Of a stretch of 64,000 nucleotides of DNA, positions 1 through 64,000 are shown piece by piece. The DNA is from Massalongia carnosa (lineage: Eukaryota). The notes beneath the pieces are model-generated. The model had not been told where the DNA came from and searched no databases. It saw only the letters and a list, made by a program, of their open reading frames with translations. The stretch is taken from assembly GCA_965645245.1 (NCBI GenBank), contig OZ287078.1, positions 1,984,001 to 2,048,000 on the forward strand, read 5' to 3'. How positions within the stretch are numbered: the stretch's first letter is position 1; every line of letters begins with the position of its first letter. The position numbers were made by a program, and so were the translations under genes.

Positions 1-137
1 TAGACCCGATGAACTAGACAGTGTATCTCCACACGTTCGACGAACATTCTCTCTCTTTAACCGTTTTGGCTCAATAGATGATAGACTGGCCATGATCGAG
101 GGCAGATCGTGGTGTCGTATAAATGAAGATGTGAAAA

Positions 138-341
138 TGTGGCCATTCCGAATGAATGGGCTTTTTCGATGAGGTGAGAGGCTTCCGCCTGGGGGGTGTG
201 GCCATTCCGACTGAATGGACTTTTTCGATGAGGTGAAAGGCTTCCGCCTGGGGGGTGTGGCCATTCCGACTGAATGGACTTTTTCGATGAGGTGAAAGGC
301 TTCCGCCTGAGGGGTGTGGCCATTCCGAATGAATGGGCTTT
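138..341. repeat. 59-bp tandem repeat, ~3.5 copies
   Basis: Unit TGTGGCCATTCCGA(A/C)TGAATGG...GGCTTCCGCCTGGGGGG starts at 138, 197, 256 and 315. Confidence 0.95.
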
Positions 342-2173
342 GTATGCCTTCGAAGTGATGAATGATCAGTAGAGACGTTGATCATTCAAACGGCCACCAA
401 GGTGGGCTTCAGCGTTGGCGATGATCAGATATTGGCCACCTCCGAGGAGGTGTTGATAGCCTGCACCACGTAGAGGTTTCTGACCTAGCAGGCCAATATT
501 GAGTTTAAAACATGCTTCAAATTTTCAGATCAACTACTTCATACATACATCTGACTTCGAAATCAATTGTAGAAATCATCGTGCATCGGGAAATCGGGAG
601 ATGACTAATAGATCTTGATGATTAAATATTCGACTTTTTGGTTTCTTTAGTCTTTATTCGTCAACCTTTAGTCAGTTGCCTTTATCTATTGTACGTCTTT
701 TCGTCATATTAGTCAGTGCAACCTGCATCTCAACAAATAATCGTCGCTCTGTCTCTACTTCTCGTCTCGATAAGCTTTATTATTCTCTGTACCTTGACCT
801 TTTAATAATTCAGTCGTATATTATCCACTCTATCCTATCTTTACGTCCTCTTTATCCGTCGCAGAGTAATTTTAGTTGTTCAGCTGCTCTCTTTACATGT
901 CACATCGTCATACATTGGCTTCGTTGCAGCTTTTGTATCTTGCGTATAACATATCTTTATAATGCGCAACCCACCCTGCATGTCTCATCGAAGATAATGT
1001 TACGCACATTCAGTTCTCGAAGATCAACAGTATTCTACATCATTACGTGGTTGTGATTCTCATTATTCTTTGAATTGATGATTATCTGTTACTTGATGAC
1101 GAGAAAGCCTGCTTAATGCCTACAGAGCCCAGATCTTAGAAGACCAACTACTACCGCGACGACATATTAAGCTCATCTGTTCTGGAACAACAGTCCCTCT
1201 TAGACGGAAGCTCTTCCTTATCCTATCAAAAAGCGCATGCGTTTAGGAAACCAATTCTCTTCAATCCTAACATAACACAACAGGTTACGTGTGACGAAGC
1301 GAGATAGTGAATAGATTTCTACCATTGCGCCACCTATCCTCCCGACCAAAAGGCACAATACTTAGTCCGCAGATCAAGCTCTATTCTACTATAACTGGGA
1401 CTCCTGCTATGTTCGCTGTAGGTCCTGCCGTCGAGACCACACATGGTCGAACCGTTACATTACATTATAATCCCTAACGTTAAGTTATAATCCCAAACAT
1501 AAGTTAAACACCCAATCCATCGAGTCTAAAGGGTTCAAGAGCACATGAAGGTCTAGATATATGGGACGTGCGATGGGGGTGCGCTCTGGGTCGCAATACA
1601 AATGGACTCGGTTGGTTATATTAACCTGACAAATAGAGTCCACTACTTGATTTGTTCATCGGGATATATGCCACAACATCCTTCGTATGGACGGTGCTCA
1701 AAGATAATATGGATGATCGTATCGATAGTGGACAAGAAGGTGGTTTGGATGATAGTCAAAAGTTGGTATGGACGGTAGTCTGGATGGTGGTCAAAAGGTA
1801 ATCTGGGTGGTGATCTGGATGGTAGATAAATGGTTGACGAAAGATGGTCTAGATGATGTTCAAAAGGTGGTATAAGAGGTGAACATTCAGTTCACGAAGA
1901 ATGTGGCGAAGGGCCGTTGCGGAGCGTCGATGAGCAGGTCTGGGGCAGGAATTAGGCTTTTCGGGGGTGCTTACTATATTCAGTACTATCGTCTCCGCAA
2001 AGAACACTGTTGTCCTCTGCTATGTCCGCCGTCTTCAACGCTTCAGGTCTGAAAGTGCCACGAACTCGTTGCCGCTTCCATGATACCTGGTAACTATTGT
2101 TACAGGTTAACGGATATCATTGTATGTTAACCGTTGCTAAAGATTGCTAATCACAAGGATTAGACATCAACTT

Positions 2174-2365
2174 TGCTGTTAGATGCTGTCCACTGCTGTT
2201 AGATGCTTCCAGCTATTGTTAGATGACGCGCTTTGCTATTAGATAATAGAGACTTCTGTTAGATGACACCCTTCGCTGTTAGATGCTGTCAGCTGTTATA
2301 AGATGTTTCTAACGCTTGATAGATGACACGTTTTGCTGTTAGATGTTGGGTTCCCTTATTAGATG
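2174..2365 (+). repeat. 20-bp-periodic array of (CTG)TTAGATG motif with variable spacers, 10 units
   Basis: AGAT(G) falls at 2181, 2201, 2221 ... 2361, exactly every 20 bp; intervening ~10 bp differ between units. Confidence 0.85.
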
Positions 2366-2408
2366 AATGACAGCAGTTTTGCAAGATTAGCATGTCCTTA
2401 TCGATGTT

Positions 2409-5400
2409 TTATTTTCGATTTGATTGGTTTGATATCTGCTTTTCCGCCGTATCTGCTGCCCGGATCCCTTTGGCCAGAAATTCCTCGTCGTATAACGTGT
2501 TGAATTGATCCCAGTCTATGTAATTGTTGACGTAAAACACGTCTGAGTTGATTCCCGATGGTATCAAATGTGCGCTACGCATTATCATAGATAGATCGTA
2601 GAATCGTCTACCATTCAGATTTCGGGGGGATTTTGCGTGTGTTCTGGGCCAAGTCTTCATTTCTATCATTCCATGTATTTCGTTCGGTTGACCATTGTTC
2701 CGAGGCCGTAAAAGATCAAGAAGCACACCAGAATACATCGGGTGTTTGCCTCGAGAGTCTCTTCTGGCATGATCAACAATGCTAACAATCAATTGAACAT
2801 GTCCTATCAATCTTCCCTCTAGAGCTCTAGAATTGCCAGTTCCGTGGCACTCTCCTGCAGAATTTTCCTGAACCCATACGTAATCTCGTCTCCAGTTTCT
2901 ACTCCTCATCCAGCTTGGTGCGCAACGTATGATTTCGGACTTGAGCGCCTCCAGGTCCGATGAATCCTTGCCATCCCGTATCCAGCATTTGATACCTTTA
3001 TGTATCGAAATCAAATGTGAGCCCGCCCAAGAAGAATCCGTCTCTCGTCGATATAAATTAGCATTGCTAGTTCGTACACCCTCCAACTTGTATCGGCTTT
3101 CTCTGATGAATACTGCCAAGGCGTCGAGGAAATTGTGAAGATGAAGCACGTCCGCAACACGAAAAGCTTCTCGCCATGTTTTGTAACTTCGTCCGACCGC
3201 TTGCAGTTGATCCATTTCTTCCTCATCCCACGACCAGTCTAGTGACGAAAGATCGAGGGCTCGAGTAAGCGAGGACACTTGCACTGTCATCTCTTTATCT
3301 ACTTGATTTCCCTTTCTGCTCTGCCTGTAAAGCTCAATGTCTTTCATTGCCAGGGAGTTGAGACGTCGCGTGTTGTGTTGTGCTATTTGATCTAAATAAC
3401 CGTCTTTCTTGTTGGTCCTATCGAAAAAAGCTTTAACTAGATATCGATGAGCAGCTTCGCTGTGAGAAGTATCCATCCCATCTGCGCTGCCGAATTGTTT
3501 GATATGCTCCACATAATGTGTCATGACATGCCACTTAGGAAAATTAAAGGTGGGTTGACCGGTTTCGTTGTCTTTGGGTCGACTTTTTCCAAACACCCTT
3601 TTGAGCTTGTCGATACGATACAACGCATGTTCTAGATAACGGAGGGTTTCTTCGTCATGCGAACGATACTGTGCCATTGTGGCGAAATCACAGATGGCTC
3701 GAACGCAAAGCATAGCAGCAGGACATTTGCCAGTCAGAAATGGAGCCACAACAGGAACGAATATTCTTAGTATATCCTTTTGTTCGTTCCCCGACCATTG
3801 TGTTATCTTACTGAACTTCGAGAAATGTTGAAGATCAGAAATCGAAGGCACAGCGTCAAATCGATGGTCGAGCTGTGCAGCAATGGGCGCTTCCTCAATC
3901 AAAGCCTCGTCAAATCTTCGTTTTCTTTTGATTGGCGTTATATCATCAATAAGGATCTGAGTCCATTCTATCATATTCATTATAATGCCCTTCAGCAGTT
4001 GATGAAGTATATCAACTATCATTACACCGTGTATGTTGACCAATTGATGTTTCCAAGCAAAATTGATCACTGGATGTACCCAGGCTTCATTTGCCTTTGG
4101 AATTACTTGTCTCTCTTGTTTGGCGATTTGAGATCGAGTTGTTTCATGTGTGCGTGGATCCTATTTTCCTAGTAAATTTTCTCGTTCGTTTGAGGGAACC
4201 TGGCAAATGCTACAATGACGCTGAGATTTTATCCCCGTAATCAAAACCTGCTCTTCGTAGTCCACAGTGAAGCCGGCGATAATAGGATAACATCGTCGCA
4301 CATGTCCATCGGCACAAGTCAAAAGGATACCGTTTTTTGAATGTTGTTTGATAGCTAGCACGGCATTCAAGTCATGGTTAGTTATCGTTATAATAAGCAG
4401 GGAGTGAAACTCACGTCTGAGCATCATTTTCATTGCAAGATGATAGACCTGAGCTTTCAGTTCGTCTCCCTTCTCCTTCTCCTTGACAATAGGGATAAAA
4501 CCTAACAAAACGATACCCGGTCTATTGGGCTGGCGTCGAGTCTTTCGATCCAAGTTTCCAATCGTAAGATAAACAGGCCACGCCGACTGATCTCCATGAT
4601 GCTGGGCGAGTCTTGTTTTGTCTGTAGCTAAGAGAAGTGGCATAACTGTTGCATTTTCAGGAAGCTGTTCTTGAATTGACCACCACCAGTCACCTGTTGC
4701 CATTTCACTGAACATACGTAGATCTGCGCTATTATACTGACGGATGGGTGCGTAAGTAAGATTGTCGGCAAATGGGGGATGACCTATCAAGAACTATAGA
4801 GCACCGATAACATTTCTGTATTTAATAGAATACTGGACAGGTTTCTGATCAACATATATCGGGTTCACCTGAAAAACATCGGTTCTCCATTCATCGTTCA
4901 ATATACCATGAGGTATTTTATGTAGTAGAGTAATCCACTCGTCAGCATTCTTAAAACTTGAGTGGGAATGCAATGGCCTTAGACGATGATCCTTGAAGTA
5001 CTTATCTATCTCCCCTTTGGTGTTTTCGGCCTCCAGAAACCACATAGCCAGAGCATAGTCCGTCTCGTTTGCAAAGGGTTGATAGAGTACATCTGAAATG
5101 TCATTATAACCTTCAGTTGTCTTATAAGCAGTTGTCTCCACTGGTTCACCTGCAGTCCTCTTGTTTAATTCTTGATAAGTTTCTATTCGTATCGACGAAG
5201 ACGTGGAAAGTATACCGAAGCCATACGGGAAAGGCTTAACGAAATTATCATTGAATCCAACGATTAGGGACGTATCCTGAAACTCATATTCGCCAGCGTC
5301 AGCACTACTCTCAACATTTTTATCATGCATATTTCTTGACTCGGCAAGGACATGCTCGCCCTCGCAAACGATAGAAGAAAATGGGAGACTTAGGGGCAAA

Positions 5401-5462
5401 TCCTCCTTGATAACTATATTTTCCTCGCGTAGCCTGATCCGTCGTTTAGTACCGAAACGCAC
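2409..5462 (-). pseudogene. Plavaka-type (CACTA/EnSpm-related) transposase with two in-frame stops and one intron
   Basis: Motifs HPPFADNLTYAP, SEMATGDWWW, LLLATDKT, AWPVYLTIGNL, DILHQLLKG, FNFPKWHVMTHY, FGSADG. Three ORFs share one frame, separated by single TAG codons (4794-96, 4161-63). A 60-nt GTGAGT..CTAAC..TAG intron lies at 4355-4414. Confidence 0.85.
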
Positions 5463-6022
5463 AGAGCAATGTTTTGATATGCTGCTCGAGTCCTCTGGAA
5501 GATTTTGTCCTTTTGCCGCAATAGCCGCAATCTCGATCCATATTGAAAGCTTGAGGAGTTTTCACTTTCCGCGACCCGTCAGAAATCAGATAAACGTAAA
5601 CAGATCCCCTGCATTAGCAAAACATGCTTGCTAACTGAATCACGTTAAATCCCGTTAAACTGTTAGCTACTCTGCAAGCCACCTTCGAAACCTTAAATAA
5701 TCAACTATCTGGGGTCGGTTACTCTGTAGTTAGCTTAACTGTAAGAATGCGGCTCTGTGATAACTCTGGTCGGCTCTGCGATATATTAAATGGTAGTTAA
5801 CGAAGAGTAATAATCTGTGAAATTGCCAGAAGAATATGTTCAGGAGCTAGTATAGGAATTTAATAATCTCAAACCAATAATCACTGCTGTAAAGTGATAA
5901 TTCTATCAATATTGCCCTTCCAATCTCTTAAGCTTAGGGTTATTTTAAAGAATATACATGTTTTTGTAAGAACAAGCAATAAAATACGATCTAACAATTT
6001 GTGAACTGCTAACAGAAACTAC

Positions 6023-7800
6023 TTGGAGGGATGCATGTATTTTTGGAAACGTTCCAGTTCACAAAAAAATGCCAGTGATCGAATTGCAGTTCCTGGCATG
6101 AAACATCAAATATTGCTCGTTCAAGGATTTGCTGTATACTGGATGCTGGCAACGGAGAATTCTGACACAGGAGGAAGTTTTTTGGCAGATGAAATGGGCC
6201 TGGGGAAGGTAATACTTTCTACGTGGAATATTTATTATGTACGTCAGGATAACATATTACTTACAGACAACGATTTTATTGTTTTTAATCGCCATGTCAA
6301 GATGGATTGGTATTGCTCACAGCGAGGTTACAGTAGCGCGAGAAAAGAGTGATTATTCTCGTCATCTCCGTGCAGGAACCAAGGAGAGTCCTCAGACCGC
6401 AGATGTGAGATGTCCTACCGAGCCTTATCCTATGTGCTGTCCTTGCGTAGATCGTTCACCATCTGCCAAACTCATTACCTTACCTGGTCCTTCATTAGTT
6501 TTCGCAGTAAAGAATCTATTACAGAATTGGAAGAATGAGTGGGAGAAGTCAGTGGACACTCAACGCTCCTCTTTGATGGATCTTCAGTTGTTTATAGCAC
6601 ATCGAGATGAAAAGACTCTGCAACTACAATACCACCATCGACTCAGTCTACATACGAACTCCGACGATCAGCCAATCTCCGGTTAGGAGCGATATGTGGT
6701 GCTAACTACTACGGGCTCTTACCAGGGTCAAGTACAAACACTACTCCGGAAGCTAATTCCACGTAAAGAACGAGCCCCTCAACTAGTTAAGGATGGCGTC
6801 CAATGGGGGCGCATCATTGTAGATGAGATCCATAAGCAAAAGAGTGTCTCCGCTACACTTCCCAGCCTATTGCATATCCTCGCGGAAAAGTACTTCAAAC
6901 ATCGACATCTCTCCTATGGATATGGCCGGCTATTTGCGAGCATTGGCTACCGAAAGCTGGGAAGCAGACTCAGTGCTACAGCATGGAACTAGAGCGGGAT
7001 TAGAAAGCATTGGAAAAACCTTTCACGTATTGATAAAAAATTAAGCCGGTAACATAGAAGATAAAAAGAAGGTAACGGGAACTTTCAGAGCGCTGCTACA
7101 GCGGATTATGATTCGCCGGACTAGTCAGAGTCGTTGGTTCGACGACCAGCCATTGATAGATATTCCCCCACATAGGCATCAAGAGGTGCCATGCCTCTTC
7201 AAGAAGAAATACGTCGCCGACATGAATGCGCTCATAGTCATAGCGGAGACAAAGCTCAAGGAAGATTGTGCAGCACGAAGGGCTGCATGGATCGATAGAG
7301 GTCGGATAGGAGAGGCACCAAAGCGTTCTTTTGTGCGTTTTTCTTGGCGGCGTACAAGTTACGAGTCGCCGCGACCTTTTCATTCTTGGCCAAGCTGTAC
7401 AAGAATTACAATTCTAAACCCATCGAAATAACAAAAAAAGAGTGACATATCAAGCCAGATCCAGAGTTTAATCCATATGTGCAGCATCTTGGGGAGACCA
7501 TAGAATCGAGCTTTGACTAGAATGAGCTGATGTATTCGTTAGGTCAGGAGCATAACGAAACGAGAAAATCTATTGACTATGTTATCTTCCTTAGCCGGAT
7601 GTCATGTTGCATTTGTGGTGCGTCATCACATCCTATACTACTCTCATTATCGATTCAATGAAATAATTTAACCTACTGCATAGAACAGATACTAAAACAT
7701 AGAATGAATACCGACGTTCAAAATAACAGTCGCAGCGCTCACGATACTGGAGGACTACGAACTATCTACATATTACTCGGGATCACGGGCATTGGAGACT
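6023..7800 (+). pseudogene. Degenerate SNF2-family helicase/ATPase
   Basis: GGSFLADEMGLGK (motif I) followed by an intron, WGRIIVDEIH (motif II) and MIRRT..W..LIDIPP; broken by stops and frameshifts; boundaries approximate. Confidence 0.75.
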
Positions 7801-7882
7801 TTATCGTTTGAGACTTTTGAGGTTTGACATACTGAACCTTTTACAGAGATGATCTACGGTAAGCTAACACTAACTAATCCTA

Positions 7883-7956
7883 ATCTAACAGCTAACAGGA
7901 TTTTCCTGATCTAACAGGGTTTTCATGATCTAACAGGGGCTGTTTTAATCTAACAG
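7883..7956 (-). repeat. Array of ATCTAACAG motifs (reverse complement of the 2174-2365 motif)
   Basis: ATCTAACAG at 7883, 7909, 7928 and 7948 (last three 19-20 bp apart). Confidence 0.7.
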
Positions 7957-8447
7957 GAACCGTTAGCATATCATAACAAAGTCAACGATCCTAACACGCT
8001 AGATTTGATTGCAATGGCAAACTTGTTCCTTTTACTTTTCGCGTCGATCTCTTCTACTTTGCTCGTTTCCCAAACCCACAGGTATTGCATATTCCTTGTT
8101 GCTTCTTTTTTTTCACTATGTCAACATCAAAGGCAACCACTACTAACAACCCACAAAGAATCACAATGGTACGAACCTCCCCAGGATGTATAGAAACCAA
8201 CGCGTATCGGCTGACTTTGCTTTTCCTTCGAGAACTCTCAGGATTTTGATGATTCGCCTTCCGAGGAAGACTTGCCTACCATTGGCACAACTAAAACCCT
8301 CTCGTGCACAATTTGATGGAAATAATACTTACGGAGACAACAAACGCTCACATCGCCTGCCTTGTGTGGACGAGTTGGCTGAATCTAGTACTGGCAACGA
8401 CTCAAGCGATGCGAGTTTCCAGCCGAGTGTGAATAGTACAGTCATGA

Positions 8448-8933
8448 ATGCATGTATCGGGTTCTGACTTAGAACAGAAAACGCCGATAACTAAGTATGT
8501 GGCGAGGACATTACGGGCCGGTGCAGGCCGCGGTATTCAATACGGCCGCGGTATTCAATACAGCTCAAGTTCTCCATCTCGAAGGAGCTCCTTACGAAGG
8601 GAAACGTTCCCCTCGTCTCCACCGAGAAACCCTTCCCGCGCGCTGGATAATATCTTGTCACCTTCACAAATACGCACTCGTCGGGGTTTGCCTGCAACAC
8701 TCTCCTCGCAAACTCTCGAGATCTCAAAGGTCCTCCCGATCAAGTTTACTTCCGGCACAAGGGCTGGCATAACGGAGGACGAGACAGTCTCCGAAATCAA
8801 AAAAATAGATGCTTATCGTTTACTCTGGGGTGACATATCAAGGCGAACCAAATTCAACTCTAGCCCTGCTCATCAACCAATACTACGTGCCATGATTCCT
8901 TTTTTCAACGCTCTGATAACATCCGGACACTAA
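8448..8933 (+). CDS. Hypothetical S/R/P-rich ORF, possibly an exon of a transposon-borne gene
   Basis: 161-codon ORF with an internal 18-bp duplication (GGCCGCGGTATTCAATAC x2); no recognised domain. Confidence 0.25.
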   Translation: MHVSGSDLEQKTPITKYVARTLRAGAGRGIQYGRGIQYSSSSPSRRSSLRRETFPSSPPRNPSRALDNILSPSQIRTRRGLPATLSSQTLEISKVLPIKFTSGTRAGITEDETVSEIKKIDAYRLLWGDISRRTKFNSSPAHQPILRAMIPFFNALITSGH

Positions 8934-9003
8934 GCATGTGATTTGGGTAACCTAATGAAAATCTAACCCGAACCTAACCCAACCCATCCCATTCCGCGGC
9001 GTA

Positions 9004-10241
9004 CTCCACATACTACCCATATGTTGCAACCTCTGGACGTGAGTGTTTTTGGGCCCTTATCACGGGAGTACAAAAAACAATTGGAGGTCGTCACCCGATT
9101 CAACGTCTGTTCAGTGGACAAGGTGGATTTTCTGAAGATCATTCAAAAAGCAAGAAAAGAAGCAATCAACACAAAAATCGTGCTGACTGAATGGAGAGCA
9201 ACCGGACTAGTACCATACAATCCGTCATCAGTTCTTCAAAAAGTCACTAATAAACAATCGGTGTTGCGAAAGACTGATAGCATCATCATCACCACTACCA
9301 CCACCACCACCACCACCAACACTACTACTATCACCACCACGAATATCACCTCCTCTCATCCTAACACTCCGAAAACCCTTCAAAACTCTCACGAAATTGA
9401 AAAGACACCTGCAAATATCGATCAAATAAATCAACTGATTCGTCGAATTCGAAATGATAAAGAATCAGACTCGACTCCCGTTTGAGCGCTAAATAAATTG
9501 ATAAAAGGCGCTAAATATGCCTTCGCAGACTCTACCTTGCTACGTATCACCAACAACGAGCTTCTTCAGGCCAATGTACGGCGCCATCATCGAGCCAATC
9601 GTAGCGGGGCTCACTATGGAGGAAAGGCTCGAGTTCTAAGCCTTGAAGACGTTCAACAAAGACAGCAATGGGCCAAAGATAAACAAAAGGTGAAAGACGA
9701 AAAAAAGAAGGCCGCTCAGCTAAAACGAGCTGAGCAGGACCTTATCAAAACTTTCAGGGAAATGTGTCGATTTGGACCTGATTTACTAGGACAAACGTCT
9801 ACTGCATCTTCGACGAAAAGTCCTCAGAAAAGTCCTCAGAAAGCACCTGATAGTTCACAAAGTAAGCCTATTTGTTCTTTTCAAAGACGATTACTACCTC
9901 CTCCCGTGCTTCAACCAATGACAGAAGAGGTAGAGGGGGTGGAGGAGGTGAAGGTGAGTGGGGGGGTAGAGGTAGAGGTGGAGGTGGTGGAGGAGGTGAA
10001 GAAGGTTCAAACTACCAGACGGGGTCGTATTGTACGTCAACCACGTAAAATGTGATTAAGTTACATTCAGACAAAATATCAATTTCACGTCTAATAGACA
10101 TTGAAGCCGAATTTGTATGTAAAACGGGTGAGAGGGAGGCTGTAGAAATTAAGCGAAATTTAGTTAGTCCCGTTGCCCAGTTTGTCCCGTTGCCCAGTTT
10201 GTCCCGTTGCCCAGTTTGTCCCGTTGCCCAGTGAGTTACGT
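9004..10241 (+). mobile_element. 5'-truncated Fot1/pogo-like DNA transposon (3' half plus TIR)
   Basis: LQPLDVSVFGPL DDE C-terminal part; near-identical to the element at 40672-43050; ends ...CAGTGAGTTACGT|TA with four 17-bp CCCGTTGCCCAGTTTGT repeats; stop at 9483-85. Confidence 0.9.
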
Positions 10242-10243
10242 TA

Positions 10244-10694
10244 TCGTATTTAGCAGAGTTTTTCTGTTGTCGTTGAGTTTGCAAAACATGATCACATGTT
10301 TTGCAGTCTGTTTGTGCCAGCCACATGAGCAGTTCGGGGACGAGACGTCTGGGACTCGGTGTCTATGTAGGAAGGCGGCTAGGCCTATCTTTTCTGAGCG
10401 TATCTGAATGGCTAGCGCGCTCTCCGCTTTGGCTAGAGTTTCGTGCAATTTGATGCGTTTTTTGGAGAGTGAACCTGATTGTGCCGGGGTGGGAACGGGT
10501 GTGCGTTCCTGATATGATCTCCACGAAGCCTGCCATGCAACTGTGTGTCGTTTTTTGATTTGAGCAGTTATTTTGTTATGAGCGGCGCGTGCCTCCCCTA
10601 TTTCTCGGGCGAGATTCGGGGGGGATTCGGCCCATGGTGCATTTGGTGTCGGTGTTGGAGGGTTATGTGCCTCAATCGAAGCTGATATAATCAA
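10244..10694 (-). mobile_element. Tad1-like LINE ORF2 3' fragment
   Basis: LAKAESALAIQIRSEKIGLAAFL...CSCGWHKQTAKHVIMFC, the C-terminal zinc-binding region; homologous to the end of ORF2 near 39000-39140. Confidence 0.8.
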
Positions 10695-10962
10695 GAAAAA
10701 AAACTCGAAAGATAAATATTTAATTTAAAAAAGGAAAATTTATTTAATTTCTAAATCAAGTCATGCTTTACATACTTTTCTATTAATTAAGTAATCCGCG
10801 CTCCAAGTTTACCGAGGTCCCAGCTGCCTGACAACTAGAAAGAATGCTTCGCAAATGCATTTTCAACTGTGTCATAAACACGTACGAAAAGATCCATTAC
10901 TGAATTTTGGGATGGGTCCTACAAATATTAGGGCACTTTACTGTTACAAAAGTCACCATCGC

Positions 10963-12303
10963 TTACCAGCATTCCTTTCCGGGAGTATTAGGAACATATG
11001 GTTCGAAAGATTCTGCAAGGCGCAAGTCCCGCGCCACCTGCTCCTCGCCGTCTGGAAGATGATGTTCATGGCCCTGAAGAAACGTTTCTCGAACTAGTTG
11101 ATCGAGCCGCGGACGTCGGATAGTATCATATAGATCCATGGCGTTAGGTATTTGCTTTGTGGACGAAACATGGGAGAGCAGTGCGCCAAGGGTTGCACCG
11201 TCTTCGAGAGCGGAATTCGCACCCTGAGCCATGTAAGGGACATCGCGTGACAGGAGTCGTCTCTGCGATGTCGACAATCAGTTCTTGAAACTTCATTCCA
11301 TCCAATCTGTTGTAAGTCTGGGGCTGCTTACGCCATAACGAAAGATCCCGATGAAGTTTTCCACGACTTTAGCGTAGGGAGGTGGTAAAGCCGCCACTTT
11401 TCGACCTTGTTCGTACATTTCAGGAAACGAGTGAGTCTTACAGGCTAGTGAGCTCTATATTACATATCGACGTGATGCCACAACTCACATTGGGTCCCAC
11501 CCTTCGAACAGTTGCATCATTTCGTCCACGTTACCCTTGGCTTTTGCAGCATTTTCTGGCAAGTCAGCCGGAACGAGTAGAACTAAATTGAGCAAACGTC
11601 CACCTTGAATGCCATATGCAACCGCATGAGCGCTAGGTCCTGCCCAAATATGAATCCCGACTTTCCGAATCCATGCTTTCAGCTCATCATCCTGAATATT
11701 TTCGGGGTCGAGCACTATTCTGTAGGCTAAATCTCCAGTCAGTTTCGGTAAAACAGTCTGGCCCACCATTATGTTGCGCAAAGAAGACCAAAGTCCATCT
11801 GCGGCAAGCACAATATCACCCTTGACAATCTGTCCATTCTCCAAGACTACTGCGGCCTCTTCTAGATCCACGCTTCGAACCCTGGAGCTCAGTTGAAGGT
11901 CTGCTCCCAGTTCGACTGCTCTTTTCACCATTGCCTTTTGCAAATTCGCCCTGTGCAGACACCATATTGGCGATCCGTATCTGCCTTGAATTTCCGCATC
12001 ATAGTCACTTCGATGGGCTAATATGCGGCCATTGTAACGACGATAGAAAAATTCTTTCGGAGTAGTTGCATCCTGGGCCAGCATGTCGGTCACCCCCCAA
12101 CTCCTCAAAAGTCGTGTCCCGTTTGGAGTAAGCTGTAGCCCTGCACCAACTTCCTGGAGCTTGGATACAGCCTCGAGGATCGTGACTCGATGGCCAGCAA
12201 GTAATGTTGAAATGGCTGCTGCCAGTCCGCAAAGTCCAGCAACTACAATTATCAGATGGACGGGTTTGTCGGTGGCTGTCTTGCTGTTTGGAAGAGCAGA
12301 CAT
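10963..12303 (-). pseudogene. FAD-dependent monooxygenase (salicylate hydroxylase-like), probably inactivated
   Basis: EVGAGLQLTPNG, DIVLAADGLWS and PYMAQGANSALEDG motifs; introns from 11488 and ~11331; Rossmann motif degenerate (IVVAGLCGL); apparent 1-nt deletion between DSCHAM and PYMAQG near 11240. Confidence 0.7.
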
Positions 12304-12906
12304 CTTGATGCGCAGCGTTGAGAGGCTTGATTTCTTTGCCTTGGTTATCTAGTCAAGAATAGAAAGACTCTTTGTCTACAGTTGCTGTGCTTTAATTATG
12401 CTTTTCGGCCTAGAAGTAGTTATATCCAGGCACTGATTACCGCTTCGCTATTGGACCGGTAATTGGCGTGTGGTATCAAAAGGTAGTATAGTAGATAGAG
12501 GATAGAACGCTTGCTGTTGTTCTATATAGTGGGAATAGCTAGATTTATAGACAATGTACGGTATGCTAGTATTAGACTAGCGATACGTCTAGCCATTAGC
12601 GTGCGCCATACTCGTGCGGTAGAAGGTGAGTGCGGCTGAAATGAAGTAACCTGATTTGTACATTCTAACACTCCCACTCAGGCACTGAAATAGCACTCCC
12701 ACATGATAAAGAGAAATTCAATAACTCCCACATACTCCAGTATAATATCATGCTTCCCAGTGGATCACCTGCAGGTGAGTCAGTGTACTCCGCAGGCTAA
12801 TGCTGCTGGCGATGTACGAAAACACCCCCACAGGCTCAGCTGTGGGTGATACTTTTTTTTTTTTTTTGGGTTAAGGTCGAATTTTTTACGACAAAGGGCT
12901 TCTGGT

Positions 12907-15900
12907 TTATTCTAAGCCTAAAGCTTTTCGAAAGACAACAAATTTGTCCTTTGGTAGGGCCTTGGTTAGGCCGTCAGCTACCTGTTCTTCGGTAGGAACA
13001 TAGCGAAATTCCACTGATTTGTCTTCGATCTTCTCTCTTTGGTAGTGCCATTGGATGTCAATATGCTTGCTCCGCGCGTGTGCCTGGGGATTTTTGGCCA
13101 AAGCTATTGCTCCTTGATTGTCGCAGTGAATGATGATAGCATTTAGGGCGAAAGATGTAGGCAAGCAGGCAAGGGCTACAGAGGTGCTCTGGGTTTGGAG
13201 AGAGTGTATCCCAGGGACTTGAGGTGCTGAAAGTTGGTCGAGAAGACTAGACAGCCAGACGGCTTCCTTGGTGGCTTGAGTCTGACCCATGTACTCGGCT
13301 TCGCATGAAGATAGGGCTACGGTCGGTTGTCGTTTGGAAGACCAGCTAATAGCGCCACTACCCACATTAAACACGAAGCCTGAGGTAGACCTTCGGGTAT
13401 GATGATCTCCGGCCCAATCCGCGTCAGTGTAACCGTTCAAGGGTTGTAAGTAACCTTTGTATGTTAACTGCAACGGTAGAGTGCCCTTGATGTATCGAAA
13501 GATGCGTTTGACTGCCTTCCAGTGCGTATCGGTCGGGTTCGAGGCATAGCGGCTGACCACCGATACGGCGTAGGCTAAGTCAGGCCTAGTGCCTAGCATA
13601 GCATACATGAGAGAGCCCACCGCTGATTGGTAGCGGAGGCGAGAGTCATCTGTGGCCTGATGGCCCTCTGGTGCAGCCTCCAGTCGCCCATCCATCGGGG
13701 TAGCCACGGGGTTAGTGTCCCACATGCCATGGTCGCGTAGTACTTTTTCCAGATAGGCCTGCTGACCAAGGCGAAGAATCCTATTAGCCCGATCCCGAGT
13801 TATCGTCATGCCCAGGTAGTAATTGATAGGGCCTAAATCAACCATCGAGAACTCGTCACTCAGCAGTTTCTTGACACGTTGTATCTCGGAAGAAGAAGAG
13901 CCAGTGATGATTAAATCATCGACGTAAATGGCTACGATAACCCCTTCTTTAACGAAAACGCTAAGGTCGGCGTTGACTGGAACGAATTCATGAGACTTGA
14001 AAAAAGTAGTGATCGTTTCATACCAGATTCTAGACGACTGTTTCAGGCCATAAAGAGCTTTCTTCAACTTGCAAACTCTCGTTGACCCGTCATCCAGACC
14101 GGTTGGTTGCTCCACGTAGATTTCCTCGTCCACCCTTCCGTACAAGAAGGCTGTTTTTACGTCCATTTGGTGGATTTCCCAATCATTGGCTGCAGCGATA
14201 GCGAAGATGGCTTTATAGCTCATTGGCTTCACTACTGAAGCAAAAGTCTCATTGTAGTCAATGCCTTCACGTTGCTCAAAGCCTCTGACTACCCATCGAG
14301 CCTTGTAACGAAGAATCTCGCCAGCCGGGCCTCGTTTGATTTTATAAACCCATTTGCCTCGCAGGGCTTTGCGGTCCGGGGGCAGGGAGGTGAGGATCCA
14401 GGGATCATTTTCGTTGATAGAGTCAATTTCTTCCTGCATTGCCCTTCGCCAATCCTTTTCCTCCCGACTATCTACGGCCTGTTTATAGGTTTTAGGCTCG
14501 TATGGCTCCGGGTCATTGGCTCGAGCAAGAAGAGCCAAAAGAGCTAGCGGGTCAGGCGAGGGGGCGCGAAGTTTTGGATGCTTAGAGAGAATATCTGCCT
14601 GGGACCAAGGCTCAATGGGCAGTTGGTTTGCCAATGCCTCTTTTCCAGCGTTTGATGGGAGAGGTCCAGTGGGAATTGATTCTATGGATTCATGAGCGTC
14701 GACTAAGTCCGTATGAGGGGAGTCCGTATGATGGGTAATTTTTTGCTTTCTTGTGGGCGGTCCTGACTGTCCAACATGTAGGGCTCTTTTAGTTTGAGAG
14801 AATGATAAGGAAGGAGGAGTTGGGGGGTTGTTATCTATCCACTGAACATTGGAATAACGCATGACCGCGCCCCGTGGATTTATCATTCGATAGATGTGAT
14901 CGCCTTCGTATCCTACTAAAGTACATTTGGTGGCTCGTTCCTGAAATTTCTTCCATCCGGTGGAGGGCTTGCGATTTTGCGCATAGCCAGTCTGTCCTAT
15001 TATCCTTAGATGTCCTAGTTCTGGTGGGCTGCCGGTGTGAGACTCGTAGGGGGTGATGGAGCGTCCCGCAGTTGGTTGTCGATTTCTTAGGTAGTTGGCA
15101 GTGAGAACCATCTCAGCCCAATATTTGATGTCTAGTTTAGCGCCTTCTCGCATGGTGCTGGCTAACTTGTGAAGCGTTTGACCTAGGCGCTCGGCTGTCC
15201 CGTTCATGGGTGGATTTCCCGGTACGGTAGGTTCCCACTGAATGCCATGCTCGTTTCTGAAATTCTCGAAGTCCTTGGAGTCATACTCACCCCCACAGTC
15301 CGATCGCAAGCGCTTAATTCGTTTGTCCCCATATTCATTTTGCTTCTTGTAGTTTTTAAAAGCTTGAAGGACTCCGCTTTTGACGCGCAGTAAGGTGACG
15401 TGGGACCGTTTATCGAAATCGCAAAGAAAGGTCACCATATATTTGGCGCCGTTCAAGGCTTCTGGGAAAGGTCCTTGGACATCACTGTGAATTAAGTCCA
15501 GCGGGTGCTTGCCTGGTTGGATGGGGGCCCGGTGTGGTTCTACTTGGGACTGAGCGATGGCGCACGGAGGACAGGCGTCTTGGGGCGGGGGCTTGGTGAG
15601 GTCCATTCCTTTTGACATGCCAGCGAGCTTGAGAATGTTTTGATTTCCAAGATGGCCTAAACGAGCGTGCCACATTTTTATCGCCTCGCTATTAATTGCA
15701 GCAAGAGCGAGAGCGGCTTCAGAGACGTTCCACATATTCAGGATATACAGATTGTTGTCCTGGCGGCGAGCGATAATACCATAGTTCCCGATTTCAATTC
15801 CCTCTGGTACAATCTTCAGGGGACATCCATCTCGTTGTAATTGTCCTTGGGAGATGAGATTTAGGCCTCCGTCCGGAACGTATAACACATCGAAAAGAGG

Positions 15901-17031
15901 GAACTCCCGAAGACCCTCGTTACCGGCACACCGCAACATGACGTTACCTATTCCTTTGGGAATTAATACTCCTCCAATACCTTGAATTGGAGGGCAATCG
16001 GATGTCTTGAATGAGGTGAAGATGGAGCGATCGTGGGTAATATGTTGGCTAGTTCCAGAGTCACAGATCCAGAGCTTAGATATTTTGGTTATATCTGCGG
16101 TGGCCATGTAGGCGCAGAAGGCTCCTTTGGTTGAGTCATTGTTTCCGGTTGGCTTTTGGCTTTGACCTTGACTTTTGGAATTCCTACGACGCTTATTGGA
16201 CTTACGCTGTGAGTCTTGGTTAACGAGGTGTGGATATTTTTCACGACACTCGCTCTCTACGTGATAGTCTTTTCGGCAGTGGTTGCAGAACTTGATGGTC
16301 TTGGTGATGATTCGAGAATGGGCTGTTCCGGGTTGAGCTCCTGCTTGGGTTTGAGCGTTTGAAACAGCTGCCATTGCGATTACGGCCTTATCGCTGGACT
16401 TGCTTGGGTTGGTCACCGTGTTTTGGAAATGCTGCATAGCCTGACTTAACGTGTGCTTGGGTTCACCCATTTCATTGAAAGGATCATGATCCTGAGCGTA
16501 TCGTTCGAAATAGCTGTTGTATTCGAAGCCTAAATTGGTATGGAAGCGATAGATAAGCCAGTTTTCGTCCAGGCTTAGCTTGCTTGAGAAGGTGCGAAGC
16601 TTATTCACCGTGGCGCGAAATTGGGTAACGTAGTCTGCAGGGCTGCTGCAATCCGATAGGATAAGGTTGTCTAATTTTCTAAAGGTGTCATTGAGGAATC
16701 CCGAACCGCGAGGCTTATAGTTTGACTCAAGCAGGTCCCAGGCGACGGAAGCAGTAGTATGGTCTTCTATATCGGTGTAGGCATTTCCTTCACAAGCTAA
16801 TCGTAGAGCAGTGCAGGCCTTATCTTGGCCCTTTTTCCATTTGTTGAAGCCATCATTGGGAGCGTTTGGGCGTGGTGCAGCTTCGGTGTTATCACAATAG
16901 ATCCAAAGATCTATCATTTTGAGGCAATCTCGCATGGCTCGCTTCCATGCTGGATAACCCTCGTGGTCCACTAGCTTAGGGATCCTATCAATAGCGCTAT
17001 AGGACCCCGATCCAGAGATTTTTTCACTCAT
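12907..17031 (-). CDS. Copia Gag-Pol polyprotein (Gag/CCHC, protease, GAG-pre-integrase, integrase, RT, RNase H), 1374 aa
   Basis: CNHCRKDYHVESEC knuckle, WICDSGTSQH, WHARLGH, LRSDCGGEY, QMDVKTAFL, YVDD, YTDADWAG and ADGLTKAL in copia order. Confidence 0.97.
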   Translation of the reverse strand: MSEKISGSGSYSAIDRIPKLVDHEGYPAWKRAMRDCLKMIDLWIYCDNTEAAPRPNAPNDGFNKWKKGQDKACTALRLACEGNAYTDIEDHTTASVAWDLLESNYKPRGSGFLNDTFRKLDNLILSDCSSPADYVTQFRATVNKLRTFSSKLSLDENWLIYRFHTNLGFEYNSYFERYAQDHDPFNEMGEPKHTLSQAMQHFQNTVTNPSKSSDKAVIAMAAVSNAQTQAGAQPGTAHSRIITKTIKFCNHCRKDYHVESECREKYPHLVNQDSQRKSNKRRRNSKSQGQSQKPTGNNDSTKGAFCAYMATADITKISKLWICDSGTSQHITHDRSIFTSFKTSDCPPIQGIGGVLIPKGIGNVMLRCAGNEGLREFPLFDVLYVPDGGLNLISQGQLQRDGCPLKIVPEGIEIGNYGIIARRQDNNLYILNMWNVSEAALALAAINSEAIKMWHARLGHLGNQNILKLAGMSKGMDLTKPPPQDACPPCAIAQSQVEPHRAPIQPGKHPLDLIHSDVQGPFPEALNGAKYMVTFLCDFDKRSHVTLLRVKSGVLQAFKNYKKQNEYGDKRIKRLRSDCGGEYDSKDFENFRNEHGIQWEPTVPGNPPMNGTAERLGQTLHKLASTMREGAKLDIKYWAEMVLTANYLRNRQPTAGRSITPYESHTGSPPELGHLRIIGQTGYAQNRKPSTGWKKFQERATKCTLVGYEGDHIYRMINPRGAVMRYSNVQWIDNNPPTPPSLSFSQTKRALHVGQSGPPTRKQKITHHTDSPHTDLVDAHESIESIPTGPLPSNAGKEALANQLPIEPWSQADILSKHPKLRAPSPDPLALLALLARANDPEPYEPKTYKQAVDSREEKDWRRAMQEEIDSINENDPWILTSLPPDRKALRGKWVYKIKRGPAGEILRYKARWVVRGFEQREGIDYNETFASVVKPMSYKAIFAIAAANDWEIHQMDVKTAFLYGRVDEEIYVEQPTGLDDGSTRVCKLKKALYGLKQSSRIWYETITTFFKSHEFVPVNADLSVFVKEGVIVAIYVDDLIITGSSSSEIQRVKKLLSDEFSMVDLGPINYYLGMTITRDRANRILRLGQQAYLEKVLRDHGMWDTNPVATPMDGRLEAAPEGHQATDDSRLRYQSAVGSLMYAMLGTRPDLAYAVSVVSRYASNPTDTHWKAVKRIFRYIKGTLPLQLTYKGYLQPLNGYTDADWAGDHHTRRSTSGFVFNVGSGAISWSSKRQPTVALSSCEAEYMGQTQATKEAVWLSSLLDQLSAPQVPGIHSLQTQSTSVALACLPTSFALNAIIIHCDNQGAIALAKNPQAHARSKHIDIQWHYQREKIEDKSVEFRYVPTEEQVADGLTKALPKDKFVVFRKALGLE

Positions 17032-17634
17032 GATGGAAAGGGTTTATTGGAAGAGCTTAATGGATTGTCCTTGTTAACGGACTGGCTTGAACTGGTGTTT
17101 GGTTTTACCGGATTCCGACGGAGTGCTATTATAAGTGCTTGGTGACTTGGTTCTGGCTCTTAGATCGAAAGGATCACAGTCGCTGGGCGGTTCTAGGTCC
17201 GATTTTGATGTGGACTGACCGGGAGTGACTGGAGGCTCAGGGATGATGGTACAAAGCAATCCAATTTTGATTGATCTGAGTTATCCTCTAAGAGAAAGCA
17301 ACGATTTCCGCACTAGCCGCCTGTAATGTATGTTGTGAATCCCGTTCAAGCCTTGTTGCCGGCCTATTATTTGGTTGAGGCTCTGAGAGTCATTGGATCT
17401 CGGCAAGAGTGCCACGTAGGAATGGGGCAGTGATTGATATAATAGATCTAAACGCAGAAGCAGATGCAGGTGCAAAGATAGATTTGAGGCGTTTAGTTGT
17501 GCCTTTGGGGTTGATAAATCGAGAGCGTTTTTTGTTGCTCGAAGCCATAATCCTGCAGTCTTATAACTGATACGCAGATGCTGACTATGAATAGAGGGCA
17601 AAATCGATTACAGGGAGATTTGGTTTCATCCCAA

Positions 17635-17959
17635 TGGATGTCACATTCCCGGTTTTTTGTTGGGAACGTAGATCATCCGAGACATCTGGATGTCACATTC
17701 CCGGTTTTTTGTTGGGAATGTAGATCATCCGAGACATCGAAGTGAATGTCACATTTCCGGTTTTTTATTGGAAATGTAGATCATCCGAGACACCTGGATG
17801 TCACATTTCCGATTTTTTGTTGGGAATGTAGATCATCCGAGACATCAAAGTGAAGTGGATGTCACATTCCCGGTTTTTTATTGGGAACGTAGATCATCCG
17901 AGACATCTGGATGTCACATTCCCGGTTTTTTGTGGGGAATGTAGATCATCCGAGACATC
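17635..17959. repeat. Six ~52-bp tandem units in the copia 5' leader
   Basis: TGGATGTCACATTCCCGGTTTTTTGTTGGGAATGTAGATCATCCGAGACATC x6, arranged as three pairs. Confidence 0.92.
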
Positions 17960-18780
17960 GAAACGAAGTGCAAGGAGGTGCCTGTTAAAATATTTGTTAG
18001 CGTTCGTTTAGTAAGGGGCAAAGAAGAAGCCGGGCGCCCGATAGTAGTGCTTAGCCATCTCAAACACTGCCGACTGTTTCATATGTGTCGATTTGTGTCG
18101 GATTTTTTTGTAGGAGATTATTCGCGACGGTAATTGTTTGCGACGGTAAGGAGGCTTGTGTTAGGGTAGGTAAAGTAAGACAAGCAAACACATGTAAAGA
18201 GGCGCCCTGCGGCCGGGCTCATAACCTATCAAAAGGTAGTATAGTAGATAGAGGATAGAACGCTTGCTGTTGTTCTATATAGTGGGAATAGCTAGATTTA
18301 TAGACAATGTACGGTATGCTAGTATTAGACTAGCGATACGTCTAGCCATTAGCGTGCGCCATACTCGTGCGGTAGAAGGTGAGTGCGGCTGAAATGAAGT
18401 AACCTGATTTGTACATTCTAACATGTGGATCTGAACAGAGCAGAATGGAGATGACGGGAAGTGGATTTTCCACAGTGGAAGTATTCTTTGGGTCTACGGG
18501 ATCCTACAACTTACAGGATTGGTATCTTACATGCGTAAGAGAGGGACAAGGATCTGACAAAGATTCTGATTAAATATCATCTCCCTCGTAACTGATGATC
18601 TACAAGATATATTTCTCCCTAGGAAATGAAAATTTGCAGCGTGGATCGGGGAAAGGGTTATGATCAATGGTTTCTATAAGGATTTTGTCACCAATAAGAA
18701 CAAGATTGAATTCGGGGGAATTTCTTGTCCGGGATTCGCAAACAGAAATGAGATTATTCAGCCAGTCTGCACGCAATGGA

Positions 18781-18928
18781 TGTTAGAATGTACAAATCAG
18801 GCTACTTCATTTCAGCCTCACTCACCGAGTATGGCGCACGCTAATGGCTAGACGTATCGCTAGTCTAATACTAGCATACCGTACATTGTCTATAAATCTA
18901 GCTATTCCCACTATATGGAACAAAAGCA
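18781..18928 (+). mobile_element. Partial copia LTR (same family as 12474-18423, opposite orientation)
   Basis: Starts TGTTAGAATGTACAAATCAGG; same deletion variant as the LTR at 39846-40035; 3' end missing. Confidence 0.85.
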
Positions 18929-19210
18929 CTAATGACTAGACGTAGTTGACTCATCTTGCGATTGGCATTGCCCGGCACATTGTAATAATGAATATCTGAC
19001 TTGAAATCATGACCAACAGCTGCCCACTAGTTCGTGTCAATCTCGTTATATTGCTACTAAGTATGTTTGGGCTATTGCTCACAGCCCCCGGCCTCGAGAG
19101 GGGGACTCGATAAGGGCCTTGCTGTCTACTAATGTAAGACCCTCTCGCAGGCCTTGGGCTGTGAACAGACTCCCAATCCCCAACATGGAACGACCCGCTT
19201 GCGGTGTTGT

Positions 19211-20247
19211 TCAGGACCTAGTGACTGGATTGTGAGGTTCCGTGGGTAATGTTTGAAGGCGTTTTGAGGCGTTAAGAAGGTAAGTGGGGTGGGTTTGTAT
19301 GTAAAGCTTGTATGCGTCTGACTTCCATCTTCCTAGCATCTGAATCTCGTCTTCGGTGAGTCCTGCCCGTCGCGCTGTTGTTGCCGCACCTCTTCTGAAC
19401 GAGTGGCCAGAGAAATTTCCTATATAGCCCAAGTTCCTTAAGGTGGATTTCATCGCTGTTGTAATGTAGTCTCGAGTGAAGGACTGACCGTTTTTAAAGA
19501 GTGGTGCGGCCGGAGAACTTGGGAATCGCCTATATAAATTTGTAAGAGAAGCTAGTGCACAAGCAACATCGTTGGTAGCCGCAATTGTCAGTGTTATGCC
19601 TCGGCGAAAGGGATCGGTTTTGGAGACTGGTAGAGAGAGCTGTAGGTGATCTGCTTCGAACCTAATAGATTTTCTGGTGAGGTGCCATTGATCAAAGCTT
19701 GGGTCTAGTACATCTTGCGTTGTGTAAGTAAATTCTCCGGCTCGTAAGAAGCCTGCAAACGCTAAGCAGTACGCCGCATGTAAATTTGCGCCTTTCTCTT
19801 TCGTTTGATCAAGACGACTTAGCAATTTGATTAAGATCTCTCTAGTAATTGGTAACCTTTCACGTTTCTCGGCTTCACCGTTCTTTCGCTTTATGCCAGT
19901 AAGGATGCGATCTAACACCGGGTGATGAAATACGTCGAGATTACCGAGGCCCATATCTATCTGGCATGATCTTATGCCCGTCAAGTAGCTCTTAATAGTT
20001 TTTGGTTGCAGGCGTCGTTCACCCAACGCTGCGATCCACGAAGACAGCGTCCGGATGTTGGCTGGAAATGGTGGCGCGTTGAGGTTTACCCTACAGTAAA
20101 GAACGTATCCCTTTCTTGCCGTTGTGTATAAAGATCTTGTCTTAGTGGCCAGGCCCCACCAGAGGTATCGTGCTGCGATTTCGTCTAGAGGTACCTCACT
20201 GTACCAAGATGGGGGTGGATCGCGTCCTATATTGCTGAGGGTAGAGC
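19211..20247 (-). CDS. Tyrosine recombinase (probable second exon of a spliced GagN-YR protein)
   Basis: Catalytic motifs FLRAGEFT, SKTDPF, SGHSFRRG, GRWKS, AYKLY. The frame stays open upstream through RDPPPSWYSEVPLDEIAARYLWWGLATKTR with no ATG. Confidence 0.92.
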
Positions 20248-21843
20248 CTGAAACTGAGGGATTTTGTCAGCCAGTTTCTTCAAAAGTCCTCTAGACAAGA
20301 GATCAGCAATATAATTTTCTTTGGATGATATCCATCGCGCTTCTATCTGGATATCATGTAATGCAGCTAGCATTGTAATTGCCCGCAGGGCATGCATTGC
20401 TTGGCCTCGTATAGAGGTTTTATTCACTCCTTTCGTGACAGCGTAGCTATCACAATAGAGGATTAAATGACTACCCTTGCATATAGGTAGCCACTTTTTC
20501 ATAGCTTGAAGAATTGCTGTCATTTCTTTGACGTTGATATGCTTTGCCCTAAGGCGCGTAGTAAAGCGTGTGCTAAAAGCCTGCCGGGCTGCTTGTATAT
20601 TATGCAAATTTTGATCCTCGCTGAGGATAAAGCCGCCCATACCATATGAGCCGGACGCATCTGTCCATATTCTCATAGTATGTCTAGTACGGTTGAGCAG
20701 ATGTATGCCATTCCATTTAGGTAGGAAATGATGCCACCATAGAAGATCCGCCCTCATGTCCTTGTTAAGATGGATTAGTTTAGAGGTTACGCTTGCCGTA
20801 GCATTGAAAAGACGGCGTAGAAAGGCTCTTCCTGGTTTTACCACTCTGGCTGCAAAGCATAAGAATCCTAGAAGAGAGTCGAGTTCCTTCCTGGGTATGG
20901 CTTTTTTATTCAAAGCTGCCGATACTAGGGTCTTTGCTTTTAGTAACTTTTCGGAAGGCAAGCGTGCTTCCATGAGCGCGGTATCGATTTCAATGCCGAG
21001 GAAATCGCAAGTCGTTCCAGTTCTGTTCTTTTCGAGCTTGATTTTCATGCCAAGATCTTTACAAATGTTGTGGAAAACTTGATCAAACTTTTCAGCATCT
21101 GGTCCGGTGCTGACTATTATTAAAAAATCATCCAAGTAATGAATAGCGTCTTTCCAACCACAGTTGTACAATATCCAGTTGATACCCTTCGCGAACAGAT
21201 CAAAAAGGAACGGCGACGTTCTCAGCCCAAAGGGTAAGTATTTATCCATCCAAAAGGAATCCTGCCACTTGAAACCTAGTAACCACCAATCGCTTTTTGC
21301 TACTGGTATGTGGCGAAAAGCGTCCGCAAAGTCTCTTTTAATAAGAATACACCCTGGCCCGCGTTGCTCAATCAACCTAATGGCTTCGTCGAAGCTGGTA
21401 TATTCCAGGGAGCCCCAGTCTTCCGGTATGTGGTCGTTGACTGAGCTACTCTCCGGATACGATAGATGATGGATTCGCCGCCAACCACCGTTAGCCTTTG
21501 GTACAAGGCCTAATGGGGAACATATAAAGCAAGAAGGAATGTTGTTGACTTTCTCCAACCGATTACTAGCTATTTGTTCTTCGAGGTCATTGGTAAGAAC
21601 TTCCGGTGCCTCATTTGCAGAGGCAAGATTATCGCTAATAATGAGTTGATGTGGTCCTGTATAACCAACTTTGGCACCGTAGGTGATGATATCGATAATT
21701 GTTTGTGTGTAAGTGCGATCCGGGTGATTGGCCAAATGTTTCTCCCAGCCTTCTTTCTTCAATGGGCCCGGTGGGATCTTTGTTAGATTGTCCGTCAAGG
21801 TGTATGGAAAGGACTCCGCGATGGATAAGAATGGGGCGGTTAG
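20227..21843 (-). CDS. Reverse transcriptase-RNase H, in frame with gag after a single TGA
   Basis: CSPLGLVPK, WRRIHHLS, DFADAFRH, LPFGLRTSP, HYLDDF, FLGIEID, WTDAS, INVKEM, LYCDS, ADLLSR. Confidence 0.93.
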   Translation of the reverse strand, partial: LTAPFLSIAESFPYTLTDNLTKIPPGPLKKEGWEKHLANHPDRTYTQTIIDIITYGAKVGYTGPHQLIISDNLASANEAPEVLTNDLEEQIASNRLEKVNNIPSCFICSPLGLVPKANGGWRRIHHLSYPESSSVNDHIPEDWGSLEYTSFDEAIRLIEQRGPGCILIKRDFADAFRHIPVAKSDWWLLGFKWQDSFWMDKYLPFGLRTSPFLFDLFAKGINWILYNCGWKDAIHYLDDFLIIVSTGPDAEKFDQVFHNICKDLGMKIKLEKNRTGTTCDFLGIEIDTALMEARLPSEKLLKAKTLVSAALNKKAIPRKELDSLLGFLCFAARVVKPGRAFLRRLFNATASVTSKLIHLNKDMRADLLWWHHFLPKWNGIHLLNRTRHTMRIWTDASGSYGMGGFILSEDQNLHNIQAARQAFSTRFTTRLRAKHINVKEMTAILQAMKKWLPICKGSHLILYCDSYAVTKGVNKTSIRGQAMHALRAITMLAALHDIQIEARWISSKENYIADLLSRGLLKKLADKIPQFQALPSAI

Positions 21844-22998
21844 TCATTGCCTTGATGGGAGAGGCATCGAATTTGGGTTAGAGGGTTGATTTTTTCCATT
21901 TGTACAGTCCATCGCCCGATGTTGCTTTCCACATTTCTCACACACATGTTGGAATCTACAATATACGGGACAGTCTTTGCCATAGTTGTATTTCTTACAG
22001 ATAATCTTTTCGCCTGAGGTTTTGAAAGCCGTAGAATTATCGTCCGGTTTTGCAAAGTAAGCGGACGGTTTCCGCACAAGATGCCTTTCCAAGGAATGGT
22101 CCATTTCTTTCCATCCATCCGGGTTGTCAATCCCGCGAAAGGCTCGAGATTTGTGGAAATTCAAATGAAAGATGCGAACCGAGTCCCAGGTGTAGAAGGC
22201 GTATAATGATAGAAGATGGTCCTGATAAGCCATGAAGGCTCTCATCAGGTTTATCTGGAGACCGGGGTGTGCAAAGTGTAGTAGTATCATCCAATATACC
22301 CCGAGACATCGTATCAAATGAACTATCCCTTTGATATCTTTTAAGGAGCCATCTTCTTCTCTCGTGGCGATTTCCAGACCTTCTCCGAGTTTGACGTATC
22401 TAGAGTTGGTTTGAACTCCGTCGATGTCGGTACATAGCTTGGTAATGTTGATTGGGTCAAACGTATTCTCGGAGATTTGCTTTATCCATATGGGCTTGAT
22501 AGTGGGATATTCGTTCATAAGAGAAACAAAACGAGGATCCATACCTTCTGTATACAATGAGTTTGGTCGATGCGGTGGAAATGATGTCGGAAATAATAGG
22601 GAAGGCTGTTGAGCTGAGGCTACTGGCCCAGGGACCACGTCTCGGGCACGTGCTTGTTGGGTTTCGATATCCCGCCTAAGACTTACTCTTTCTCTTTCCT
22701 CGGCTTCCCTGCGGGACATTTCGCGTTGTGCTCTAAGTTCAATAATGTCATCAGGGGTGCGAGAACGGGTTTCCGGTATAACAGGCCCTTGTGAGGAGGA
22801 ATTAAACGCTGAAGATGGAAGAGGAGAAGGTTGAGGATGGCTTTGAAGGGTTGCCGTGCTGTCTTGTGAGTCGGGTACTTCGACGTCTGGGTTGGAGTTG
22901 GCTAGATTTGCCCTAGCTCTAGTTCTAGTACGGGCTAGAGTGCTGCCTTGTGTGCGGGAGGTAGGCTTGGTGATTCTGTTGGAGATGCGGGTGGCCAT
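21844..22998 (-). CDS. Gag-like protein with C-terminal Cys/His zinc fingers (384 aa from ATG 22998)
   Basis: MATRISNR...; CKKYNYGKDCPVYCRFQHVCEKCGKQHRAMDC; homologous to ORF1 of the copies at 29349 and ~60395. Confidence 0.85.
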   Translation of the reverse strand: MATRISNRITKPTSRTQGSTLARTRTRARANLANSNPDVEVPDSQDSTATLQSHPQPSPLPSSAFNSSSQGPVIPETRSRTPDDIIELRAQREMSRREAEERERVSLRRDIETQQARARDVVPGPVASAQQPSLLFPTSFPPHRPNSLYTEGMDPRFVSLMNEYPTIKPIWIKQISENTFDPINITKLCTDIDGVQTNSRYVKLGEGLEIATREEDGSLKDIKGIVHLIRCLGVYWMILLHFAHPGLQINLMRAFMAYQDHLLSLYAFYTWDSVRIFHLNFHKSRAFRGIDNPDGWKEMDHSLERHLVRKPSAYFAKPDDNSTAFKTSGEKIICKKYNYGKDCPVYCRFQHVCEKCGKQHRAMDCTNGKNQPSNPNSMPLPSRQ

Positions 22999-24164
22999 TT
23001 TTGGAGGAGAGGGATTTGAATAGAGTAAATTTAAGTGTAGTTGTTGTATAAATTTGAATTGGGTGAAAAGAAAACGTTGCAAACAGTGCTATCAAAATGC
23101 TATGCTTTTTGATTGTCTTGAGATGTGAGATGATGAGGGATACCGTCTGGGACCTCCTCTTTATATATCTTCTTCCTATTCTCCTTGTCCTACTCTACCA
23201 TCCCAGTATGCCCCATCAACGCGGCCCATAGCAAGGCATACACAAATCCGAAACCTAACTGTCGTCCGAAGGATCGATGCGGTGCTAAGATCTCTATGCC
23301 GTGCTGAGACATCCTTATGGTGCTGAGACATCTATGCCGTCCGAGAGATCCGTGCGGTGCCGAAATCAAAGCGGGAGCTGTCTCGATTAACGACGCACTA
23401 GCTCTCAGCATAGCCGAACTAGGCAATGATGCCGTTTCACATCTCTAGAATCTGGTTCTTCTGCTTGCTGTATACAGTCCTGACAATATCTTTAGCCCGG
23501 CTGGCGAATGATGGACAGTTTACCTTGAGGACCCCATCCGAAATGCACCTCATCACTGAATCGTACGTTATGCCAGTCAGACTTTTCAGGATATCTTTTC
23601 AACATAACTTTGGCCCAATCAAAGCGACGACGAGCTGTTTTCTCATTGACCCAGCCCTTTCTGCATGCGACGCATTTGTGATAGTCCATCGTTCCCATAG
23701 CTATTTGTATGATTCGTCCCGAGCACTCAAGTCCCACCTCATAGCCCAACTCTGCCCAGGTGAGAGCACGCGCCTCAAATCCCTCCTCCTCTATGATGCG
23801 CTCCATTCCGCAAATTTTTTGCGGAGTAACAATAGCCTTTCGCCCTCGCGTTTCAGGAAGATCAGGCTTATTGTGATGTCTTCGCGAGCTCTCCTGATTT
23901 AAAGCTCTCCAACCGGCATGATGACTCATATTAAACGTACGAAAAACGTCCTTTTTGAAGTAGAGAATGCCCATGCGATCGCAGAATTCAACGGCTCCTT
24001 GAATTTTAGCTTTTGTAGGAGTAGGATAGTGCATTCTAGATTCAGAAGAGTTAGGTTCAGGTGTGTTGGGTCGTTCCATGATGCTGGTTGTTGGTGAAAA
24101 GGGGGGATTTTTTGATGGGGTGAAATTTTTGGGTGTCGCTTTTTTTTTCTGCGAGCGCGAGGGC

Positions 24165-25394
24165 ACCAAACCCGTGTTTCTGAATGACGATAATATAGTG
24201 GCCGAGGTGAAATGTTTAATTTCGCATGCGCTGAAAAAGCGACAAAAAGTCGAGTTTGTCGAAATCTGCCCCTCCGAGTCGTACCAGTTCGTCAATGCCT
24301 TCGGAATGATAATGTTTAAATTGCTGAAAACATCCTACATCCAATGGCTGAGTGAGATGTGTTGAATGAGGCGGCTAACGAAACAATTCAATCTGATTTC
24401 GTTTGGCATATGTAAAGAACTCGTATGTCATATGAGATCCATATCCGTCCAAAATCAACATACGCCAGGCACCTACCTGACCCTTTCGACTGTGTTTATC
24501 AAAATGTTTCAGCCAATCAATGGCCAAGTCATCATTGGAATAGCTGGTAGGACTAGTAGTCAACAAAACATCGTCATTCAGGTCGTTCTGCTGCGCCCAT
24601 TTTTCGAGAATCAAAACCCCCGCGATAATCACCATTGGGGGAATGTCTCGACCACCAGCACTAATACACTCACAGGAGGTGACGTATTCTCTGTTGTCTG
24701 GGTCTGTCAACAACAGAGGCTTTCTGGAATGACCTGACACCACCCAATGAGCCCTGCCACAGCCAATTCGAAAGCCCGTTTCATTCATGTTCCAAACATC
24801 CTCGTCCACTATTCCCCGCGCCTCGCGCGCAGCCCGATATGCCTCGAAATATTCACGTATGTCCTTTGCATTGTGCACGTGTTTTCGCTCGGCCACCAAA
24901 GGTTTTTGTTTTCGTTTGAAGAACTGAGGATTGCGATTGAGGAAACGTTTGGTCCAAGAATTGCTGACGATGGGGGGGGGGAGTGAAGGCGTCTAAATGG
25001 GCTTCTCGAAGTAGATAATTGGCAGCTCCACGAACCATTGGAAATCTGGCTGATTGTTCAGCTTGATCGAGCATTCGAATGTAATCATAAATAGCCAATT
25101 CCTGTTCATCAGATAACGCCTTGTTGGGGGGAGTTCGGCCAATGCGCGAACCTCCTCCAGCAAGTCGTCTTTGAAGAGTACGAACGTCCACGTCAAAATC
25201 AATGGCTGCTGCGCGTATACTTCGAAATTCACCCGTGTCCCACGCGTTTATAGCGTCAACAATTCGATCCTCCTTATTAGAATATGAATTAGCCATGGTG
25301 GTGGTGGATGAACAACGTGGTGGAAATGGTAGTAAAAATGGGAAAAGTGGGCACTAGACCCTGACTCGGTTGGGGTTTAGTGTTTTGGCACCGT
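24165..25394 (-). mobile_element. Fot1/pogo-like transposon relic (5' end plus frameshifted transposase)
   Basis: HTH start SIRAAAIDFDVDVRTLQRRL; DVWNMNETGFRIG and LILDGYGSH; ends ...CCGT|TA inside copia gag sequence. Confidence 0.8.
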
Positions 25395-28300
25395 TATTTC
25401 GAACGATACGCTCAGGATCATGATCCTTTCAATGAAATGGGTGAACCCAGGCACACGTTAAGTCAGGCTATGCAGCATTTCCAAAACACGGTGACCAACC
25501 CAAGCAAGTCCAGCGATAAGGCCGTAATCGCAATGGCAGCTGTTTCAAACGCTCAAACCCAAGCAGGAGCTCAACCCGGAACAGCCCATTCTCGAATCAT
25601 CACCAAGACCATCAAGTACTGCAACCACTGCCAAAAGGACTATCACGTAGAGAGCGAGTATCGTGAAAAATATCCACACCTCGTTAACCAAGACTCACAG
25701 CGTAAGTCCAATAAGCGTCGCAGGAATTCCAAAAGTCAAGGTCAAAGTCAAAAGCCAACCAGAAACAATGACTCAACCAAAGGAGCCTTCTGCGCCTACA
25801 TGGCCACTGCGGATATAACCAAAATATCTAAGCTCTGGATCTGTGACTCTGGAACTAGCCAACATATTACCCACGATCGCTCCATCTTCACCTCATTCGA
25901 GACATCCGATTGCCCACCAATTCAAGGTATTGGAGGAGTATAATTCCCAAAGGAATAGGTAACGTCATGTTGCGGTGTGCCGGTAACGAGGGTCTTCGGG
26001 AGTTCCCTCTTTTCGATGTGTTATACGTTCCAGACGGACAACTACAACGAGATGGATGTCCCCTGAAGATCGTACCAGAGGGAATTGAAATCGGGAACTA
26101 TGGTATCACTGCTCGCCGCCAGGACAACAATCTGTATATCCTGAACATGTGGAACGTCTCTGAAGCCGCTCTCGCTCTCGCTGCAATTAATAGCGAGGCG
26201 ATAAAAATGTGGCACGCTCGTTTAGGCCATCTTGGAAATCAAAACATTCTCAAGCTCGCTGGCATGTCAAAAGGAATGGACCTCACCAAGCCCCCGCCCC
26301 AAGACGCCTGTCCTCCGTGCGCCATCGCTCAGTCCCAAGTAGAACCACACCGGGCCCCCATCCAACCAGGCAAGCACCCGCTGGACTTAAGTCACAGCGA
26401 TGTCCAAGGACCTTTCCCAGAAGCCTTGAATGGCGCCAAATATATGGTGACCTTTCTTTGCGATTTCGATAAACGGTCCCACGTCACCTTACTGCGCGTC
26501 AAAAGCGGAGTCCTTCAAGCCTTTAAAAACTACAAGAAGCAATATGAATATGGGGACAAACGAATTAAGCGCTTGCGATCGGACTGTGGGGGTGAGTATG
26601 ACTCCAAGGACTTCGAGAATTTCAGAAACGAGCATGGCATTCAGTGGGAACCTACCGTACCGGGAAATCCACCCATGAACGGGACAGCCGAGCGCCTAGG
26701 TCAAACGCTTCACAGGTTAGCCAGCACCATGCGAGAAGGCGCTAAAGTCGACATCAAATATTGGGCTGAAATGGTTCTCACTGCGAACTACCTAAGAAAT
26801 CGAAAACCAACTGCGGGACGCTCCATCACCTCCTACGAGTCTCACACCGGCAGCCCACCAGAACTAGGACATCTAAGGATAATAGGACAGACTGGCTATG
26901 CGCAAAATCGCAAGCCCTCCACCGGATGGAAGAAATTTCAGGAACGAGCCACCAAATGTACTTTAGTAGGATACGAAGGCAATCACATCTATCGAATGAT
27001 AAATCCACGGGGCGCGGTCATGCGTTATTCCAATGTTCAGTGGATAGATAACAATCCCCCAACTCCTCCTTCCTTATCATTCTCTCAAACTAAAAGAGCC
27101 CTACATGTTAGATAGTCAGGACCGCCCACAAGAAAGCAAAAAATCACCCATCATACGGACATCCCTCATACGGACTTAGTCGACGCTCATGAATCCATAG
27201 AATCAATTCCCACTAGACCTCTCCCATCAAACGCTAGACAAGAGGCATTGGCAAACCAACGGCCCATTGAGCCTCGGTTCCAGGCAGATATTCTCTCTAA
27301 GCACCCAAAACTTCGTGCCCCCTCGCCTAACCCGCTAGCTCTTTTGGCTCTTCTTGCTCGAGCCAATGACCCGGAGCCATACGAGCCTAAAACCTATAAA
27401 CAGGCCGTAGATAGTCGGGAGGAAAAGGATTGGCGAAGGGCAATGTAGGAAGAAATTGACTCTATCAACGAAAATGATTCCTGGATCCTCACCTCCCTGC
27501 CCCCGGATCGCAAAGCCCTGCCAGGCAAATGGGTTTAAAAAATCAAACGAGGCCCGGCTGGCGAGATTCTTCGTTACAAGGCTCGATGGGTAGTCAGAGG
27601 CTTTGAGCAACGTGAAGGCATTGACTACAATGAGAATTTTGCTTCAGTAGTGAAGCCAATGAGCTATAAAGCCATCTTCGCTATCGCTGCAGCCAATGAT
27701 TGGGAAATTCACCAAATGGACGTAAAAACAGCCTTCTTGTACGGAAGAATGGACGAGGAAATCTACGTGGAGCAACCAACCGGTCTGGATGACGGGTCAA
27801 CGAGAGTTTGCAAGTTGAAGAAAGCTCTTTATGGCCTGAAACAGTCGTCTAGAATCTGGTATGAAACGATCACTACTTTTTTCAAGTCTCATGAATTCGT
27901 TCCAGTCAACGCCGACCTTAGCGTTTTCGTTAAAGAAGATGTTATCGTAGCCATTTACGTCGATGATTTAATCATCACTGGCTCTTCTTCTTCCGAGATA
28001 CAACGTGTCAAGAAACTGCTGAACGACGAGTTCTCGATGGTTGATTTAGGCCCTATCAATTACTACATGGGCATGACGATAACTCGGGATCGGGCTAATA
28101 GGATTCTTCGCATTGGTCAGCAGGCCTATCTGGAAAAAGTACTACGCGACCATGGCATGTGGGACACTAACCCCATGGCTACCCCGATAGATGGGCGACT
28201 GGAGGCTGCACCAGAGGGCCATCAGGCCACAGATGACTCTCGCCTCCGCTACCAATCAGTGGTGGGCTCTCTCATGTATGCTATGCTAGGCACCAGGCCT

Positions 28301-28977
28301 GACTTAGCCTACGCCGTATCGGTGGTCAGCCGCTATGCCTCGAACCCGACCGACACGCACTGGAAGGCAGTCAAACGCATCTTTCGATATATCAAGGGCA
28401 CTCTTCCGTTGCAGTTAACATACAAAGGTCACTTACAACCCTTGAACGGTTACACTGACGCGGATTGGGCCGAAGATCATCATACCCGAAGGTCTACCTC
28501 TGGCTTCGTGTTTAATGTGGGTAGTGGCGCTATTAACTGGTCTTCCAAACGACAACCGACCGTAGCCCTATCTTCATGCGAAGCCGAGTACATGGGTCAG
28601 ACTCAAGCCACCAAGGAAGCCGTCTGGTTGTCTAGTCTTCTCGACCAACTTTCAGCACCTCAAGTCCCTGGGAATCACTCTCTCCAAACCCAGAGCACCT
28701 CTGTAGCCCTTGCCTGCTTGCCTACATCTTTCGCCCTAAATGCTATCATCATTCACTGCGACAATCAAGGAGCAATGGCTTTGGCCAAAAATCCCCAGGC
28801 ACACGCGTGGAGCAAGCATATTGACATCCAATGGCACTACCAAAGAGAGAAGATCGAAGACAAATCAGTGGAATTTCGCTATGTTGCTACCGAAGAGCAG
28901 GTAGCTGACGGCCTAACCAAGGCCCTACCAAAGGACAAATTTGTTGACTTTCGAAAGGCTTTAGGCTTAGAGTAAAA

Positions 28978-31900
28978 GTAATTCGGCTAAGGCGAAAGGT
29001 AATGCCGGGACCGAGTGGAGGCAGGCCGCGAAACAGCCGACGAAGGCTGAAGGCCGTGGATAGCCGAAGGACCGAGTGGAGGCAGGCCGCGAACAGCCAA
29101 CGAAGGCCGAAGGACAAAGGAGGATGATGTCCAAAATAGTTGGACAAGCAAGGGAGAGAAAGGGCATAAATAGGTGGCCTTTTGGCAATCTTCTCCTCAT
29201 CATCACCATTGATTCGGAGTTCAGCACCAAAAGGTCTTTTGAAAGTCTTTCCCGAATTAAAAACATCTGTCAATCACCCACCCTCAACCCCATCATTCTA
29301 AATCACCTCCATTTCTCATCCTATATTACCTCCCACACTGAGCCCATCATGCCTTCCCATCGCCCTCAAAGAATCACCAAGCCTTCCGCCCGCTCCGGAA
29401 ACACCTCCGGGCCTGGTCAACGTCTCACTCGTTCCACCCGACCCCCTAGGGGAGGGGCCATAGTTCCAGAAACAAAGCCTCCTCCGAACACCCAAGGTTC
29501 GGAAGGAACACTTCGGGGCGATGTGATAGACGTCCACCGAACACCGGAACCAACCCCGGACCTGCTGTTGGACCTCAGGGCTCAGCAGGAGGCCACGGCG
29601 ACAGCCCTCAGGCAGGAGGAGACCCGTCACCTTCAAAAAAAAATTACCGACAACTTGGCGGCCATTCAACGTATAAGGGAGGGAAACACAGTCCCCGAGT
29701 ATAGGCATGAGGTACACACTCCCCACCCGAACCAGCTACTACCCGCTGAAACTGAAGGTACGCATCTATGTCTCCTTCCTCTAATTATCGAGTACCCCGC
29801 CATAAACAGCATTTATTTCCGACGAATTCTGAGCAACAAATTCGACCCCATAAATATTTCCAAGCTCTGCACCGATGTAGTCTTGATCAAACCAACTGTC
29901 AAACGAGTGAACCTGGCCAAAGGATACGAATTAATACAGGAAGAAGACGACGCGTCACCAGGAGACATCAAGGGACTACCCCACCTGATTCGCTGCCTCA
30001 TGGTGTATTGGCAGGTCTTGCTTCATTTGGCACTATCTCGAATAAAAGACAGTCTTTGTAGTGCCTTTCAAATCTATCAGGACCGCTTGTTGTTACATTA
30101 CACCATCTACACCAGGGAGTCAGTACGGGTGTTTCATATAATCTTTCACAGGGGTCGAGTGTACCAGGGGTGAACGACCCGGCCGGATGGAGGAGAATCG
30201 ACACCACCATCGAAAACATGTACCTTACTCGACGGACACCTAACTTGTCCATGACGGGAGGTACCACCAAACAGTACCCGGGATCAATCCCGATAGGCGG
30301 CTCCACTGAATCAAAGCCCATGTCCTGCAATCGATACAACGCAGGGCGGGAATACAAGGACTGCAGGTACCTTCACGTCTGCAGTCTCTGTTTCGGCCAT
30401 CACACGAAAAAAAACTGCCCTAAGGCACATATCAGCAACCCAAATTTCATGTCAACGGGTAGACGAGATTGACTAGCCGGCCCATTTGATCATATCGCCG
30501 AATGGTTCCCCTATCCGCTGATAGATAAATCAGTAATCGTACCCTCAGGGCCTCTAAGAAAAGAAGGCTGGGAACTTCACGTCATGGGTCATCCGGACAA
30601 AACTTAAAAACAGACCATTCACGATATAACCGTGTACGGGGCCAAAATTGGTTACACCGGCCCAGATCAGTTCATTCTAAGCAACAACCTGGCCTCGGCC
30701 AACGTGGCCCCAGAAAATCTGACCATGGACGTAGAGGACCAGAGGGCCAAGAACCGATTGATCGAGGTACCCACCCTACCAGCCAGATATATGTGCTCCC
30801 CCTTAGGCCTGGTCCCCAAACCAAACGGAGGATGGCGCGGTATTCATCACCTCTCCTACCCCGAGGGTAATTCGGTGAACGACTTCATTCCCGAAGAATG
30901 GGGCGCTCTGGTGTTGAGAATTGAGCCGAGATGTCTGCTTATTAATAAGAGCACTAACCGAATGCGGATCAAGCACTAAGGGTTATTTCGGCCGTGGCAA
31001 CACATCACTAATCATTCGAGATGTCATCCATCTGCCAGCTAAGGGAGGCAAAACGGAATATATTGTTAGATGGTGAGGCTACCATTGGTTAGATGGTCAG
31101 GCTACCATCAATATAGGCATCCATCGTGAGTCACACGGGTGTCTACCAGGCACCTATGGAGGTGCCTAACAGGCAGCTATAGGAAGCCTACAGCATTACT
31201 GCTGTGTGACTGCTATAAAAGCAGGTAGATAGCCCACATAGATAATAACCCTCAATGAAATGTATGCTTCTTATTTGCCCTACTTCCGTTTCATGATCAA
31301 TAGCCTGGTGTTTCAACATCTGGAATATATCACTTTCGACGAAGCCCTCGCCGGTGTCAGAAGATTGGGCAAAGACTGCGTACTGATCAAACGAGATCTA
31401 GCCGATGCCTTTCGCCACGTTCCCGTGGCGCAAAGCGATTGGTGGTTGTTGGGTTTTTGTTGAAACGGGGTTTACTGGATGGAACGCTTTCTTCCATTCG
31501 GCCTCAGGACGTCTCCCTTCTTGTTTGAATTATTCGCGAAAGGTCTGAACTGGATGATGATTAATAAAACAAATGGCGAAGTTATTCACTACCTGGACGA
31601 TTTTCTCGGAATCGTTCGCGCTATTCCCGATGCGGCATCCTTTGATCGGAACTTTGCAGAAATTTGTCAGCCTAAAAATCAACGAAAAGAAAAATAAACA
31701 AGGCACGGTAGTCGAATTCCTGGGCATCGAGCTGGACACACACCTCATGCAGGCACGACTACCGGCCGAAAAGCTTCAGAAAGCTAAGGATGTCGTCCAA
31801 ACAACATTGAATAAATCCACTATAACCAGAAACGAGCTAGACACTCTGCTGGGATTTCTGTGCTTTGCAGCCAAAGTGGTGGTGCCGGGAAGAACCTTTC

Positions 31901-33694
31901 TCCGACGCCTTTTCAACTGCAAAATTGGGCCCGCGCGCCCATTTATTCATATCAATTCTCACATAAAAGCTGATCTTTTATGGTGGCATCATTTCCTTCC
32001 ATTATGGAACGGCATACACATTATTAGCCCTTCGAGACCCTTGCTCCGTCTCTGGACGGATGCCAGTGGGGACTTCGGAATCGGGGCATACATACTTCAA
32101 GGTGGTCAAACCACACACACATTGCCCGCTGAGCAAGTGGTTTCTGAACGTTATACCACCAGGCTCAGAGCCAAACATATCAATGAGAAGGAGATGACAG
32201 CAATTCTGCACGCCATACGGCGGTGGCTCCCCATGTGCAAGGGAGCTCATCTTCTTCTTTATTGCGACAGCTTTGCTGTAATGTCCGGGGTCAAAAAGAC
32301 CTCCATTCGGGGCGGGGCCATGCATCCCCTCCGGAATATCGCCATGATGGCGGCAATATATGACATTGAGATTGAACCACACTGGCTGTCTACCAAAGAA
32401 AATTTCTTAGCAGATTAGTTGTCCCGAGAACTATTTGGAAAAATCGCTGACAATTACCCCAACCTGCAGGGCATTTCATCGAACAAATAACGGCGTCACT
32501 CGCCCGCGACCCCAGAGACTTGGTATAACGAGGTTCCGCTGGATCGCCGAGCAGCCAGATGTTTATGGTGGGGCATAGCAATTAGGACTCGAGGGCTATA
32601 CGATGCAGCTCGGAAAAGCTACACGACTCACTGTCAATTAGCAACCAATTTCCCTCCCTTTCCAGCGTCAATTCGAAGTCTTTCGGCATGGATAGCCGCC
32701 CTGGGTCAGCGAGGGCTCTGCCCGAAAACCATCAAAAACTATTTAGCTGGAGTACGATCGAGCCATTTGGACATGGGCCTAGGGGACCTGGAGGTCTTTC
32801 ACCATCCAGTCCTAGACAGAATAATAGCGGGAATAAAACGAATGCACGGTGAACCAGAAAGACGAGAAAGGCTACCAATCACACGCAACGTTTTGATAAA
32901 ATTGCTACGGAAACTATACAATACCAACGAAGTCCAGGCAACACTTCATGCAGCATACAGCATCGCATTTGCCGCCTTCTTAAGAGCGGGAGAATTTACC
33001 TACAAACAGGGAGAAATGCAAGACTCCAGCTTCGATTCATGGCATTTAACTAGGAAATCGGTGGATCTACAAGCGGATCGAATAATTCTTTCCCTACCAT
33101 CATCCAAGACGGACCCTTTTCGAAGGGGTAGAAAAATTTATATCGCAGCAACAAACGACGAAGCATGCTCGATCACCTCCATTCGGAACTTGTTTACCCG
33201 ATTACCGAAACCAGCATCGTCCCCATTGTTCCAAGTTCAGGACAAGGCCTTCACTCGTGAATATTTAGTGCAGGCCCTACGGAGTGGCCTCCGGGCAATT
33301 GGCGTCCGAGGGAATTACTCGGGTCATTCGTTTCGACGGGGTGCAGCAACAACGGCTAAGAACTCGGGCTTGCTAGAGGAAGATATTCAGACCTTGGGCC
33401 GATGGAAATCAGACTCGTATCAATTGTACATTCAAACACACCCGGACCAATTAATAGCGACCTCCCTTCGTTTTCAACGACCCCCCGCCACGTTCCGAAC
33501 AGCACCACCGTAGGTGGGCCATTCCCTGCTTGGGGTTGGGAGTTTTTTCCCCTCACTGCTGCCAAAACAAAGCCATATAGGAGGGGCCTTCAGCAAAACT
33601 GAGCGCCAGCAGGGCAGCAGCGAGGGGAGAGTTGCTCAAACATAGATAGAAATTATGTATATGTTCAGCTGACACGATGGAGCCCGCGAATTAC
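28978..33694 (+). mobile_element. Complete but decayed YR retrotransposon, family B
   Basis: Gag from ATG 29349, RT-RH ~30473-32490, YR to 33513; termini GTAATTCG...CGAATTAC; inserted between copia TAAA and CCAGAAG. Confidence 0.92.
30912..31318 (+). mobile_element. Solo LTR (407 bp) inside the YR element RT
   Basis: TGTTGA...TCAACA termini; TSD TCTGG; RT frame WGAL|EYITFD rejoins. Confidence 0.92.
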
Positions 33695-33775
33695 CCAGAA
33701 GCCCTTTGTCGTAAAAAATCCGACCTTAACCCAAAAAAAAAAAAAAAAAAAGTATCACCCACAGCTGAGCCTGTG

Positions 33776-36700
33776 TGGCTACCATGGGGAGCTCTTTTGT
33801 CGTGCCCAACGACGCCTCCCCCGATTCACTAGACGAGCATCGTCACTTCCTCACCAATGTGCTTAATAACTTAACTAACTGCGAGGCATATCAGAAGCAA
33901 AGACCTATGAAGGTTCAGTCTTACACCCTGTTACTCTCCAGTATGCTCAGCCTACTGGAGAAGATGCGCAACCAGCCCACGATGGATCAGCTCCAAGCTA
34001 CCATCAACCAAATAAAGAACACTACAGAGCAAATGCTCACTAAAGTCACCTTTGTCGAGCGCAAGCAAGACACCGCCCGCACAACACCCACTACCTCCTC
34101 CGCGGCCACTACTGGCTACAAGAGGACGATGACCTGGGCAGAACGGGCAGCCTTTGCTGCCTCGGCCCCAACGATCTCTACGCTTTCGGGGACGTCCATC
34201 CCCGCTCCTATACTAGAAGAGAAAGCTCGTGAAATCGTCGTCAAACTGAACAACGAAGCCATAGCAAAGGATCTGGCCAAACTGGCCTCCTCGCGCTCAA
34301 AGACAGAATCAACGCGGCAATATCTAACGCGTTAAAGGATCATATCAACACGAGAATTCCGACCAATCAAAACGCTCCCGCCCCCCTATTTCCAATAGCA
34401 CAGCCACGGCAGCAGCCGTAGCAATAGCAGCAAGGGTCCTCCCTAGCGGAGACCTACAGGTAATAGTCAACAACGCCTCAGACACGGAACGCCTAAGAAA
34501 AGACACCCGATGGGCCATCAGGCTATCGAGCAAAGCTTCGGCTTAATCGCGCACTTTGTACCGGCTAATCTAAGCATGACAGACATCAAGGAATGCCTCT
34601 GGGAGGAAAATAAGTCACATATGCCCGTTAGGAATAGGGTAACAGGAGTAGAATGGTTGTCCCGCACGAGTAAGGCAGGAGCCACAGCTAGATCCATGGT
34701 GGTATACTTTGAGAACGAATTAGACTGCAACGCCATTTTGGCCTCGCAGCTATATTTGGATGGGAGATCTTTCGCGGTGGAAAGACATGTTCCAGAGGCC
34801 AGGCTTAGGCAATGTTTCCGGTGCGGTAAGTATGGTCACACGAGCCATGCTTGCCGACAGAAGCATCAAACATGCTTCAAATGTTCCAAAAGTCACCACA
34901 TGACCGATTGCAAATCGGTCACTCTCAAATGCAATGCGTGTGGCAAGGAGGGCCACGGGGCAAGCGCAGAGTCTTGCCCAGAGCGAAAGAAGGAAAGGCC
35001 CGAATGAAGCGGGTCAAAGAAGAAGCTCTCCCCTTCTGGCCTCTCAGGGCCTCCTCAAGGGAGACCCTAAATGGTCAGGAACAAGAACGGAGCAGTCCGC
35101 CGGCATCGACCACGCCGACGGTCACGACAAGCAGTGAGGTGACCCCAGCCTCAACCCAGGTGGAACAGGGCCCTCGAACGGGCTCTGTACGAGAGAAAGA
35201 TTGGCAAACCGTGCCAACTCTCCGCAAGGGGAAGAAGCGGGCGCATGGGGAGGTAGAGCCCCTGGCAGACAACCCCAGCTCTACCAACAGGAGCATGGCA
35301 CAAGCAGCTTCTAAGAAGGGAAAGAAGAAACCCTCCTCGAAGGCTGTGGAGGTCTTGAGCGATAAGGAGAACGACGATAGTTCTTCGATGACCACCAGAT
35401 CGGCAACCCGTCGCTTGCAGCCCAGTACTCAGACAGAAGAGGAACTATGAGTGAATACACCCACTATCTGTCCATACTTCAGTACAACTGCAACAAATCC
35501 AAGAACACTGTCATGGCGGACTTCCTTCGCAGGGAGGAAACCATGAAATACGGCATCCTGGCCATCCAGGAACCCTGGGCGGGGAACCCCTATCAACACA
35601 CCACGCACAATCCGGTCAAAAATGTTTTTCACCTTCTCTATCCCCTGAAACAGGAGAACAAGAGCTCCCTCCGAGAGTATGCATGTTCGTCAACAAAGAC
35701 ATAGCAAGCGCCTCTTGGAAGGTAACCTTCCACTCTCCCGATCTGATGACTTTGCACTTGGAATTTGCTGGCGAAACCCAGCGAGTCATCAATATCCATA
35801 ACATCTACAATCCCTCCCCCTCTCAGGGAAACTACAGCACCTTGCCAGACCTAAGCAAGGCGCTAGAGGTGGAGGGAGAACACATAGTGGTAGGGAACTT
35901 CAATCTTCACCATCCCCTATGGACTGGCGAAGACTACCATCATCAACATCCGGAGGCAGACCAACTACTGGAGATTCTCGATCAAAGCGAGCTAGAACTT
36001 CTGCTCCCCCCTGGCACTATAACATACGATCATAGATCAGCACAGAGCACGATAGACTTAACGTTCGCAACCCCCGCAGTGGCTTCAGCCGTACTCATGT
36101 GCGATGTGAAAAGAGAGTTGGATAGTGACTCAGATCACTACCCATTGGCACAGCATTCGATATCACCACAGTTAAGAGGGCCATAAGGTCCTCTCGCATG
36201 TGGTCTAAGAATTTACTGATAGGAAAAAGCTACTAGACACGGTGACAGACAAGCTCCCGGCACCTAGGAGCGTGAGCACAGTTCAAGAACTCGACAACTT
36301 GGCCCATGAGTTAGTTGAAGCTTTCCAGCACGCAGTGGAGACAGCAGTCCCACTTTCTAGAGGGTGCAATCATTCAAAACCTGGCTTTACCCCGGAACGC
36401 AAAGAGGCAGTCACCCTATGCAGACGTCTCAGGCGCAAGCATAAGGAAACGCGCTCTCTGGAAGACTGGGAAGCCTACCGAGAGGCGAGAAACAGCAAAA
36501 ACAAAATCGTACAAAAAGCTCTCAAGACAACACATAGGCACATGGTAGAGGAGGGCACCAGCACTCCAGATGGTCTCTGGAAGCTTGCGAAATGGGCTAA
36601 GAACAGGTCGACCCCATTCCAAGCCTTCACCCCAACCCTAATGAAAAGCGATGGCTCCAAAGTGACGAAGGCCTCGGGCAAGGCTGAACTGCTTCGCAGA

Positions 36701-39671
36701 CAGTTTTTTCCTATCCCGGACGCCACCAATCTTGAAGACATCGCCGATTATCACTATCCAGAGCCAATCCAATTTGCTCCCATCTCAGCTCGGGAAATAA
36801 CTAAAGCCATCACAAAGGCAGGCACCACTCTCGGCCCCAGGTCCCGACGGACTGCCTAAGAGAATCCTCAGAGATGTGTTACCGCCCATCATGCCCACAC
36901 TTGTAGCTCTGTATAACGCCAGCTGGGAACTGGGTCATCACCCCAGTGCTTTCAGAGAATCCACCACGGTGGTTCTCAGAAAACCAGCTAAGGCCGACTA
37001 CAGTTTGCCGAATTCATACAGACCCATAGCCTTGATCAACACTTTAGGTAAGACTACGGAGAAGATCATTGCGACCAGAATCAATCACGCGGTAGAGACC
37101 GAGAGCCTGCTCCCCAGACTCCATATAGGCGGCAGGCGAGCTAGATCACCCGAACATGCCCTCCATCTGCTCCTAGAGGCCATCCACGCAGCCTGGCTTA
37201 ACAACGAAGTGGCCACAGTGCTCATGCTGGACATCTCGGGTGCTTACGATAACGTATCCCACAAAAGACTACTGCACAACCTACGGAAGAGAAGAATAGG
37301 CGGCAACATAGCTAAATGGATCGAAAGCTTCCTTCAGGAAAGGAAAACGACCATCGCCATGCCCGACTACACCTCGCAACCATTCACCACGAACTTTGGA
37401 GTCCCTCAGAGATCCCCTATATCTCCTATTCTTTATCTTTATCTCTTCTACAACGCCGACCTTATGGAAGAGGAAGGGCCCAAAAAGATGAACTTGGGCT
37501 ATGTTGATGACATATCCAAACTAATTATTGGAACTTCAGCAGAACAGAACTGTAGAAATCTCGAAGCCTCGTTCATGACGAAGGAGCAGAAATGGGCGGA
37601 CACACACGCCTCCAAATTTGCCCCCGCCAAATTCCAGCTCTTGCACTTTATCAAAGGACCCTCAGAGACGGATTTGAACCCCCGGGAGGGAGCTATCTCC
37701 CTAGCGGACAAAACCATCATGCCACAGCATACCGCCACCTACCTGGGCGCCACATTCGACGACAAGCTCAAATGGCACGCCCATTTAAGGAAACTGGAAG
37801 CTAAAACCTCAAAGAGACTGGGGGCCCTAGGCAGCCTTGCGGGCTCCACATGGGGCACCAGTCTTGCGAGCCTTCGAAGGATCTATCAAGCCACCATACT
37901 ACCGCAACTCACCTTTGGATGCTCTGCATGGTATGTTCCCGAGGGCGGATACGGGACTATCACGCAAGCAACCGCCGTGCTCAAAGCGTCAGATCTATTC
38001 AGCGACGGGCGGCACTGATCATTTCAGGGGCATTTAGAACAACCTCGGGCCCGGCCTTGGATATGGAGCTTCACCTCCTGGCTGGCCGGCAACGCATGGA
38101 GCAGGCAGTGAACGAGTCACTACTGCGCATACGTTCAAGCCCCTTTTACGCCATAATACGTCAGATCCGCGCCTGGACAAGCCAAGCGGACTCCCACTAT
38201 CGATACTGGAGCCCTCTAGCTAAGCTAGAGTCCCGCTTAATGACTTCGGGGAAATGCCCTCAACCCTGGCGGTTAGAGGTCATTCTTCCATTCATAGTGG
38301 AACCATGGTGGTCTCCCCCCAAACGCACATTGTTTCCAGTAAAGAGGAAGCAATCAAAGAGCATGACAAGATGACATCAGAGCTGAACCAAATAGTCATA
38401 TACACGGATGGGAGTGATAACCCCTTCGGAGTTGGTGCGGCAGCAGTCATCCCCAGCAACAACACACGGGTAGGAACCCGCCTCGGAACGAACAAAGAAG
38501 CCACAGTTTACCTCGCGGAACTAGTGGGCATCGACCTGGGACTGGCGGCGGCTATTGTACGATGGCAAGGGGAGATAATAACGGTTTTTGCAGATAATCA
38601 ATCAGCCATCAAATCAGTAGCCGACCCCGGAACTCAATCAGGTCAGTTCATACTACGCGAGATCATTGGAAAACTCCACGCATGCCGGGAGATGCAGGCC
38701 AGAGTCAGACTCTGCTGGATACCTGGGTACATGGGAGTAGAAGGCAACGAGATAGCAGACCAAGCAGCAAAAGAAGCATCAGGCTGGTTAGAACCTGGCC
38801 AGAGTCCCTCCATCATCCACTTCGACTTCCTCGGACACACAGTGAAGTCGGCGATAAAACGCAACATGAGGACAATGATCAGCAAAGAATGGGCTGGGGA
38901 TTGGGAGGCAGAAAAACGCGGACAGATGACGAAAAAGCTCCTCCCCCAGCCCACTAACAAGGTCTTGCAGCTCTACCAGGGGGTTCACAAGTCAATGAGT
39001 TCCACCCTGGTGCAGATGAGAACAGGTAAGATTGGTCTCCGCAAGTATCTCTCAGATATAGGCCGCACCGAAACGGGCGAATGTCCATGCGGCTTCGGTT
39101 ATCAAACAGTTCACCATGTGCTTCTGGAGTGCGTCAGGCACCATCGACTGCGCATGGAGACTATCTGGATAGGCCGGAAGGTGTTCGATCTCCAAGAACT
39201 TTTTTAGCACCCCCAGACTGGCCAAGGCAGCATCCAAAACCATGCTATCCTCATGTCTCCTCGGCCAATTTGGAGACGTGAGGATAGCAACCGAACAATC
39301 CACGAGTTAACGGCAGGCCGGCTCTTGTTTTATCCCGCTCACAGAATAGTCTCTACCATGGTAGGGCTTGCATGTATCAACACCAAGCACAGGGGCCCAG
39401 GAGGGTGGCGTTGGAGTTTTATTTATCGATTTGTCTCAAGCGGTTTGTCCCTCTGTTCGTGTCTTCTTTTCCCTCTTCCTTGCATTCGCAACCCCTTGTA
39501 CAGCTAAAAGAGTTTTTGTATTTTTTGTACTTTCAGCGCTTAGTGCAGCAATTCTGCCCTCAACAGACTTAGATACCCATCCCCTGGGACACCCCCCGAT
39601 GTAGTTTAGCACTCCCGCATAAGAGCCTTTAGCCCTTAGATCAGTGTATGAATCAATCAATCAATCAATCA
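33776..39671 (+). mobile_element. Near full-length Tad1-like LINE (ORF1 with CCHC knuckles; ORF2 APE-RT-RNaseH-Zn), frameshifted
   Basis: QCFRCGKYGH; ILQYNCNK/AIQEPW; YRPIALINTLGK, YVDD, IYTDGS, WIPG; ORF1/ORF2 overlap ATGA at 35447; (AATC)n tail; 15-bp TSD ACAGCTGAGC(C/T)TGTG. Confidence 0.93.
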
Positions 39672-40445
39672 ACAGCTGAGCTTGTGGGGGTGTTTTCGTA
39701 CATCGCCAGCAGCATTAGCCTGCGGAGTACACTGACTCACCTGCAGGTGATCCACTGGGAAGCATGATTATATACTGGAGTTTGTGAGAGTTATTTAATT
39801 TCTCTTTATCATGTGGGAGTGCTATTTCAGTGCCTGAAGTCGGAGTGTTAGAATGTACAAATCAGGCTACTTCATTTCAGCCTCACTCACCGAGTATGGC
39901 GCACATAATGGCTAGATAGTCTAATACTAGCATACCGTACATTGTCTATAAATCTAGCTACGTATTCCCAATATATAGAACAAAGCAAGCGTTCTATCTT
40001 CTATTGACTATACATTACTATACTGCCTTTTGATACCACTACTGCTAGGAGGTTAGGAGAACAAACAAACAAGAGAAGAACAGGACAATAGAATAATAAC
40101 AATAGCTAGACTAGTCACTGTATGCCTCGTGCCTCGTGCATCGTGTCTCTGTATGTGAATTGCATGTGTTGATGCTGTGTGTTGTTATAGCTATGTGTGC
40201 TGTAGCTAAACTGCAAGCATGCTCTGCTCTGTATCTAAAGGAAAAGAGCTATCTGTCACCTGACTTCCGTGCCACCCATACAACGAATTGATTATCTTCG
40301 CCGTATTTGGCATGAAATTGACCACATGACCACTTTTCTTATATTGACATCCTTTCACACAACGAAACTTTATAAGTATATGGGCTCGGGCAATTAGCAT
40401 CTCTTTAGCGATAGATAAATGAGCCAAGTTGGAAGGCGCTGTACC

Positions 40446-43083
40446 TGTTACGGTCTACCTAGAGGCTAGTCATAGGGACGCCATGAACGAAAAAAATAAA
40501 GATAAAGAGGAAAGAAAGACTCGAAAAGTCGGACTCGTTCCCTATAAAGCAACGCGCTCTCTAGTCCCCATTCAGTGAGTTCGCGAAAGAGTTTTCCGCG
40601 CTATCTCGTGACTCCTGCCGGCCGGCCGACAAGGTCCGTCTACGGTTTCCGTAGGTGCTCGATTAGGCTTAACGTAACTCACTGGGCAACGGGACAAACT
40701 GGGCAACGGGACTAACTAAATTTCGCTTAATTTCTACAGCCTCCCTCTTACCCGTTTTACATACAAATTCGGCTTCAATGTCTATTAGACGTGAAATTGA
40801 TATTTTGTCTGCATGCAACTTAATCACATTTTACGTGGTTGACGTACAATACGACCCCGTCTGGTAGTTTGAACCTTCTTCACCTCCTCCACCACCTCCA
40901 CCTCCACCTCTACCCCCCCACTCACCTTCACCTCCTCCACCCCCTCTACCTCTTCTGTCATTGGTCGAAGCACGGGAGGAGGTAGCAATCGTCTTTGAAA
41001 AGAACAAATAGGCTTACTTTGTGAACTATCAGGTGCTTTCTGAGGACTTTTCTGAGGACTTTTCGTCGAAGATGCAGTAGACGTTTGTCCTACTAAATCA
41101 GGTCCAAATCGACACATTTCCCTAAAAGTTTTGATAAGGTCCTGCTCAGCTCGTTTTAGCTGAGCGGCCTTCTTTTTTTCGTCTTTCACCTTTTGTTTAT
41201 CTTTGGCCCATTGCTGTCTTTGTTGAGTGTCTTCAAGGCTTAGAACTCGAGCCTTTCCTCCATAGTGAGCCCCGCTACGATTGGCTCGATGATGGCGCCG
41301 TACATTGGCCTGAAGAAGCTCGTTGTTGGTGATACGTAGCAAGGTAGAGTCTGCGAAGGCATATTTAGCGCCTTTTATCAATTTATTTAGCGCTCGAACG
41401 GGAGTCGAGTCTGATTCTTCATCATTTCGAATTCGACGAATCAGTTGATTTATTTGATCGATATTTGCAAGTGTCTTTTCAATTTCGTGAGAGTTTTGAA
41501 GGGTTGTCGGAGTGTTAGGATGAGAGGAGGTGATATTCGTGGTGTTGGTGGTGGTGGTGGTAGTGGTAGTGATGATGCTATCAGTCTTTCGCAACACCAA
41601 TTGTTTATTAGTGAGTTTTTGAAGAACTGATGACGGATTGTATGGTACTAATCCGGTTGCTCTCCATGCAGTCAGCACGTTTTTTGTGTTGATTGCTTCT
41701 TTTCATGCTTTTTGAATGATCTTCAGAAAATCCATCTTGTCCACTGAACAGACGTTGAATCGGATGACGACCTCCAATTGTTTTTTGTACTCCCGTGATA
41801 AGGGCCCAAAAACACTCACGTCCAGAGGTTGCAATATATGGGTAGTATGTGGAGGTAGACACAAAAGAATGATTTTCTTTTCGTTGCAAAACTTGATGAA
41901 TTCGGTAGAAATATGGGAAGCATGACCATCTACTATAAGAAGTCGATATTCACCGTGTAGATATTTTGCAGTAGCAGGTTCAAAACACTTTTTCAACCAA
42001 TCAAGACCTAGTTCATTGTCTGTCCATCCGTTTTCGCTGGTAGCTATTTCAGTGTCAATGTCCTCCAGTGCATCGTACCAGGCCTTTTGCTTGTTGACTC
42101 CTTTGAAGATGACGAAAAGAGGTAAACTTCGACCGGTAGTACAAATGGACTCGATCAATGACACCCATTCTCGATTACCTGACTGTGCTGAAAAGGCTTG
42201 CTTTTAGTGCTTAGAAATTACTACTTTAGCACTAGCAGCTACCCCCATCATGAATCCCTTTTCGTCCATGTTGTAGATGTCTTCATCAAGAATTCCGTGC
42301 TTTTCTTTCATGGAGAGGAAAAGGTCAAACCAGTGCTGAAATATCTCTTCATTCTCAGCGAATAATCGTTCTTGATCTAGTGTGCGACTGTATTTAGCCT
42401 GCAGATCGGGATGACGATGTAAAAAATACTGTTGCCAATTGACTCCTAGCACAGTATGATTCTCCCTTGCTCGTAGTAATTCTATGGCTATCTGACGTAG
42501 CTGAGCTATTTTAGCAGGCCAGCCCCAGGCGTACAGTTGTAAAACCCAGTTCTTCAAAGCGTCTTCCTCCTCGGGGGTCAGCAGAAGTTTAGTTTGATCA
42601 GACGTAAATCGTGATTGACGACCCTGATTGCGGGCATGAAGGGTAGACTTTAAAACATCATATAGAAAAGCTGCCTTCGTAATGGAAAGAGCTCCATCGG
42701 CCTGTTTCCAGGCCAAAAAGGCTGACTGTAATCGTTGTTGATAGGTAGAGGTGGGGTGAAAACATGAAGGAATGGAGGTCTTGTGGGAGGTGGTTTTTTT
42801 ACCTACACCCATGATTATAAAGTTTCAAAATGATGAATATAATCTACTGTGATGTCTGAAGCTGAATTTGTATGTAAAATGTATGTAATGAAGGCTTCAT
42901 CATCTAGAGTGGTCAAAAAGTGATGATTTCGGAATTACTTAGTCCCGTTGCCCAGTTTGTCCTGTTGCCCAGTTTGTCCCGTTGCCCAGTTTGTCCCGTT
43001 GCCCAGTTTGTCCCGTTGCCCAGTTTGTCCCGTTGCCCAGTGAGTTACGTTAGTTCCTAAAGGCAAAAGGTAGAATCATGACA
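40446..43083. mobile_element. Solo LTR (~257 bp) split by a Fot1-like element
   Basis: TGTTAC...ATGACA termini with TSD GTACC (40441-45, 43084-88). Confidence 0.75.
40672..43050 (-). mobile_element. Full-length Fot1/pogo-like DNA transposon; transposase (42812-40824) has two in-frame stops
   Basis: TA|ACGTAACTCACTGGGCAACGGG TIRs at both ends; 17-bp internal repeats; IYNMDEKGF, LLIVDGHASH and LQPLDV motifs. Confidence 0.95.
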
Positions 43084-43091
43084 GTACCTAG

Positions 43092-43981
43092 TGTTGGAAT
43101 ACTCGCTTAGCCCCATTAGATCTAGCTCAGCCCTGCAGGCTGCCATGACTGCTATAAGCAGTCACCTCCGTAGTAATTTCAACATTATGCCGTCAACTGT
43201 TTATTTAACAGGTTATGAGTCCCGGGTTTGTGCTTTGCGCCCCTCCGACGGCATCCTTCATGCATAGACTACGTACTATCATGTCGTATCAAGAAGATGA
43301 TGAGGTGAAAGTTCAGACGTGGAAAGCGCGAAAACGAAGCGGAAACGACATCGAAAGGGATGAGAAACGAAGCGGAAACGAAGCGGAAACGTCATCGAAA
43401 GTGGTGTACGTACGAAACGTGCTGAGGAGGACATCTACAATGGGCGGTGCCTCGAAGACTTCACATCTTGCATTACTGGTCAGATCAGCAAGGGGAGATA
43501 AAAGCCCTGCGATCAGGCCACCAACGTCAATGGTCTGCGGGAAAATGTCTAACAGAGACATCGAGAAAAGCCCTGCTCAGGCCATCAACAAAACACGTCC
43601 ATAGTACTCTTCCCATCCACCCATACACTCACAAAAGCTACGTTTCGAGAGATGGTTATGGGTTTAATGAGGCTACAAAGCAGGACAACAAAAGACATAA
43701 GAAAGAACTACGTGCTTAGGGAAAATGGAGTCAGAGGGAGCTAGATTCGTTCCGCAAGGGGAGCGAATCGGACACAGCTGGATGAATCACTTGCAAGGGG
43801 AGTGATAAAAGCTGGATAGTTTCAATTTTGGAGGCGAAAGGGGAGCCACGCTCGAAGGGGAGTGTTGGAATACTCGCTTAGCCCCATTAGATCTAGCTCA
43901 GCCCTGCAGGCTGCCATGACTGCTATAAGCAGTCACCTCCGTAGTAATTTCAACATTATGCCGTCAACTGTTTATTTAACA
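43092..43981 (+). mobile_element. TRIM / non-autonomous mini LTR element (890 bp)
   Basis: Identical 119-bp TG..CA LTRs (43092-43210, 43863-43981); TSD CCTAG; GGTTATGAGTCCC PBS-like site; GAAGGGGAG polypurine tract; no recognisable pol. Confidence 0.93.
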
Positions 43982-45343
43982 CCTAGGTCCATGTCATTTT
44001 CAAAATTCGTTCAACCCATCGATTGTTTCTTCGCCTCTACCGAAGTCAATCTCATTACATACATCGCAAGCGCGTCATTTCAACTTGTCGAGCTTGCTGT
44101 GGAACTTCTCAATATATTTTCAATGCTGACTACAACGGCCGCATTATCGAGAAATTGAGTTTTGACAACTGCGTCTTCCACAGTAGAGGGCTCTTTAATG
44201 CGAGTATGACGGTTAAAAATGGCTCTTCATTGTTAAAGGAAGCTATTTGGTTCTTCATTGTGACAATTTTGCTGTTGCAATAGGAGTAAAAACAACATCT
44301 ATTCGAGGTAGTGCTATACATGCCCTTTGGGCAATTGCCATGTTGGCCGCTTTGAATGACATTAAGATTAAACCTTGATGAATCAGCACCAGAGACAATG
44401 CTGCTATAGACATGTTGTCTCGAGGAAAAATACCAAAGATCGCTGACAGGTATTCTAATTTCCAGACATTAGCAACACCTTTGTTCATGATCCTCCTCCA
44501 ATCTTTTGTACTCAAACTTCTTTTGACAAGGAGTCAATCAATCTGATTTGATTGGATTTAGCAACCAAGACTTGAGATTTTAATTCCTCAGCTAAAAGAA
44601 GCTACGAGATTCATTGTCAAGTCAACAAGATCTTTTCCTATTTTCCTGTTATCTTGCAAAGAATAGCTTTATAAATCACCGAGCTAGTCAAACGGAAAAT
44701 TGCCTTTAAAACCCTCAAGGATTACCTTGCCTGGCTTAGATCTATGTTAATTGATTTTGGTGTGGAAGATCTGGCAATCTTTTATCATTCTTCACTTCAG
44801 AGACTGATCACGGGCATCAGAAGAAGACGAGGGGAAGAAGACAATCGCGAGCGTCTTCCTATCACAAAGGATTTTCTTTTACAACTAGTGTCAAAGCTTG
44901 ATTAAACAGTCGAATCACAAGCAGTGATACGCGCCGCTTACTGTTTAACTTTTGCAACTTTTCTCCGAGCAGGAAAGTTCACCTGCTTGAATAAATATTT
45001 TCAGAATCCTGAATTTGCGTCATGACAATTAATAGGGGTTTTCAGAGTAGAAATTTTCGAGTCTATAAACCATTATTCCCGTTTTCCCGTAAATATTATT
45101 AAGCAGACTAAACCTATATAGGTTTAACTCTACCCCTTTTTTTATAAATACGGGAACACGGGAATAATGGTTTATCGGTCAAAATCGACCGATAAACTAT
45201 TATCTCATAAACCCGTATCTCATAAATCCTTCAATTCACTAACCTCATTCATCAGAATTATAAGGTAAATGATCAACGGCATCAACGAATCGTACAATTA
45301 AGGTAAGAATACTACTACCTCGTCTTCTTTCATAGCTGACCAC

Positions 45344-45399
45344 TGTTCTTGTCAGGGTGTTCTTGTCAGGGTGTTCTTGTCAGGGTGTTCTTGTCAGGG
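45344..45399 (+). repeat. 14-bp tandem repeat x4
   Basis: TGTTCTTGTCAGGG x4 upstream of the Myb/SANT-like ORF. Confidence 0.9.
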
Positions 45400-45456
45400 C
45401 TCAAAATCTAGTTAATAGAAATTCTCAGAATCAGCCCCAACAGTTCTAAAATAAAG

Positions 45457-46425
45457 ATGACGTCCACACCCCCTCCTACTCGTATCGTTCGAACTCGCCA
45501 GGCTCCCAACATCAGATGGAAAGATGAAGACATTCAGCAGATTGTTCAATGGCTTTGCTTTCGAGATGGCGATGGAGTCCTTACTCATCTAAACACCTAT
45601 CAAAAGAGTAATAAAGTGGAGGCATCCAGACGTTTGTTGGAAGAAAGTGGATTGGGACTGCAACGACCGGACATCTCAAAGGAAAAGACGCGGGACAAAA
45701 TCGGTCAGATGATAAAGACTTTCAAAGAGACGCGGAGTCTGGCCGATACAACTGGATGGGGAGTGGATCCTACCAATCATGATGTTGTCGCCGAAAACAC
45801 TCGCGGGGAGACAATCAAGGAGGTTATCTTGAAGAAATGCGCATGGTACTATGAATTTGAAGAGATCATGGGGGATCTACCTACTATTACCCCTCCATTT
45901 CTCATAGAGTCCACTCAGCCTGATGTTACTACAGAATTGATGACAGGCGGAAAAGAACTGAACGATGATTCAGAAGATGATAACTTCGAGATTGATCTTA
46001 AGGATAAGACTACAGATGAAGATAATCAATCCGAAACGGATTTGTTGAAAGAAGGTCCGATGAAGAAGAAGACGGTTAAACATTTAAAACCTTCTACCCT
46101 TAACAAGAAGATGGGATCATCCACTAAACGTCCCTGGAATGTGGACAGCGGCAGCGAGACGTCTCGTCCCAAGCTAAGTAAGCAAAGATCTAAAAACAAG
46201 TCCGTGGGTGATGCAATGATTGAGGTTCAACTCATGAAATCTAAAGATTTCCAGATTGATCAGGCTAGACTGCAAAGGAAAAATGATCTAGAAATCAAGC
46301 AACGAGATCAGCATCATCAGGAGATTATTTTGAAGCATGAAGAATCCATTATCATGGCTAAAATGCAACATGAGGAGACCATGCGACGACTACAAATCGA
46401 GCTGGAGAAGACGTCCCAGAGATAA
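45457..46425 (+). CDS. Myb/SANT-like DNA-binding partner protein of the PIF/Harbinger element
   Basis: IRWKDEDIQQIVQWL...KCAWYYEFEEIMG, acidic linker, C-terminal coiled coil; lies inside the TIRs. Confidence 0.8.
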   Translation: MTSTPPPTRIVRTRQAPNIRWKDEDIQQIVQWLCFRDGDGVLTHLNTYQKSNKVEASRRLLEESGLGLQRPDISKEKTRDKIGQMIKTFKETRSLADTTGWGVDPTNHDVVAENTRGETIKEVILKKCAWYYEFEEIMGDLPTITPPFLIESTQPDVTTELMTGGKELNDDSEDDNFEIDLKDKTTDEDNQSETDLLKEGPMKKKTVKHLKPSTLNKKMGSSTKRPWNVDSGSETSRPKLSKQRSKNKSVGDAMIEVQLMKSKDFQIDQARLQRKNDLEIKQRDQHHQEIILKHEESIIMAKMQHEETMRRLQIELEKTSQR

Positions 46426-46474
46426 GATTTTATTTCATTGATGTCTCAAAGATGAGATGCATCTTGCTTAATAG

Positions 46475-47731
46475 TCATCTGCCAATATCATTGAGAACTA
46501 GATCTTTTACCTGTTCCCTTTTCAAAATGCCCTCCATCATTTGCCTTGTAGCCAAATGTTTTAATTCTTCATCATGAGCCTCCTCTTCTGATGTCCACAA
46601 TCCTTCTTCTTCTTCCCATTCATCATGCATGTCCAACAAAACGTTATGCAGTACTACACATGCAGTAATCCAACGAATGGCGTAGATGTAACCTTTTTTG
46701 TTTCTAATTCGAAGTCTCAGCCCGGTTAAACTTTTCCATCTTCCTTTCAAAATTCCAAAGGTGTGCTCGATGTCAATACGAATTCGAGATAGTCTTCTAT
46801 TGAACTTTCGAACATTCGCGTCTCTGGTATTAGGGGCCTTGTATGGAGTCACCAAATAGCGAGAATTGGTGTAGGCACTGTCGCCGAGAAGATACTGCCC
46901 TTCCGAGAAGTAAAGATGAGGATTTCTATTCAAATCTCCCGCCGCGAAGATTCTCTGATCGTGCTGAGAGTTTGGCCAACCACTGAGGAAGTAAATGAAT
47001 CTTTTGTCGGAATCGCATACGGCACATAAATCCAGGGCGTATCTTTTCTTTCGATTAAAGAATAATTCGCCGTCATAAAGACCTCCAGGTTTGGTACTGA
47101 GCACTATATCCGTCCCATCCACCTTTCCTACTACTCCGATAAATCCTGATTCTCGAGTATCATTGGCTAAGCTTTCTCTTGTCCTAGCTCTTGCAGTTGG
47201 CCATTTGATGAAGCTATTCCTCAACCGACATAAGGCCTCCACCACTCGCTTGGTACAATCGAAAACGTGTCTCTCGGATACTCCCCAAAAGGTGGCAGTT
47301 GAAAGAAACCCGCTTCCGCTACCATCATGATCAAGCTTGTATAAGGCACATTGAAGTTGACTTTCGACCGGTGCCTGTTGAATATTGGAATTGTTTTGGA
47401 AAACCGAATCGGATCGAATTAAATCAACTATTCGTTGAACGGAGATACGACTCATTCGTAAATAGCCTCGATATCGATCATCTGAAAGAGTGGGAAGGAC
47501 TCGAACGGCCCAATTGGACTTGAGAATGGAAGATCTGGAAAAAAGATATCTCTGATCCTTTAATCCTTCAGAAAGAATGAGGTATTCCAAAGCGTCATCG
47601 GCCTCATTGGAAGAGGTGGCAAGAGTACTACTGGCTAAGAAAAGGTGGTACATATCTCTTTGTAAAAGAAGCTTGTTGCTGTATCGAGGCATTTCAGAAG
47701 CTTGATAAGATGATGCTTTAGAGAATTTCAT
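46475..47731 (-). CDS. PIF/Harbinger DDE transposase (DDE_Tnp_4/HARBI1-like)
   Basis: YLRMSR, VGKVDGTDI, GWPNSQHD, YLLGDSAY, RIDIEHTFGILKGRW, ACVVLHN. Confidence 0.93.
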   Translation of the reverse strand: MKFSKASSYQASEMPRYSNKLLLQRDMYHLFLASSTLATSSNEADDALEYLILSEGLKDQRYLFSRSSILKSNWAVRVLPTLSDDRYRGYLRMSRISVQRIVDLIRSDSVFQNNSNIQQAPVESQLQCALYKLDHDGSGSGFLSTATFWGVSERHVFDCTKRVVEALCRLRNSFIKWPTARARTRESLANDTRESGFIGVVGKVDGTDIVLSTKPGGLYDGELFFNRKKRYALDLCAVCDSDKRFIYFLSGWPNSQHDQRIFAAGDLNRNPHLYFSEGQYLLGDSAYTNSRYLVTPYKAPNTRDANVRKFNRRLSRIRIDIEHTFGILKGRWKSLTGLRLRIRNKKGYIYAIRWITACVVLHNVLLDMHDEWEEEEGLWTSEEEAHDEELKHLATRQMMEGILKREQVKDLVLNDIGR

Positions 47732-48659
47732 GATGATTGATTTTTGATGATGATCAGATAAGGCGATAAGCAGTTTATTAATCTTTTTGAAATTTAAGGT
47801 GATACGGGGACTCAGAGCAAAATGGCAAATACGGGAATAATGGTTTATAGAATAAGAAATAATGCTTTATTTATAAAAGTCGAAATTCTACTCTGAAAAC
47901 CCCTAATAAGACAAGCAGCAGGAATTCAGTTTAATAAGCTCTTGCTTCGAAACTGATCGAGTCAGAAAAGGCGTAATGCTTACGGTGGAACTGGCGTAAT
48001 TTCCTCTCTCCGAAACTTGTTCATCCAATTTCCACGACCTTCTTCTAGCCTCTTATTTTATTCAAAATGCGGCTCTCTTATAAAAGAGTATGTCATCATC
48101 CGGCTCCAATCAGATATTAATTAGCTAGACATAAACTGCATACCAGCTTTACATTCAGTCTAGTTTAGATTAAGTTCTCAACACATCTATACGTTTTCAG
48201 CGCCCTTTATCCTCGCCCGGTTGAGCCTTAGTCGAAGCAGCATCAGTCAGGCTAGCATCGATCGGAACGGCACTGCTAGTAGGCCATTCAGTTTTGGGAT
48301 TTGGGAGTTTCTCTGTCACTCGCACTAGGGGCTAGCATTTCAGCGAGCAAGCTGGGGCCCTCTGAGCCGAGCGTTCCTGATCCCCTAGGGCGCCAGCGTG
48401 GTGCAAATAGGAGGGAGCAGCCAAACTCTAGATAGACAAGAAATCGAGGGTTTTAACGGGTTAGACGATAATTATCAAATTTGAATCTTTCGTTTATCAG
48501 CGGGTGTGTGGATTTTTTTGTTCACCGCGTATCACTATATCACTAGATCTGTAGTTAGCTCGTCACATCGGTGCTATGTTTCTACCCTATTGCACAAGCG
48601 GCAAGTAACATTTGCATCTCTTTATCATGACCTTTCGCTGATGCCGTCTACAATGTATA

Positions 48660-48840
48660 GTCACAGCCTTCACTTTGTGCGTTGAGATTAGCCTCTTTGT
48701 CGAGCGGTATCTGCATCACTCGATCATGATCATTAAATGATGCCGTCTGTAGTTGCATCGTCAATGGCTCCACCTCGAGCGTTCTCATCGGCTCTTTTCT
48801 TCAGCAGCAGCTGCAATGCTTGATCATGATCTTCTTTTGA
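48660..48840 (-). pseudogene. Degenerate ankyrin-repeat fragment
   Basis: DHDQALQLLLKKRADENARGG ... LQTASFNDHDRVMQIPLDKEANLNAQS resembles fungal NLR ankyrin repeats with G>D/E/R changes. Confidence 0.55.
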
Positions 48841-49551
48841 TGTCGCTCGCACTTCATCTCTGTGAATCGCAAGTCAATTATCACTTAGATCAGTGAAGGT
48901 TTTTCTGTCAACCTCAGTCCTTGCTTAAAGGCTTTGAAATGTCGAAACAAAATCTCAATAATGTCAACGTACTGACCTGACATAATGAAAATGATAGGAA
49001 TAGATGTCAGGACTTGATGTATTGTAATTGCTCGTCTCATCTTCAGCTATGTCATTGCTCAATCGCTTTACGATTTTAGCGTACTTTATCAAAGGCTTGA
49101 CAGGCGTAAGCACTGATTGTACGTCTTTGAAAATCTCCATCATTGCATCTACGTAGCTCAATGAAGTAAGATGCTTATTCATTCAATAATGATTTAAGAT
49201 CTTGTCAGACTTTTGTTCTGAAGTGCTTACGGAAGCAAGGGCAGGATTCAGAGATCGGACATAAGTTGGATAAGCATTCTCTGCTAAGAGGCCCCCTCTA
49301 GCTGCGGCATGTTTGAAGCCTGGAACTCTTGTCATGCGAGCTCTTCACGTCTCACAAGGAGTCAACTTTCACCCGAAGCTGATGACTGCGCAAAAAAACA
49401 TTGTTTTGAAAGACGTCAAAAAGCCAACTGCTTATTTCATGTCGCTTAATAATTTCCTAGAATGACTCCGCAATGTTGACTAGTAGTTCCATCATTGCCT
49501 ATCCCTCGGTCTACACAGAGTCTTTTGGGTTAATGCCATGATAAGTATTCT

Positions 49552-50773
49552 TTATGTTCTGTCAGCTTGTACATCGCTATCGAAAGGATAGGTGATCCTT
49601 ATAGTGACACTGCTCCCAGTTATCTTAACCCCTTCTGTGGCCGTACTATTTGCATGACCCATAATCACACCTCGATTGTTATCGATTTTGTCCCTAAAGT
49701 TAACATCGCCCATACGAACCGAATGTTTCTGTTGATTTTCAGCTAACTTCAAGCGCGCGAAAGAGATGTCAGACCTGGCGATCCTCTCCAGACCCCTTGG
49801 ATCGACTATCAAGATCCGATATCCATTGAACCAACTTTTGTGAAATTCTCTTGTATCCCTCTCGGTCTTCATCCTCAAACTTGCACATATCAACATGATT
49901 CGCCTGGATCGACTGTGGATCGATACCAGGCAGGCAAGCCGATTCCTTGGCCACGATAAATCCCATCTTCGTCCCTCCCTTATACATAGCATACTGTTCA
50001 AAGAAACAAGCTACTTCCACAAACTTTCTTGATTCTAAACGATCCCGTGCTTTCAGGAATTTCTGAAAGGCCTCGTTAACGCTGATAAGCTTTGCCGAAC
50101 GCTCTTCAAGATCCTTTATATCCTGCTTATGCGTGGTGCTTATCCAGCCCAATATCTGTAGAGCTCTGCTTCCCCATTTTGCTTTTGACGATCCTTCAAA
50201 GGGCGTTCCAAGGAAGACGACTCCAATCGTTCTCTCCACGAGGTTAGTGCTAGCAATGTCGGTACCATTGTGCCTTGACAACGCATTGGCGCAAACGAGA
50301 CCCCCTAGACTGTGCGAGACGAAAATAATCGGACGTTCAGCCTGGACATAGGCATCCTATTAGCGTATTTCCGGTGGAAAGACAAAGGGGTGCGCCAGTT
50401 CCTACAGTTTTCGTTTTCTCGCGAAGACCGATTAGGCTCTGGAACATTGCAGTTGCGTGATCATCAATAGCTAAATGCTCCGGGATGGATTTCGGCCCAA
50501 CAAACGGATAGAAGTGAGCAAAGTCCGCGTTGTACCCAAAAGAAAGGATGCGAGTTGTTGGGCAGGCTTGAGGTAAGAGATCTTGCGGCCATAACAGCGA
50601 TCTATCGCGTCCCTCCCATGTCCAGGTTTTCACTCTGTTACCGCCGAGCCCGTGGACGAAGACAATGCTGTATGGTCAGTACCAAGCAACCCGGACGAGA
50701 CATCTGGTGCGTACTCTATATTCGCGTCTGGAGAATCAAAGAGGGGGTCGCCTAATCCGTACGGTTCGGCCAT
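49552..50773 (-). CDS. SesB-like alpha/beta-hydrolase with C-terminal N/G-rich candidate amyloid motif (4 exons, ~354 aa)
   Basis: Exons 50773-50715, 50667-50406, 50341-49775 and 49728-49552 splice in frame; DIVFVHGLGG, LWPQDLLP, RILSFGYNA, RPIIFVSHSLGG, VVFLGTPFEGS, ANHVDMCKF. Confidence 0.87.
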
Positions 50774-51618
50774 GCTGGCGTTGTCATCGCAACAAGGAGG
50801 AGTCGTGTACTCCGCAGTAATCGTTGGCTAGTCTCTCGCTTACCTCGGCCGACTCGAGGCGTTCGCCTCTAGTCGGGGAAAGCAAAGTTCGTCTTTTCAA
50901 CTTTTACACGCAAAAAATCAATCAAATAACGATGGGAATTTTTTTCTACAAAGATCAAGCATGAAAAATGTTATAATAATAGTTATACTAATAATAACCC
51001 AACTGCTCCTGAATATCATCCTCGTCGCTGTCGTCGACATCGTCGCCTACTTCCTCTTCTATTTCAAAGGCAACGAAGTCTTTTTGTAGACGAATAGAAT
51101 CACCTTCACCTATAAATCGTAGATTTTGATCACCTACAGTATCCATGATAAAGACTGTCTCTGTCTTTTCCTCTTCATCATGAATATATGAGTATCTTTT
51201 ACTCCTTTCTTCGTCTTTTTTTTGGTCTCTTCCGTCTGCCAAGTAATATCGCTGGCCTTCCAAATGGCCTCAGGATCATCAATGGGATTCAACATTTCAT
51301 CGGATATGCTAACTCCCTGTTTTGCGAGGTCTTTAACATGTTTTATTCTGATCTTTTCATTCTTTCGAGCGATAACACCTTCCGCGTGTACACTATCTCT
51401 TTTTATTCGCCATATTCTCATGAAGTTGTTGTGTTCTCGTTTCTTTTCTATCTGCTCATCTTTTTGCTGTCTTTCAGCAATTGCTCGTTGCGCATCCTCC
51501 TTCGTGAGTCCTAATCCTCCGTCTGTCGAGTAATTAGGTCTTAATCGCTTGCGAGAAGTTGCTCTTTGTAGTAATTCATTGCTTCTTCGCTCATGATGAA
51601 GTGATAATTCGAAGTTCG

Positions 51619-52041
51619 TGTCAGGGGAGGGCTAGAGAGATACAAGACTCTATCTTGCAGAACGGATATCTAGATATGCTAAAACTAGAAGTTGAGAATA
51701 ATACACAAGACGTCCGATGAAGAGCTCTAAACACCTGGGAAACCACATAGACTTTATAGCCATAGCTTTCAACTCTCCTATTCTCGACTTGCCCGTCTCT
51801 GTTCCTGTACTAATTTCCTTAACATGATTGCTTTGACCTATCCCGCCTTTATCTGTGCTGAAGCACTCTCAGTCATAAGCCTGGATAGTGGAGACGTTGA
51901 GATTGGATGCGGATTGTAGGAGATTGATAGTGCGCTGAGGGCGGCAGAAGAACGCCTGAGCACGATGGATGACAGCAATGGGCCCTGTTAAATACTAACC
52001 CGATCAGGACAAGCGGGAGGGTGCGAAGCGATTCCGTGACA
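51619..52041 (-). mobile_element. Solo LTR (423 bp)
   Basis: TGTCA...TGACA; TSD GTTCG; related to and inverted relative to 52978-53467. Confidence 0.9.
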
Positions 52042-52977
52042 GTTCGTAAGTGTCGATTTGGCAACAACTTCCTTCATATTACTCACGAATTTCTCTAACT
52101 CATGTTCCCGGACTGGATCACTCCATTGTGTATTATCGCGAATTTTGGGTAGCAATTCAAGTAATCCTCTTTCAACATCATCAAACTTTTTAGGTTGAAT
52201 TCGTGGCAATGTTGGGAGAGATAATGTTGAAAAAGAAGAAGAATTATTCTCACTTTGCGAAGGTACAAACCTCTTTAGCTGTTCAGTACATTTCTTCTCA
52301 TTAATAGGCCATATTCCAGATTTTTCAAAGGCAGATTCAATAGTGGATTTCTTGAATGTGTTATCTCGTATTTTGGTGAGATCTTGACAAAATCGAGTTA
52401 TTGTATACTCTACATTGAACTCAGCAATCGCATCTTGAATTGCCACATCATGCCAATATTTATAAAGTTGAAACACTCCTACATCAAGCGGTTGCATACA
52501 ATGCGTCAAGTGTGATATTAAAGGATAAGAATGTATCCAGTTTTCATTGGCAAGCTTGATGAATTCAGGAGTAACATGACTACCGTGATTATCCATGAGC
52601 ATCAACCTCTAATCACTCTCAGATCCTGCATCAGACTTTTCAATGTAATGTTGCAGATATGCAATCGCTATTTTATCCGATGTGAATCTATTTTCTGACG
52701 AAACAATTCGAGTCTCTTTAGGCAGTTCGTCTGCAAACCAATTGCTCATCATATCATGACCTTGTATGACAAGTAAAGGAGGTGGCGGATAATCACCGGC
52801 GGCGTTTATATTCTCGAAATGGTGATAGATTTTCTATTCTCAGGACTAATAGAATAATACTCCTTTACGTCTGTTGGAACCAAAATTTCATGTCCCTTCA
52901 TGCAGCCAACTCGAAAACCAGCCTTATCAAAATTGATGATATTTCGTTTATTCTTGAAATTCAGCTCTCGAAGAACC

Positions 52978-53467
52978 TGTCATGGAATTACCTCGCACCC
53001 TCCCACGTTTCCTGATCGGGTTAGTATTTAACAGGCTCTCTTGCCGTGAAACCTGCCCTGCATGTTGAATAGAACCGTGGCCCGTTATTCCGAACTATCC
53101 TGAAACCTCGCCCCATGTGTTCAGACGTTCTTCCGCTGCCTTCAGTGCACTCCCAAACTCTTATATCCCGAATCCAATCTCAACGTCTCCACTATCCAAG
53201 CCTACGACTGGGATTGCCCAGCAGAGAGAGATTGCTTCGGCATGGAGAAAGGCGGAACAGGTCAAAGCGATCATGGTTAGGAAATTAGAACAGGAACAGA
53301 GATGAGGGCAAGTCAATAATAGGGGAGTTGGAAGCCATGGCTATAAAACCTATGTGGTTTCTCAGGTGTTTGGAGCTCTTCGTCGGACGTCTTGTATACT
53401 ATCCCTAGACCTAGCTTTCTAAATAGTAACTCTTGTATATCTCCCTATCTGGACCTTGTCCGTGACA
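52978..53467 (+). mobile_element. Solo LTR (490 bp)
   Basis: TGTCA...TGACA; TSD GAACC. Confidence 0.9.
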
Positions 53468-54336
53468 GAACCACCCGATAATCAGCGAACCATGCTTCAA
53501 CGTCCTTCACTTCTCCCGCCGTATAGCGAACGACTGCTAACTAGCGGTTTAGTCTTAATCTTATGTAAATTGTTGGATTTCTACCATGTTCTAAACCATC
53601 GCTTAGTAGGACCTTTATAATCAGCATTCTAACTTCGCTTGAGACTCTTCATCGCGTTGAATATCAGTTCATGCGTCGGTTGAACACCATATGTAAGTAA
53701 CGAGCGAATGAACTCATGTATTGCTTTGATCTGATGCTTCTCCAATATCTTATTATGTCCTCCTCTTTTCTCGACTTCATTCGACGCGCTGTTTTGAGCA
53801 AGTGAACTTTGTAAAGTGGTACGAGGAGTGTCAGATATGCGAGCAGCGCATATCTTGCTTTCAAGTGGATTTTCTATTAGAAACTGCTTAGCATCATTCA
53901 GACGCGTGACAGTATCATTAAAATTCATGATTATGATGATGATCAATAATGAAATAGTTGATGTAGTCAAATGCGTCGTGTTGGTGGAATGGAAATAAAA
54001 TTGCGAAAAGACGAACTTTGCTTTCCCCGACTAGAGGCGAACGCCACGAGTCGACCGAGGTAAGCTAGAGACTAGCCGACGATTACCGCCTGCATGGAGA
54101 GACCAGGCGCTTGAGCACGTGCATAGCCTTGGCTCTATCAGCCAGTCATCTATCCCGTGCCCGCATAATGGCGGGGGCCTTCCATCGGCGAGTCCGTGCC
54201 TATATTTATAGGAAAGTCTTGGGCGTCGAGTTTCTGACCGAGCCTAGGTGCGGTCCTGAGGACGGTAAAGATAGGGGGTTTCAGTCTTATTCAATACAGC
54301 CCTGAGCTCTAATGTCTACAATCTTCCGACGCAGCA

Positions 54337-57300
54337 ATGCCCGGTAACACGCTAGCAGTCTCTACAGGCGCGAAGGATTTTGGCACGATTTCTGGCAACC
54401 AAGGCGCTGTGATCGGTGACGTCTCAGGCTATGCGAAAGTGATTGGTTTGCGTCCTGTTCACATCGATATTGATCTTATGCTAAATCCTGATTAGGCTCT
54501 CAGACAAACAATATTGTTCAATATCCAGGCAAGTCGCCATTCGCAATGATATAGCGCCCTGTGAGCCAAGGCTGATAGCATTCTGCGTTTGTAGAAAGAC
54601 CCGATACCCCACCAAGCCCATCATCTGCTGTTCCTTTCCGCCGCGACCCTGATTTCGTCGATCGTGGAACGCTACTTGATCAGATCCACGAAAAGTGCTC
54701 CGCGCCAGCGTCAAGGGTAGCGCTTGTCGGCCTAGGCGGCGTTGGGTAAGCCAAAGGGCCTCAGGCTAGTTCTAATAGCTTACTTTCGCAAAGAAAGTCG
54801 CAGCTTGCCATCGAGTACTGCTATCGAATCAGAGAGCAGTTGCCGACGACGTGGGTGTTCTGGATACACGCTAGTAATGCAGCCCGTATCGAGCAAGGTT
54901 ATCGGGATGTTGCAGAGCAAGTCAAGATTCCTGGCAGGGAGGACCCAAAGGCGGACATATTCCGGCTAGTTGACAAGTGGTTACGCGACGAGAAGAACGG
55001 AAAGTGGGCTCTGGTCCTCGACAATGCCGACGAAGCTACTGTGCTTTTCGAAACTCATGCTACAGGCCAGAAGGCGCAGGATGGCGGCATTAGAAGCGGG
55101 CTCACGCAATCACTGTTAGCATATCTACCTCAGAGTCGAAACGGCTCGATTCTCATCACCTCCCGGACTAAAAGCGTGGCATTGCGGCTAGCAGAAGAAA
55201 GCGACATAATACCGGTTGAGCCGATGGACGATACACATGCGCTAGCGCTCCTTGAAAAGAAGCTGGGAGAACAGATGGACAGAGATGATACTGCTGAGCT
55301 AGCAGCAGCACTCGAATTCATGCCGCTTGCCATCGTTCAAGCGGCCGCATACATTCGACAAAGAGTACCAAGATATTCTGTGCGACAGTACATAAAAGAG
55401 TTCTATAAAAATGATAAAAGAAAGACCAGTCTGTTGAATCACGAAGCGGGACATCTTCGCAGGGACCTGGAGGCTAAAAATTCAATCATTATAACCTGGC
55501 AAATATCGTTTGATCATATTCATCAGATTAAGCCTTCGGCAGCTAATCTGCTGTCGCTTATGAGCTTTTTCGATCGACAGGGAATTCCTGAGGCTTTACT
55601 CAAGACACAAAACGAGGCAGGAAATGAAAATACGGGAGAAAATGCTGGAAATGACGAAGATGATGACCACGAAGACGATAGCGATAAGAATACCGTATCC
55701 GACTCCAACGTCGACGAGTTTGAAGCCGACATACTTGTCTTGAGAAACTTCTCGTTCATCACCATCAGCATGAATGAAGCCACCTTTGAGATGCACGGGC
55801 TAGTGCAGCTAGCGATCAGAAAGTGGCTAGAAGCATCCAATCAGCTCGAAAGATGGAAGCAGCAATACATCAAGAATCTCTGTACAGTATTTCCGACGGG
55901 AAATTACGAGAATTGGACAAAGTGTCAAGCGCTTTTTCCTCACGCAAAGTCGGCAGAAGCGCAGGAGCCAGCTGTCGAAAGCTCATTACAAGATTGGGCC
56001 TTGATACTATATCACGCTGCATGGTATGCGTGGGCGAAAGGGAGTTACGCTGAAGCAGCGACAATGGCCCTAAAAGCAACAAGAACCAGGCAAAAAGTGC
56101 TTGGTCCAGAAGATGAAGAGACATTGAATAGTATGACTATGCTAGCCTTGGCATACAAGGGACAAGGACGACGGACGAAGGCCGAAGAGCTGGAGGTGCA
56201 AGTGATGACGACGAGAAAGAGGGTGCTAGGGGCGGAGCATCCTTCCACGCTGACTATCATGGCCAATCTTGCGTCGACGTACAGGAATGAAGGACGATGG
56301 ACGGAGGCCGAAGAGCTGGAGGTGGAAGTGATGGAGACGAGAAAGAGGGTGCTAGGGGCGGAGCATCCTTCCACGCTGACTAGCATGGCCAATCTTGCGT
56401 CGACGTACAGGAATCAAGGACGATGGACGGAGGCCAAAGAGCTGCAGGTGCAAGTGATGGAGACGAGAAAGAGGGTGCCAGGGGCGGAGCATCCTTCCAC
56501 GCTGACTAGCATGGCCAATCTTGCGTCGACGTATTGGAATCAAGGACGATGGACGGAGGCCAAAGAGCTGCAGGTGCAAGTGATGGAGACGAGTGCGAGG
56601 GTGCTAGGGGCGGAGCATCCTTCCACGCTGACTATCATGGCCAATCTTGCGTCGACGTATTGGAATCAAGGACGATGGACGGAGGCCGAAGAGCTGCAGG
56701 TGCAAGTGATGGAGACGAGAAAGAGGGTGCTAGGGGCGGAGCATCCTTCCACGCTGACTAGCATGGCCAATCTTGCGTCGACGTATTGGAATCAAGGACG
56801 ATGGACGGAGGCCGAAGAGCTGCAGGTGCAAGTGATGGAGACGAGTGCGAGGGTGCTAGGGGCGGAGCATCCAGACACGCTGACTAGCATGGCCAATCTT
56901 GCATCGACGTACAGGAATCAAGGACGATGGACGGAGGCCGAAGAGCTGGAGGTGCAAGTGATGGAGACGAGTGCGAGGGTGCTAGGGGCGGAGCATCCTT
57001 CCACGCTGACTATCATGGCCAATCTTGCGTCGACGTATAGGAATCAAGGACGATGGACGGAGGCCGAAGAGCTGCAGGTGCAAGTGATGGAGACGAGTGC
57101 GAGGGTGCTAGGGGCGGAGCATCCTTCCACGCTGACTATCATGGCCAATCTTGCGTCGACGTATTGGAATCAAGGACGATGGACTGAGGCCGAAGAGCTG
57201 GAGGTGCAAGTGATGGAGACGAGAAAGAGGGTGCTAGGGGCGGAGCATCCTTCCACGCTGACTATCATGGCCAATCTTGCGTCGACGTACAGGAATCAAG

Positions 57301-57569
57301 GACGATGGACGGAGGCCGAAGAGCTGGAGGTGCAAGTGATGGAGACGAGTGTGAGGGTGCTAGGGGCGGAGCATCCAGACACGCTGACTAGCATGAATAA
57401 CCTTGCACTCACGTGGAAGTCTCAAGGCCGCAATGATGAGGCTCACTCACTGCTAAAGGAATGTTGTCAGCTACGAAAACACAAGCTGGGTCCTCAACAT
57501 CCTCATACGAAGTCTTCGCTTAAGTATCTCAATGAGTGGCAGATGGAGAGTTTATCATTGAAGTCTTAA
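54337..57569 (+). CDS. Fungal NLR: short N-terminal candidate amyloid motif, NB-ARC, TPR (4 exons, ~1022 aa)
   Basis: Exons 54337-54445, 54496-54528, 54595-54745 and 54794-57569 in frame (intron 2 GC-AG); VPFRRDPDFVDR, P-loop GLGGVGKS, WALVLDNAD, ILITSR, MPLAIVQAAAYI, MHGLVQ; ~10 TPR units. Confidence 0.92.
56163..57422 (+). repeat. Ten near-identical 126-bp TPR-coding repeats
   Basis: QGRWTEAEELxVQVMETxxRVLGAEHPxTLTxMANLASTYxN, 42-aa period. Confidence 0.95.
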
Positions 57570-57785
57570 AGCGCTTCATATAATTCAGAACTAAATCCCA
57601 TTACCCTTGAAACCTGATCTTCTGAGCGGCTGATGAACAAAACAGAATAAGAATACTACTTTTTATTTTGTCCAAAGCTGAAAGTTTAGAACATTAGTGA
57701 CAGAATGATCAAGCTCGCTGACGCACGCGACTACCCCTAGGTTTTACACTCGCCCGCGTTAGCAGAGAGGCCTAAGCGGTGCGCT

Positions 57786-58019
57786 CTAACTGTTCCAAAT
57801 AGCAGGAAGTCGTGAAACCCTCTCCCTTGAGCATTCACCTCCGCGCACTTGTCCAGCAACATCTCCACAACCTTCTTTTGGCCTAGTTAGTTCTGCTGCC
57901 CAAATTAACGCTGTCCGCCAGTGCTGATCTTGTGCCTCCAGATCTACCAATTTAGCATCCTCGATCATTCTCAGGATGACTTCGTGTTCATTGAACGCTG
58001 CAAGCCTGTTGTCATTCAT
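57786..58019 (-). pseudogene. Ankyrin-repeat fragment
   Basis: AAFNEHEVIL...VDLEAQDQHWRTALIWAAEL. Confidence 0.5.
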
Positions 58020-58194
58020 GACCGGCTGATCTTCATATCGTGATAAAGCCCGCCACAGTAAGGGAAATCATAGTCGAGGTTAATTATCTTCTCCTCGGCT
58101 TAGTTCACGGTCCCTTGACATATCTGCATCTTTACCCGAAAGTAGCATAAGTAGCATTTCGGAAATGGGCCGTCTGATGTTCAGAACCTGATGT

Positions 58195-58367
58195 TATCAA
58201 AAGGCAGTATAGCAATATATAGTCAATAGAGGATAGAACGCTTGCTTTTGTTTTATATATGTAGTCTAATACTAGGATACCGTACATTGTCTTTGAATCT
58301 AGCTATTCCCACTATATAGAACAAAAGCAAGCGTTCTATCCTCTATCTACTATACTGCCTTTTGATA
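58195..58367. repeat. Inverted pair of copia-LTR 3' fragments forming an imperfect palindrome
   Basis: TATCAAAAGGCAGTATAG...AGAGGATAGAACGCTTGCTTTTGTT and its reverse complement, both matching the 197-bp LTR. Confidence 0.85.
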
Positions 58368-59744
58368 CCAGCATCGCCGCACTGTCCAATGATCATCACC
58401 AGGTCAGAAGTGTCGAAGGCCCTGCATCGGCTCAAGCCCGATAAAGCACCGGGTCCTGACGGCATATCTAATAGAGTATTCAAGGCATGCGCGGAAAAAC
58501 TTGTTGAACTATTAACACCTCTGTTTCAGGCGTGCGTTACACTTTCGTACCATCCCCGAGCCTTCAAAATGGCAAACACAATAGCATTAAGAAAAAATAG
58601 ACAAAGGGAATTACACCGCCCCAAAGGCTTACCGACCAATTGCATTACTCAACACGCTCAGCAAAGTAATGGAATCTATCATAGGATCAAAAATATCCTA
58701 TTTAGCGGAAACACATCGGCTCCTACCCGACACACAGATGGGAGCGAGAAAGGGTAGATCTATAGAATCAGCTCTGGAGTTGTTAACGAACAGGTTCACA
58801 CGATTTGGGGACAAGGAAAAGATAAAGTAGCCACACTTTTAAGCATGGACGACGCCGGCGCGTTTGATATAGTTTCACATCAAAGACTAACGCACAATCT
58901 ATGTCAGATGGTAGGGGCTACCATCATGGGCATTCATCTAGTGCTTATCTTCGGCGACTCTACCACGGGGACCGAGATGACCTCCGGGGACCGAGATTCA
59001 GTGGACCGGCTGACTCCTTATGAAAAGGGTCGCCGAAAGGTCTCCAATGTGACTGCTATATAATGAAGTAGATAGCTCACATATAATCCATACCTTCAAT
59101 GACAATCATGCTATTATACCTACGCGTGAATTTTACTATTCATCAATCTACGTAAAAGAAAAATCCCGAAATGGATTACTGGTTGGTTAAACAGCCTTTT
59201 AAATGATTGTAGCACAACTCTAGCTATAAATCGAAAAGCGACCGGACGATTCGCGGTGAGAACCGGCATACCACAGGGCTCCCCTCTCTCATCCATCCTT
59301 TATCTATTCTATAATGCAGACCTATTGGAAATATGTGAGCGACCAGGCACAAACACAAGTGCCATAGGATTTGTAGACGATGCCAACATTTTGGCATACG
59401 GAAAAAGCACCGAAGAGAAATGCAGGACTCTGGAGTCAATAAACAGACAATGCGAAAAGTGGGCTTCCCGACACGGATCTCTATTCGCTCCGACGAAGTA
59501 CAAACTCAGTCACTTGTCTAGAAATCCCAAAAGATTCAATATGGCTGCATCTATCAACATTGCAAGCACCGAAATTGAACCAAAAACGGACATTAGAGTC
59601 TTAGGCTTGCAAATTGACACCAAATTAAAATGGGGACCGCACGTTCGCAAAACGCAAAAGAAAATGGTTAAAAAATCCATGGCATTGACAAAAATCTCCA
59701 CATCGACTTGGGGTGTCACCTTCACCAAAGCAAGGCAAGTTTAC
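58368..59744 (+). mobile_element. Tad1-like LINE RT fragment
   Basis: KAPGPDGI, YHPRAFK, TGIPQGSPLSSILYLFYNADL, GFVDD, LGLQIDTKLKW; frameshifted. Confidence 0.88.
58902..59145 (+). mobile_element. Solo LTR (244 bp) inside the LINE fragment
   Basis: TG...CA; TSD ATCTA; LINE frame LTHNL|RKRKIP rejoins; shares TGTGACTGCTATA..GTAGATAGC core with 30912-31318. Confidence 0.88.
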
Positions 59745-60005
59745 TGTTGAGTTAAATAGGTAGGTAATAGTATGTGTGGGAAGGATTGATTATTCTATCT
59801 AGGTGGCTATCTACTATGTTTATATAGCTAGATAGATGAGAGATGAATAAGATAGAGAGCAGGCACAGCGGCAGGGCAGGTTTGCCTTGAATCTCCCTGC
59901 CCTACCACCTCATTACCTAGCCGTGTGCGGATCACTTGAGACGTTATTCCCAAGCCGTTATGTTGCCGTCTGGCACGGTACATAGGATGGCTGTCTCATC
60001 TAACA
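59745..60005 (-). mobile_element. Probable solo LTR
   Basis: TGTTGA...CTAACA; reverse strand carries GCTATATAAAC..GTAGATAGCC core; flanks TTTAC/TATAT do not form a clean TSD. Confidence 0.5.
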
Positions 60006-60104
60006 TATATACTTTCGCCAGTTCGTGGAAACTACATAGAGATATCCTGGGACTCCCTAACGTGATATTCGAATTGTTTCGAAAAAAAGAAAAAAACTAT
60101 AAAA

Positions 60105-63100
60105 GTAATTCGGCTCGGGCGAAAGGTAATGCCGGGACCGAGTGGAGGCAGGCCGCGGATAGCCGACGAAGGCCGAAGGTTGGATGTTGGACGGGAAGGG
60201 GAGAAAAAAGCATAAATAGGTGGCCTTTTGGCACTCTTCTCCTCATCATTACCATTGATTCGGAGTTCAGCACCAAAAGGTCTTTTGAAAGCCTTTCCCG
60301 AATTAAAAACATCTATCAATTACTCACCCCCAATCGCATCATTCCAAATCACCTTCACCTCTCATTCTATATTACCCTCCACACTGAGCCCATCATGCCT
60401 TTCCATCGCCCTCAAAGAACCATCAAGCCCTTCATCCACTTCGAAAACACCTCCAGGCCCGGTCAACGTTTCACTCGTTCCACCCGATCCCCTAGAAGAG
60501 GGGTCATAGTTTCAGAAACACAGCCTCCTTCGAACACTCAAGGTTCGGAGGGAACACTTCGGGACGATGTGGTAGACGTTCATCGAACATCGGAATCAAT
60601 CCCGGATCTGCTGTTGGATCTCCGGGCTCAGCAGGAGGCCACGGCGACAGTCCTCAGGCAGGAGGAGACCCGTCACCTTCAAAAAACAAATTGCCGACAA
60701 CTTGGCAGCCATTCAGCGCATAAGGGAGGGAAACACAGTCCCCGACGGAGACATCAAGGGACTACCCCACCTGATTCGCTGCCTCGGGGTGTATTGGCAG
60801 GTCTTGCTTCATTTGGCATCATCCGGAATAAAAGACAGTCTTTGTAGGGCCGTTCAAATCTATCAGGACCGCTTGTTGTTACATTACACCACCTACACCT
60901 GAGAGTCAGTAGGAATGTTTCATATAATCTTTCCACAGGGGTCGAGTGTACCAGGGAGTGAACGATCCGGCCGGATGGAGGAGAATCGACACCATCATCG
61001 AAAACATGTATCTTACTCGACGGACACCTAACCTGTTCATGACGGGAGGTATCACCAAACAGCGTCCGGATCACTCCCGGTAGGCGGCTCCACTGAATCA
61101 AAGCCCATGTCCTGCAATAGATACAACGCAGGGCGGGAATACAAGGACTGCAGGTATCCTCACGTCTGCAATCTCTGTTTCGGCCATCACACGAAAAACA
61201 ACTTCCTCAAGGCACATATTAGCAACCCAAATTTCATGTCAACGGGTAGACGAGATTGACTAGCCGGCACATTTTATCATGTCGCCGAAGGGTTCCCCTA
61301 TCCGCTGATAGATAAATCAGCAATCGTACTTTCAGGGCCTCTAAGAAAAGAAGGCTGGGAACTTCACCTCATGGGTCATCCGAAAAAAAAAATTACAAAC
61401 AGACCATTTACGATATAATCATGTACGGGGCCAAAATTGATTACACCGGCCCAGATCAGTTCATTCTAAGCAACAACCTGGCCTCGGCCAACGCGGCCCC
61501 AGAAATGCTGACCATGGACGTAGAGGACCAGAGGGCCAGGAACCGATTGATCGAGGTACCCACCCTACCAGCCAGATATATATGCTCCCCCTTATGCCTG
61601 ATCCTCAAAGTACACGGAGGATGGCGCCGTATTCATCACCTCTCCCATCCCGAGGGTAATTCGGTGAACGACTTCATTCCCGAAGAATGGGGCGCTCTGG
61701 AATATTTTCTTTCGACGAAGCCCTCGCCGGCGTCAGAAGAATGGGCAAGGACTGCCTACTGATCAAACGAGATCCAGCCGATGCCTTTCGCCACGTTCCA
61801 GTGGCGCAAAGCGATTGGTGGTTGCTGAGTTTTTGTTGAAACGGGGTTTACTGGATGGAACGCTTTCTTCCATTCGGCCTCAGGAGGTCTCCCTTCTTGT
61901 TTGACATATTCGCGAAAGGCCTGAACTGGATGATGATTAATTGTTCAGACCTCGGCCTAAAATCAACGATAAGAAAAATAAACAAGGCACGGTAGTCGAA
62001 TTCCTGGGCATCGAGCTGGATACACACCTCATGCAGGCACGACTACCGGCCGAAAAGCTTCAGAAAGCTAAGGATCTTGTCCAAACAACATTGAATAAAT
62101 CCACGATAACCAGAAACAAGCTAGACACTCTTGCTGGGATTTGTGGGCTTTGCAGCCAAAATGGTGGTGCCGGAAATAACTTTTCTCCGACGCCTTTTCA
62201 ACTGCAAAATCGGGCCCGCGCGCCCATTAATGAGTAACAATTCTCACATAAAAGCTGATCTTTTATGGTGGCATCATTTCCTTCCATTATGGAACGGCAT
62301 ACACATTATTAGCCCTTCGAGACCCCTGCTCCGTCTCTGGACGGATGCCAGTGGGGACTTCGTGATCGGGGCATAAATATTTCAAGGTGGTCAGACCACA
62401 CACATTGCCCGCTGAGCAAGTGGTTTCTGAACGTTATACCACCCCTTTGCAGCCAAAGTAGTGGTGCCCGAGAGAACCTTTCTTCGGCGCCTTTTCAACT
62501 GCAAAATCGGGCCCGCGCGCCCATTTATTCATGTCGATTCCCACATAAAAGCTGATCTTTTATGGTGGCATCACTTCCTTCCATTATGGAACGGCATACG
62601 CATCATCAGCCCTTCGAGGCCCCTGCTCCGTCTCTGGACGGATGCCAGCGGGGACTTCGGAATCAGGGCATACATACTCTTAGGTGGTCAGACCACACAC
62701 ACACTGCCCGCTGAGCAAGTAATATCTGAACGATACACGACTAGGCTCAGAGCCAAACATATCAATGAGAAGGAGATGACAGCGATCCTGCACGCCATAC
62801 GGCGGTGGCTCCCCCTGTGCAAGAGAGCCCATCTTCTTCTCTATTGCGACAGCTTCGCTGTAATGTCCGGGGTCAAAAAGACCTCCATGCGAGGAGGGGC
62901 CATGCACCCTCTTCGGAATATCGCCATGATGGCGGCTGTAAATGACATTGAAATCGAGCCACACTGGCTGTCGACCAAAGAAAACTTCTTAGCAGATTGG
63001 TTGTCCCCAGTATTATTTGGGAAAATCGCTGACAATTACCCCAAACTGCAGGGCATTTCATCAGACAAATAACGGCGACACACGCCCGCGACCCTCCAGA

Positions 63101-64000
63101 AACATGGTACAATGAGGTCCCGCTGGATCGTCGGGCAGCCAGATATCTATGGTGGGGCATAGCAATTAGGACTCGAGGACTATACGATGCAGCCCGAAAA
63201 AGCTACACGACCCACTGTCAGCTGGCGACGAATTTTTCCCCTTTCCAGCAACAATTCGAAGTCTTTCGGCGTGGATAGCCGCTCTAGGCCAACGGGGACT
63301 CCGTCCCAAAACTATCAAAAACTATCTAGCTGGGGTGCGATCAAGTCAATTGGACATGGGCCTAGGGGACCTGGAGGTTTCCATCAGCCAGTCCTAGACA
63401 GGATAATAGCAGGAATAAAACGGATGCACGGTGAACCCGAAAAACGAGAAAGACTACCAATCACACGCGACGTTCTGATAAAATTGCTACGAAAATTAGA
63501 CACTATTAACGAGGTCCAAGCAACACTCCATGCGGCATATAGCATCGCATTCGCTGCCTTCTTAAGAGCGGGAGAATTTACTTAAAAACAAGGAGACATG
63601 CAAGACCCCAGCTTCGATTCATGAATTTAACCAGGAAATCCGTGGACCTACGAGAAGATCGAATGATTCTCCCCTTACCATCATCGAAAACGGACCCTTT
63701 TCGAAGAGGTAGAAAAATTTACATCGCAGCAACAAACGACGAAGCATGCTCGGTCGCCTCCACCCGGAACTTGTTTACCCGGTTCCCGAAATCAGCATCG
63801 TCCCCGCTGCTCCAGGTTCAAAACAAGGCCTTCACCCGGGATTATTTGATGCAGGCTCTGCAAAACAGTCTCCGGGCGATTGGAGTTCGAGGTAATTACT
63901 CGGGTCATTCGTTTCGACGTGGGGAAGCAACAACGGCCAAGGACTTGGGCTTGCTGGAAGAAGACATTTAAACCTTGGGCCGATGGAAATCGGACTCGTA
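60105..64000 (+). mobile_element. Second decayed family-B YR retrotransposon, running off the window end
   Basis: Starts GTAATTCGGCT; colinear with 28978-33694; deletions in gag and RT; ~300-bp duplication in RNase H; YR with stops. Confidence 0.92.

Follow-up and report, generated by a model that had tools for sequence, protein, structure and literature searches.

Ngaro retrotransposons are defined, in the passages on their structure in four accounts (PMC3783388, PMC9210276, PMC4157794, PMC13465315), by the order A1-ORFs-B1-A2-B2. A passage of one of these called them nearly absent from Ascomycota in 2013 (PMC3783388), and a complete element was later reported, in the section concerned, from the ascomycete Zymoseptoria (PMC4502367). 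For DIRS-1 of Dictyostelium, the available excerpt of PMC7192593 states that the primer is unknown and proposes a 3' hairpin for this role. In the searched portions of the literature, we found no model test of priming or of repeat rebuilding for Ngaro elements. In the PPT/PBS and strong-stop DNA scheme of LTR retrotransposons, primer sites fix the repeat edges, the PPT and PBS bounding the LTRs. In hepadnaviruses and the Mauriceville retroplasmid, a stem-bulge-stem (epsilon) or a CC(A) foot (tRNA-like end) directs the start of reverse transcription. The comparisons drawn below with these three systems concern how they work only.

The stretch of DNA analysed here (64,000 nt, "the window") is a transposon-rich part of a fungal-type genome of 52 Mb in 25 contigs. 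On its minus strand lies a 4396-nt element of a family that we call A (19027..23422), in the short form A1-ORFs-B. Repeat A1 (23067..23422, minus strand, 356 nt) starts with CTAGTTCG and contains a TATA-like box near 23160-23169, with CTCATCA about 32 nt further on, which may form a promoter; TATA-like and CTCATC motifs are both present in only four of nine A repeats. Three intact frames follow on the same strand: ORF1 (21844..23088), which is gag-like by its position and a C-terminal Cys/His cluster and has no Pfam match; ORF2 (20227..21843), encoding reverse transcriptase (RT) and RNase H (Pfam RVT_1, 2.9e-14; RT_RNaseH, 1.4e-7); and ORF3 (19211..20266), overlapping ORF2 and encoding a tyrosine recombinase (YR) whose Phage_integrase score (4.6e-4) is below cut-off, despite which the catalytic residues R...HSFR...Y are invariant. 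ORF2 ends after RNase H, and a Pfam scan of ORF2 and ORF3 gave no methyltransferase domain. The nearest Atlas clusters of the family A RT are eukaryotic RT clusters, and the viral contigs searched held no relative of the element.

The YR of family A has at least 123 matches in its own genome (122 of 325 candidates were scored), including at least 46 full-length copies at 99-100% identity, as in a young intact family. In 26 of the 30 best genomic copies the layout is A1-ORFs-B1-A2-spacer-B2, where A2 is a copy of the first 356 bases of the element, B2 a second copy of its last 148 bases, and the spacer between them is unique. The window copy is among the four of these 30 without A2-spacer-B2. 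All three copies in the window (A, B and C) lack it, which is why no repeats are visible there. By its gene set, its split direct repeats and the absence of a methyltransferase, the element is a Ngaro retrotransposon, and as a type it is ordinary and of a known class. It shares with the published accounts, as far as their relevant passages go, gag, RT/RNase H, an overlapping YR and the order A1-ORFs-B1-A2-B2, and its B, at 148 nt, differs little in length from that of Xenopus DIRS-53_XT, given as 152 bp in the corresponding passage (PMC9210276); unlike amphibian Ngaro it lacks a hydrolase ORF. DIRS-1 has the same enzymes but carries inverted repeats with ICR and a methyltransferase, whereas family A has direct repeats; a DIRS1-like assignment was ruled out on these grounds, the only inverted sequences being 7-8 bp at the ends.

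A reading of the window from sequence alone had placed, at 19035..19200, a structure-conserved, sequence-divergent element with a presumed role in RT priming, 3' processing or self-cleavage. The element is there, with its bounds misplaced: it is repeat B of the Ngaro retrotransposon plus a leader, cut short at the right end, which runs to 19027, while the repeat proper starts at 19174. Repeat B (19027..19174, minus strand, 148 nt) has its edge at GG (19173-19172); comparison with families B and E shows that the G at 19174 matches the spacer by chance. The leader GGGTCGTTCCATGTTGGGGATT (19175..19198, minus strand; about 22 nt) lies outside the repeat and precedes B1 only, not B2; its TT lengthens the base of the long hairpin (19065..19176, minus strand), which consists of UUGGG / CCCAA at the base, an internal loop and a family-specific stem of about 25-30 bp. 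An A-rich tail (19035..19064, minus strand), a possible 3'-end signal, and the right end CGAACTAG (19027..19034, minus strand), the reverse complement of the left end, complete the repeat. The motif TGACACGA (19032-19039, minus strand) had been pointed out near the end of families A and B and is found in both, but in A it overlaps the terminal recombination arm and it occurs in only 2 of 13 families (14 sequences, B twice); as a universal motif it was dropped.

At least six Ngaro families (A to F) are held by the genome, A, B and C in the window. A short-form element of family B (28978..33694, plus strand) with ends GTAATTCG / CGAATTAC sits in a copia copy; its repeat A ends at 29241, and its leader, hairpin and repeat B lie at 33514..33694 (plus strand), with the edge GG at 33539-33540. 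A second family B copy (60100..64000, plus strand) is cut by the window end before its hairpin. The family C element (about 44000-48546) is split by a DDE_Tnp_4 insertion (about 45035-47903) and has its leader and decayed hairpin at 48279..48452 (plus strand). As had been noticed, each hairpin stretch lies after a YR gene, and the anchors TTGGGAGT ... G(C/T)CAAAC occur together three times in the window (19176, minus strand; 33536 and 48301, plus strand), whereas 200 simulated windows gave a mean of 0.03 and a maximum of 1; as these very sequences had supplied the pattern, the simulation excludes only chance co-occurrence.

The stems described for A and B are present in the sequence, and both hairpins fold better than shuffles (19039-19198, minus strand, z -3.14; 33514-33667, plus strand, z -2.73). 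The family A hairpin exceeds every other 136-nt window of its element in stability, with -62.2 kcal/mol against -48.2 for the best elsewhere (213 windows). For relic C, the proposed frame holds as far as a decayed YR element with anchors at 48301 is concerned, but the window copy folds no better than shuffles (z +1.51; +1.05 in a second run); most of the 19 family C copies folded, which are less decayed, are about 6 kcal/mol more stable than it and keep the outer stem. Single-sequence folds reach z <= -2 in only 8 of 14 sequences. Scanning metagenomes with a five-family YR alignment yielded 79 loci, eight of which (L151, L152, L153, L157, L158, L160, L166, L190) have the same frame of TTGGG-nn-TTGGGAGT, long stem and GCCCAAAC, and two (L161, L177) have it in part.

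The 5' arms of the stems are 29% identical on average across 11 families. Because the stems are thus unalignable by sequence, we chose an arm-swap test, in which the 5' arm of each family is paired with the 3' arm of every family. With 20-nt arms from 11 families, own arms gave -23.7 kcal/mol and foreign arms -11.9, a difference reached in 0 of 200,000 permutations; the own arm ranked first in seven families, second in three and fourth in one, and 15- and 26-nt arms left the result unchanged. A first run had comprised 13 families including the decayed window C, L155, whose arms overlap, and L174, with the own arm first in eight; in the 11-family set, L155 and L174 are left out and C is replaced by L092. 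The control shifted into the YR gene was null in 10 of 10 shifts (p 0.11-0.97). These statistics show that the long stem is kept by selection on pairing, and they bear out the idea of a cis element conserved in structure and divergent in sequence. The covariation check first suggested for it, based on alignment, came out empty: RNAalifold on a MAFFT alignment of the 11 hairpins returned 0 pairs because such stems cannot be aligned by sequence, and we therefore built no covariance model and claim no per-pair covariation for the long stem. The sense strand folds better in 8 of the 11 families and G-U pairs number 42 versus 31, figures compatible with either RNA or single-stranded DNA as the folded form.

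Repeat B begins on a fixed motif. Both B copies, and with them complete repeats, are found in 20 of the 79 metagenome loci, and these loci together with families A, B, D, E and F form 16 groups, with 32-67% identity (median 39%) between their YR fragments. In 15 of the 16 groups B begins at GG, either directly or with a single base shared by chance in front; in the exception, L227/L229, it begins GA. GG makes up 4-8% of the dinucleotides in the loci examined, giving a binomial of 2e-13, or 1e-10 with A, B, D and E counted as one; both values overstate independence because kin share the GG edge by descent. That descent holds the edge on a GG motif is the point of interest, whatever the binomial. 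The count leaves out a deletion variant (L191/L192, where B2 starts inside B, also at GG), an indel at the edge (L156) and two members of the same family as L155 (L164/L165); in L186 and L195 the automatic edge walk overshot, the last mismatch still lying just before GG. In B1 of families A, D and F, the C-run closing the long hairpin is the predicted partner of the first G. In distant groups the predicted partners of GG vary, and the identification of GG with the hairpin foot is therefore shown for closer relatives only. As a separate observation, a distant Ngaro clade (L170, L171, L175, L179, L181, L201, L205, L206, L211, L219, L223) has, just past the GG edge, a short stem and the purine-rich motif AGAG...CAGGGAC, with no Rfam match in those scanned.

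The inner edge of repeat A2 is marked by C-runs. At the very base where A2 ceases to match A1, a CCCNCCCWCC-like tract opens the spacer: the strict form CC(C/T)NCCC(A/T)CC stands at offset 0 in 7 of 10 loci, at -1 in one and at +4 in one, and family F has a variant. The tract is absent after A1. A 25-nt window at the A2 edge falls within the top 0.05-3.7% of C-run richness of each locus, and in further loci lacking A1 the strict tract lies between B1 and B2 in six of nine. On the minus strand it becomes four G-runs, with a G4Hunter-type score of 1.08-1.96 in 10 of 10 loci; a quadruplex is predicted from these, many tracts having one run of only two G. Part of the tract is also predicted to pair within a second hairpin: the spacers of A, B, D and E have at their end a stem-bulge-stem structure in which the five opening bases of B2 are paired (11 pairs, two of them with two-sided change, in four sequences only). 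The edge motifs were first noticed by eye, and both edge rules were fixed in writing before the solo units of families B and E were retrieved (18 of 30 and 12 of 30 loci in spacer context). Both rules held, the spacer opening with the tract at the A edge and B beginning GGAGT; B and E being close kin of A and D, this fresh test stays within the clade. As a further candidate we considered that the C-tract might pair with the G-rich leader of B1, which is possible in A and D but not general, because L193, L195, L209 and L211 keep the tract and have no leader. As far as the searched literature goes, the GG edge with its hairpin, the spacer hairpin and the C-tract are undescribed cis-signals: the open literature we searched held no conserved B fold, GG edge, C-tract or spacer hairpin for Ngaro, and the founding papers of Goodwin, Poulter and Butler may hold such remarks.

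On these sequence patterns, we hold with modest confidence that the hairpin and the edge motifs serve the starting or stopping of DNA synthesis in reverse transcription, so that of the roles suggested earlier the tie to reverse transcription is probably right. A polymerase start or stop would hold an edge on one motif over distances as large as these, and B1-A2 can be read as one unit, equivalent to an LTR and bounded by GG on the left and the C-tract on the right. A full transcript would run from the A1 promoter through the ORFs, B1, A2 and the spacer into B2. Minus-strand DNA would start in B2, at the hairpin, where the small spacer hairpin, by pairing with the first B2 bases, could free the CCCAA that forms the 3' side of the long hairpin's foot. 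Starting at GG, the foot of B1, the plus strand would copy B1-A2 as far as the C-tract at the head of the spacer and stop there; on the cDNA this tract presents four G-runs and possibly a quadruplex. The B1-A2 piece would correspond to LTR strong-stop DNA and pair with the minus strand at its still incomplete A1 end, after which both ends would be completed to a circle with two B|A junctions, and the recombinase would integrate this circle at the B|A junction.

A stricter version is tentative, and we think it unlikely to hold as a whole: both strands would start without tRNA or polypurine tract, RT beginning GG on CCC-AA at the foot of one and the same hairpin, once on the RNA of B2 and once, in mirror image, on the cDNA of B1, and the conserved quadruplex would be a programmed stop that excises the B1-A2 transfer piece. 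In contrast to the PPT of LTR elements, the B1 leader is pyrimidine-ended and not a polypurine tract. Within the close group only five bases past the B edge are shared, fewer than a tRNA site usually requires. As to sequence context, the GG of B2 has a T before it in just 6 of the 16 groups (B, E, F, L155, L211 and L223). The CCCAA switch implied by the main scheme, closed in B1 and open in B2, is predicted in A and F at three of three window sizes and in D at one of three, and was not seen in L155, L156 and L169. We know of no eukaryotic retroelement with such a primer-free, quadruplex-stop replication scheme, and if true it would be undescribed for any of them. For YR priming and the rebuilding of split repeats the signals offer a handle, in young intact families where they are mutable, and the two edge motifs give a rule for annotating Ngaro ends and solos.

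Among the other explanations, the strongest assigns the hairpin to packaging, dimerisation or Gag/RT binding, or to 3'-end control with read-through at B1 and a stop at B2, and the C-tract to a host poly(C)-binding protein, the edges matching as selection keeps a functional module alike. It is a possible account, if not a probable one: long stems of free sequence with a variable interior (78-212 nt) suit recognition by shape, A-rich tracts follow the hairpin in most close relatives, and the predicted folds of B1 and B2 differ in A and F, yet on its own it leaves unexplained the base-exact GG and first-C edges across families 32-67% identical. We consider it quite improbable that the RNA is instead cut just before GG, by the RNase H of the element, a host nuclease or an undescribed ribozyme, with RT running off the end, or is trimmed to the CCC foot and self-primes on the paired GG. 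The fixed GG edge and the predicted pairing of its first G with C at the foot in A, D and F would suit such an end. The ribozyme variant, which takes up the self-cleavage proposed by the sequence-only reading, is very improbable: the Rfam check suggested for it gave no match to any family, ribozymes included, on A, B and C in the window (Rfam 15, up to E 5) or on the element in 20 loci (up to E 3), and RNA catalysis is disfavoured by the conserved bases, which are restricted to the stem foot, leaving no conserved interior, and are not the same in distant groups.

The element ends are inverted arms of 7-8 bp, which makes the B|A junction palindromic in A, B and D; this palindrome is the putative recombinase site. 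In 32 of 32 distinct family A insertions a target duplication is absent, and the window copy sits, likewise without one, in a Tc1-like transposase whose frame resumes beyond it without gain or loss. In all 32 the crossover falls on the B|A junction, some 40 nt past the hairpin foot, and not inside the stem, and we accordingly give very little credence to the hairpin acting in single-stranded cDNA as a recombinase substrate, like an integron attC site, even if both strands fold and DIRS-1 cDNA is described as single-stranded in the pertinent excerpt (PMC7192593). The left flank of the 32 insertions has A at -5 in 21, C/T at -4 in 28 and T at -3 in 26; this bias A(C/T)T (L031-L050, L131-L143) mimics the right end of the element, while the right flank is nearly unbiased, a one-sided homology at the crossover. 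Further observations concern the B1|A2 junction: L020 and L021 carry, ahead of A2, a second copy of the final 21 bases of B1, and the longer end of family B past TGACACGA may have arisen by a like duplication; in L116 (family F) the inverted arms flank a core of 8-9 nt, whereas in A, B and D they abut. Permuted integrants (A-spacer-B before A1) were looked for and none was found in 20 family A loci.

Complete repeats are unevenly distributed among the families. Family D has one complete and one interrupted set among 11 loci, and family F, with at least 65 YR copies at >=98% identity, has complete repeats in none of five copies of a first set and in 9 of 20 of a later one; its standing as an active family without repeats was dropped on these further copies. 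Families B and E are represented, among the copies examined, by short forms and solos only, and among 21 matches of family C neither B2 nor a solo was found, judged by position. In family A, A2-spacer-B2 lacks an adjoining B1 in 14 of 40 scored matches, all 13 solos examined are clean 543-nt A-spacer-B units, and the spacer motif occurs 85 times in its own genome (its reversed control, 0 times). Least credible of all is that the hairpin replaces terminal repeats, as had been proposed and as the three window copies without visible repeats and the lack of a complete copy of B, C or E among those examined might suggest, or that the likeness reflects neutral common descent: A, D, F and 20 of the 79 metagenome loci have complete repeats, and solos prove A-spacer-B for B and E, which refutes the former for A, B, D, E and F, where the element is the B unit of ordinary split direct repeats, and the arm-swap result excludes neutrality.

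Under the reverse-transcription reading, two deletion products would arise by loss between repeats or junctions: A-ORFs-B, the short form present in the window, and A-spacer-B, the solo. Solos of the latter build, whose spacer measures about 30 nt, are likewise described, in the relevant passages, for SIRE of Trypanosoma cruzi VIPER (PMC6681497) and as solo AB repeats of Cafeteria Ngaro (PMC8547959); those concern other hosts and other sequences, and here the reciprocal short form is also common. In families B, D and E solo units appear commoner than complete elements, and they may be able to move on their own from the A promoter.

The window holds several other features. At 423-494 (minus strand) there is a weak match to an HDV-like ribozyme (RF02682, 31.4 bits against a cut-off of 44, E 0.063), adjoined by a 59-nt tandem repeat of about 3.5 copies (138-341). 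An intact copia element with identical 197-nt LTRs lies at 12474-18423; the second copia copy (25395-28976) is the one split by family B. A Plavaka element occupies 2409-5561, the DDE_Tnp_4 element inside family C 46475-47866, and 17-nt tandem repeats (10145-10243, 42935-43052) mark the ends of two pogo/Fot1-like DDE elements. Amid these transposons, an NB-ARC-like/TPR gene of fungal NLR type with about 11 repeats of 126 nt (54750-57569, plus strand) has its nearest eukaryotic clusters mostly in Ascomycota.

Follow-up and report, generated by a model that had tools for sequence, protein, structure and literature searches.

Ngaro elements of the DIRS order, whose fungal clades were surveyed by Muszewska et al. 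(2013; PMC3783388), carry gag, RT/RNase H and tyrosine recombinase (YR) genes in that order and, according to the part of the survey consulted, a YR frame that is offset from pol; both traits were found in the element analysed here. How the recombinase of DIRS and Ngaro elements is expressed is unsettled: its frame often overlaps pol and is without a start codon. The terms 'intron' and 'splic' are absent from the text of PMC3783388 as available for this work, where the YR ORF is noted merely as possibly frameshifted, and a splice-based fusion of the Gag N-terminus to YR (GagN-YR) is described neither there nor in the YR-element literature searched, a body of work separate from the older Goodwin and Poulter DIRS/Ngaro papers. 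The stretch of DNA analysed (64,000 nucleotides of Massalongia carnosa, hereafter the window) contains an element, element A, for which the original prediction had proposed such a fusion.

Element A spanned positions 19027..23422 of the minus strand (4396 bp), with CTAG at either end. The corresponding empty site was recovered in contigs of runs X1 and X2, which connected 19026 straight to 23423, and other contigs connected the two ends of the element, 23422 to 19027. In contigs of other copies, the B segment (19174-19027) was joined to the A segment (23422-23067), and A was also joined to B, across 39 nt. Ngaro elements have split repeats of the form A1...B1-A2-B2; the copy in the window consisted of A1-internal-B1, without A2-B2. 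On one strand, element A possessed gag, then RT/RNase H past one in-frame TGA, then a Cre-like YR lying at -1 relative to pol. The gag ORF (21847..22998, minus strand; 384 aa) started with an ATG at 22998 and ended with a TGA (21846-21844) followed by CTA, after which the pol ORF (20230..21843, minus strand; 538 aa), located within the proposed intron, ran on in the same frame. Pfam searches matched no family in gag, and RVT_1 (E 2.9e-14) and RT_RNaseH (E 1.4e-07) in pol. Only RT and RNase H families, and no methyltransferase domain, were matched in the 538-aa pol, an absent Pfam match being weak evidence, and neither a protease nor a DDE integrase was found in element A. We regard element A as an intact tyrosine-recombinase retrotransposon of Ngaro-like type.

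The YR frame opened at 20266, just past the TGA within a GCTGAC motif, and the proposed coding part of exon 2 covered 19214..20253 (minus strand; stop at 19213-19211). A profile built from 24 family members matched 17 distinct PDB sequences, all of them Cre or the Cre-derived Tre (best E 9.7e-08), over profile positions 37-306, which include both the N-terminal and the catalytic domains; Pfam Phage_integrase (PF00589) alone scored 20.4 bits, under its curated cut-off of 27.1 bits. Residues K216, W314 and Y322 were invariant in the YR alignment (A1), R175, H288 and R291 were kept in at least 90% of it, and all were present in element A. The corresponding R-K-H-R-W-Y columns, which presumably hold the catalytic residues, are shared with Cre/XerD-type recombinases, from which the element A protein differs in being eukaryotic and retroelement-borne. 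Judged from these matches, the recombinase belongs to the tyrosine recombinases (Cre/Int superfamily).

The YR frame had been predicted to lack an ATG ahead of its conserved N-terminal region, and its first ATG indeed did not occur before residue 106. As the part ahead of this residue includes the N-terminal domain aligning to Cre residues ~21-180, translation from there would lose a conserved domain. Among related clusters (see below), 32/42 possessed no ATG from the opening of the frame up to the invariant W, and an ATG was present in the short YR-frame leader in 10/42. Among the public gene calls listed for relatives, 97 of 120 covered less than 90% of the frame, and the call for the window's own YR began at an internal Met.

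The recombinase of element A is probably expressed from an RNA spliced between the start of gag and the YR frame, so that the start codon absent from YR would be provided by the Gag N-terminus. Full-length RNA would encode Gag and, by read-through of the single in-frame TGA (TGA-CTA), Gag-RT/RNase H, while a minority of transcripts would be spliced from a donor at 22545/22544 to a phase-1 CAG (20254 or 20248), with the branch A at 20267. This splice would take out ~2.3 kb comprising the gag core and the whole of pol, leaving a subgenomic mRNA that would encode, from the gag ATG, a fusion of the first 151 Gag residues to the entire recombinase, 498 or 496 aa in total. From the sequence we infer that splicing occurs and that it is partial. 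The Gag N-terminus is basic, with a charged helical stretch, and may therefore carry localisation or Gag-binding functions in addition to its start codon. Across elements, the predicted intron measured 2.3-2.9 kb; ordinary fungal introns are far shorter, which counts against the splice.

All motifs of the original prediction were present in element A at the expected positions and in the expected phases. The proposed coding part of exon 1 (22545..22998, minus strand) consisted of 151 codons plus 1 nt and ended in GAAG, directly before the proposed 5' splice site GTATGG (22539..22544, minus strand); the junction splits the GGT codon of T-E-G (intron G at 22544) and is therefore in phase 1. GCTGAC (20271-20266) contained the branch-site consensus CTGAC (20266..20270, minus strand), whose TGA is the stop opening the YR frame. 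Two in-phase acceptors followed: a CAG (20254..20256, minus strand) located 13 nt from the branch A, with exon 2 starting at 20253 for the 498-aa product, and the CAG of TTTCAG (20248..20250, minus strand) located 19 nt from it, with exon 2 starting at 20247 for the 496-aa product. Only the acceptor at 20248 had been put forward originally; that at 20254 is equally plausible, and either or both may serve element A. Fungal introns typically have a donor near GTRNGT, a CTRAY branch site and a YAG 10-25 nt downstream, and GTATGG, CTGAC and CAG at +13 and +19 conform to this consensus. The recomputed join of 22545 to 20247 (454 + 1037 nt) gave an uninterrupted frame of 496 aa, as had been claimed, and the predicted junction reads ...ACAGAAG followed by TTTCAGGC (exon 2 from 20253) or GCTCTACC (exon 2 from 20247).

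Whether donor, branch site, acceptor and phase are conserved, set in advance as the test of the prediction, was assessed on 79 loci of related elements taken from metagenome contigs and four copies in the window, together forming 48 clusters, of which 42 were usable for acceptor-side counts and 19 for donor-side counts; the outcome was positive. On the acceptor side, an exact CTRAC was found at the stop opening the YR frame in 33/42 clusters, and its branch A was separated from the CAG by 13 nt in 27 and by 19 nt in 4 of these (31/33 together), the 19-nt spacing being common to the second CAG of element A, family B2 and loci L003, L008 and L068. The complete CTRAC-N6-22-YAG motif was present at the YR opening in 34/42 clusters compared to 41/870 control windows, and 33 of 37 instances of the motif were in phase 1. 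The codons at the branch site encoded A/T-D/N residues, written [GA]CT-[GA]AC, so that the amino acids varied as CTRAC allows. Third-codon positions of pol further upstream retained only ~0.35 bit on average, and the silent sites of pol are therefore saturated; elsewhere in the same pol ORFs, GCT represented 20% of Ala, ACT 23% of Thr and CAG 49% of Gln codons.

The donor was not unique inside element A: of 11 GTRNG located ahead of the branch site, 4 were in phase 1 (the other three at 21998, 21941 and 20642), and AGA/GTAAGT at 22686 was a better consensus donor, in phase 0 and with a dead product if used. It is therefore conservation that carries the case beyond chance. At the boundary between the variable N-terminal part of Gag and the gag core, a phase-1 GTRNG was found in 14/19 clusters compared to 48/290 control windows, with GTAYGT read at the donor in 12 of the 14, and a phase-1 G/GTA was present at this boundary in 19/19 clusters. 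Over the 141 nt that precede the gag core, 20 GTRNG were in phase 1 versus 3 and 3 in the other phases. As at the branch site, amino acids varied and nucleotides were kept, the G/S-T/M-Y/S/F residues being written [GA]GT-A[CT]G-T. The nearer relatives L001 (G/GTACTA), L003 (G/GTAATA) and L008 (G/GTAATG) were without the usual +5 G, which counts against the splice.

Use of the same acceptor with another donor (a phase-1 site in gag or pol, a donor in the 5' UTR, or that of a short intron close to where pol ends), resulting in a longer Gag-YR, a Pol-YR or a non-AUG start, is unlikely. Element A does offer the three further phase-1 GTRNG sites and three GTRNG in its 5' UTR, and NCBI basidiomycete models enter YR at the homologous place, from donors within RNase H or just past its ADAAS motif; yet the junctions of these public models differ even within one species, as ab initio prediction would yield. 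Moreover, no pol position had a phase-1 GTRNG in at least three of the 48 cluster representatives, the last 100 nt of element A ahead of the branch site offered no plausible donor, and only for the donor at the gag boundary were both position and phase conserved across clusters. A short pol-YR intron was also checked as a candidate and showed no recurrent phase-1 donor. Public basidiomycete gene models connect the YR frame to pol instead of gag, with varying donors, which counts against the GagN-YR splice.

The other copies in the window, all on the plus strand, bore out most of what had been predicted for them. Family B1 possessed a phase-1 donor, GAAG/GTACGC (29758..29763), at the homologous TEG codon, and a GCTGAC..CAG (32446..32469) in phase 1 relative to the YR frame. 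Family B2 possessed a GCTGAC..CAG (63028..63051; spacing 19, phase 1), and its donor region was lost by deletion. Both acceptors had been expected to enter the RDPP..WY frame; this part applied to B2 alone, which ran in frame past the acceptor into ARDPPETWY, B1 having a small frame-breaking indel between the acceptor and the W-Y motif. The family C relic kept GCTGAC..CAG (44442..44465; spacing 19) in the same phase 1, in agreement with the prediction.

Of 17 elements having gag and a full-length pol, 15 allowed a virtual splice to be computed, and in 11 of these 15 the spliced frame was open (435-663 aa). Among public sequences, P0018 and P0122 (513 aa), on contigs of 3.8 kb and 28 kb, were contiguous, intronless GagN-YR ORFs, and are what reverse-transcribed spliced RNA would look like; their GagN homology to element A stopped 4 nt short of the donor, for P0018 at window position 22549. 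Against the splice, no processed, pol-less copies were found among the 48 clusters, and in contigs of four sequencing runs of unspecified kind, terminal-repeat and empty-site joints were the only ones found, with no 22545/20247 or 22545/20253 joint. A search of GagN (151 aa) against 1.84 billion representative sequences returned three matches and no fusion, residues 1-137 of P0018 matched only P0018 itself in a set of 5.8 billion sequences, and a protein atlas search returned generic RT clusters only. No gag among the loci studied matched the N-terminal part of P0148, a Collybiopsis model of 671 aa that lacks RT.

A -1 ribosomal frameshift in the pol/YR overlap, which would place YR at the C-terminus of a Gag-Pol-YR or Pol-YR polyprotein, had been named beforehand as one alternative and received no support; it is very unlikely. 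Nearly all related elements had YR in the -1 frame with respect to pol, a conserved relation that a -1 frameshift also requires and that to this extent counts against the splice, and contiguous RT-RH-YR ORFs were present in distant relatives, e.g. P0181. In other Ngaro lineages, according to the part of PMC3783388 consulted, YR is in frame with RT-RH or frameshifted. However, an X_XXY_YYZ heptamer occurred in the usable overlap of just 5/42 clusters, at differing places, and nowhere in that of element A. The usable overlap comprised ~15 codons, yet the position of the pol stop varied widely, and a frameshift would leave unexplained both the silent-site conservation of CTRAC and CAG and the phase-1 donor in gag.

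Translation of YR on its own, by termination-reinitiation after pol, from a near-cognate start (ATA, 20232-20230) or from an internal promoter, is highly improbable. A Met 1-3 residues before the DPP motif is the called start in 10/22 aligned database relatives, a leader ATG was present in the 10/42 clusters mentioned above, and the ATA of element A overlaps the pol TAG as ATAG. Against this, the starts in the databases were set by automatic callers and need not be ATG, and 32/42 clusters had no ATG there. The pol stop was located from 16 nt before to ~850 nt after the frame opening (overlap of -16 to 853 nt), and there is therefore no fixed stop-start arrangement; in addition, reinitiation after a read-through product would yield very little protein. 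Reinitiation at ATGA/TAATG, considered on account of M-x-R-DPP starts in databases, was dropped as a general mechanism because of the widely varying pol stop. Finally, a reading of the conserved motifs as something other than splice signals (a further role in RNA or DNA, e.g. in priming, packaging or as a recombination site, or shared ancestry) is extremely unlikely: the evidence is comparative throughout, and counts across such related clusters are not fully independent, but neighbouring silent sites are saturated, three separate motifs each fit a splice consensus of fungi and agree in order, 13/19-nt spacing and phase with what an intron needs, and an intronless GagN-YR ORF exists.

Overall, conservation of sites and phase argues for the proposal that a splice removing RT/RH would yield the recombinase. 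Extended to relatives, the balance leans modestly towards a large fungal Ngaro-like clade (pol identity down to ~35%) that would keep a 2.3-2.9-kb alternative intron and in which the integrating enzyme would always be a GagN-YR made from a subgenomic mRNA. GagN would then tether YR to Gag/cDNA particles, a weak splice would set the Gag:recombinase ratio, and reverse transcription of the spliced RNA would give rise to pol-less genes like P0018. If true, splicing of this kind would provide Ngaro-like elements with a retrovirus-like subgenomic mRNA, explain why YR is without a start codon and why its frame offset is fixed, and predict a new protein species, a GagN-YR of ~55 kDa. It would also correct annotations in which YR begins at an internal Met or is joined to pol, and offer a natural fungal example of an intron that is both very long and regulated.

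Parallels to the proposed GagN-YR splice are found among viruses and other retroelements. The env mRNA of avian leukosis/sarcoma virus uses a donor inside gag, and Env begins with the first gag codons. Both cases would involve one transcript, a donor in gag, a long intron removing gag-pol, a borrowed gag AUG and inefficient splicing that would set the product ratio; the downstream gene is env in the virus and a recombinase with an integrase role in element A, and the borrowed part of Gag amounts to ~150 residues in element A (up to ~310 in relatives) compared to 6 in the avian virus. The mRNA for ORF IV of rice tungro bacilliform virus is spliced over a ~6-kb intron, fusing a short leader ORF in frame. 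Here too, a long-range in-frame splice gives the downstream ORF its start codon, but the virus is a plant pararetrovirus, its leader has few codons and the product is not a recombinase. In Drosophila, the 2-kb spliced RNA of copia has pol removed and allows overproduction of Gag, and the spliced pol mRNA of foamy viruses allows Pol to be made without Gag. As proposed for element A, alternative splicing rather than frameshifting sets the ratio of structural to enzymatic proteins in copia and foamy viruses, whereas neither of them yields a Gag-enzyme fusion by skipping pol.

The limits of element A, a Ngaro-like tyrosine-recombinase (YR) retrotransposon on the minus strand, were placed at 19027-23422 (4396 bp) based on two joints in public contigs, an empty site in which window position 19026 was joined straight to 23423 (runs X1 and X2) and, in other contigs, a head-to-tail junction joining 23422 back to 19027. 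CTAG was present at either end (19027-19030 and 23419-23422). The contigs of runs X1, X2, X5 and X6, from which these forms were gathered, also contained a mini form whose A and B terminal segments were separated by 39 nt instead of the internal 3892 nt; the complete split-repeat structure was not seen in the window copy. Word depth over 18900-23400 was ~21,000 in run X2 (814 million letters), while the values over element A elsewhere were ~170-550 in X1 and ~2 in X5 and X6; the X2 depth suggests a very high copy number of element A, or strong expression if this run is RNA.

Element A possessed the Ngaro layout, with gag, reverse transcriptase/RNase H (RT/RH) and YR in this order and no methyltransferase. 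The gag ORF (22998-21847, 384 aa), which matched no Pfam family, ended with a TGA (21846-21844) followed by CTA, after which the pol ORF encoding reverse transcriptase and RNase H (20230-21843, 538 aa) continued in the same frame. A single in-frame stop between gag and pol was also found in the family B copy B1 (TGA-CTAG, 30470-30476) and in loci L001, L003, L008 and L056, the TGA-CTA(G) context being favourable to read-through; in more distant relatives, gag and pol were in different frames, or fused (L029).

The YR frame (351 codons, -1 frame) opened at 20266 and ended at 19214. A profile built from this frame and 23 relatives matched the Cre/Tre recombinases over both domains (best E 9.7e-08), with the catalytic K, W and Y invariant among relatives and R, H and R nearly so. 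The original prediction held that no ATG precedes the conserved N-terminal region, and the first Met was indeed only residue 106, within the part aligned to the Cre N-terminal domain. The protein collection contained 1484 relatives, and 97 of the 120 matches listed covered less than 90% of the YR frame; the window's own YR gene call (P0001) likewise begins at an internal Met, and the absent start is thus a family trait.

According to the same prediction, a splice removing ~2.3 kb joins the Gag N-terminus (GagN) to the YR frame, and re-reading the sequence returned every coordinate it contained. The donor GAAG|GTATGG, whose intron begins with the G at 22544, is in phase 1, since it splits the GGT codon of T-E-G; GCTGAC was located at 20271-20266 and TTTCAG ending at 20248, and joining 22545 to 20247 yielded an open frame of 496 aa. 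Two candidate acceptors lie 6 nt apart on the minus strand, both in phase 1: an earlier CAG (20256-20254, product of 498 aa), at the 13-nt distance from the branch A (20267) seen in the majority of relatives, and the CAG ending at 20248, at 19 nt, as in the nearest relative B2 and in L003, L008 and L068. Element A alone does not single out 22544, because ahead of the branch site it contains 11 GTRNG sites, four of them in phase 1, and a better-looking donor, AGA|GTAAGT at 22686, is present but in phase 0. The latter could compete with the proposed donor. A public 114-aa gene model (P0138) splices it to a CAG at 22548 (minus strand), 3 nt ahead of the proposed GagN donor; the predicted 139-nt intron changes the reading frame and is apparently spurious.

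For family B, the claimed sites were found, with the B1 donor GAAG|GTACGC (29758) in the TEG codon homologous to that of element A, but neither copy was intact at both donor and acceptor: an indel breaks the B1 frame downstream of the acceptor, and the B2 donor has been deleted. GCTGAC..CAG was present in phase 1 in B1 (32446/32469), B2 (63028/63051) and the distant family C relic (44442/44465), as predicted.

The window is rich in transposons (noted features at 12907-17043, 25859-28975, 34830-39207, 46478-47866 and 54750-57566), with an intact copia-like polyprotein of 1378 aa and a second partial copy, an RT/RNase H element, a DDE_Tnp_4 transposase and a Plavaka-like fragment; one gene, host-like and carrying 11 TPR_10 repeats, resembles a fungal NLR. 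A short, apparently MITE-like element with inverted arms of 103 nt and 47 nt (18265-18928) lies directly against element A at its 3' end, with further copies near 12474-12670, 39846-40013 and 58195-58367. Four 206-aa ORFs on both strands (34830-35450, 42204-42824, 51988-52608 and 59130-59750), one of which interrupts or flanks B2, resemble a reverse-transcriptase fragment from a different repeated element.

Scanning metagenome contigs provided 79 related loci with flanks, which together with the four window copies fell into 48 clusters when grouped by 90% nucleotide identity in the vicinity of the junction. For the acceptor, 42 clusters were usable, six without upstream sequence being left out. 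The stop opening the YR frame was a TGA or TAA within CTGAC or CTAAC in 33 of the 42, and AG followed the branch A at exactly 13 nt in 27 of these 33 (always preceded by C) and at 19 nt in four, the two exceptions (L020 and L022) being degenerate copies. Searched independently of the stop position, CTRAC-N6-22-YAG occurred in 34/42 clusters, starting 10-130 nt ahead of the invariant W codon, and in 41/870 control windows (same strand, pol and YR bodies), with the exon start in phase 1 in 33 of 37 instances. Judged from codon usage, this is not protein conservation, as the pol residues vary (A/T, then D/N) while the codons are fixed as [GA]CT [GA]AC. The following Q was encoded by CAG in every case. 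At other sites of the same pol ORFs, the corresponding codon shares were 20% (GCT for Ala), 23% (ACT for Thr), 56% (GAC for Asp), 58% (AAC for Asn) and 49% (CAG for Gln), and the twenty upstream third-codon positions averaged ~0.35 bit by our own arithmetic. The YR frame places no constraint on the branch motif, since there the motif is a stop codon.

The conserved -1 offset of YR from pol would equally be required if the recombinase were made by -1 frameshifting in the pol/YR overlap; however, a canonical slippery heptamer was found in the usable overlap of only 5/42 clusters, at differing places, and none in the overlap of element A.

On the donor side, a gag core match with sufficient sequence ahead of it was available for 19 clusters. 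Within the 141 nt preceding the gag core, 20 GTRNG sites were in phase 1 and three in each other phase, and a phase-1 GTRNG was present in 14/19 clusters compared to 48/290 control windows. Twelve of these 14 donors were G|GTACGT or G|GTATGT, whereas those of element A and B1 are GTATGG and GTACGC; none of the 19 clusters lacked a phase-1 GTA. The nucleotides [GA]GT-A[CT]G-T are kept while the encoded residues differ (G/S, T/M, Y/S/F/L). G at +5 was missing in five clusters, namely the nearer relatives L001 (TCAG|GTACTA), L003 (GAAG|GTAATA) and L008 (CCAG|GTAATG), and L041 and L032, which are degenerate representatives; other members of the L041 cluster have GTACGT. Conservation across family members, the test put forward with the original prediction, thereby held for donor, branch site, acceptor and phase. 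In the distant group (L029, L034, L036, L047, L049, L052, L053, L066 and L079), the main G|GTAYGT is followed after 39 nt by a second, donor-like phase-1 motif (G|GTGAGA or closely similar), a possible alternative 5' splice site.

A short intron joining pol to YR would be another route, and public basidiomycete gene models do enter the YR frame at the homologous place, from donors inside or after RNase H. These donors differ even inside one species, no phase-1 GTRNG donor in pol recurred in at least three of the 48 cluster representatives, and element A had no plausible donor within 100 nt ahead of the branch site; the models were read as the work of gene predictors that pick up the acceptor and make do with whatever donor is at hand. 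The position of the pol stop varies from 16 nt before the opening of the YR frame to ~850 nt beyond it (overlap -16 to 853 nt), which excludes a fixed stop-start overlap as the general mechanism.

Virtual splicing from gag to YR was applied to the 17 elements in which gag was present and pol matched over its full length. Eleven yielded open frames of 435-663 aa (introns of 2291-2889 nt) and four yielded short frames of 95-365 aa, because these copies are degenerate; in the other two, the donor falls upstream of the first ATG in a broken gag frame. Furthermore, two near-identical proteins of one cluster, P0018 (513 aa, from a 3.8-kb contig; NCBI and Logan) and P0122 (from a 28-kb ENA contig), are each encoded by a single ORF in which a Gag N-terminus (TPDELTELRAQR...) is fused to a complete recombinase, RT being absent. 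The P0018 GagN is 38% identical to residues 78-150 of element A, and the similarity stops at 22549, 4 nt ahead of the proposed donor. This structure, known at the protein level, is as expected of a reverse-transcribed spliced RNA and hints at such an origin; both proteins may represent a processed copy. They also carry an insertion rich in Gly, and the H of the HxxR box is replaced by Y, which suggests that P0018 may be decaying or domesticated.

In the full-text Ngaro/DIRS literature that was searched, the founding Goodwin and Poulter papers being outside its scope, no account of natural splicing for recombinase expression was found. A fungal survey (PMC3783388) contains neither 'intron' nor 'splic' and places the YR ORF either in frame with RT-RH or frameshifted from it, and a DIRS-1 study (PMC7192593) names splicing for an engineered marker intron only. 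Overall, the conserved sites and phase make it likely that a GagN-recombinase fusion is produced from a spliced subgenomic RNA. Retroviruses, RTBV, copia and foamy viruses provide parallels for splicing; spliced subgenomic mRNAs of retroelements are known, and what would be new, if true, is that a YR retrotransposon uses one to express its recombinase.

Follow-up and report, generated by a model that had tools for sequence, protein, structure and literature searches.

The 64,000-nucleotide stretch of Massalongia carnosa DNA analysed here (the window) holds only one intact copy of an Ngaro-like element, family A, together with two degraded copies of a related family, B (Table 1). Family A is a fungal Ngaro-like tyrosine-recombinase (YR) retrotransposon, with the order gag, RT-RNase H (pol) and YR, and is otherwise intact across the 414, 538 and 351 codons of its three open reading frames. 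The gag translation found no match in a Pfam search, and is similar to the gag ORFs of related loci in tblastn; its zinc knuckle, identified as a pattern match (WA position 2058), lies 19 residues before the gag stop. Within pol, the reverse transcriptase occupies residues 153-286 (Pfam PF00078, E 2.9e-14) and the RNase H residues 388-476 (PF17917, E 1.4e-07). These were the only families returned by Pfam for the 538-residue pol, with no methyltransferase domain, and neither a protease nor a DDE integrase domain was found by Pfam anywhere in the element. The YR ORF has no early ATG and overlaps the end of pol by 40 nt, so that no further domain could fit between RNase H and YR; a canonical -1 slippery heptamer is absent from this 40-nt overlap. 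The YR match to PF00589 is weak (E 4.6e-4, 20.4 bits against a curated cut-off of 27.1), and the HxxR and Tyr region can be recognised in the translated sequence.

Table 1. Features of the family A element and the family B copies in the window.
Feature	Position	Strand	Remarks
Family A gag ORF	21847..22998	-	384 codons, from the only ATG of the frame (22998) to the last sense codon, CAA
CCHC-type zinc knuckle, C-x2-C-x3-H-x4-C	21904..21942	-	pattern match near the gag C-terminus
Gag-pol stop TGA, proposed leaky	21844..21846	-	in frame
CTA, first post-stop codon	21841..21843	-	with TGA, UGA-CUA readthrough context; preceding codon CAA
Family A pol ORF	20230..21843	-	538 codons, gag frame
TAG closing the pol frame	20227..20229	-	
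Family A YR (tyrosine recombinase) ORF	19214..20266	-	351 codons, -1 frame relative to pol
Family B copy 1, coding remains of gag, pol and YR	29349..33486	+	tblastn with family A proteins
Family B copy 1 junction TGA CTA	30470..30475	+	context GAT TGA CTA GCC
Family B copy 2, remains of gag C-terminus, pol and part of YR	60750..63998	+	tblastn
Family B copy 2 junction TGA CTA	61257..61262	+	context GAT TGA CTA GCC

The minus strand reads ..AGG CAA TGA CTA ACC GCC.. at the gag-pol junction of family A. As the original prediction had stated, this is a single in-frame UGA followed directly by CUA, with Pol continuing in the gag frame: taken from stop to stop, the two frames are 23088..21844 (414 aa) and 21843..20227 (538 aa), which adjoin with neither a gap nor a change of frame, and nothing but the TGA lies between 22998..21847 and 21843..20230. 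Read through from the ATG at 22998, the product has 923 residues; in P0002, which has one extra leading residue, the stop is marked by an X at residue 386. The junction letters are identical, with 0 differences, in contigs of runs X1, X2 and X5, which bear three organism labels, indicating that the TGA is not a private assembly error, although the source sample may be among these runs. The first methionine of pol, correctly predicted to lie deep inside the reverse transcriptase, is residue 199, after SPLGLVPK (residue 109) and the KRDFADAFRHIP block (residue 169).

Both family B copies carry GAT TGA CTA GCC at the corresponding site, as predicted (TGA at 30470-30472 and 61257-61259). Both are degraded, copy 1 with pol matches in three frames and copy 2 extending beyond the end of the window, and family A and B are 61% identical in Pol. 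A tblastn alignment of the family A product to each of them passes through the stop without a frame change, with residues 281-556 corresponding to 30140..30949 in copy 1, and residues 222-432 to 60750..61397 in copy 2. Protein similarity between the families had been placed right after the stop; it is present there (L(T/A)(A/G)PF..IAE.FPY.L) and also before the stop (SNPN(S/F)M..GR..), so that conserved sequence flanks the stop on both sides.

We investigated the distribution of this layout in a comparison set of 82 elements, comprising 79 related metagenome loci and the three window copies, which resolve into 59 lineages at 80% Pol identity. A gag with a zinc knuckle, exactly one in-frame stop, and then pol were found in 41 of the 82 elements and 31 of the 59 lineages. 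Each of the four major clades of the Pol tree includes elements with this single-stop layout, the CRYQH clade in one row only (L067). Gag and pol share a frame in 37 of the 47 lineages with a located zinc knuckle (expected one third; binomial p 2e-10, a value that, like the Fisher probabilities given below, overstates independence as the lineages are related). Among the 53 lineages that are not truncated by the end of a contig, gag and pol are never fused into a single uninterrupted ORF. The layout is not universal: the zinc knuckle lies in another frame in ten lineages, several stops intervene in six, and six are without a zinc knuckle, with gag in another frame (tblastn) in three of these last six (L012, L021 and L034). 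No relatives were found in the scan of viral_contigs. The scan of genome_contigs returned 10 loci, 26-36% identical, whose records bear the label of bacterial MAGs; where a zinc knuckle is present in them, it lies about 380-850 nt upstream of pol, and the single-stop layout is absent.

The context of the gag stop, counted with one representative per lineage, is markedly skewed. We found TGA-CT at 18 of the 31 gag stops. Among the terminal stops of the same elements it occurs at 1 of 39 in YR (Fisher p 1.3e-7) and at 3 of 55 in pol (p 9.8e-8), both values being subject to the relatedness of the lineages. C occupies position +4 at 26/31 gag stops, against 14/39 YR and 23/55 pol terminal stops. 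The stop is UGA in 23 of the 31 lineages, and TGA C is found in 21. CTA directly follows the stop in both window families and in 13 of the 31 lineages, yet it accounts for 1.3% of all codons in these ORFs; all 20 post-stop leucine codons are CTN and 13 are CTA, which makes up 13% of leucine codons in the same ORFs (p 1e-7). Families A and B both show the C at +4 and U at +5 of the short UGA-CU(A) class, as well as the A at +6, which enhances readthrough further in this class. Other lineages and clades have different contexts, TAG/TAA-CAA in three lineages and TAG/TGA-GGA in another three (TAG/TGA-GGA-CCT), which we take to be recognised leaky contexts as well, from the plant-virus and MLV literature. 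TAG CAA TTA was identified in L079, TAG CAA CCA in L028, and TAG/TAA CAA in L048, L056 and L073, where one stop has been replaced by another within a single 80% cluster (TAG, TAA and TAG, respectively). Aligning the junction across homologous elements, the check proposed with the original prediction, accordingly favours readthrough, both by the layout in 31 of 59 lineages and by the context skew. A variable context or a splice that supplies Pol was named there as evidence to the contrary; differing contexts and splice-like motifs were found in other clades, but not in the clade of the window families.

The stretch that follows the stop remains open until the conserved Pol N-terminus is reached, 0 to 175 codons on, and in the clade of the window families a conserved block (..I(A/S)E.FPY.L) begins 2 to 20 codons past the stop. 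Gap runs after the stop are multiples of three in 27 of 32 cases (p 4e-9), a count based on the 9 pairs, out of 22, whose alignment reaches at least 60% identity. Differences between close pairs show a third-position excess in the last 50 gag codons (121/130/206), and none overall in the first 60 post-stop codons (125/120/121), indicating that the linker is under weak constraint, or does not code for protein in some of the lineages; L010, L013 and L018 do show such an excess directly past the stop. We found no sign of downstream RNA structure, as folding at the family A junction is no better than that of shuffled sequences (z +1.11), and the 90 nt past the stop have a mean z of +0.25 across the 31 lineages. 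There is no Rfam match at or near the junction, and no conserved 3' structure of the MLV type. A c4-a1b1 Rfam match far from the junction was rejected as a sub-threshold chance hit (19.4 bits against 46.7).

These features suggest that Gag-Pol is probably made by UGA readthrough from a short linear context. One full-length RNA would be translated from the gag AUG, and most ribosomes would stop at the UGA (21846..21844), releasing a 384-residue Gag with a C-terminal zinc knuckle. A minority would decode the UGA by a near-cognate tRNA, because its context (for family A, CAA UGA CUA, and for family B, GAU UGA CUA G) would terminate poorly, and would continue in frame to yield a Gag-RT-RNase H fusion. 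The fusion of about 923 residues that had been predicted is supported by the sequence comparison, and its length is exactly 923. The signal would reside in the short linear context, and not in a downstream RNA structure, and would set the excess of Gag over Pol. We infer actual readthrough by ribosomes from these sequence patterns.

The context itself has been characterised in a basidiomycete. According to the accessible part of PMC4207609, a CUA directly after UGA is enough to bring about readthrough in Ustilago maydis, and the signal is also active in HeLa cells, and UAG or UAA in place of UGA lowered readthrough in U. maydis, bearing out the predicted status of UGA-CUA(G) as a leaky context. 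The same six-letter signal, UGA CUA, is found in fungal and animal metabolic enzymes (U. maydis Tpi1 and others, human LDHB and MDH1) and at the junctions described here (UGA CUA G in family B). The same part of that study reports that readthrough in these metabolic enzymes needs no downstream structure, and none is predicted here either. The extensions differ, being a short peroxisomal tag in the enzymes, whereas here the extension would be a 538-residue polymerase of a mobile element.

A different reading, which we consider unlikely, is that Pol is made independently of the gag stop, from a cryptic internal promoter or subgenomic RNA, by internal ribosome entry, from a non-AUG start past the stop, or by termination and reinitiation, the in-frame layout being incidental. 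There is a precedent in Tca2, a Ty1/copia LTR element of Candida albicans with gag and pol in one frame and a UGA between them: its junction gave no readthrough in a Saccharomyces cerevisiae reporter, where the apparent signal came from a cryptic promoter that mimicked it (accessible part of PMC2194720). Thus, an in-frame UGA alone is not proof of readthrough. The conclusion drawn in the same part of that study was nonetheless that Pol comes from the gag-pol RNA and that the stop must be bypassed. Tca2 shares with family A a fungal host and the arrangement of gag, UGA and pol in frame, but is an LTR element with an integrase and a putative pseudoknot. Seven database relatives (P0014, P0016, P0021, P0032, P0034, P0037 and P0038) start with Met exactly at the first post-stop position, hinting at an independent start of Pol in some relatives; their DNA is not among the 79 loci. 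The scant codon-position constraint just past the stop in most pairs points the same way. Independent initiation, however, needs neither the shared frame (37/47) nor exactly one stop (31 lineages), does not predict TGA-CT(A), and would have to proceed in family A without an AUG before pol residue 199.

We regard it as quite improbable that a short intron contains the stop, with spliced RNA yielding Gag-Pol and unspliced RNA yielding Gag, although such an arrangement has some support in sister clades. In L020, L027 and L044 gag ends in AG/GTAACT or AG/GTAGCT, resembling a splice donor, and homologous acceptors 43, 41 and 42 nt downstream restore the frame in all three despite their differing offsets. 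In a second clade gag ends in C/GTTAG, and is followed by a spacer with stops, whose frame offset varies between loci, and by frame-restoring acceptors; in 5 of 7 loci the frame is recovered by a rule that takes the first AG after an AAGCT motif. L033 and L067, which count among the 31 single-stop lineages, belong to clades with a splice-donor-like motif overlapping the stop, and may be splice-type. Family B itself has GTAGAC 11 nt before the stop, but the shortest in-frame candidate intron that the two copies share, at 66 nt, would remove the invariant E.FPY.L block. In family A the nearest upstream GT lies 59 nt from the TGA, and all in-frame GT..AG intervals that span the stop are at least 132 nt long, each deleting at least 33 gag codons or at least 30 pol codons, so that even the shortest (132 nt) would remove the zinc knuckle or the conserved Pol N-terminus. 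The multiples of three among linker indels in the TGA-CT clades (27/32) are not required of introns. No joint spans the junction in contigs of X1, X2, X5 and X6, a weak point given that the kind of contig is unknown. Two joints inside pol, 20553>20705 and 20739>20963 (one contig each, from X1 and X2), have non-canonical ends on either strand and were taken as chimeric or divergent copies.

There is very little to recommend the TGA as a meaningless disabling mutation in defunct copies, or as an error of sequencing. In favour of this view are the degraded state of the two family B copies and the surrounding region, a transposon graveyard, but family A is intact otherwise over its three ORFs, the stop recurs at the same site in family B, whose Pol is only 61% identical, as well as in another 29 lineages, its context is non-random, and three runs (X1, X2 and X5) give identical letters. 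That the UGA is read as a standard residue, selenocysteine or a reassigned codon, has a negligible probability, its sole support being the UGA in 23 of 31 lineages, against which stand the TAG or TAA at the same site in other lineages, the failure of TGA as a sense codon to lengthen any other long window ORF cleanly, the lack of in-frame TGA in the Copia (1378 aa) and NLR-like (939 aa) ORFs of the window, the lack of an Rfam match near the junction, and the absence of selenocysteine machinery from fungi (accessible part of PMC4207609).

Readthrough of the kind proposed here has several parallels. In most retroviruses and in Ty1/Ty3 Gag-Pol is made by frameshifting, whereas the gammaretrovirus MLV has one in-frame stop between gag and pol, at which a minority of ribosomes make the fusion, setting the Gag:Pol ratio; the MLV signal consists of UAG and a downstream pseudoknot. 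The single in-frame gag/pol stop is common to MLV and family A, which differs in having UGA, no predicted structure, and no protease or DDE integrase domains. Leaky stops are also known from RNA viruses, as UAG-CAA-UUA in tobamoviruses and UGA-C in alphaviruses, and other clades of this retroelement family carry like contexts (TAG CAA TTA in L079, and TGA C in 21/31). The UGA C of Sindbis virus is mentioned in the accessible part of PMC4207609.

The order gag, RT-RNase H, YR is shared with Ngaro elements described in fungi (Muszewska et al. 2013, PMC3783388), and in animals and protists (PMC13465315). According to the accessible parts of both sources, these elements, like family A, have no methyltransferase domain, and their YR ORF is sometimes frame-shifted against RT-RNase H. 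Split direct repeats (A1 ... B1 A2 B2) at the ends define Ngaro; in the window, with its single intact copy, no matching direct repeats were found to flank family A or family B copy 1. The contrast that had been drawn with an overlapping-frame layout usual for DIRS/Ngaro elements proved only half right. Gag and pol lie in the same frame without overlap, rather than in a frameshift-type layout with pol in another frame, an overlap and a shift site, but the YR ORF does overlap pol in a different frame. The accessible parts of PMC3783388 and PMC13465315 make no statement on the mechanism of Pol translation. Our full-text literature search, which covered sources other than the founding Ngaro papers, returned no report of readthrough in Ngaro/DIRS elements, and the accessible parts of PMC3783388, PMC8547959, PMC6681497, PMC3266345, PMC9210276 and PMC13465315 do not mention it.

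The mechanism is not new, being used by retroviruses, some LTR elements and host genes, and the advance is one of scope and not of principle. If readthrough occurs as proposed, a six-letter signal validated in a basidiomycete would serve these elements to maintain an excess of Gag over Pol. Annotation that splits a "gag" from a "pol" without a start, as in database proteins, would then mis-model a single translational unit, and lineages with differing contexts would be natural variants for the study of readthrough efficiency in fungi.

More tentatively, the gag-pol junction of fungal Ngaro-like elements could be an evolutionary switch-point, at which interchangeable devices set the ratio of Gag to Gag-Pol, with most lineages also needing a second, separate event to reach YR in its conserved -1 frame; we see this as a possibility somewhat short of even. 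The devices may include three classic leaky-stop contexts, UGA-CUN, UAG/UAA-CAA and UAG/UGA-GGA-CCU, plus a gag stop placed in the 5' splice site of a retained intron. The expression of Pol in tyrosine-recombinase retrotransposons is not worked out in the literature that we searched, and these elements would, if the switch-point exists, be the first of that group with a defined translational strategy, and would constitute a natural library of fungal recoding and splicing signals.

The gag-pol junction of family A, the Ngaro-like element of the window, reads AGG CAA TGA CTA ACC on the minus strand, with the TGA at 21846..21844 and contiguous frames on either side (23088..21844 and 21843..20227). 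Its predicted read-through product, counted from the sole ATG of the gag frame (22998), comprises 923 residues. Both degraded copies of family B carry GAT TGA CTA GCC (at 30470 and 61257), and by tblastn the family A product crosses the stop in one frame in each. When the three window copies were aligned with their two closest metagenome relatives, conservation was seen on either side of the stop: upstream are the zinc knuckle, SNPN and GR(R/K), and downstream, at a distance of 2 to 20 codons, come the E, F, P, Y and L that are invariant in ..IAE.FPY.L. Contigs of three coded runs, under three organism labels, covered the junction with no difference. Every detail of the sequence observation in the original prediction, an in-frame UGA-CUA between gag and pol, was borne out. 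Word depth over the family A element (20100-22500) reached ~21,000 in run X2, of 814 million letters, which could reflect very high copy number or RNA.

The surrounding region is fungal and rich in transposons. Family A consists of three minus-strand ORFs: a gag-like ORF with a C-x2-C-x3-H-x4-C zinc knuckle close to its end and no Pfam match; a 538-codon ORF matching reverse transcriptase (PF00078, E 2.9e-14) and RNase H (PF17917, E 1.4e-07); and a 351-codon tyrosine recombinase ORF, whose PF00589 match is weak and under the cut-off. Pfam scans identified no methyltransferase, protease or DDE integrase in family A, and its layout is that of Ngaro as described in the available parts of two accounts (PMC3783388, PMC13465315). 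The group's defining feature, split direct repeats, was not found around the window copies. Relative to Pol, the recombinase ORF is shifted to the -1 frame at nearly every locus where both were found; the L002 group of metagenome loci has CCCAAAT within a 22-nt pol/recombinase overlap, and the 40-nt overlap of family A (20227-20266, minus strand) contains no canonical slippery heptamer. Elsewhere in the window, two TAG codons divide the Plavaka-type transposase into three contiguous same-frame pieces (1050 codons with TAG readthrough), probably through decay.

Features of the window and splice-like sites in related metagenome loci
Feature	Sequence	Position	Strand	Basis or remark
Plavaka transposase	window	2409-5561	minus	Pfam scan of long ORFs
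Copia polyprotein, intact	window	12907-17043		Pfam scan of long ORFs
Tandem array, ~108-nt units	window	17635-17967		adjoins the 664-bp unit
664-bp unit with 160-nt inverted arms	window	18265-18928		directly 3' of family A recombinase ORF
Family A recombinase	window	20266..19214	minus
Family A pol	window	21843..20230	minus
Family A gag	window	22998..21847	minus
Copia, degraded	window	25859-28975		Pfam scan of long ORFs
Family B, first copy	window	29349..33486	plus
RVT_1 element	window	36801-38018		Pfam scan of long ORFs
Third Ngaro-like fragment	window	44217-45016	plus	RNase H end and recombinase start (tblastn)
DDE_Tnp_4 transposase	window	46475-47866		Pfam scan of long ORFs
NB-ARC/TPR_10 NLR-like ORF	window	54750-57569		Pfam scan of long ORFs
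Family B, second copy	window	60750..63998	plus
Splice-like site	L020	1911-1954
Splice-like site	L027	1297-1338
Splice-like site	L044	3858-3900
Splice-like site	L033	611-680

The junction region, used as query in a word-indexed search of proteins, gave 153 matches, of which 120 were listed; among the matches listed, the majority were Pol-only gene calls. We additionally scanned metagenome contigs with a Pol alignment and identified 79 loci at 36-55% identity, which with the window copies make 82 elements in 59 lineages (clusters at 80% Pol identity). Each locus was typed by following the Pol frame upstream until a stop was reached and inspecting the sequence that precedes this stop. Aligned across these homologues, as the original prediction had proposed, the junction shows a zinc-knuckle gag ORF ending 3-39 residues past the knuckle, one in-frame stop and then the Pol frame in 41 of the 82 elements (five with a variant or degraded knuckle), representing 31 of the 59 lineages. 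The knuckle was in another frame in 15 elements (10 lineages), in the same frame with 2-6 stops between in eight (six lineages), and not found in 11 (six lineages); in seven (six lineages) the frame left the contig end. A tblastn search with a panel of gag sequences assigned gag to a different frame in three of the no-knuckle lineages (L012, L021, L034). In a FastTree phylogeny of Pol, the single-stop layout is present in all four major clades, with L067 its only row in the CRYQH clade, and the window families resolve as sisters, adjoining L001 and L008/L009.

Ten further relatives at 26-36% identity (L080-L089), in records titled as bacterial MAGs and probably representing eukaryotic DNA binned with bacteria, have a zinc knuckle about 380-850 nt upstream of pol in five cases; the single-stop layout is absent from them. 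Among distant relatives, the database proteins P0019 (1365 aa), P0081 and P0114 show no stop between a zinc-knuckle region and Pol; each is either a genuine uninterrupted ORF or an intron-containing gene model.

With each lineage counted once, through a single representative, TGA is the gag stop in 23 of 31 lineages, TAG in five and TAA in three, with C at +4 in 26, and the first post-stop codon is CTA in 13, CTC in six, CAA and GGA in three each, CAT in two, and CTT, CCC, ATA and ATT in one each. TGA-CT occurs at 18/31 gag stops versus 1/39 recombinase-ORF (Fisher p 1.3e-7) and 3/55 Pol-frame (Fisher p 9.8e-8) terminal stops of the same loci, and CTA makes up 1.3% of all codons (p 5e-17) and 13% of Leu codons (p 1e-7) in these ORFs, p-values that are generous because the lineages share ancestry; the TGA-CT(A) skew recurs in separate deep clades. 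The stop is preceded by AAA in 10 of 41 loci, and by CAA and AAG in four each; adenines at positions preceding the stop favour readthrough in yeast. A variable context at this site, which the original prediction named as a refuting condition, does not occur in the clade of the two window families but does in other clades, which have TAG CAA (L028, L048, L073, L079), TAA CAA (L056), or TAG or TGA followed by GGA CCT (L002 group, L070/L071). By these counts, the stop context is non-random.

An independent start of Pol, bypassing the gag stop, finds some agreement in seven database proteins (P0014, P0016, P0021, P0032, P0034, P0037, P0038), which have a Met at the exact position of the first codon past the family A stop and open with MPSSL or MPASL, then ..FPYPL; this may be their own Pol start or a Met chosen by the gene caller. 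In family A, however, the first Met of Pol is residue 199, past conserved blocks at residues 109 and 169, and such a start leaves unexplained the single stop and the shared frame, the latter seen in 37 of 47 lineages (p 2e-10).

Removal of the stop by splicing is opposed by the window copies themselves. The nearest GT in family A is 59 nt upstream, each in-frame GT..AG across the stop spans at least 132 nt and deletes either the knuckle or the conserved beginning of Pol, and the shortest candidate common to both family B copies deletes the invariant FPY block. Splice-like gag ends were identified in sister groups. In L020, L027 and L044, gag ends AG|GTAACT or AG|GTAGCT, with the stop (TAA or TAG) within a 5' splice-site-like motif, and, although the offsets differ, each has a homologous acceptor (43, 41 and 42 nt downstream, respectively) that brings pol back into the gag frame. 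In a larger clade (L030, L036, L040, L043, L052, L053, L067, L068, L069, L072, L074, L076, L078) gag ends CGT TAG (C|GTTAG), followed by a stop-containing spacer, 95 to about 340 nt long, whose frame offset varies by locus; seven of the loci tested have AAGCT in the spacer. Each locus has a frame-restoring acceptor, and in 5/7 the rule "first AG after AAGCT" restores the frame. Both groups look like cases of a retained intron, which in the L020/L027/L044 group would choose between Gag and Gag-Pol. Two of the 31 single-stop lineages, L033 and L067, fall in these groups and may be splice-type.

A dead copy is ruled out by the conservation of the junction and its context across lineages, and a reassigned UGA or selenocysteine is disfavoured by the TAG or TAA of other lineages, by the lack of in-frame TGA in other window ORFs and by the absence of the selenocysteine machinery from fungi, as stated in the accessible part of one study (PMC4207609). 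No RNA structure was predicted at the junction, and no Rfam family matched near it.

Within the clade of the window, the conserved Pol N-terminus starts almost directly after the stop; in other clades the two are separated by 10 to 175 codons of low conservation, open in every case. Gap runs here were multiples of three in 27 of 32 cases, counted over the 9 of 22 pairs aligning at ≥60% identity (the 13 pairs below 60% were left out as unreliable alignments, many with odd-length runs), and L054 is involved in each of the five exceptions. Substitutions by codon position were 125/120/121 over the first 60 post-stop codons, with no third-position excess overall, and 121/130/206 over the last 50 gag codons, with such an excess (p 6e-7); clear coding constraint directly after the stop was confined to the L010/L013/L018 group. 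We read the linker as a translated, loosely constrained spacer.

In the available text of a study of Ustilago maydis (PMC4207609), CUA after UGA provides three bases sufficient for readthrough, the first two downstream bases have the strongest effect, UAG or UAA decreases readthrough, and the motif also functions in HeLa cells; the same UGA CUA stands at the window junctions. Tca2 is a cautionary case: according to the accessible portion of its description (PMC2194720), its gag-UGA-pol junction drove no readthrough in S. cerevisiae, where it hid a promoter, and Pol nonetheless derived from the gag-pol RNA. We found no mention of readthrough in Ngaro, DIRS, PAT or VIPER in the literature as far as its text was available, two founding texts lying outside the search.

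The best-supported explanation, and in our judgement a probable one, is the readthrough put forward in the original prediction, in which Gag would be joined to Pol at the UGA; the comparative evidence for it is unusually clean. The mechanism itself is known already, and what would be new is its host, a tyrosine-recombinase retrotransposon.

What the first reader, a model, noticed from the sequence alone, without database searches (positions are those of the whole stretch)
49552..54600. Head-to-head hydrolase/NLR pair with matching terminal motifs: candidate new amyloid signalling motif
Seen: the NLR has no folded N-terminal effector domain, only ~47 aa: AVSTGAKDFGTISGNQGAVIGDVSGYAKVIGSQTNNIVQYP. 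The divergent SesB-like hydrolase ends in a separate exon: SVRMGDVNFRDKIDNNRGVIMGHANSTATEGVKITGSSVTIRITYP. They align as V..G...F..I..N.G.(V/I)(I/M)G...I.GS......YP. Known: fungal NLRs activate adjacent effectors (HeLo, HELL, SesA/SesB, PNP_UDP) through shared amyloid motifs (HRAM, sigma, PP, PUASM). Inference: this is such a two-gene immune module. The motif resembles PP/RHIM-like N-x-G-xx-G but lacks the central Q, so it may be a new or variant family.
Basis: partly seen in the sequence, partly recalled or inferred. Interest (0 to 1): 0.82.

Follow-up and report, generated by a model that had tools for sequence, protein, structure and literature searches.

The report
Fungal NLR–hydrolase pair, Q-less PP-like motif
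A fungal immune-receptor gene and a neighbouring hydrolase gene share a short terminal tag that looks like a new variant of the amyloid "signalling motifs" fungi use to switch on cell-death enzymes, though in this genome a transposon and a splice-site change have disturbed the pair.

Summary
A SesB-like alpha/beta hydrolase (- strand, 50773-49511) and an NB-ARC/TPR NLR with no N-terminal effector domain (+ strand, 54337-57569) face away from each other. They share a ~40-residue motif, at the hydrolase C-terminus and the NLR N-terminus.

The window pair alone is only modestly significant (11 of 5000 shuffles reach its score). Two metagenome loci carry the same hydrolase with a matching motif on a divergent neighbour (0 of 5000 shuffles each). 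A profile of the motif finds 49 cluster representatives among 1.84 billion proteins: NLR-type N-termini, hydrolase C-termini and one PNP_UDP C-terminus.

The core is N-x-G-V-[VI]-[MAIV]-G. This is the spacing of the PP/RHIM core G-phi-Q-phi-G, but only 2 of 65 distinct instances have the central Q. A conserved second segment, [IV]-[IT]-G-[ST], follows. Pfam's PP model and a PP profile built from 40 related NLRs do not detect it.

Corrections:
- The 3.56 kb between the genes is mostly a 3264-bp pogo-like transposon; without it the spacer is about 300 bp.

Amyloid behaviour is inferred, not tested.

The parts
49511..50773 (-). SesB-like alpha/beta hydrolase gene. Exons are 50773-50715, 50667-50406, 50341-49775, 49728-49603 (motif exon) and 49549-49511 (last exon, as in relatives). 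In this allele, read-through of the last intron runs to the stop at 49554-49552.
   Evidence: Sequence and models. Orthologue annotations P0003, P0004, P0005 and P0126 support the joins. DNA alignment with L001 and L002. Pfam on exon 3 is weak: Hydrolase_4 19 bits, DUF676 16.6, Abhydrolase_6 15.9. Orthologue P0142 reaches Abhydrolase_6 at 28 bits, cut-off 26.3. The AF2 model of orthologue P0005 has an alpha/beta-hydrolase core, and Foldseek top hits are carboxylesterases and lipases with prob 1.0. The gene is 33% identical over 279 residues to the hydrolase domain of NLR P0039.
49603..49728 (-). Effector-side motif exon (42 residues). It holds the first segment with core N-x-G-V-I-M-G and the second segment ending I-T-G-S-S.
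   Evidence: Scores 81.5 bits against a profile built from the other loci's C-terminal motifs, window excluded. Alignments.
49602..49602 (-). First base of the last intron's donor. The window has A on the - strand (ATAAGG); relatives have G.
   Evidence: L001 has GTATGA at the aligned place. table 3: + strand T>C in X1 (depth 23412 of 23412), X2 (13446 of 13446), X3 (3637 of 3807) and X4 (107 of 107).
50820..54083 (-). Pogo/Fot1-like DNA transposon of 3264 bp inserted in the shared intergenic region. Terminal inverted repeats are ~80 nt, with TA at 50818-50819 and 54084-54085. The transposase frame is broken. Two nested ~430-500-bp insertions lie in opposite orientation (about 51615-52042 and 52972-53466).
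   Evidence: Inverted repeats I1-I5. End sequences. DDE_1 at 23.8 bits on 51991-52608. Contigs that skip 51614>52043 and 52971>53467: table 5.
54337..57569 (+). NLR gene. Exons are 54337-54445, 54496-54528, 54595-54745 and 54794-57569. Layout: N-terminal motif, Pro-rich linker, NB-ARC (the P-loop is split by the third intron), DUF7779, and 12 TPR_10 units.
   Evidence: Pfam: TPR_10 532.8 bits in 12 stretches, DUF7779 32.2 bits, NB-ARC 18.2 bits, which is below its 23.5 cut-off. Relative P0011 is 73% identical over the searched region and 79% over the tree columns.
54358..54528 (+). Receptor-side motif, NLR residues ~8-47, spanning exon 1 and the 33-nt exon 2. The intron at 54446-54495 lies inside it. 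The intron that follows has a GC-AG donor (GCAAGT at 54529).
   Evidence: Exon 1 scores 73.1 bits against a profile of the other N-side instances, window excluded. Same splice pattern in P0011. GT donor in L001.
56163..57395 (+). Array of 9.8 near-identical 126-bp (42-residue) TPR units inside the NLR.
   Evidence: 94% matches, no indels. Close relatives P0006, P0007 and P0008 are 820, 778 and 736 residues, which are steps of 42.

Best explanation
This is a two-gene NLR/effector module of the fungal amyloid-signalling type.

The NB-ARC/TPR receptor carries a ~40-residue motif in place of an effector domain. The divergently transcribed SesB-like serine hydrolase carries the matching motif on a disordered C-terminal tail.

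The likely mechanism is inferred from the NWD2/HET-S and PNT1/HELLP/SBP paradigms and was not tested here. Ligand binding to the TPR array oligomerises the NLR. The clustered N-terminal motifs then nucleate a cross-beta fold. That fold templates the same fold in the hydrolase tail, which activates or relocates the hydrolase.

The motif belongs to a conserved family related to PP/RHIM in its core spacing (N-x-G-phi-x-phi-G). It has V or I in place of the central Q and a conserved second segment, [IV]-[IT]-G-[ST]. PP profiles do not detect it.

In this genome the module is disturbed:
- A pogo-like transposon sits 46 bp upstream of the hydrolase start codon and splits the ~300-bp shared promoter region.
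- The donor of the hydrolase's last intron is mutated, so the end of the tail differs from that of relatives.
For: Shown directly:
- Gene structures and motif positions.
- Recurrence of the pair. In L001 the hydrolase is 80% identical, and a divergent NLR exon 1 lies 283 bp from its start codon; the pair scores 59 with 0 of 5000 shuffles reaching it. In L005 the hydrolase is 58% identical and the divergent partner ORF starts with M plus the motif; the pair scores 86 with 0 of 5000 shuffles. In L007 (42% hydrolase) a matching N-terminal motif lies 4 kb away, at 15.8 bits and E 0.0019 in 152,047 six-frame residues.
- In L001 and L005 the within-locus pair is the best score in its row, which is the co-evolution pattern.
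- The profile of 9 window and locus instances finds 49 representatives at E <= 0.001 and 6 at E <= 1e-10 among 1,835,955,588 proteins. Of these, 15 are N-terminal type, 32 C-terminal type and 2 truncated.
- Carriers include a NACHT-type/ankyrin NLR (P0174: NPHP3_N 54.9 bits, Ank_2) and full-length hydrolases (P0140, P0142, P0165). There is also a PNP_UDP C-terminus (P0167), 64% identical over 64 residues to the PF01048 region of P0070, E 1e-20.
- Column conservation over 65 distinct instances: G 65 of 65, G 63 of 65, N 57 of 65, F or Y 62 of 65. The central position is V 42, I 16, Q 2.
- In the AF2 model of orthologue P0005 the hydrolase core is folded, and residues 289-354 (linker plus motif) are all below pLDDT 50.

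From papers:
- Pairing of an NLR N-terminus with an effector C-terminus, and SesB-like lipases as partners (PMC3321046, PMC5485727, passages).
- The G-phi-Q-phi-G definition of PP (PMC7885112, passages).
Against: - No experiment or RNA data exist; one search lists no RNA holder.
- The window pair alone is only modestly similar (11 of 5000 and 58 of 5000 shuffles). It is not the best score in its row: the window NLR scores 54 against L002's hydrolase and 38 against its own.
- Cross-side profile detection inside the window is weak. The C-side profile gives the NLR exon 7.4 bits (E 0.42). The N-side profile gives the hydrolase ORF 10.2 bits (E 0.073), below a probably spurious ORF at 49529-49449 with 11.6 bits.
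- In Lindgomyces the motif-bearing NLR (P0069) and hydrolase (P0126) lie on contigs of different length, 1,094,647 and 1,744,002 bases. Adjacency is therefore not universal.
- L007's partner has no P-loop and no Pfam family.
- L005's partner cannot be shown to be an NLR because the contig ends.
- Most of the 49 representatives are exon-sized ORF fragments from unnamed assemblies, without context.
- This copy may be impaired by the transposon and the donor mutation.
Confidence: 0.65

Rival explanations
1. It is simply an ordinary member of the known PP (RHIM-like) motif family, so nothing is new.
For: - The NLR belongs to an NB-ARC/TPR group in which PP N-termini dominate: 40 of 71 rows in the tree set carry a PP pattern.
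- The spacing N-x-G-phi-x-phi-G is the same as PP's.
- Two of 65 distinct instances (P0171, P0177) have G-V-Q-x-G.
- hhalign aligns the two cores in register, P 0.0039.
- PP is already known on SesB-like lipases (SBP; PMC5485727, passages).
- P0039 joins a homologous hydrolase, a PP motif and NB-ARC in one protein.
Against: - Pfam PF17046, which is the PP model according to PMC12261475, gives no hit at E <= 10 on either motif exon.
- PF17046 is absent from the precomputed domains of P0011 and P0069, yet present on several PP relatives.
- A PP profile built from 40 related N-termini scores the 19 instances searched at 8.0 bits or less (16 listed, E >= 0.13 at Z 1000); its own members score 34-62 bits. 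The reverse profile scores PP members at 7.4 bits or less, against 35-92 for its own members.
- hhalign probability is only 8.5%.
- The defining central Q is missing in 63 of 65 instances.
- The motif is about twice as long as PP, with a conserved second segment.
- I could not run the published NLR07/NLR39 profiles, because those files are not readable here.
Confidence: 0.2
2. The family is real, but this particular copy is a decaying, non-functional locus.
For: - A transposon lies 46 bp upstream of the hydrolase start codon.
- The donor of the last hydrolase intron is mutated only in the window, with 4 of 4 runs differing.
- The NLR's second intron has a GC donor where L001 has GT.
- The surroundings are rich in transposons: DDE_Tnp_4 at 46475-47866, a Tc5/psq transposase at 42207-42824, RVT_1 at 59130.
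Against: - All coding exons of both genes are open.
- The 9.8 TPR units stay in frame at 94% identity.
- GCAAGT is the usual form of a working GC-AG donor (recalled, not tested).
- Read-through changes only the last ~12 residues, after both conserved segments.
- The transposon is itself old enough to carry nested insertions while the genes remain intact.
Confidence: 0.2
3. The shared motif mediates some interaction or function other than amyloid templating, for example a non-amyloid beta-addition interface, a targeting signal or a degron.
For: No test of amyloid formation exists. L007 carries the N-side motif on a protein with no NLR features.
Against: - The position (NLR N-terminus, effector C-terminus) matches described amyloid signalling motifs.
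- So does the composition: G/N-rich, hydrophobic triplets flanked by G, and few charges on the N side.
- So do the disordered context and the effector types, SesB-like and PNP_UDP (PMC9815663 sections 19 and 24; PMC3321046 passages).
Confidence: 0.1
4. The resemblance between the two termini is a chance match of G/N/V-rich low-complexity sequence.
For: The window pair alone gives p about 0.002-0.012 by shuffling. A PP-type N-terminus (P0102) scores 49 against the hydrolase tail, higher than the window's own NLR.
Against: Independent loci have far stronger pairs, with 0 of 5000 shuffles each. There are 49 database representatives with position-specific conservation.
Confidence: 0.03

Closest known systems
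PP motif modules (PNT1 / HELLP / SBP of Chaetomium globosum and Podospora anserina; Pfam PF17046, 'misnamed SesB')
   Same: - NB-ARC/TPR NLR with a short N-terminal motif, followed by the same Pro-rich linker.
- A SesB-like lipase as a partner.
- Core spacing N-x-G-phi-x-phi-G with flanking N and G.
- Relatives of this very NLR carry PP.
   Different: - The central Q, on which PP's pseudo-palindrome is centred, is V or I in 58 of 65 instances and Q in 2 of 65.
- There is no pseudo-palindrome.
- The motif is about 40 residues, not 17-23, with a second conserved segment, and the effector side has a 4-residue insertion relative to the NLR side.
- It is not detected by PF17046 or by a local PP profile.
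- No HeLo-like partner was seen.
HRAM (HET-s-related amyloid motifs; NWD2/HET-S)
   Same: NLR N-terminus paired with an effector C-terminus. A hydrophobic-x-hydrophobic-G-[N/H/D] stretch resembles the end of an HRAM repeat. Two segments could stack as two rungs.
   Different: - HRAM's position rules (PMC4518210 passages) fit only partly. G19, hydrophobic 16, 18 and 10 can be matched.
- Position 3 (N/Q/H) falls on an invariant G.
- Position 8 is not hydrophobic.
- The R/K falls one place off.
- Here both sides carry both segments, whereas HRAM has one repeat on the NLR and two on the effector.
- The effectors are enzymes, not HeLo.
Sigma motif (het-eN / SesA / SesB of Nectria haematococca)
   Same: About 40 residues; found on SesB hydrolases and on NLR N-termini.
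   Different: Sigma is three repeats of GxGxQFN or GGTQNINT (PMC3321046 passages). No such repeats occur here.
PUASM and the provisional GDQN motif
   Same: Recently added NLR-associated motifs found by the same logic of pairing. One carrier here is a PNP_UDP protein, as for PUASM.
   Different: PUASM is FxGxGxQxxGxGxF (PMC9815663 section 24). GDQN is NxxxGxQYxxxGxGDQNxVSxxxxQxN (PMC12261475 passage). Neither pattern fits.

Membership tests
NLR-associated amyloid signalling motif pair (general class) | The same short motif at the N-terminus of an NLR that lacks an effector domain and at the C-terminus of an effector protein. | tested here: met
   Window. Family alignment.
NLR-associated amyloid signalling motif pair (general class) | Genomic clustering of the two genes, recurring in other genomes. 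| tested here: met
   Met in the window, L001 and L005, and in L007 at 4 kb. Not met in Lindgomyces, where P0069 and P0126 are on different contigs.
NLR-associated amyloid signalling motif pair (general class) | Motifs are more alike within a locus than between loci (co-evolution). | tested here: inconclusive
   true for L001 (59) and L005 (86). Not true for the window, where its own pair scores 38 and the best score elsewhere is 54.
NLR-associated amyloid signalling motif pair (general class) | Forms cross-beta fibrils or prions, and the NLR side seeds the effector side. | not testable with these tools
   Needs peptides, or Podospora assays.
PP motif | Central G-phi-Q-phi-G with a conserved Q and a pseudo-palindrome (PMC7885112, PMC5485727). 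| tested here: not met
   Q occurs in 2 of 65 distinct instances at the central column, V or I in 58. The G...G spacing and the upstream N are kept.
PP motif | Detected by Pfam PF17046. | tested here: not met
   No family at E <= 10 on either motif exon. HMMER's filters may hide very weak matches.
PP motif | Detected by a PP profile built from related NLRs. | tested here: not met
   8.0 bits or less, against 34-62 bits for members. hhalign probability 8.5%, P 0.0039.
PP motif | Detected by the published NLR07/NLR39 profiles. | not tested
   The HMM files of PMC9815663 are not readable here.
Sigma motif | Three repeats of GxGxQFN and/or GGTQNINT. | tested here: not met
   By inspection of the alignments. 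No Pfam hit to any family, so no sigma model either, at E <= 10.
HRAM | A 21-residue unit with G at position 19, hydrophobic residues at 5, 8, 10, 16 and 18, polar N/Q/H at 3 and R/K at 15. Two units on the effector and one on the NLR. | tested here: not met
   Mapped by hand on the column counts. Positions 19, 18, 16 and 10 fit; positions 3, 8 and 15 do not. Both sides carry the same two segments.
PUASM | FxGxGxQxxGxGxF. | tested here: not met
   The pattern is absent from the alignments.
SesB-like hydrolase effector | Alpha/beta-hydrolase fold with a nucleophile elbow, annotated PF05057/PF07819/PF12697 in the NLR literature, and also found fused to NLRs. | tested here: met
   Weak Pfam hits on the window exon. 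PF12697 is above its cut-off on P0142. The S-H-S-L-G-G elbow is kept. Fold. Homology to the hydrolase domain of P0039 at E 1.9e-45. Catalytic activity was not tested.
NB-ARC/TPR fungal NLR | P-loop NTPase of NB-ARC type plus TPR repeats. | tested here: met
   The GLGGVGKS P-loop is restored by splicing. NB-ARC scores 18.2 bits, below its cut-off, on the exon that lacks the P-loop. DUF7779 scores 32.2 bits and TPR_10 matches 12 times. Relatives carry PF00931.

The most novel reading that the evidence does not exclude
This is a distinct, so far unnamed family of fungal NLR-associated amyloid signalling motifs. It would be a two-segment, Q-less derivative of the RHIM/PP core whose centre is purely hydrophobic (G-V-[VI]-[MAIV]-G).

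Both NB-ARC/TPR and NACHT/ankyrin receptors use it to switch on enzymatic effectors, namely SesB-like hydrolases and PNP_UDP. It coexists with canonical PP in the same genomes as a separate, non-cross-seeding channel: in Phaeosphaeriaceae sp. PMI808 the hydrolase P0004 has this motif and the NLR P0122 has PP.

If true, the conserved glutamine ladder of RHIM-type amyloids is dispensable and can be traded for a hydrophobic core to create signalling specificity.
Probability: 0.45. Interest if true: 0.7.

Novelty: new variant of a known kind. Interest (0 to 1): 0.55.

Why it matters
Reviews and surveys up to 2025 name four or five families of fungal amyloid signalling motifs: HRAM, sigma, PP, PUASM and a provisional GDQN. 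Each new one has been worth a paper because it defines an independent signalling channel.

This family is abundant enough to study, with 49 clusters at 50% identity. It sits next to PP in sequence space but lacks PP's hallmark glutamine. That makes it a natural test of what sets seeding specificity and what the RHIM-type fold really needs.

It also shows why such motifs are missed. They lie in tiny 5' or 3' exons that gene callers drop. Most of the close NLR relatives from ENA and JGI gene calls start downstream of the P-loop.

Tried and rejected
- Own genome: none is held, so I made no genome-wide count of motifs or of PP carriers in this organism.
- RNA evidence: no RNA holder is listed. Splicing therefore rests on homologue annotations and DNA alignment.
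- Contigs laid on the locus: a joint 50806>54084 that skips 3277 bases appears in X2 and X3, one contig each, with side 28. That is below the 31 letters needed to count as bridging, and it lies 11-13 bases off the TA-to-TA junction. It is only a weak hint that a transposon-free allele exists.
- A 1-base difference at 50543, inside hydrolase exon 2, in X2, X3 and X4 remains unexplained.
- Complex prediction of two copies of each motif: no answer (score 0.01, mark 0.34). This is not evidence either way.
- Mixed alignment of whole NLRs and whole hydrolases, meant to isolate the motif columns: MAFFT did not align the N-terminal with the C-terminal motifs, so I dropped it.
- Word-based search with the NLR exon. 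One search, with a 52-residue read-through reference, found only P0128 and P0011 among 17 candidates.
- Motif NLR34 of PMC9815663 as a possible identity: its 25 listed carriers are Fusarium, Tuber, Lomentospora and Pyrrhoderma proteins, almost all NACHT or unannotated. None is a dothideomycete NB-ARC/TPR protein, so I rejected it as unlikely. The logo itself is a figure and I did not see it.
- Accessions KAF2468400, KAF2838466 and KAF2679034 and the word Lindgomyces are absent from that paper's S1 Table as held; the file is cut at 4.0 of 5.4 million characters.
- The strings FGTIS and GAVIG gave 0 occurrences in the 9 of 11 supplementary files searched. The FASTA and HMM files are unreadable here.
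- NB-ARC tree (the quick tree, because the careful search did not finish): the five rows with this motif fall in at least 3 places among PP carriers, and 51 of 500 shuffles are as clustered. It gives no single origin on the NB-ARC tree and no support for simple descent from one PP-bearing NLR.
- Earlier-findings look-ups: nothing bears on this locus.

Full report
**What is in the window**

Two genes point away from each other.

The hydrolase lies on the - strand and starts at 50773. GT-AG introns of 47, 64 and 46 nt give exons 50773-50715, 50667-50406, 50341-49775 and 49728-49603. The 64-nt second intron and the join before the motif exon follow annotated orthologues (P0003, P0004, P0005, P0126).

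The product is a SesB-like alpha/beta hydrolase:
- Pfam hits on the largest exon are weak (Hydrolase_4 19 bits, DUF676 16.6, Abhydrolase_6 15.9).
- Orthologues reach PF12697.
- The S-H-S-L-G-G elbow is kept.
- An AF2 model of orthologue P0005 (mean pLDDT 64.1, pTM 0.69) has a hydrolase core, and its best Foldseek matches are carboxylesterases and lipases at probability 1.0.
- The window's protein is 33% identical over 279 residues (E 1.9e-45) to the hydrolase domain at the front of NLR P0039.

The NLR lies on the + strand and starts at 54337. Its exons are 54337-54445, 54496-54528, 54595-54745 and 54794-57569. It has about 47 residues of motif, a Pro-rich linker and a P-loop restored by the third splice. 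Then come DUF7779 and 12 TPR_10 units. There is no folded N-terminal effector domain.

The second intron has a GC donor (GCAAGT); the aligned site in locus L001 is GTAAGT. The annotated relative P0011 has the same joins.

**Corrections to the observation**

(a) The spacer. The start codons are 3563 bases apart, but 3264 of those are one pogo/Fot1-like element (50820-54083). It has ~80-nt terminal inverted repeats, TA on both sides, a broken DDE_1 frame and two nested insertions. Without it the spacer is about 300 bp. In L001 it is 283 bp.

(b) The hydrolase tail. Relatives splice out one more intron after the second motif segment (L001 donor GTATGA, L002 GTAAG) and end in a short fifth exon. 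That exon survives in the window at 49549-49511. The window's donor reads ATAAGG. Its first base, + strand 49602, is C instead of T in all four public runs laid, which restores GTAAGG (table 3). The 'YP' match is an accident.

**Is the match more than chance?**

For the window alone the answer is: modestly.
- Local alignment of the NLR's first 47 residues with the hydrolase's last 58 scores 42. Shuffles average 22.7 (sd 4.5), and 11 of 5000 reach 42.
- With the orthologue-type tail the score is 38, reached by 58 of 5000 shuffles.
- One PP-type N-terminus (P0102) scores higher, at 49, against the same tail.
- Profiles built without the window find the partner only weakly among 94,273 six-frame residues of the window. 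The C-side profile gives the NLR exon 7.4 bits (E 0.42), though that is its best non-self hit. The N-side profile gives the hydrolase ORF 10.2 bits (E 0.073), behind a probably spurious ORF at 49529-49449.

**Evidence from elsewhere**

A scan of metagenome contigs with five hydrolase orthologues matched 164 stretches and confirmed 11 loci.
- L001 (hydrolase 80% identical) carries the first NLR exon with the motif on the opposite strand, upstream. The pair scores 59, reached by 0 of 5000 shuffles.
- L005 (58%) has a divergent ORF that starts with M and then a motif nearly identical to its own hydrolase tail. The pair scores 86, reached by 0 of 5000 shuffles. The contig ends before an NTPase domain could be seen.
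- L007 (42%) has a matching N-terminal motif 4 kb away, at 15.8 bits and E 0.0019 in 152,047 residues. It sits on a gene with no P-loop and no Pfam family.
- L002 and L003 have the tail motif, but the contigs are too short to show a partner.

A profile of nine contiguous window and locus translations (alignment A5) was searched against 1,835,955,588 representatives. It gave 49 hits at E <= 0.001 and 6 at E <= 1e-10.
- By the presence of a 4-residue insertion typical of the effector side, 32 are C-terminal type, 15 N-terminal type and 2 truncated.
- Most are exon-sized ORFs from automatic gene calls on unnamed assemblies.
- The longer ones include full hydrolases (P0140, P0142, P0165) and a NACHT-type/ankyrin NLR with the motif at residues 8-40 (P0174).
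- They also include the end of a PNP_UDP protein (P0167), which is 64% identical over 64 residues to the PF01048 region of P0070.

Named relatives point to Dothideomycetes, plus one record filed under a lichen:
- Hydrolases: Phaeosphaeriaceae sp. PMI808 and Lindgomyces ingoldianus.
- NLRs: the Lobaria immixta record, Lindgomyces, and a shorter form in Patellaria atrata.

Against strict linkage, the Lindgomyces NLR and hydrolase lie on contigs of different length.

**The motif**

The following counts are over 65 distinct aligned instances.

| Position | Residues (count of those aligned) |
|---|---|
| Early V | 43 of 50 |
| First G | 59 of 61 |
| F or Y | 62 of 65 |
| N | 57 of 65 |
| Core G | 65 of 65 |
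| After core G | V, A or I |
| Central position | V 42, I 16, M 2, F 2, Q 2, L 1 |
| After the centre | M, A, I or V |
| Closing G of core | 63 of 65 |
| After the core | H, N or D |
| Second segment | [IVL]-[IT]-G (G 57 of 58)-[ST] |

The hydrolase tail that holds the motif is predicted disordered: residues 289-354 of the model are all below pLDDT 50.

**Comparison with known families**

- PP is defined by G-phi-Q-phi-G, centred on a conserved Q, with flanking N and G (PMC7885112 and PMC5485727, passages). Its 2012 consensus is FxGx(x)NxGLQLxGxNxGxL (PMC3321046, passages).
- The present core has the same N-x-G...G spacing but no Q.
- Pfam PF17046 is the PP model ('misnamed SesB', PMC12261475, passage). 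It gives nothing at E <= 10.
- A PP profile from 40 N-termini of related NLRs scores the present instances at 8.0 bits or less, against 34-62 bits for its own members. The reverse profile scores PP members at 7.4 bits or less, against 35-92 bits.
- hhalign puts the two cores in register, but with probability 8.5% and P 0.0039.
- Sigma (GxGxQFN / GGTQNINT repeated three times), PUASM (FxGxGxQxxGxGxF) and GDQN do not fit by inspection.
- HRAM's position rules (PMC4518210, passages) fit at four of seven positions.

I read the motif as related to PP and profile-distinct from it. Two members with G-V-Q-x-G (P0171, P0177) hint at a bridge.

On a quick NB-ARC tree the five carriers sit in at least three places among PP carriers. 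The N-terminal tag therefore seems to have been exchanged among NLRs, not inherited with one lineage. That tree is unfinished and midpoint-rooted, so it gives no direction.

**Is it in print?**

- Papers searched: 'amyloid signaling motifs', 'fungal NLR', 'PUASM'; 'amyloid signaling', 'NLR', 'Dothideomycetes', 'SesB'.
- Papers read: sections 19, 24 and 61 of PMC9815663 and parts of its supplements, plus passages of PMC12261475.
- These name HRAM, sigma, PP, PUASM (1-2), a few unassigned motifs and GDQN.
- The reverse search in PMC9815663 lists no hydrolase-derived motif other than a sigma one.
- I found no description that fits. However, that paper's logos are figures and its HMM and FASTA files could not be read, so the published PP profile may already catch some of these instances.

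**Mechanism**

The following is inferred from the NWD2/HET-S and PNT1/HELLP/SBP paradigms and is not shown here.
1. A ligand binds the TPR array.
2. NB-ARC oligomerises.
3. The clustered N-terminal motifs nucleate a cross-beta fold.
4. That fold templates the hydrolase tail.

Three features fit a recognition receptor under diversifying repeat turnover (recalled from the fungal NLR literature):
- 9.8 near-identical 126-bp TPR units.
- Close relatives differ in length by steps of 42 residues.
- The neighbourhood is rich in transposons.

In this genome the module may be weakened by the transposon next to the hydrolase start and by the lost splice donor. All exons are nevertheless open.

**Verdict**

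This is a real NLR/effector pair and a real, conserved motif family. It is best called a Q-less, two-segment variant of the PP/RHIM kind. The function is inferred only.

Noticed in passing
window 50820-54083: A pogo/Fot1-like element with a TA duplication sits in the shared promoter. It carries two ~430-500-bp insertions in opposite orientation (about 51615-52042 and 52972-53466). These form long internal inverted repeats and show several-fold higher summed contig depth in all four runs, so they belong to a multi-copy short element.
   Followed up: partly
window 56163-57395: There are 9.8 copies of a 126-bp TPR unit at 94% identity. Proteins of close relatives (P0006, P0007, P0008) are 820, 778 and 736 residues, in steps of exactly 42. 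This suggests repeat-number polymorphism of the sensor domain.
   Followed up: partly
window 54529: The NLR's second intron has a GC-AG donor (GCAAGT). The aligned site in L001 is GTAAGT.
   Followed up: partly
window 50543: Contigs of X2, X3 and X4 lack one base in a T-run inside hydrolase exon 2, while X1 agrees with the window. If real, this would shift the frame in those samples. Unexplained.
   Followed up: no
L007 5812-6003 (-) and downstream to 2889: An N-terminal copy of the motif, matching the tail of the hydrolase 4 kb away, heads a gene with a ~150-residue helical region and an 836-residue Pro-rich frame. It has no P-loop and no Pfam family. A tandem paralogue without the motif lies at 6821-9216. 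This may be a non-NLR partner.
   Followed up: partly
L005 745-888 (-): The partner ORF has a 15-residue Pro-rich leader before the motif. Its motif is nearly identical to that of the adjacent hydrolase, the strongest within-locus match seen.
   Followed up: partly
P0039 (Cenococcum geophilum record, 828 aa): One annotated protein joins a homologous hydrolase domain, a PP motif (PF17046) and NB-ARC. It is either a true all-in-one form with an internal motif, or two adjacent genes merged by annotation.
   Followed up: no
window 46475-47866 (-), 42207-42824 (-), 59130-63072 (+): An open 463-residue Harbinger-type transposase frame (DDE_Tnp_4, 100.4 bits), a Tc5/psq transposase piece, and reverse-transcriptase and RNase H pieces flank the pair. 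The module lies in a transposon-rich stretch.
   Followed up: partly
proteins: Most ENA and JGI gene calls for relatives of this NLR start downstream of the P-loop, typically at a VFW[IV]HAS-type start. The N-terminal micro-exons that carry the motifs are systematically missing from such collections.
   Followed up: no
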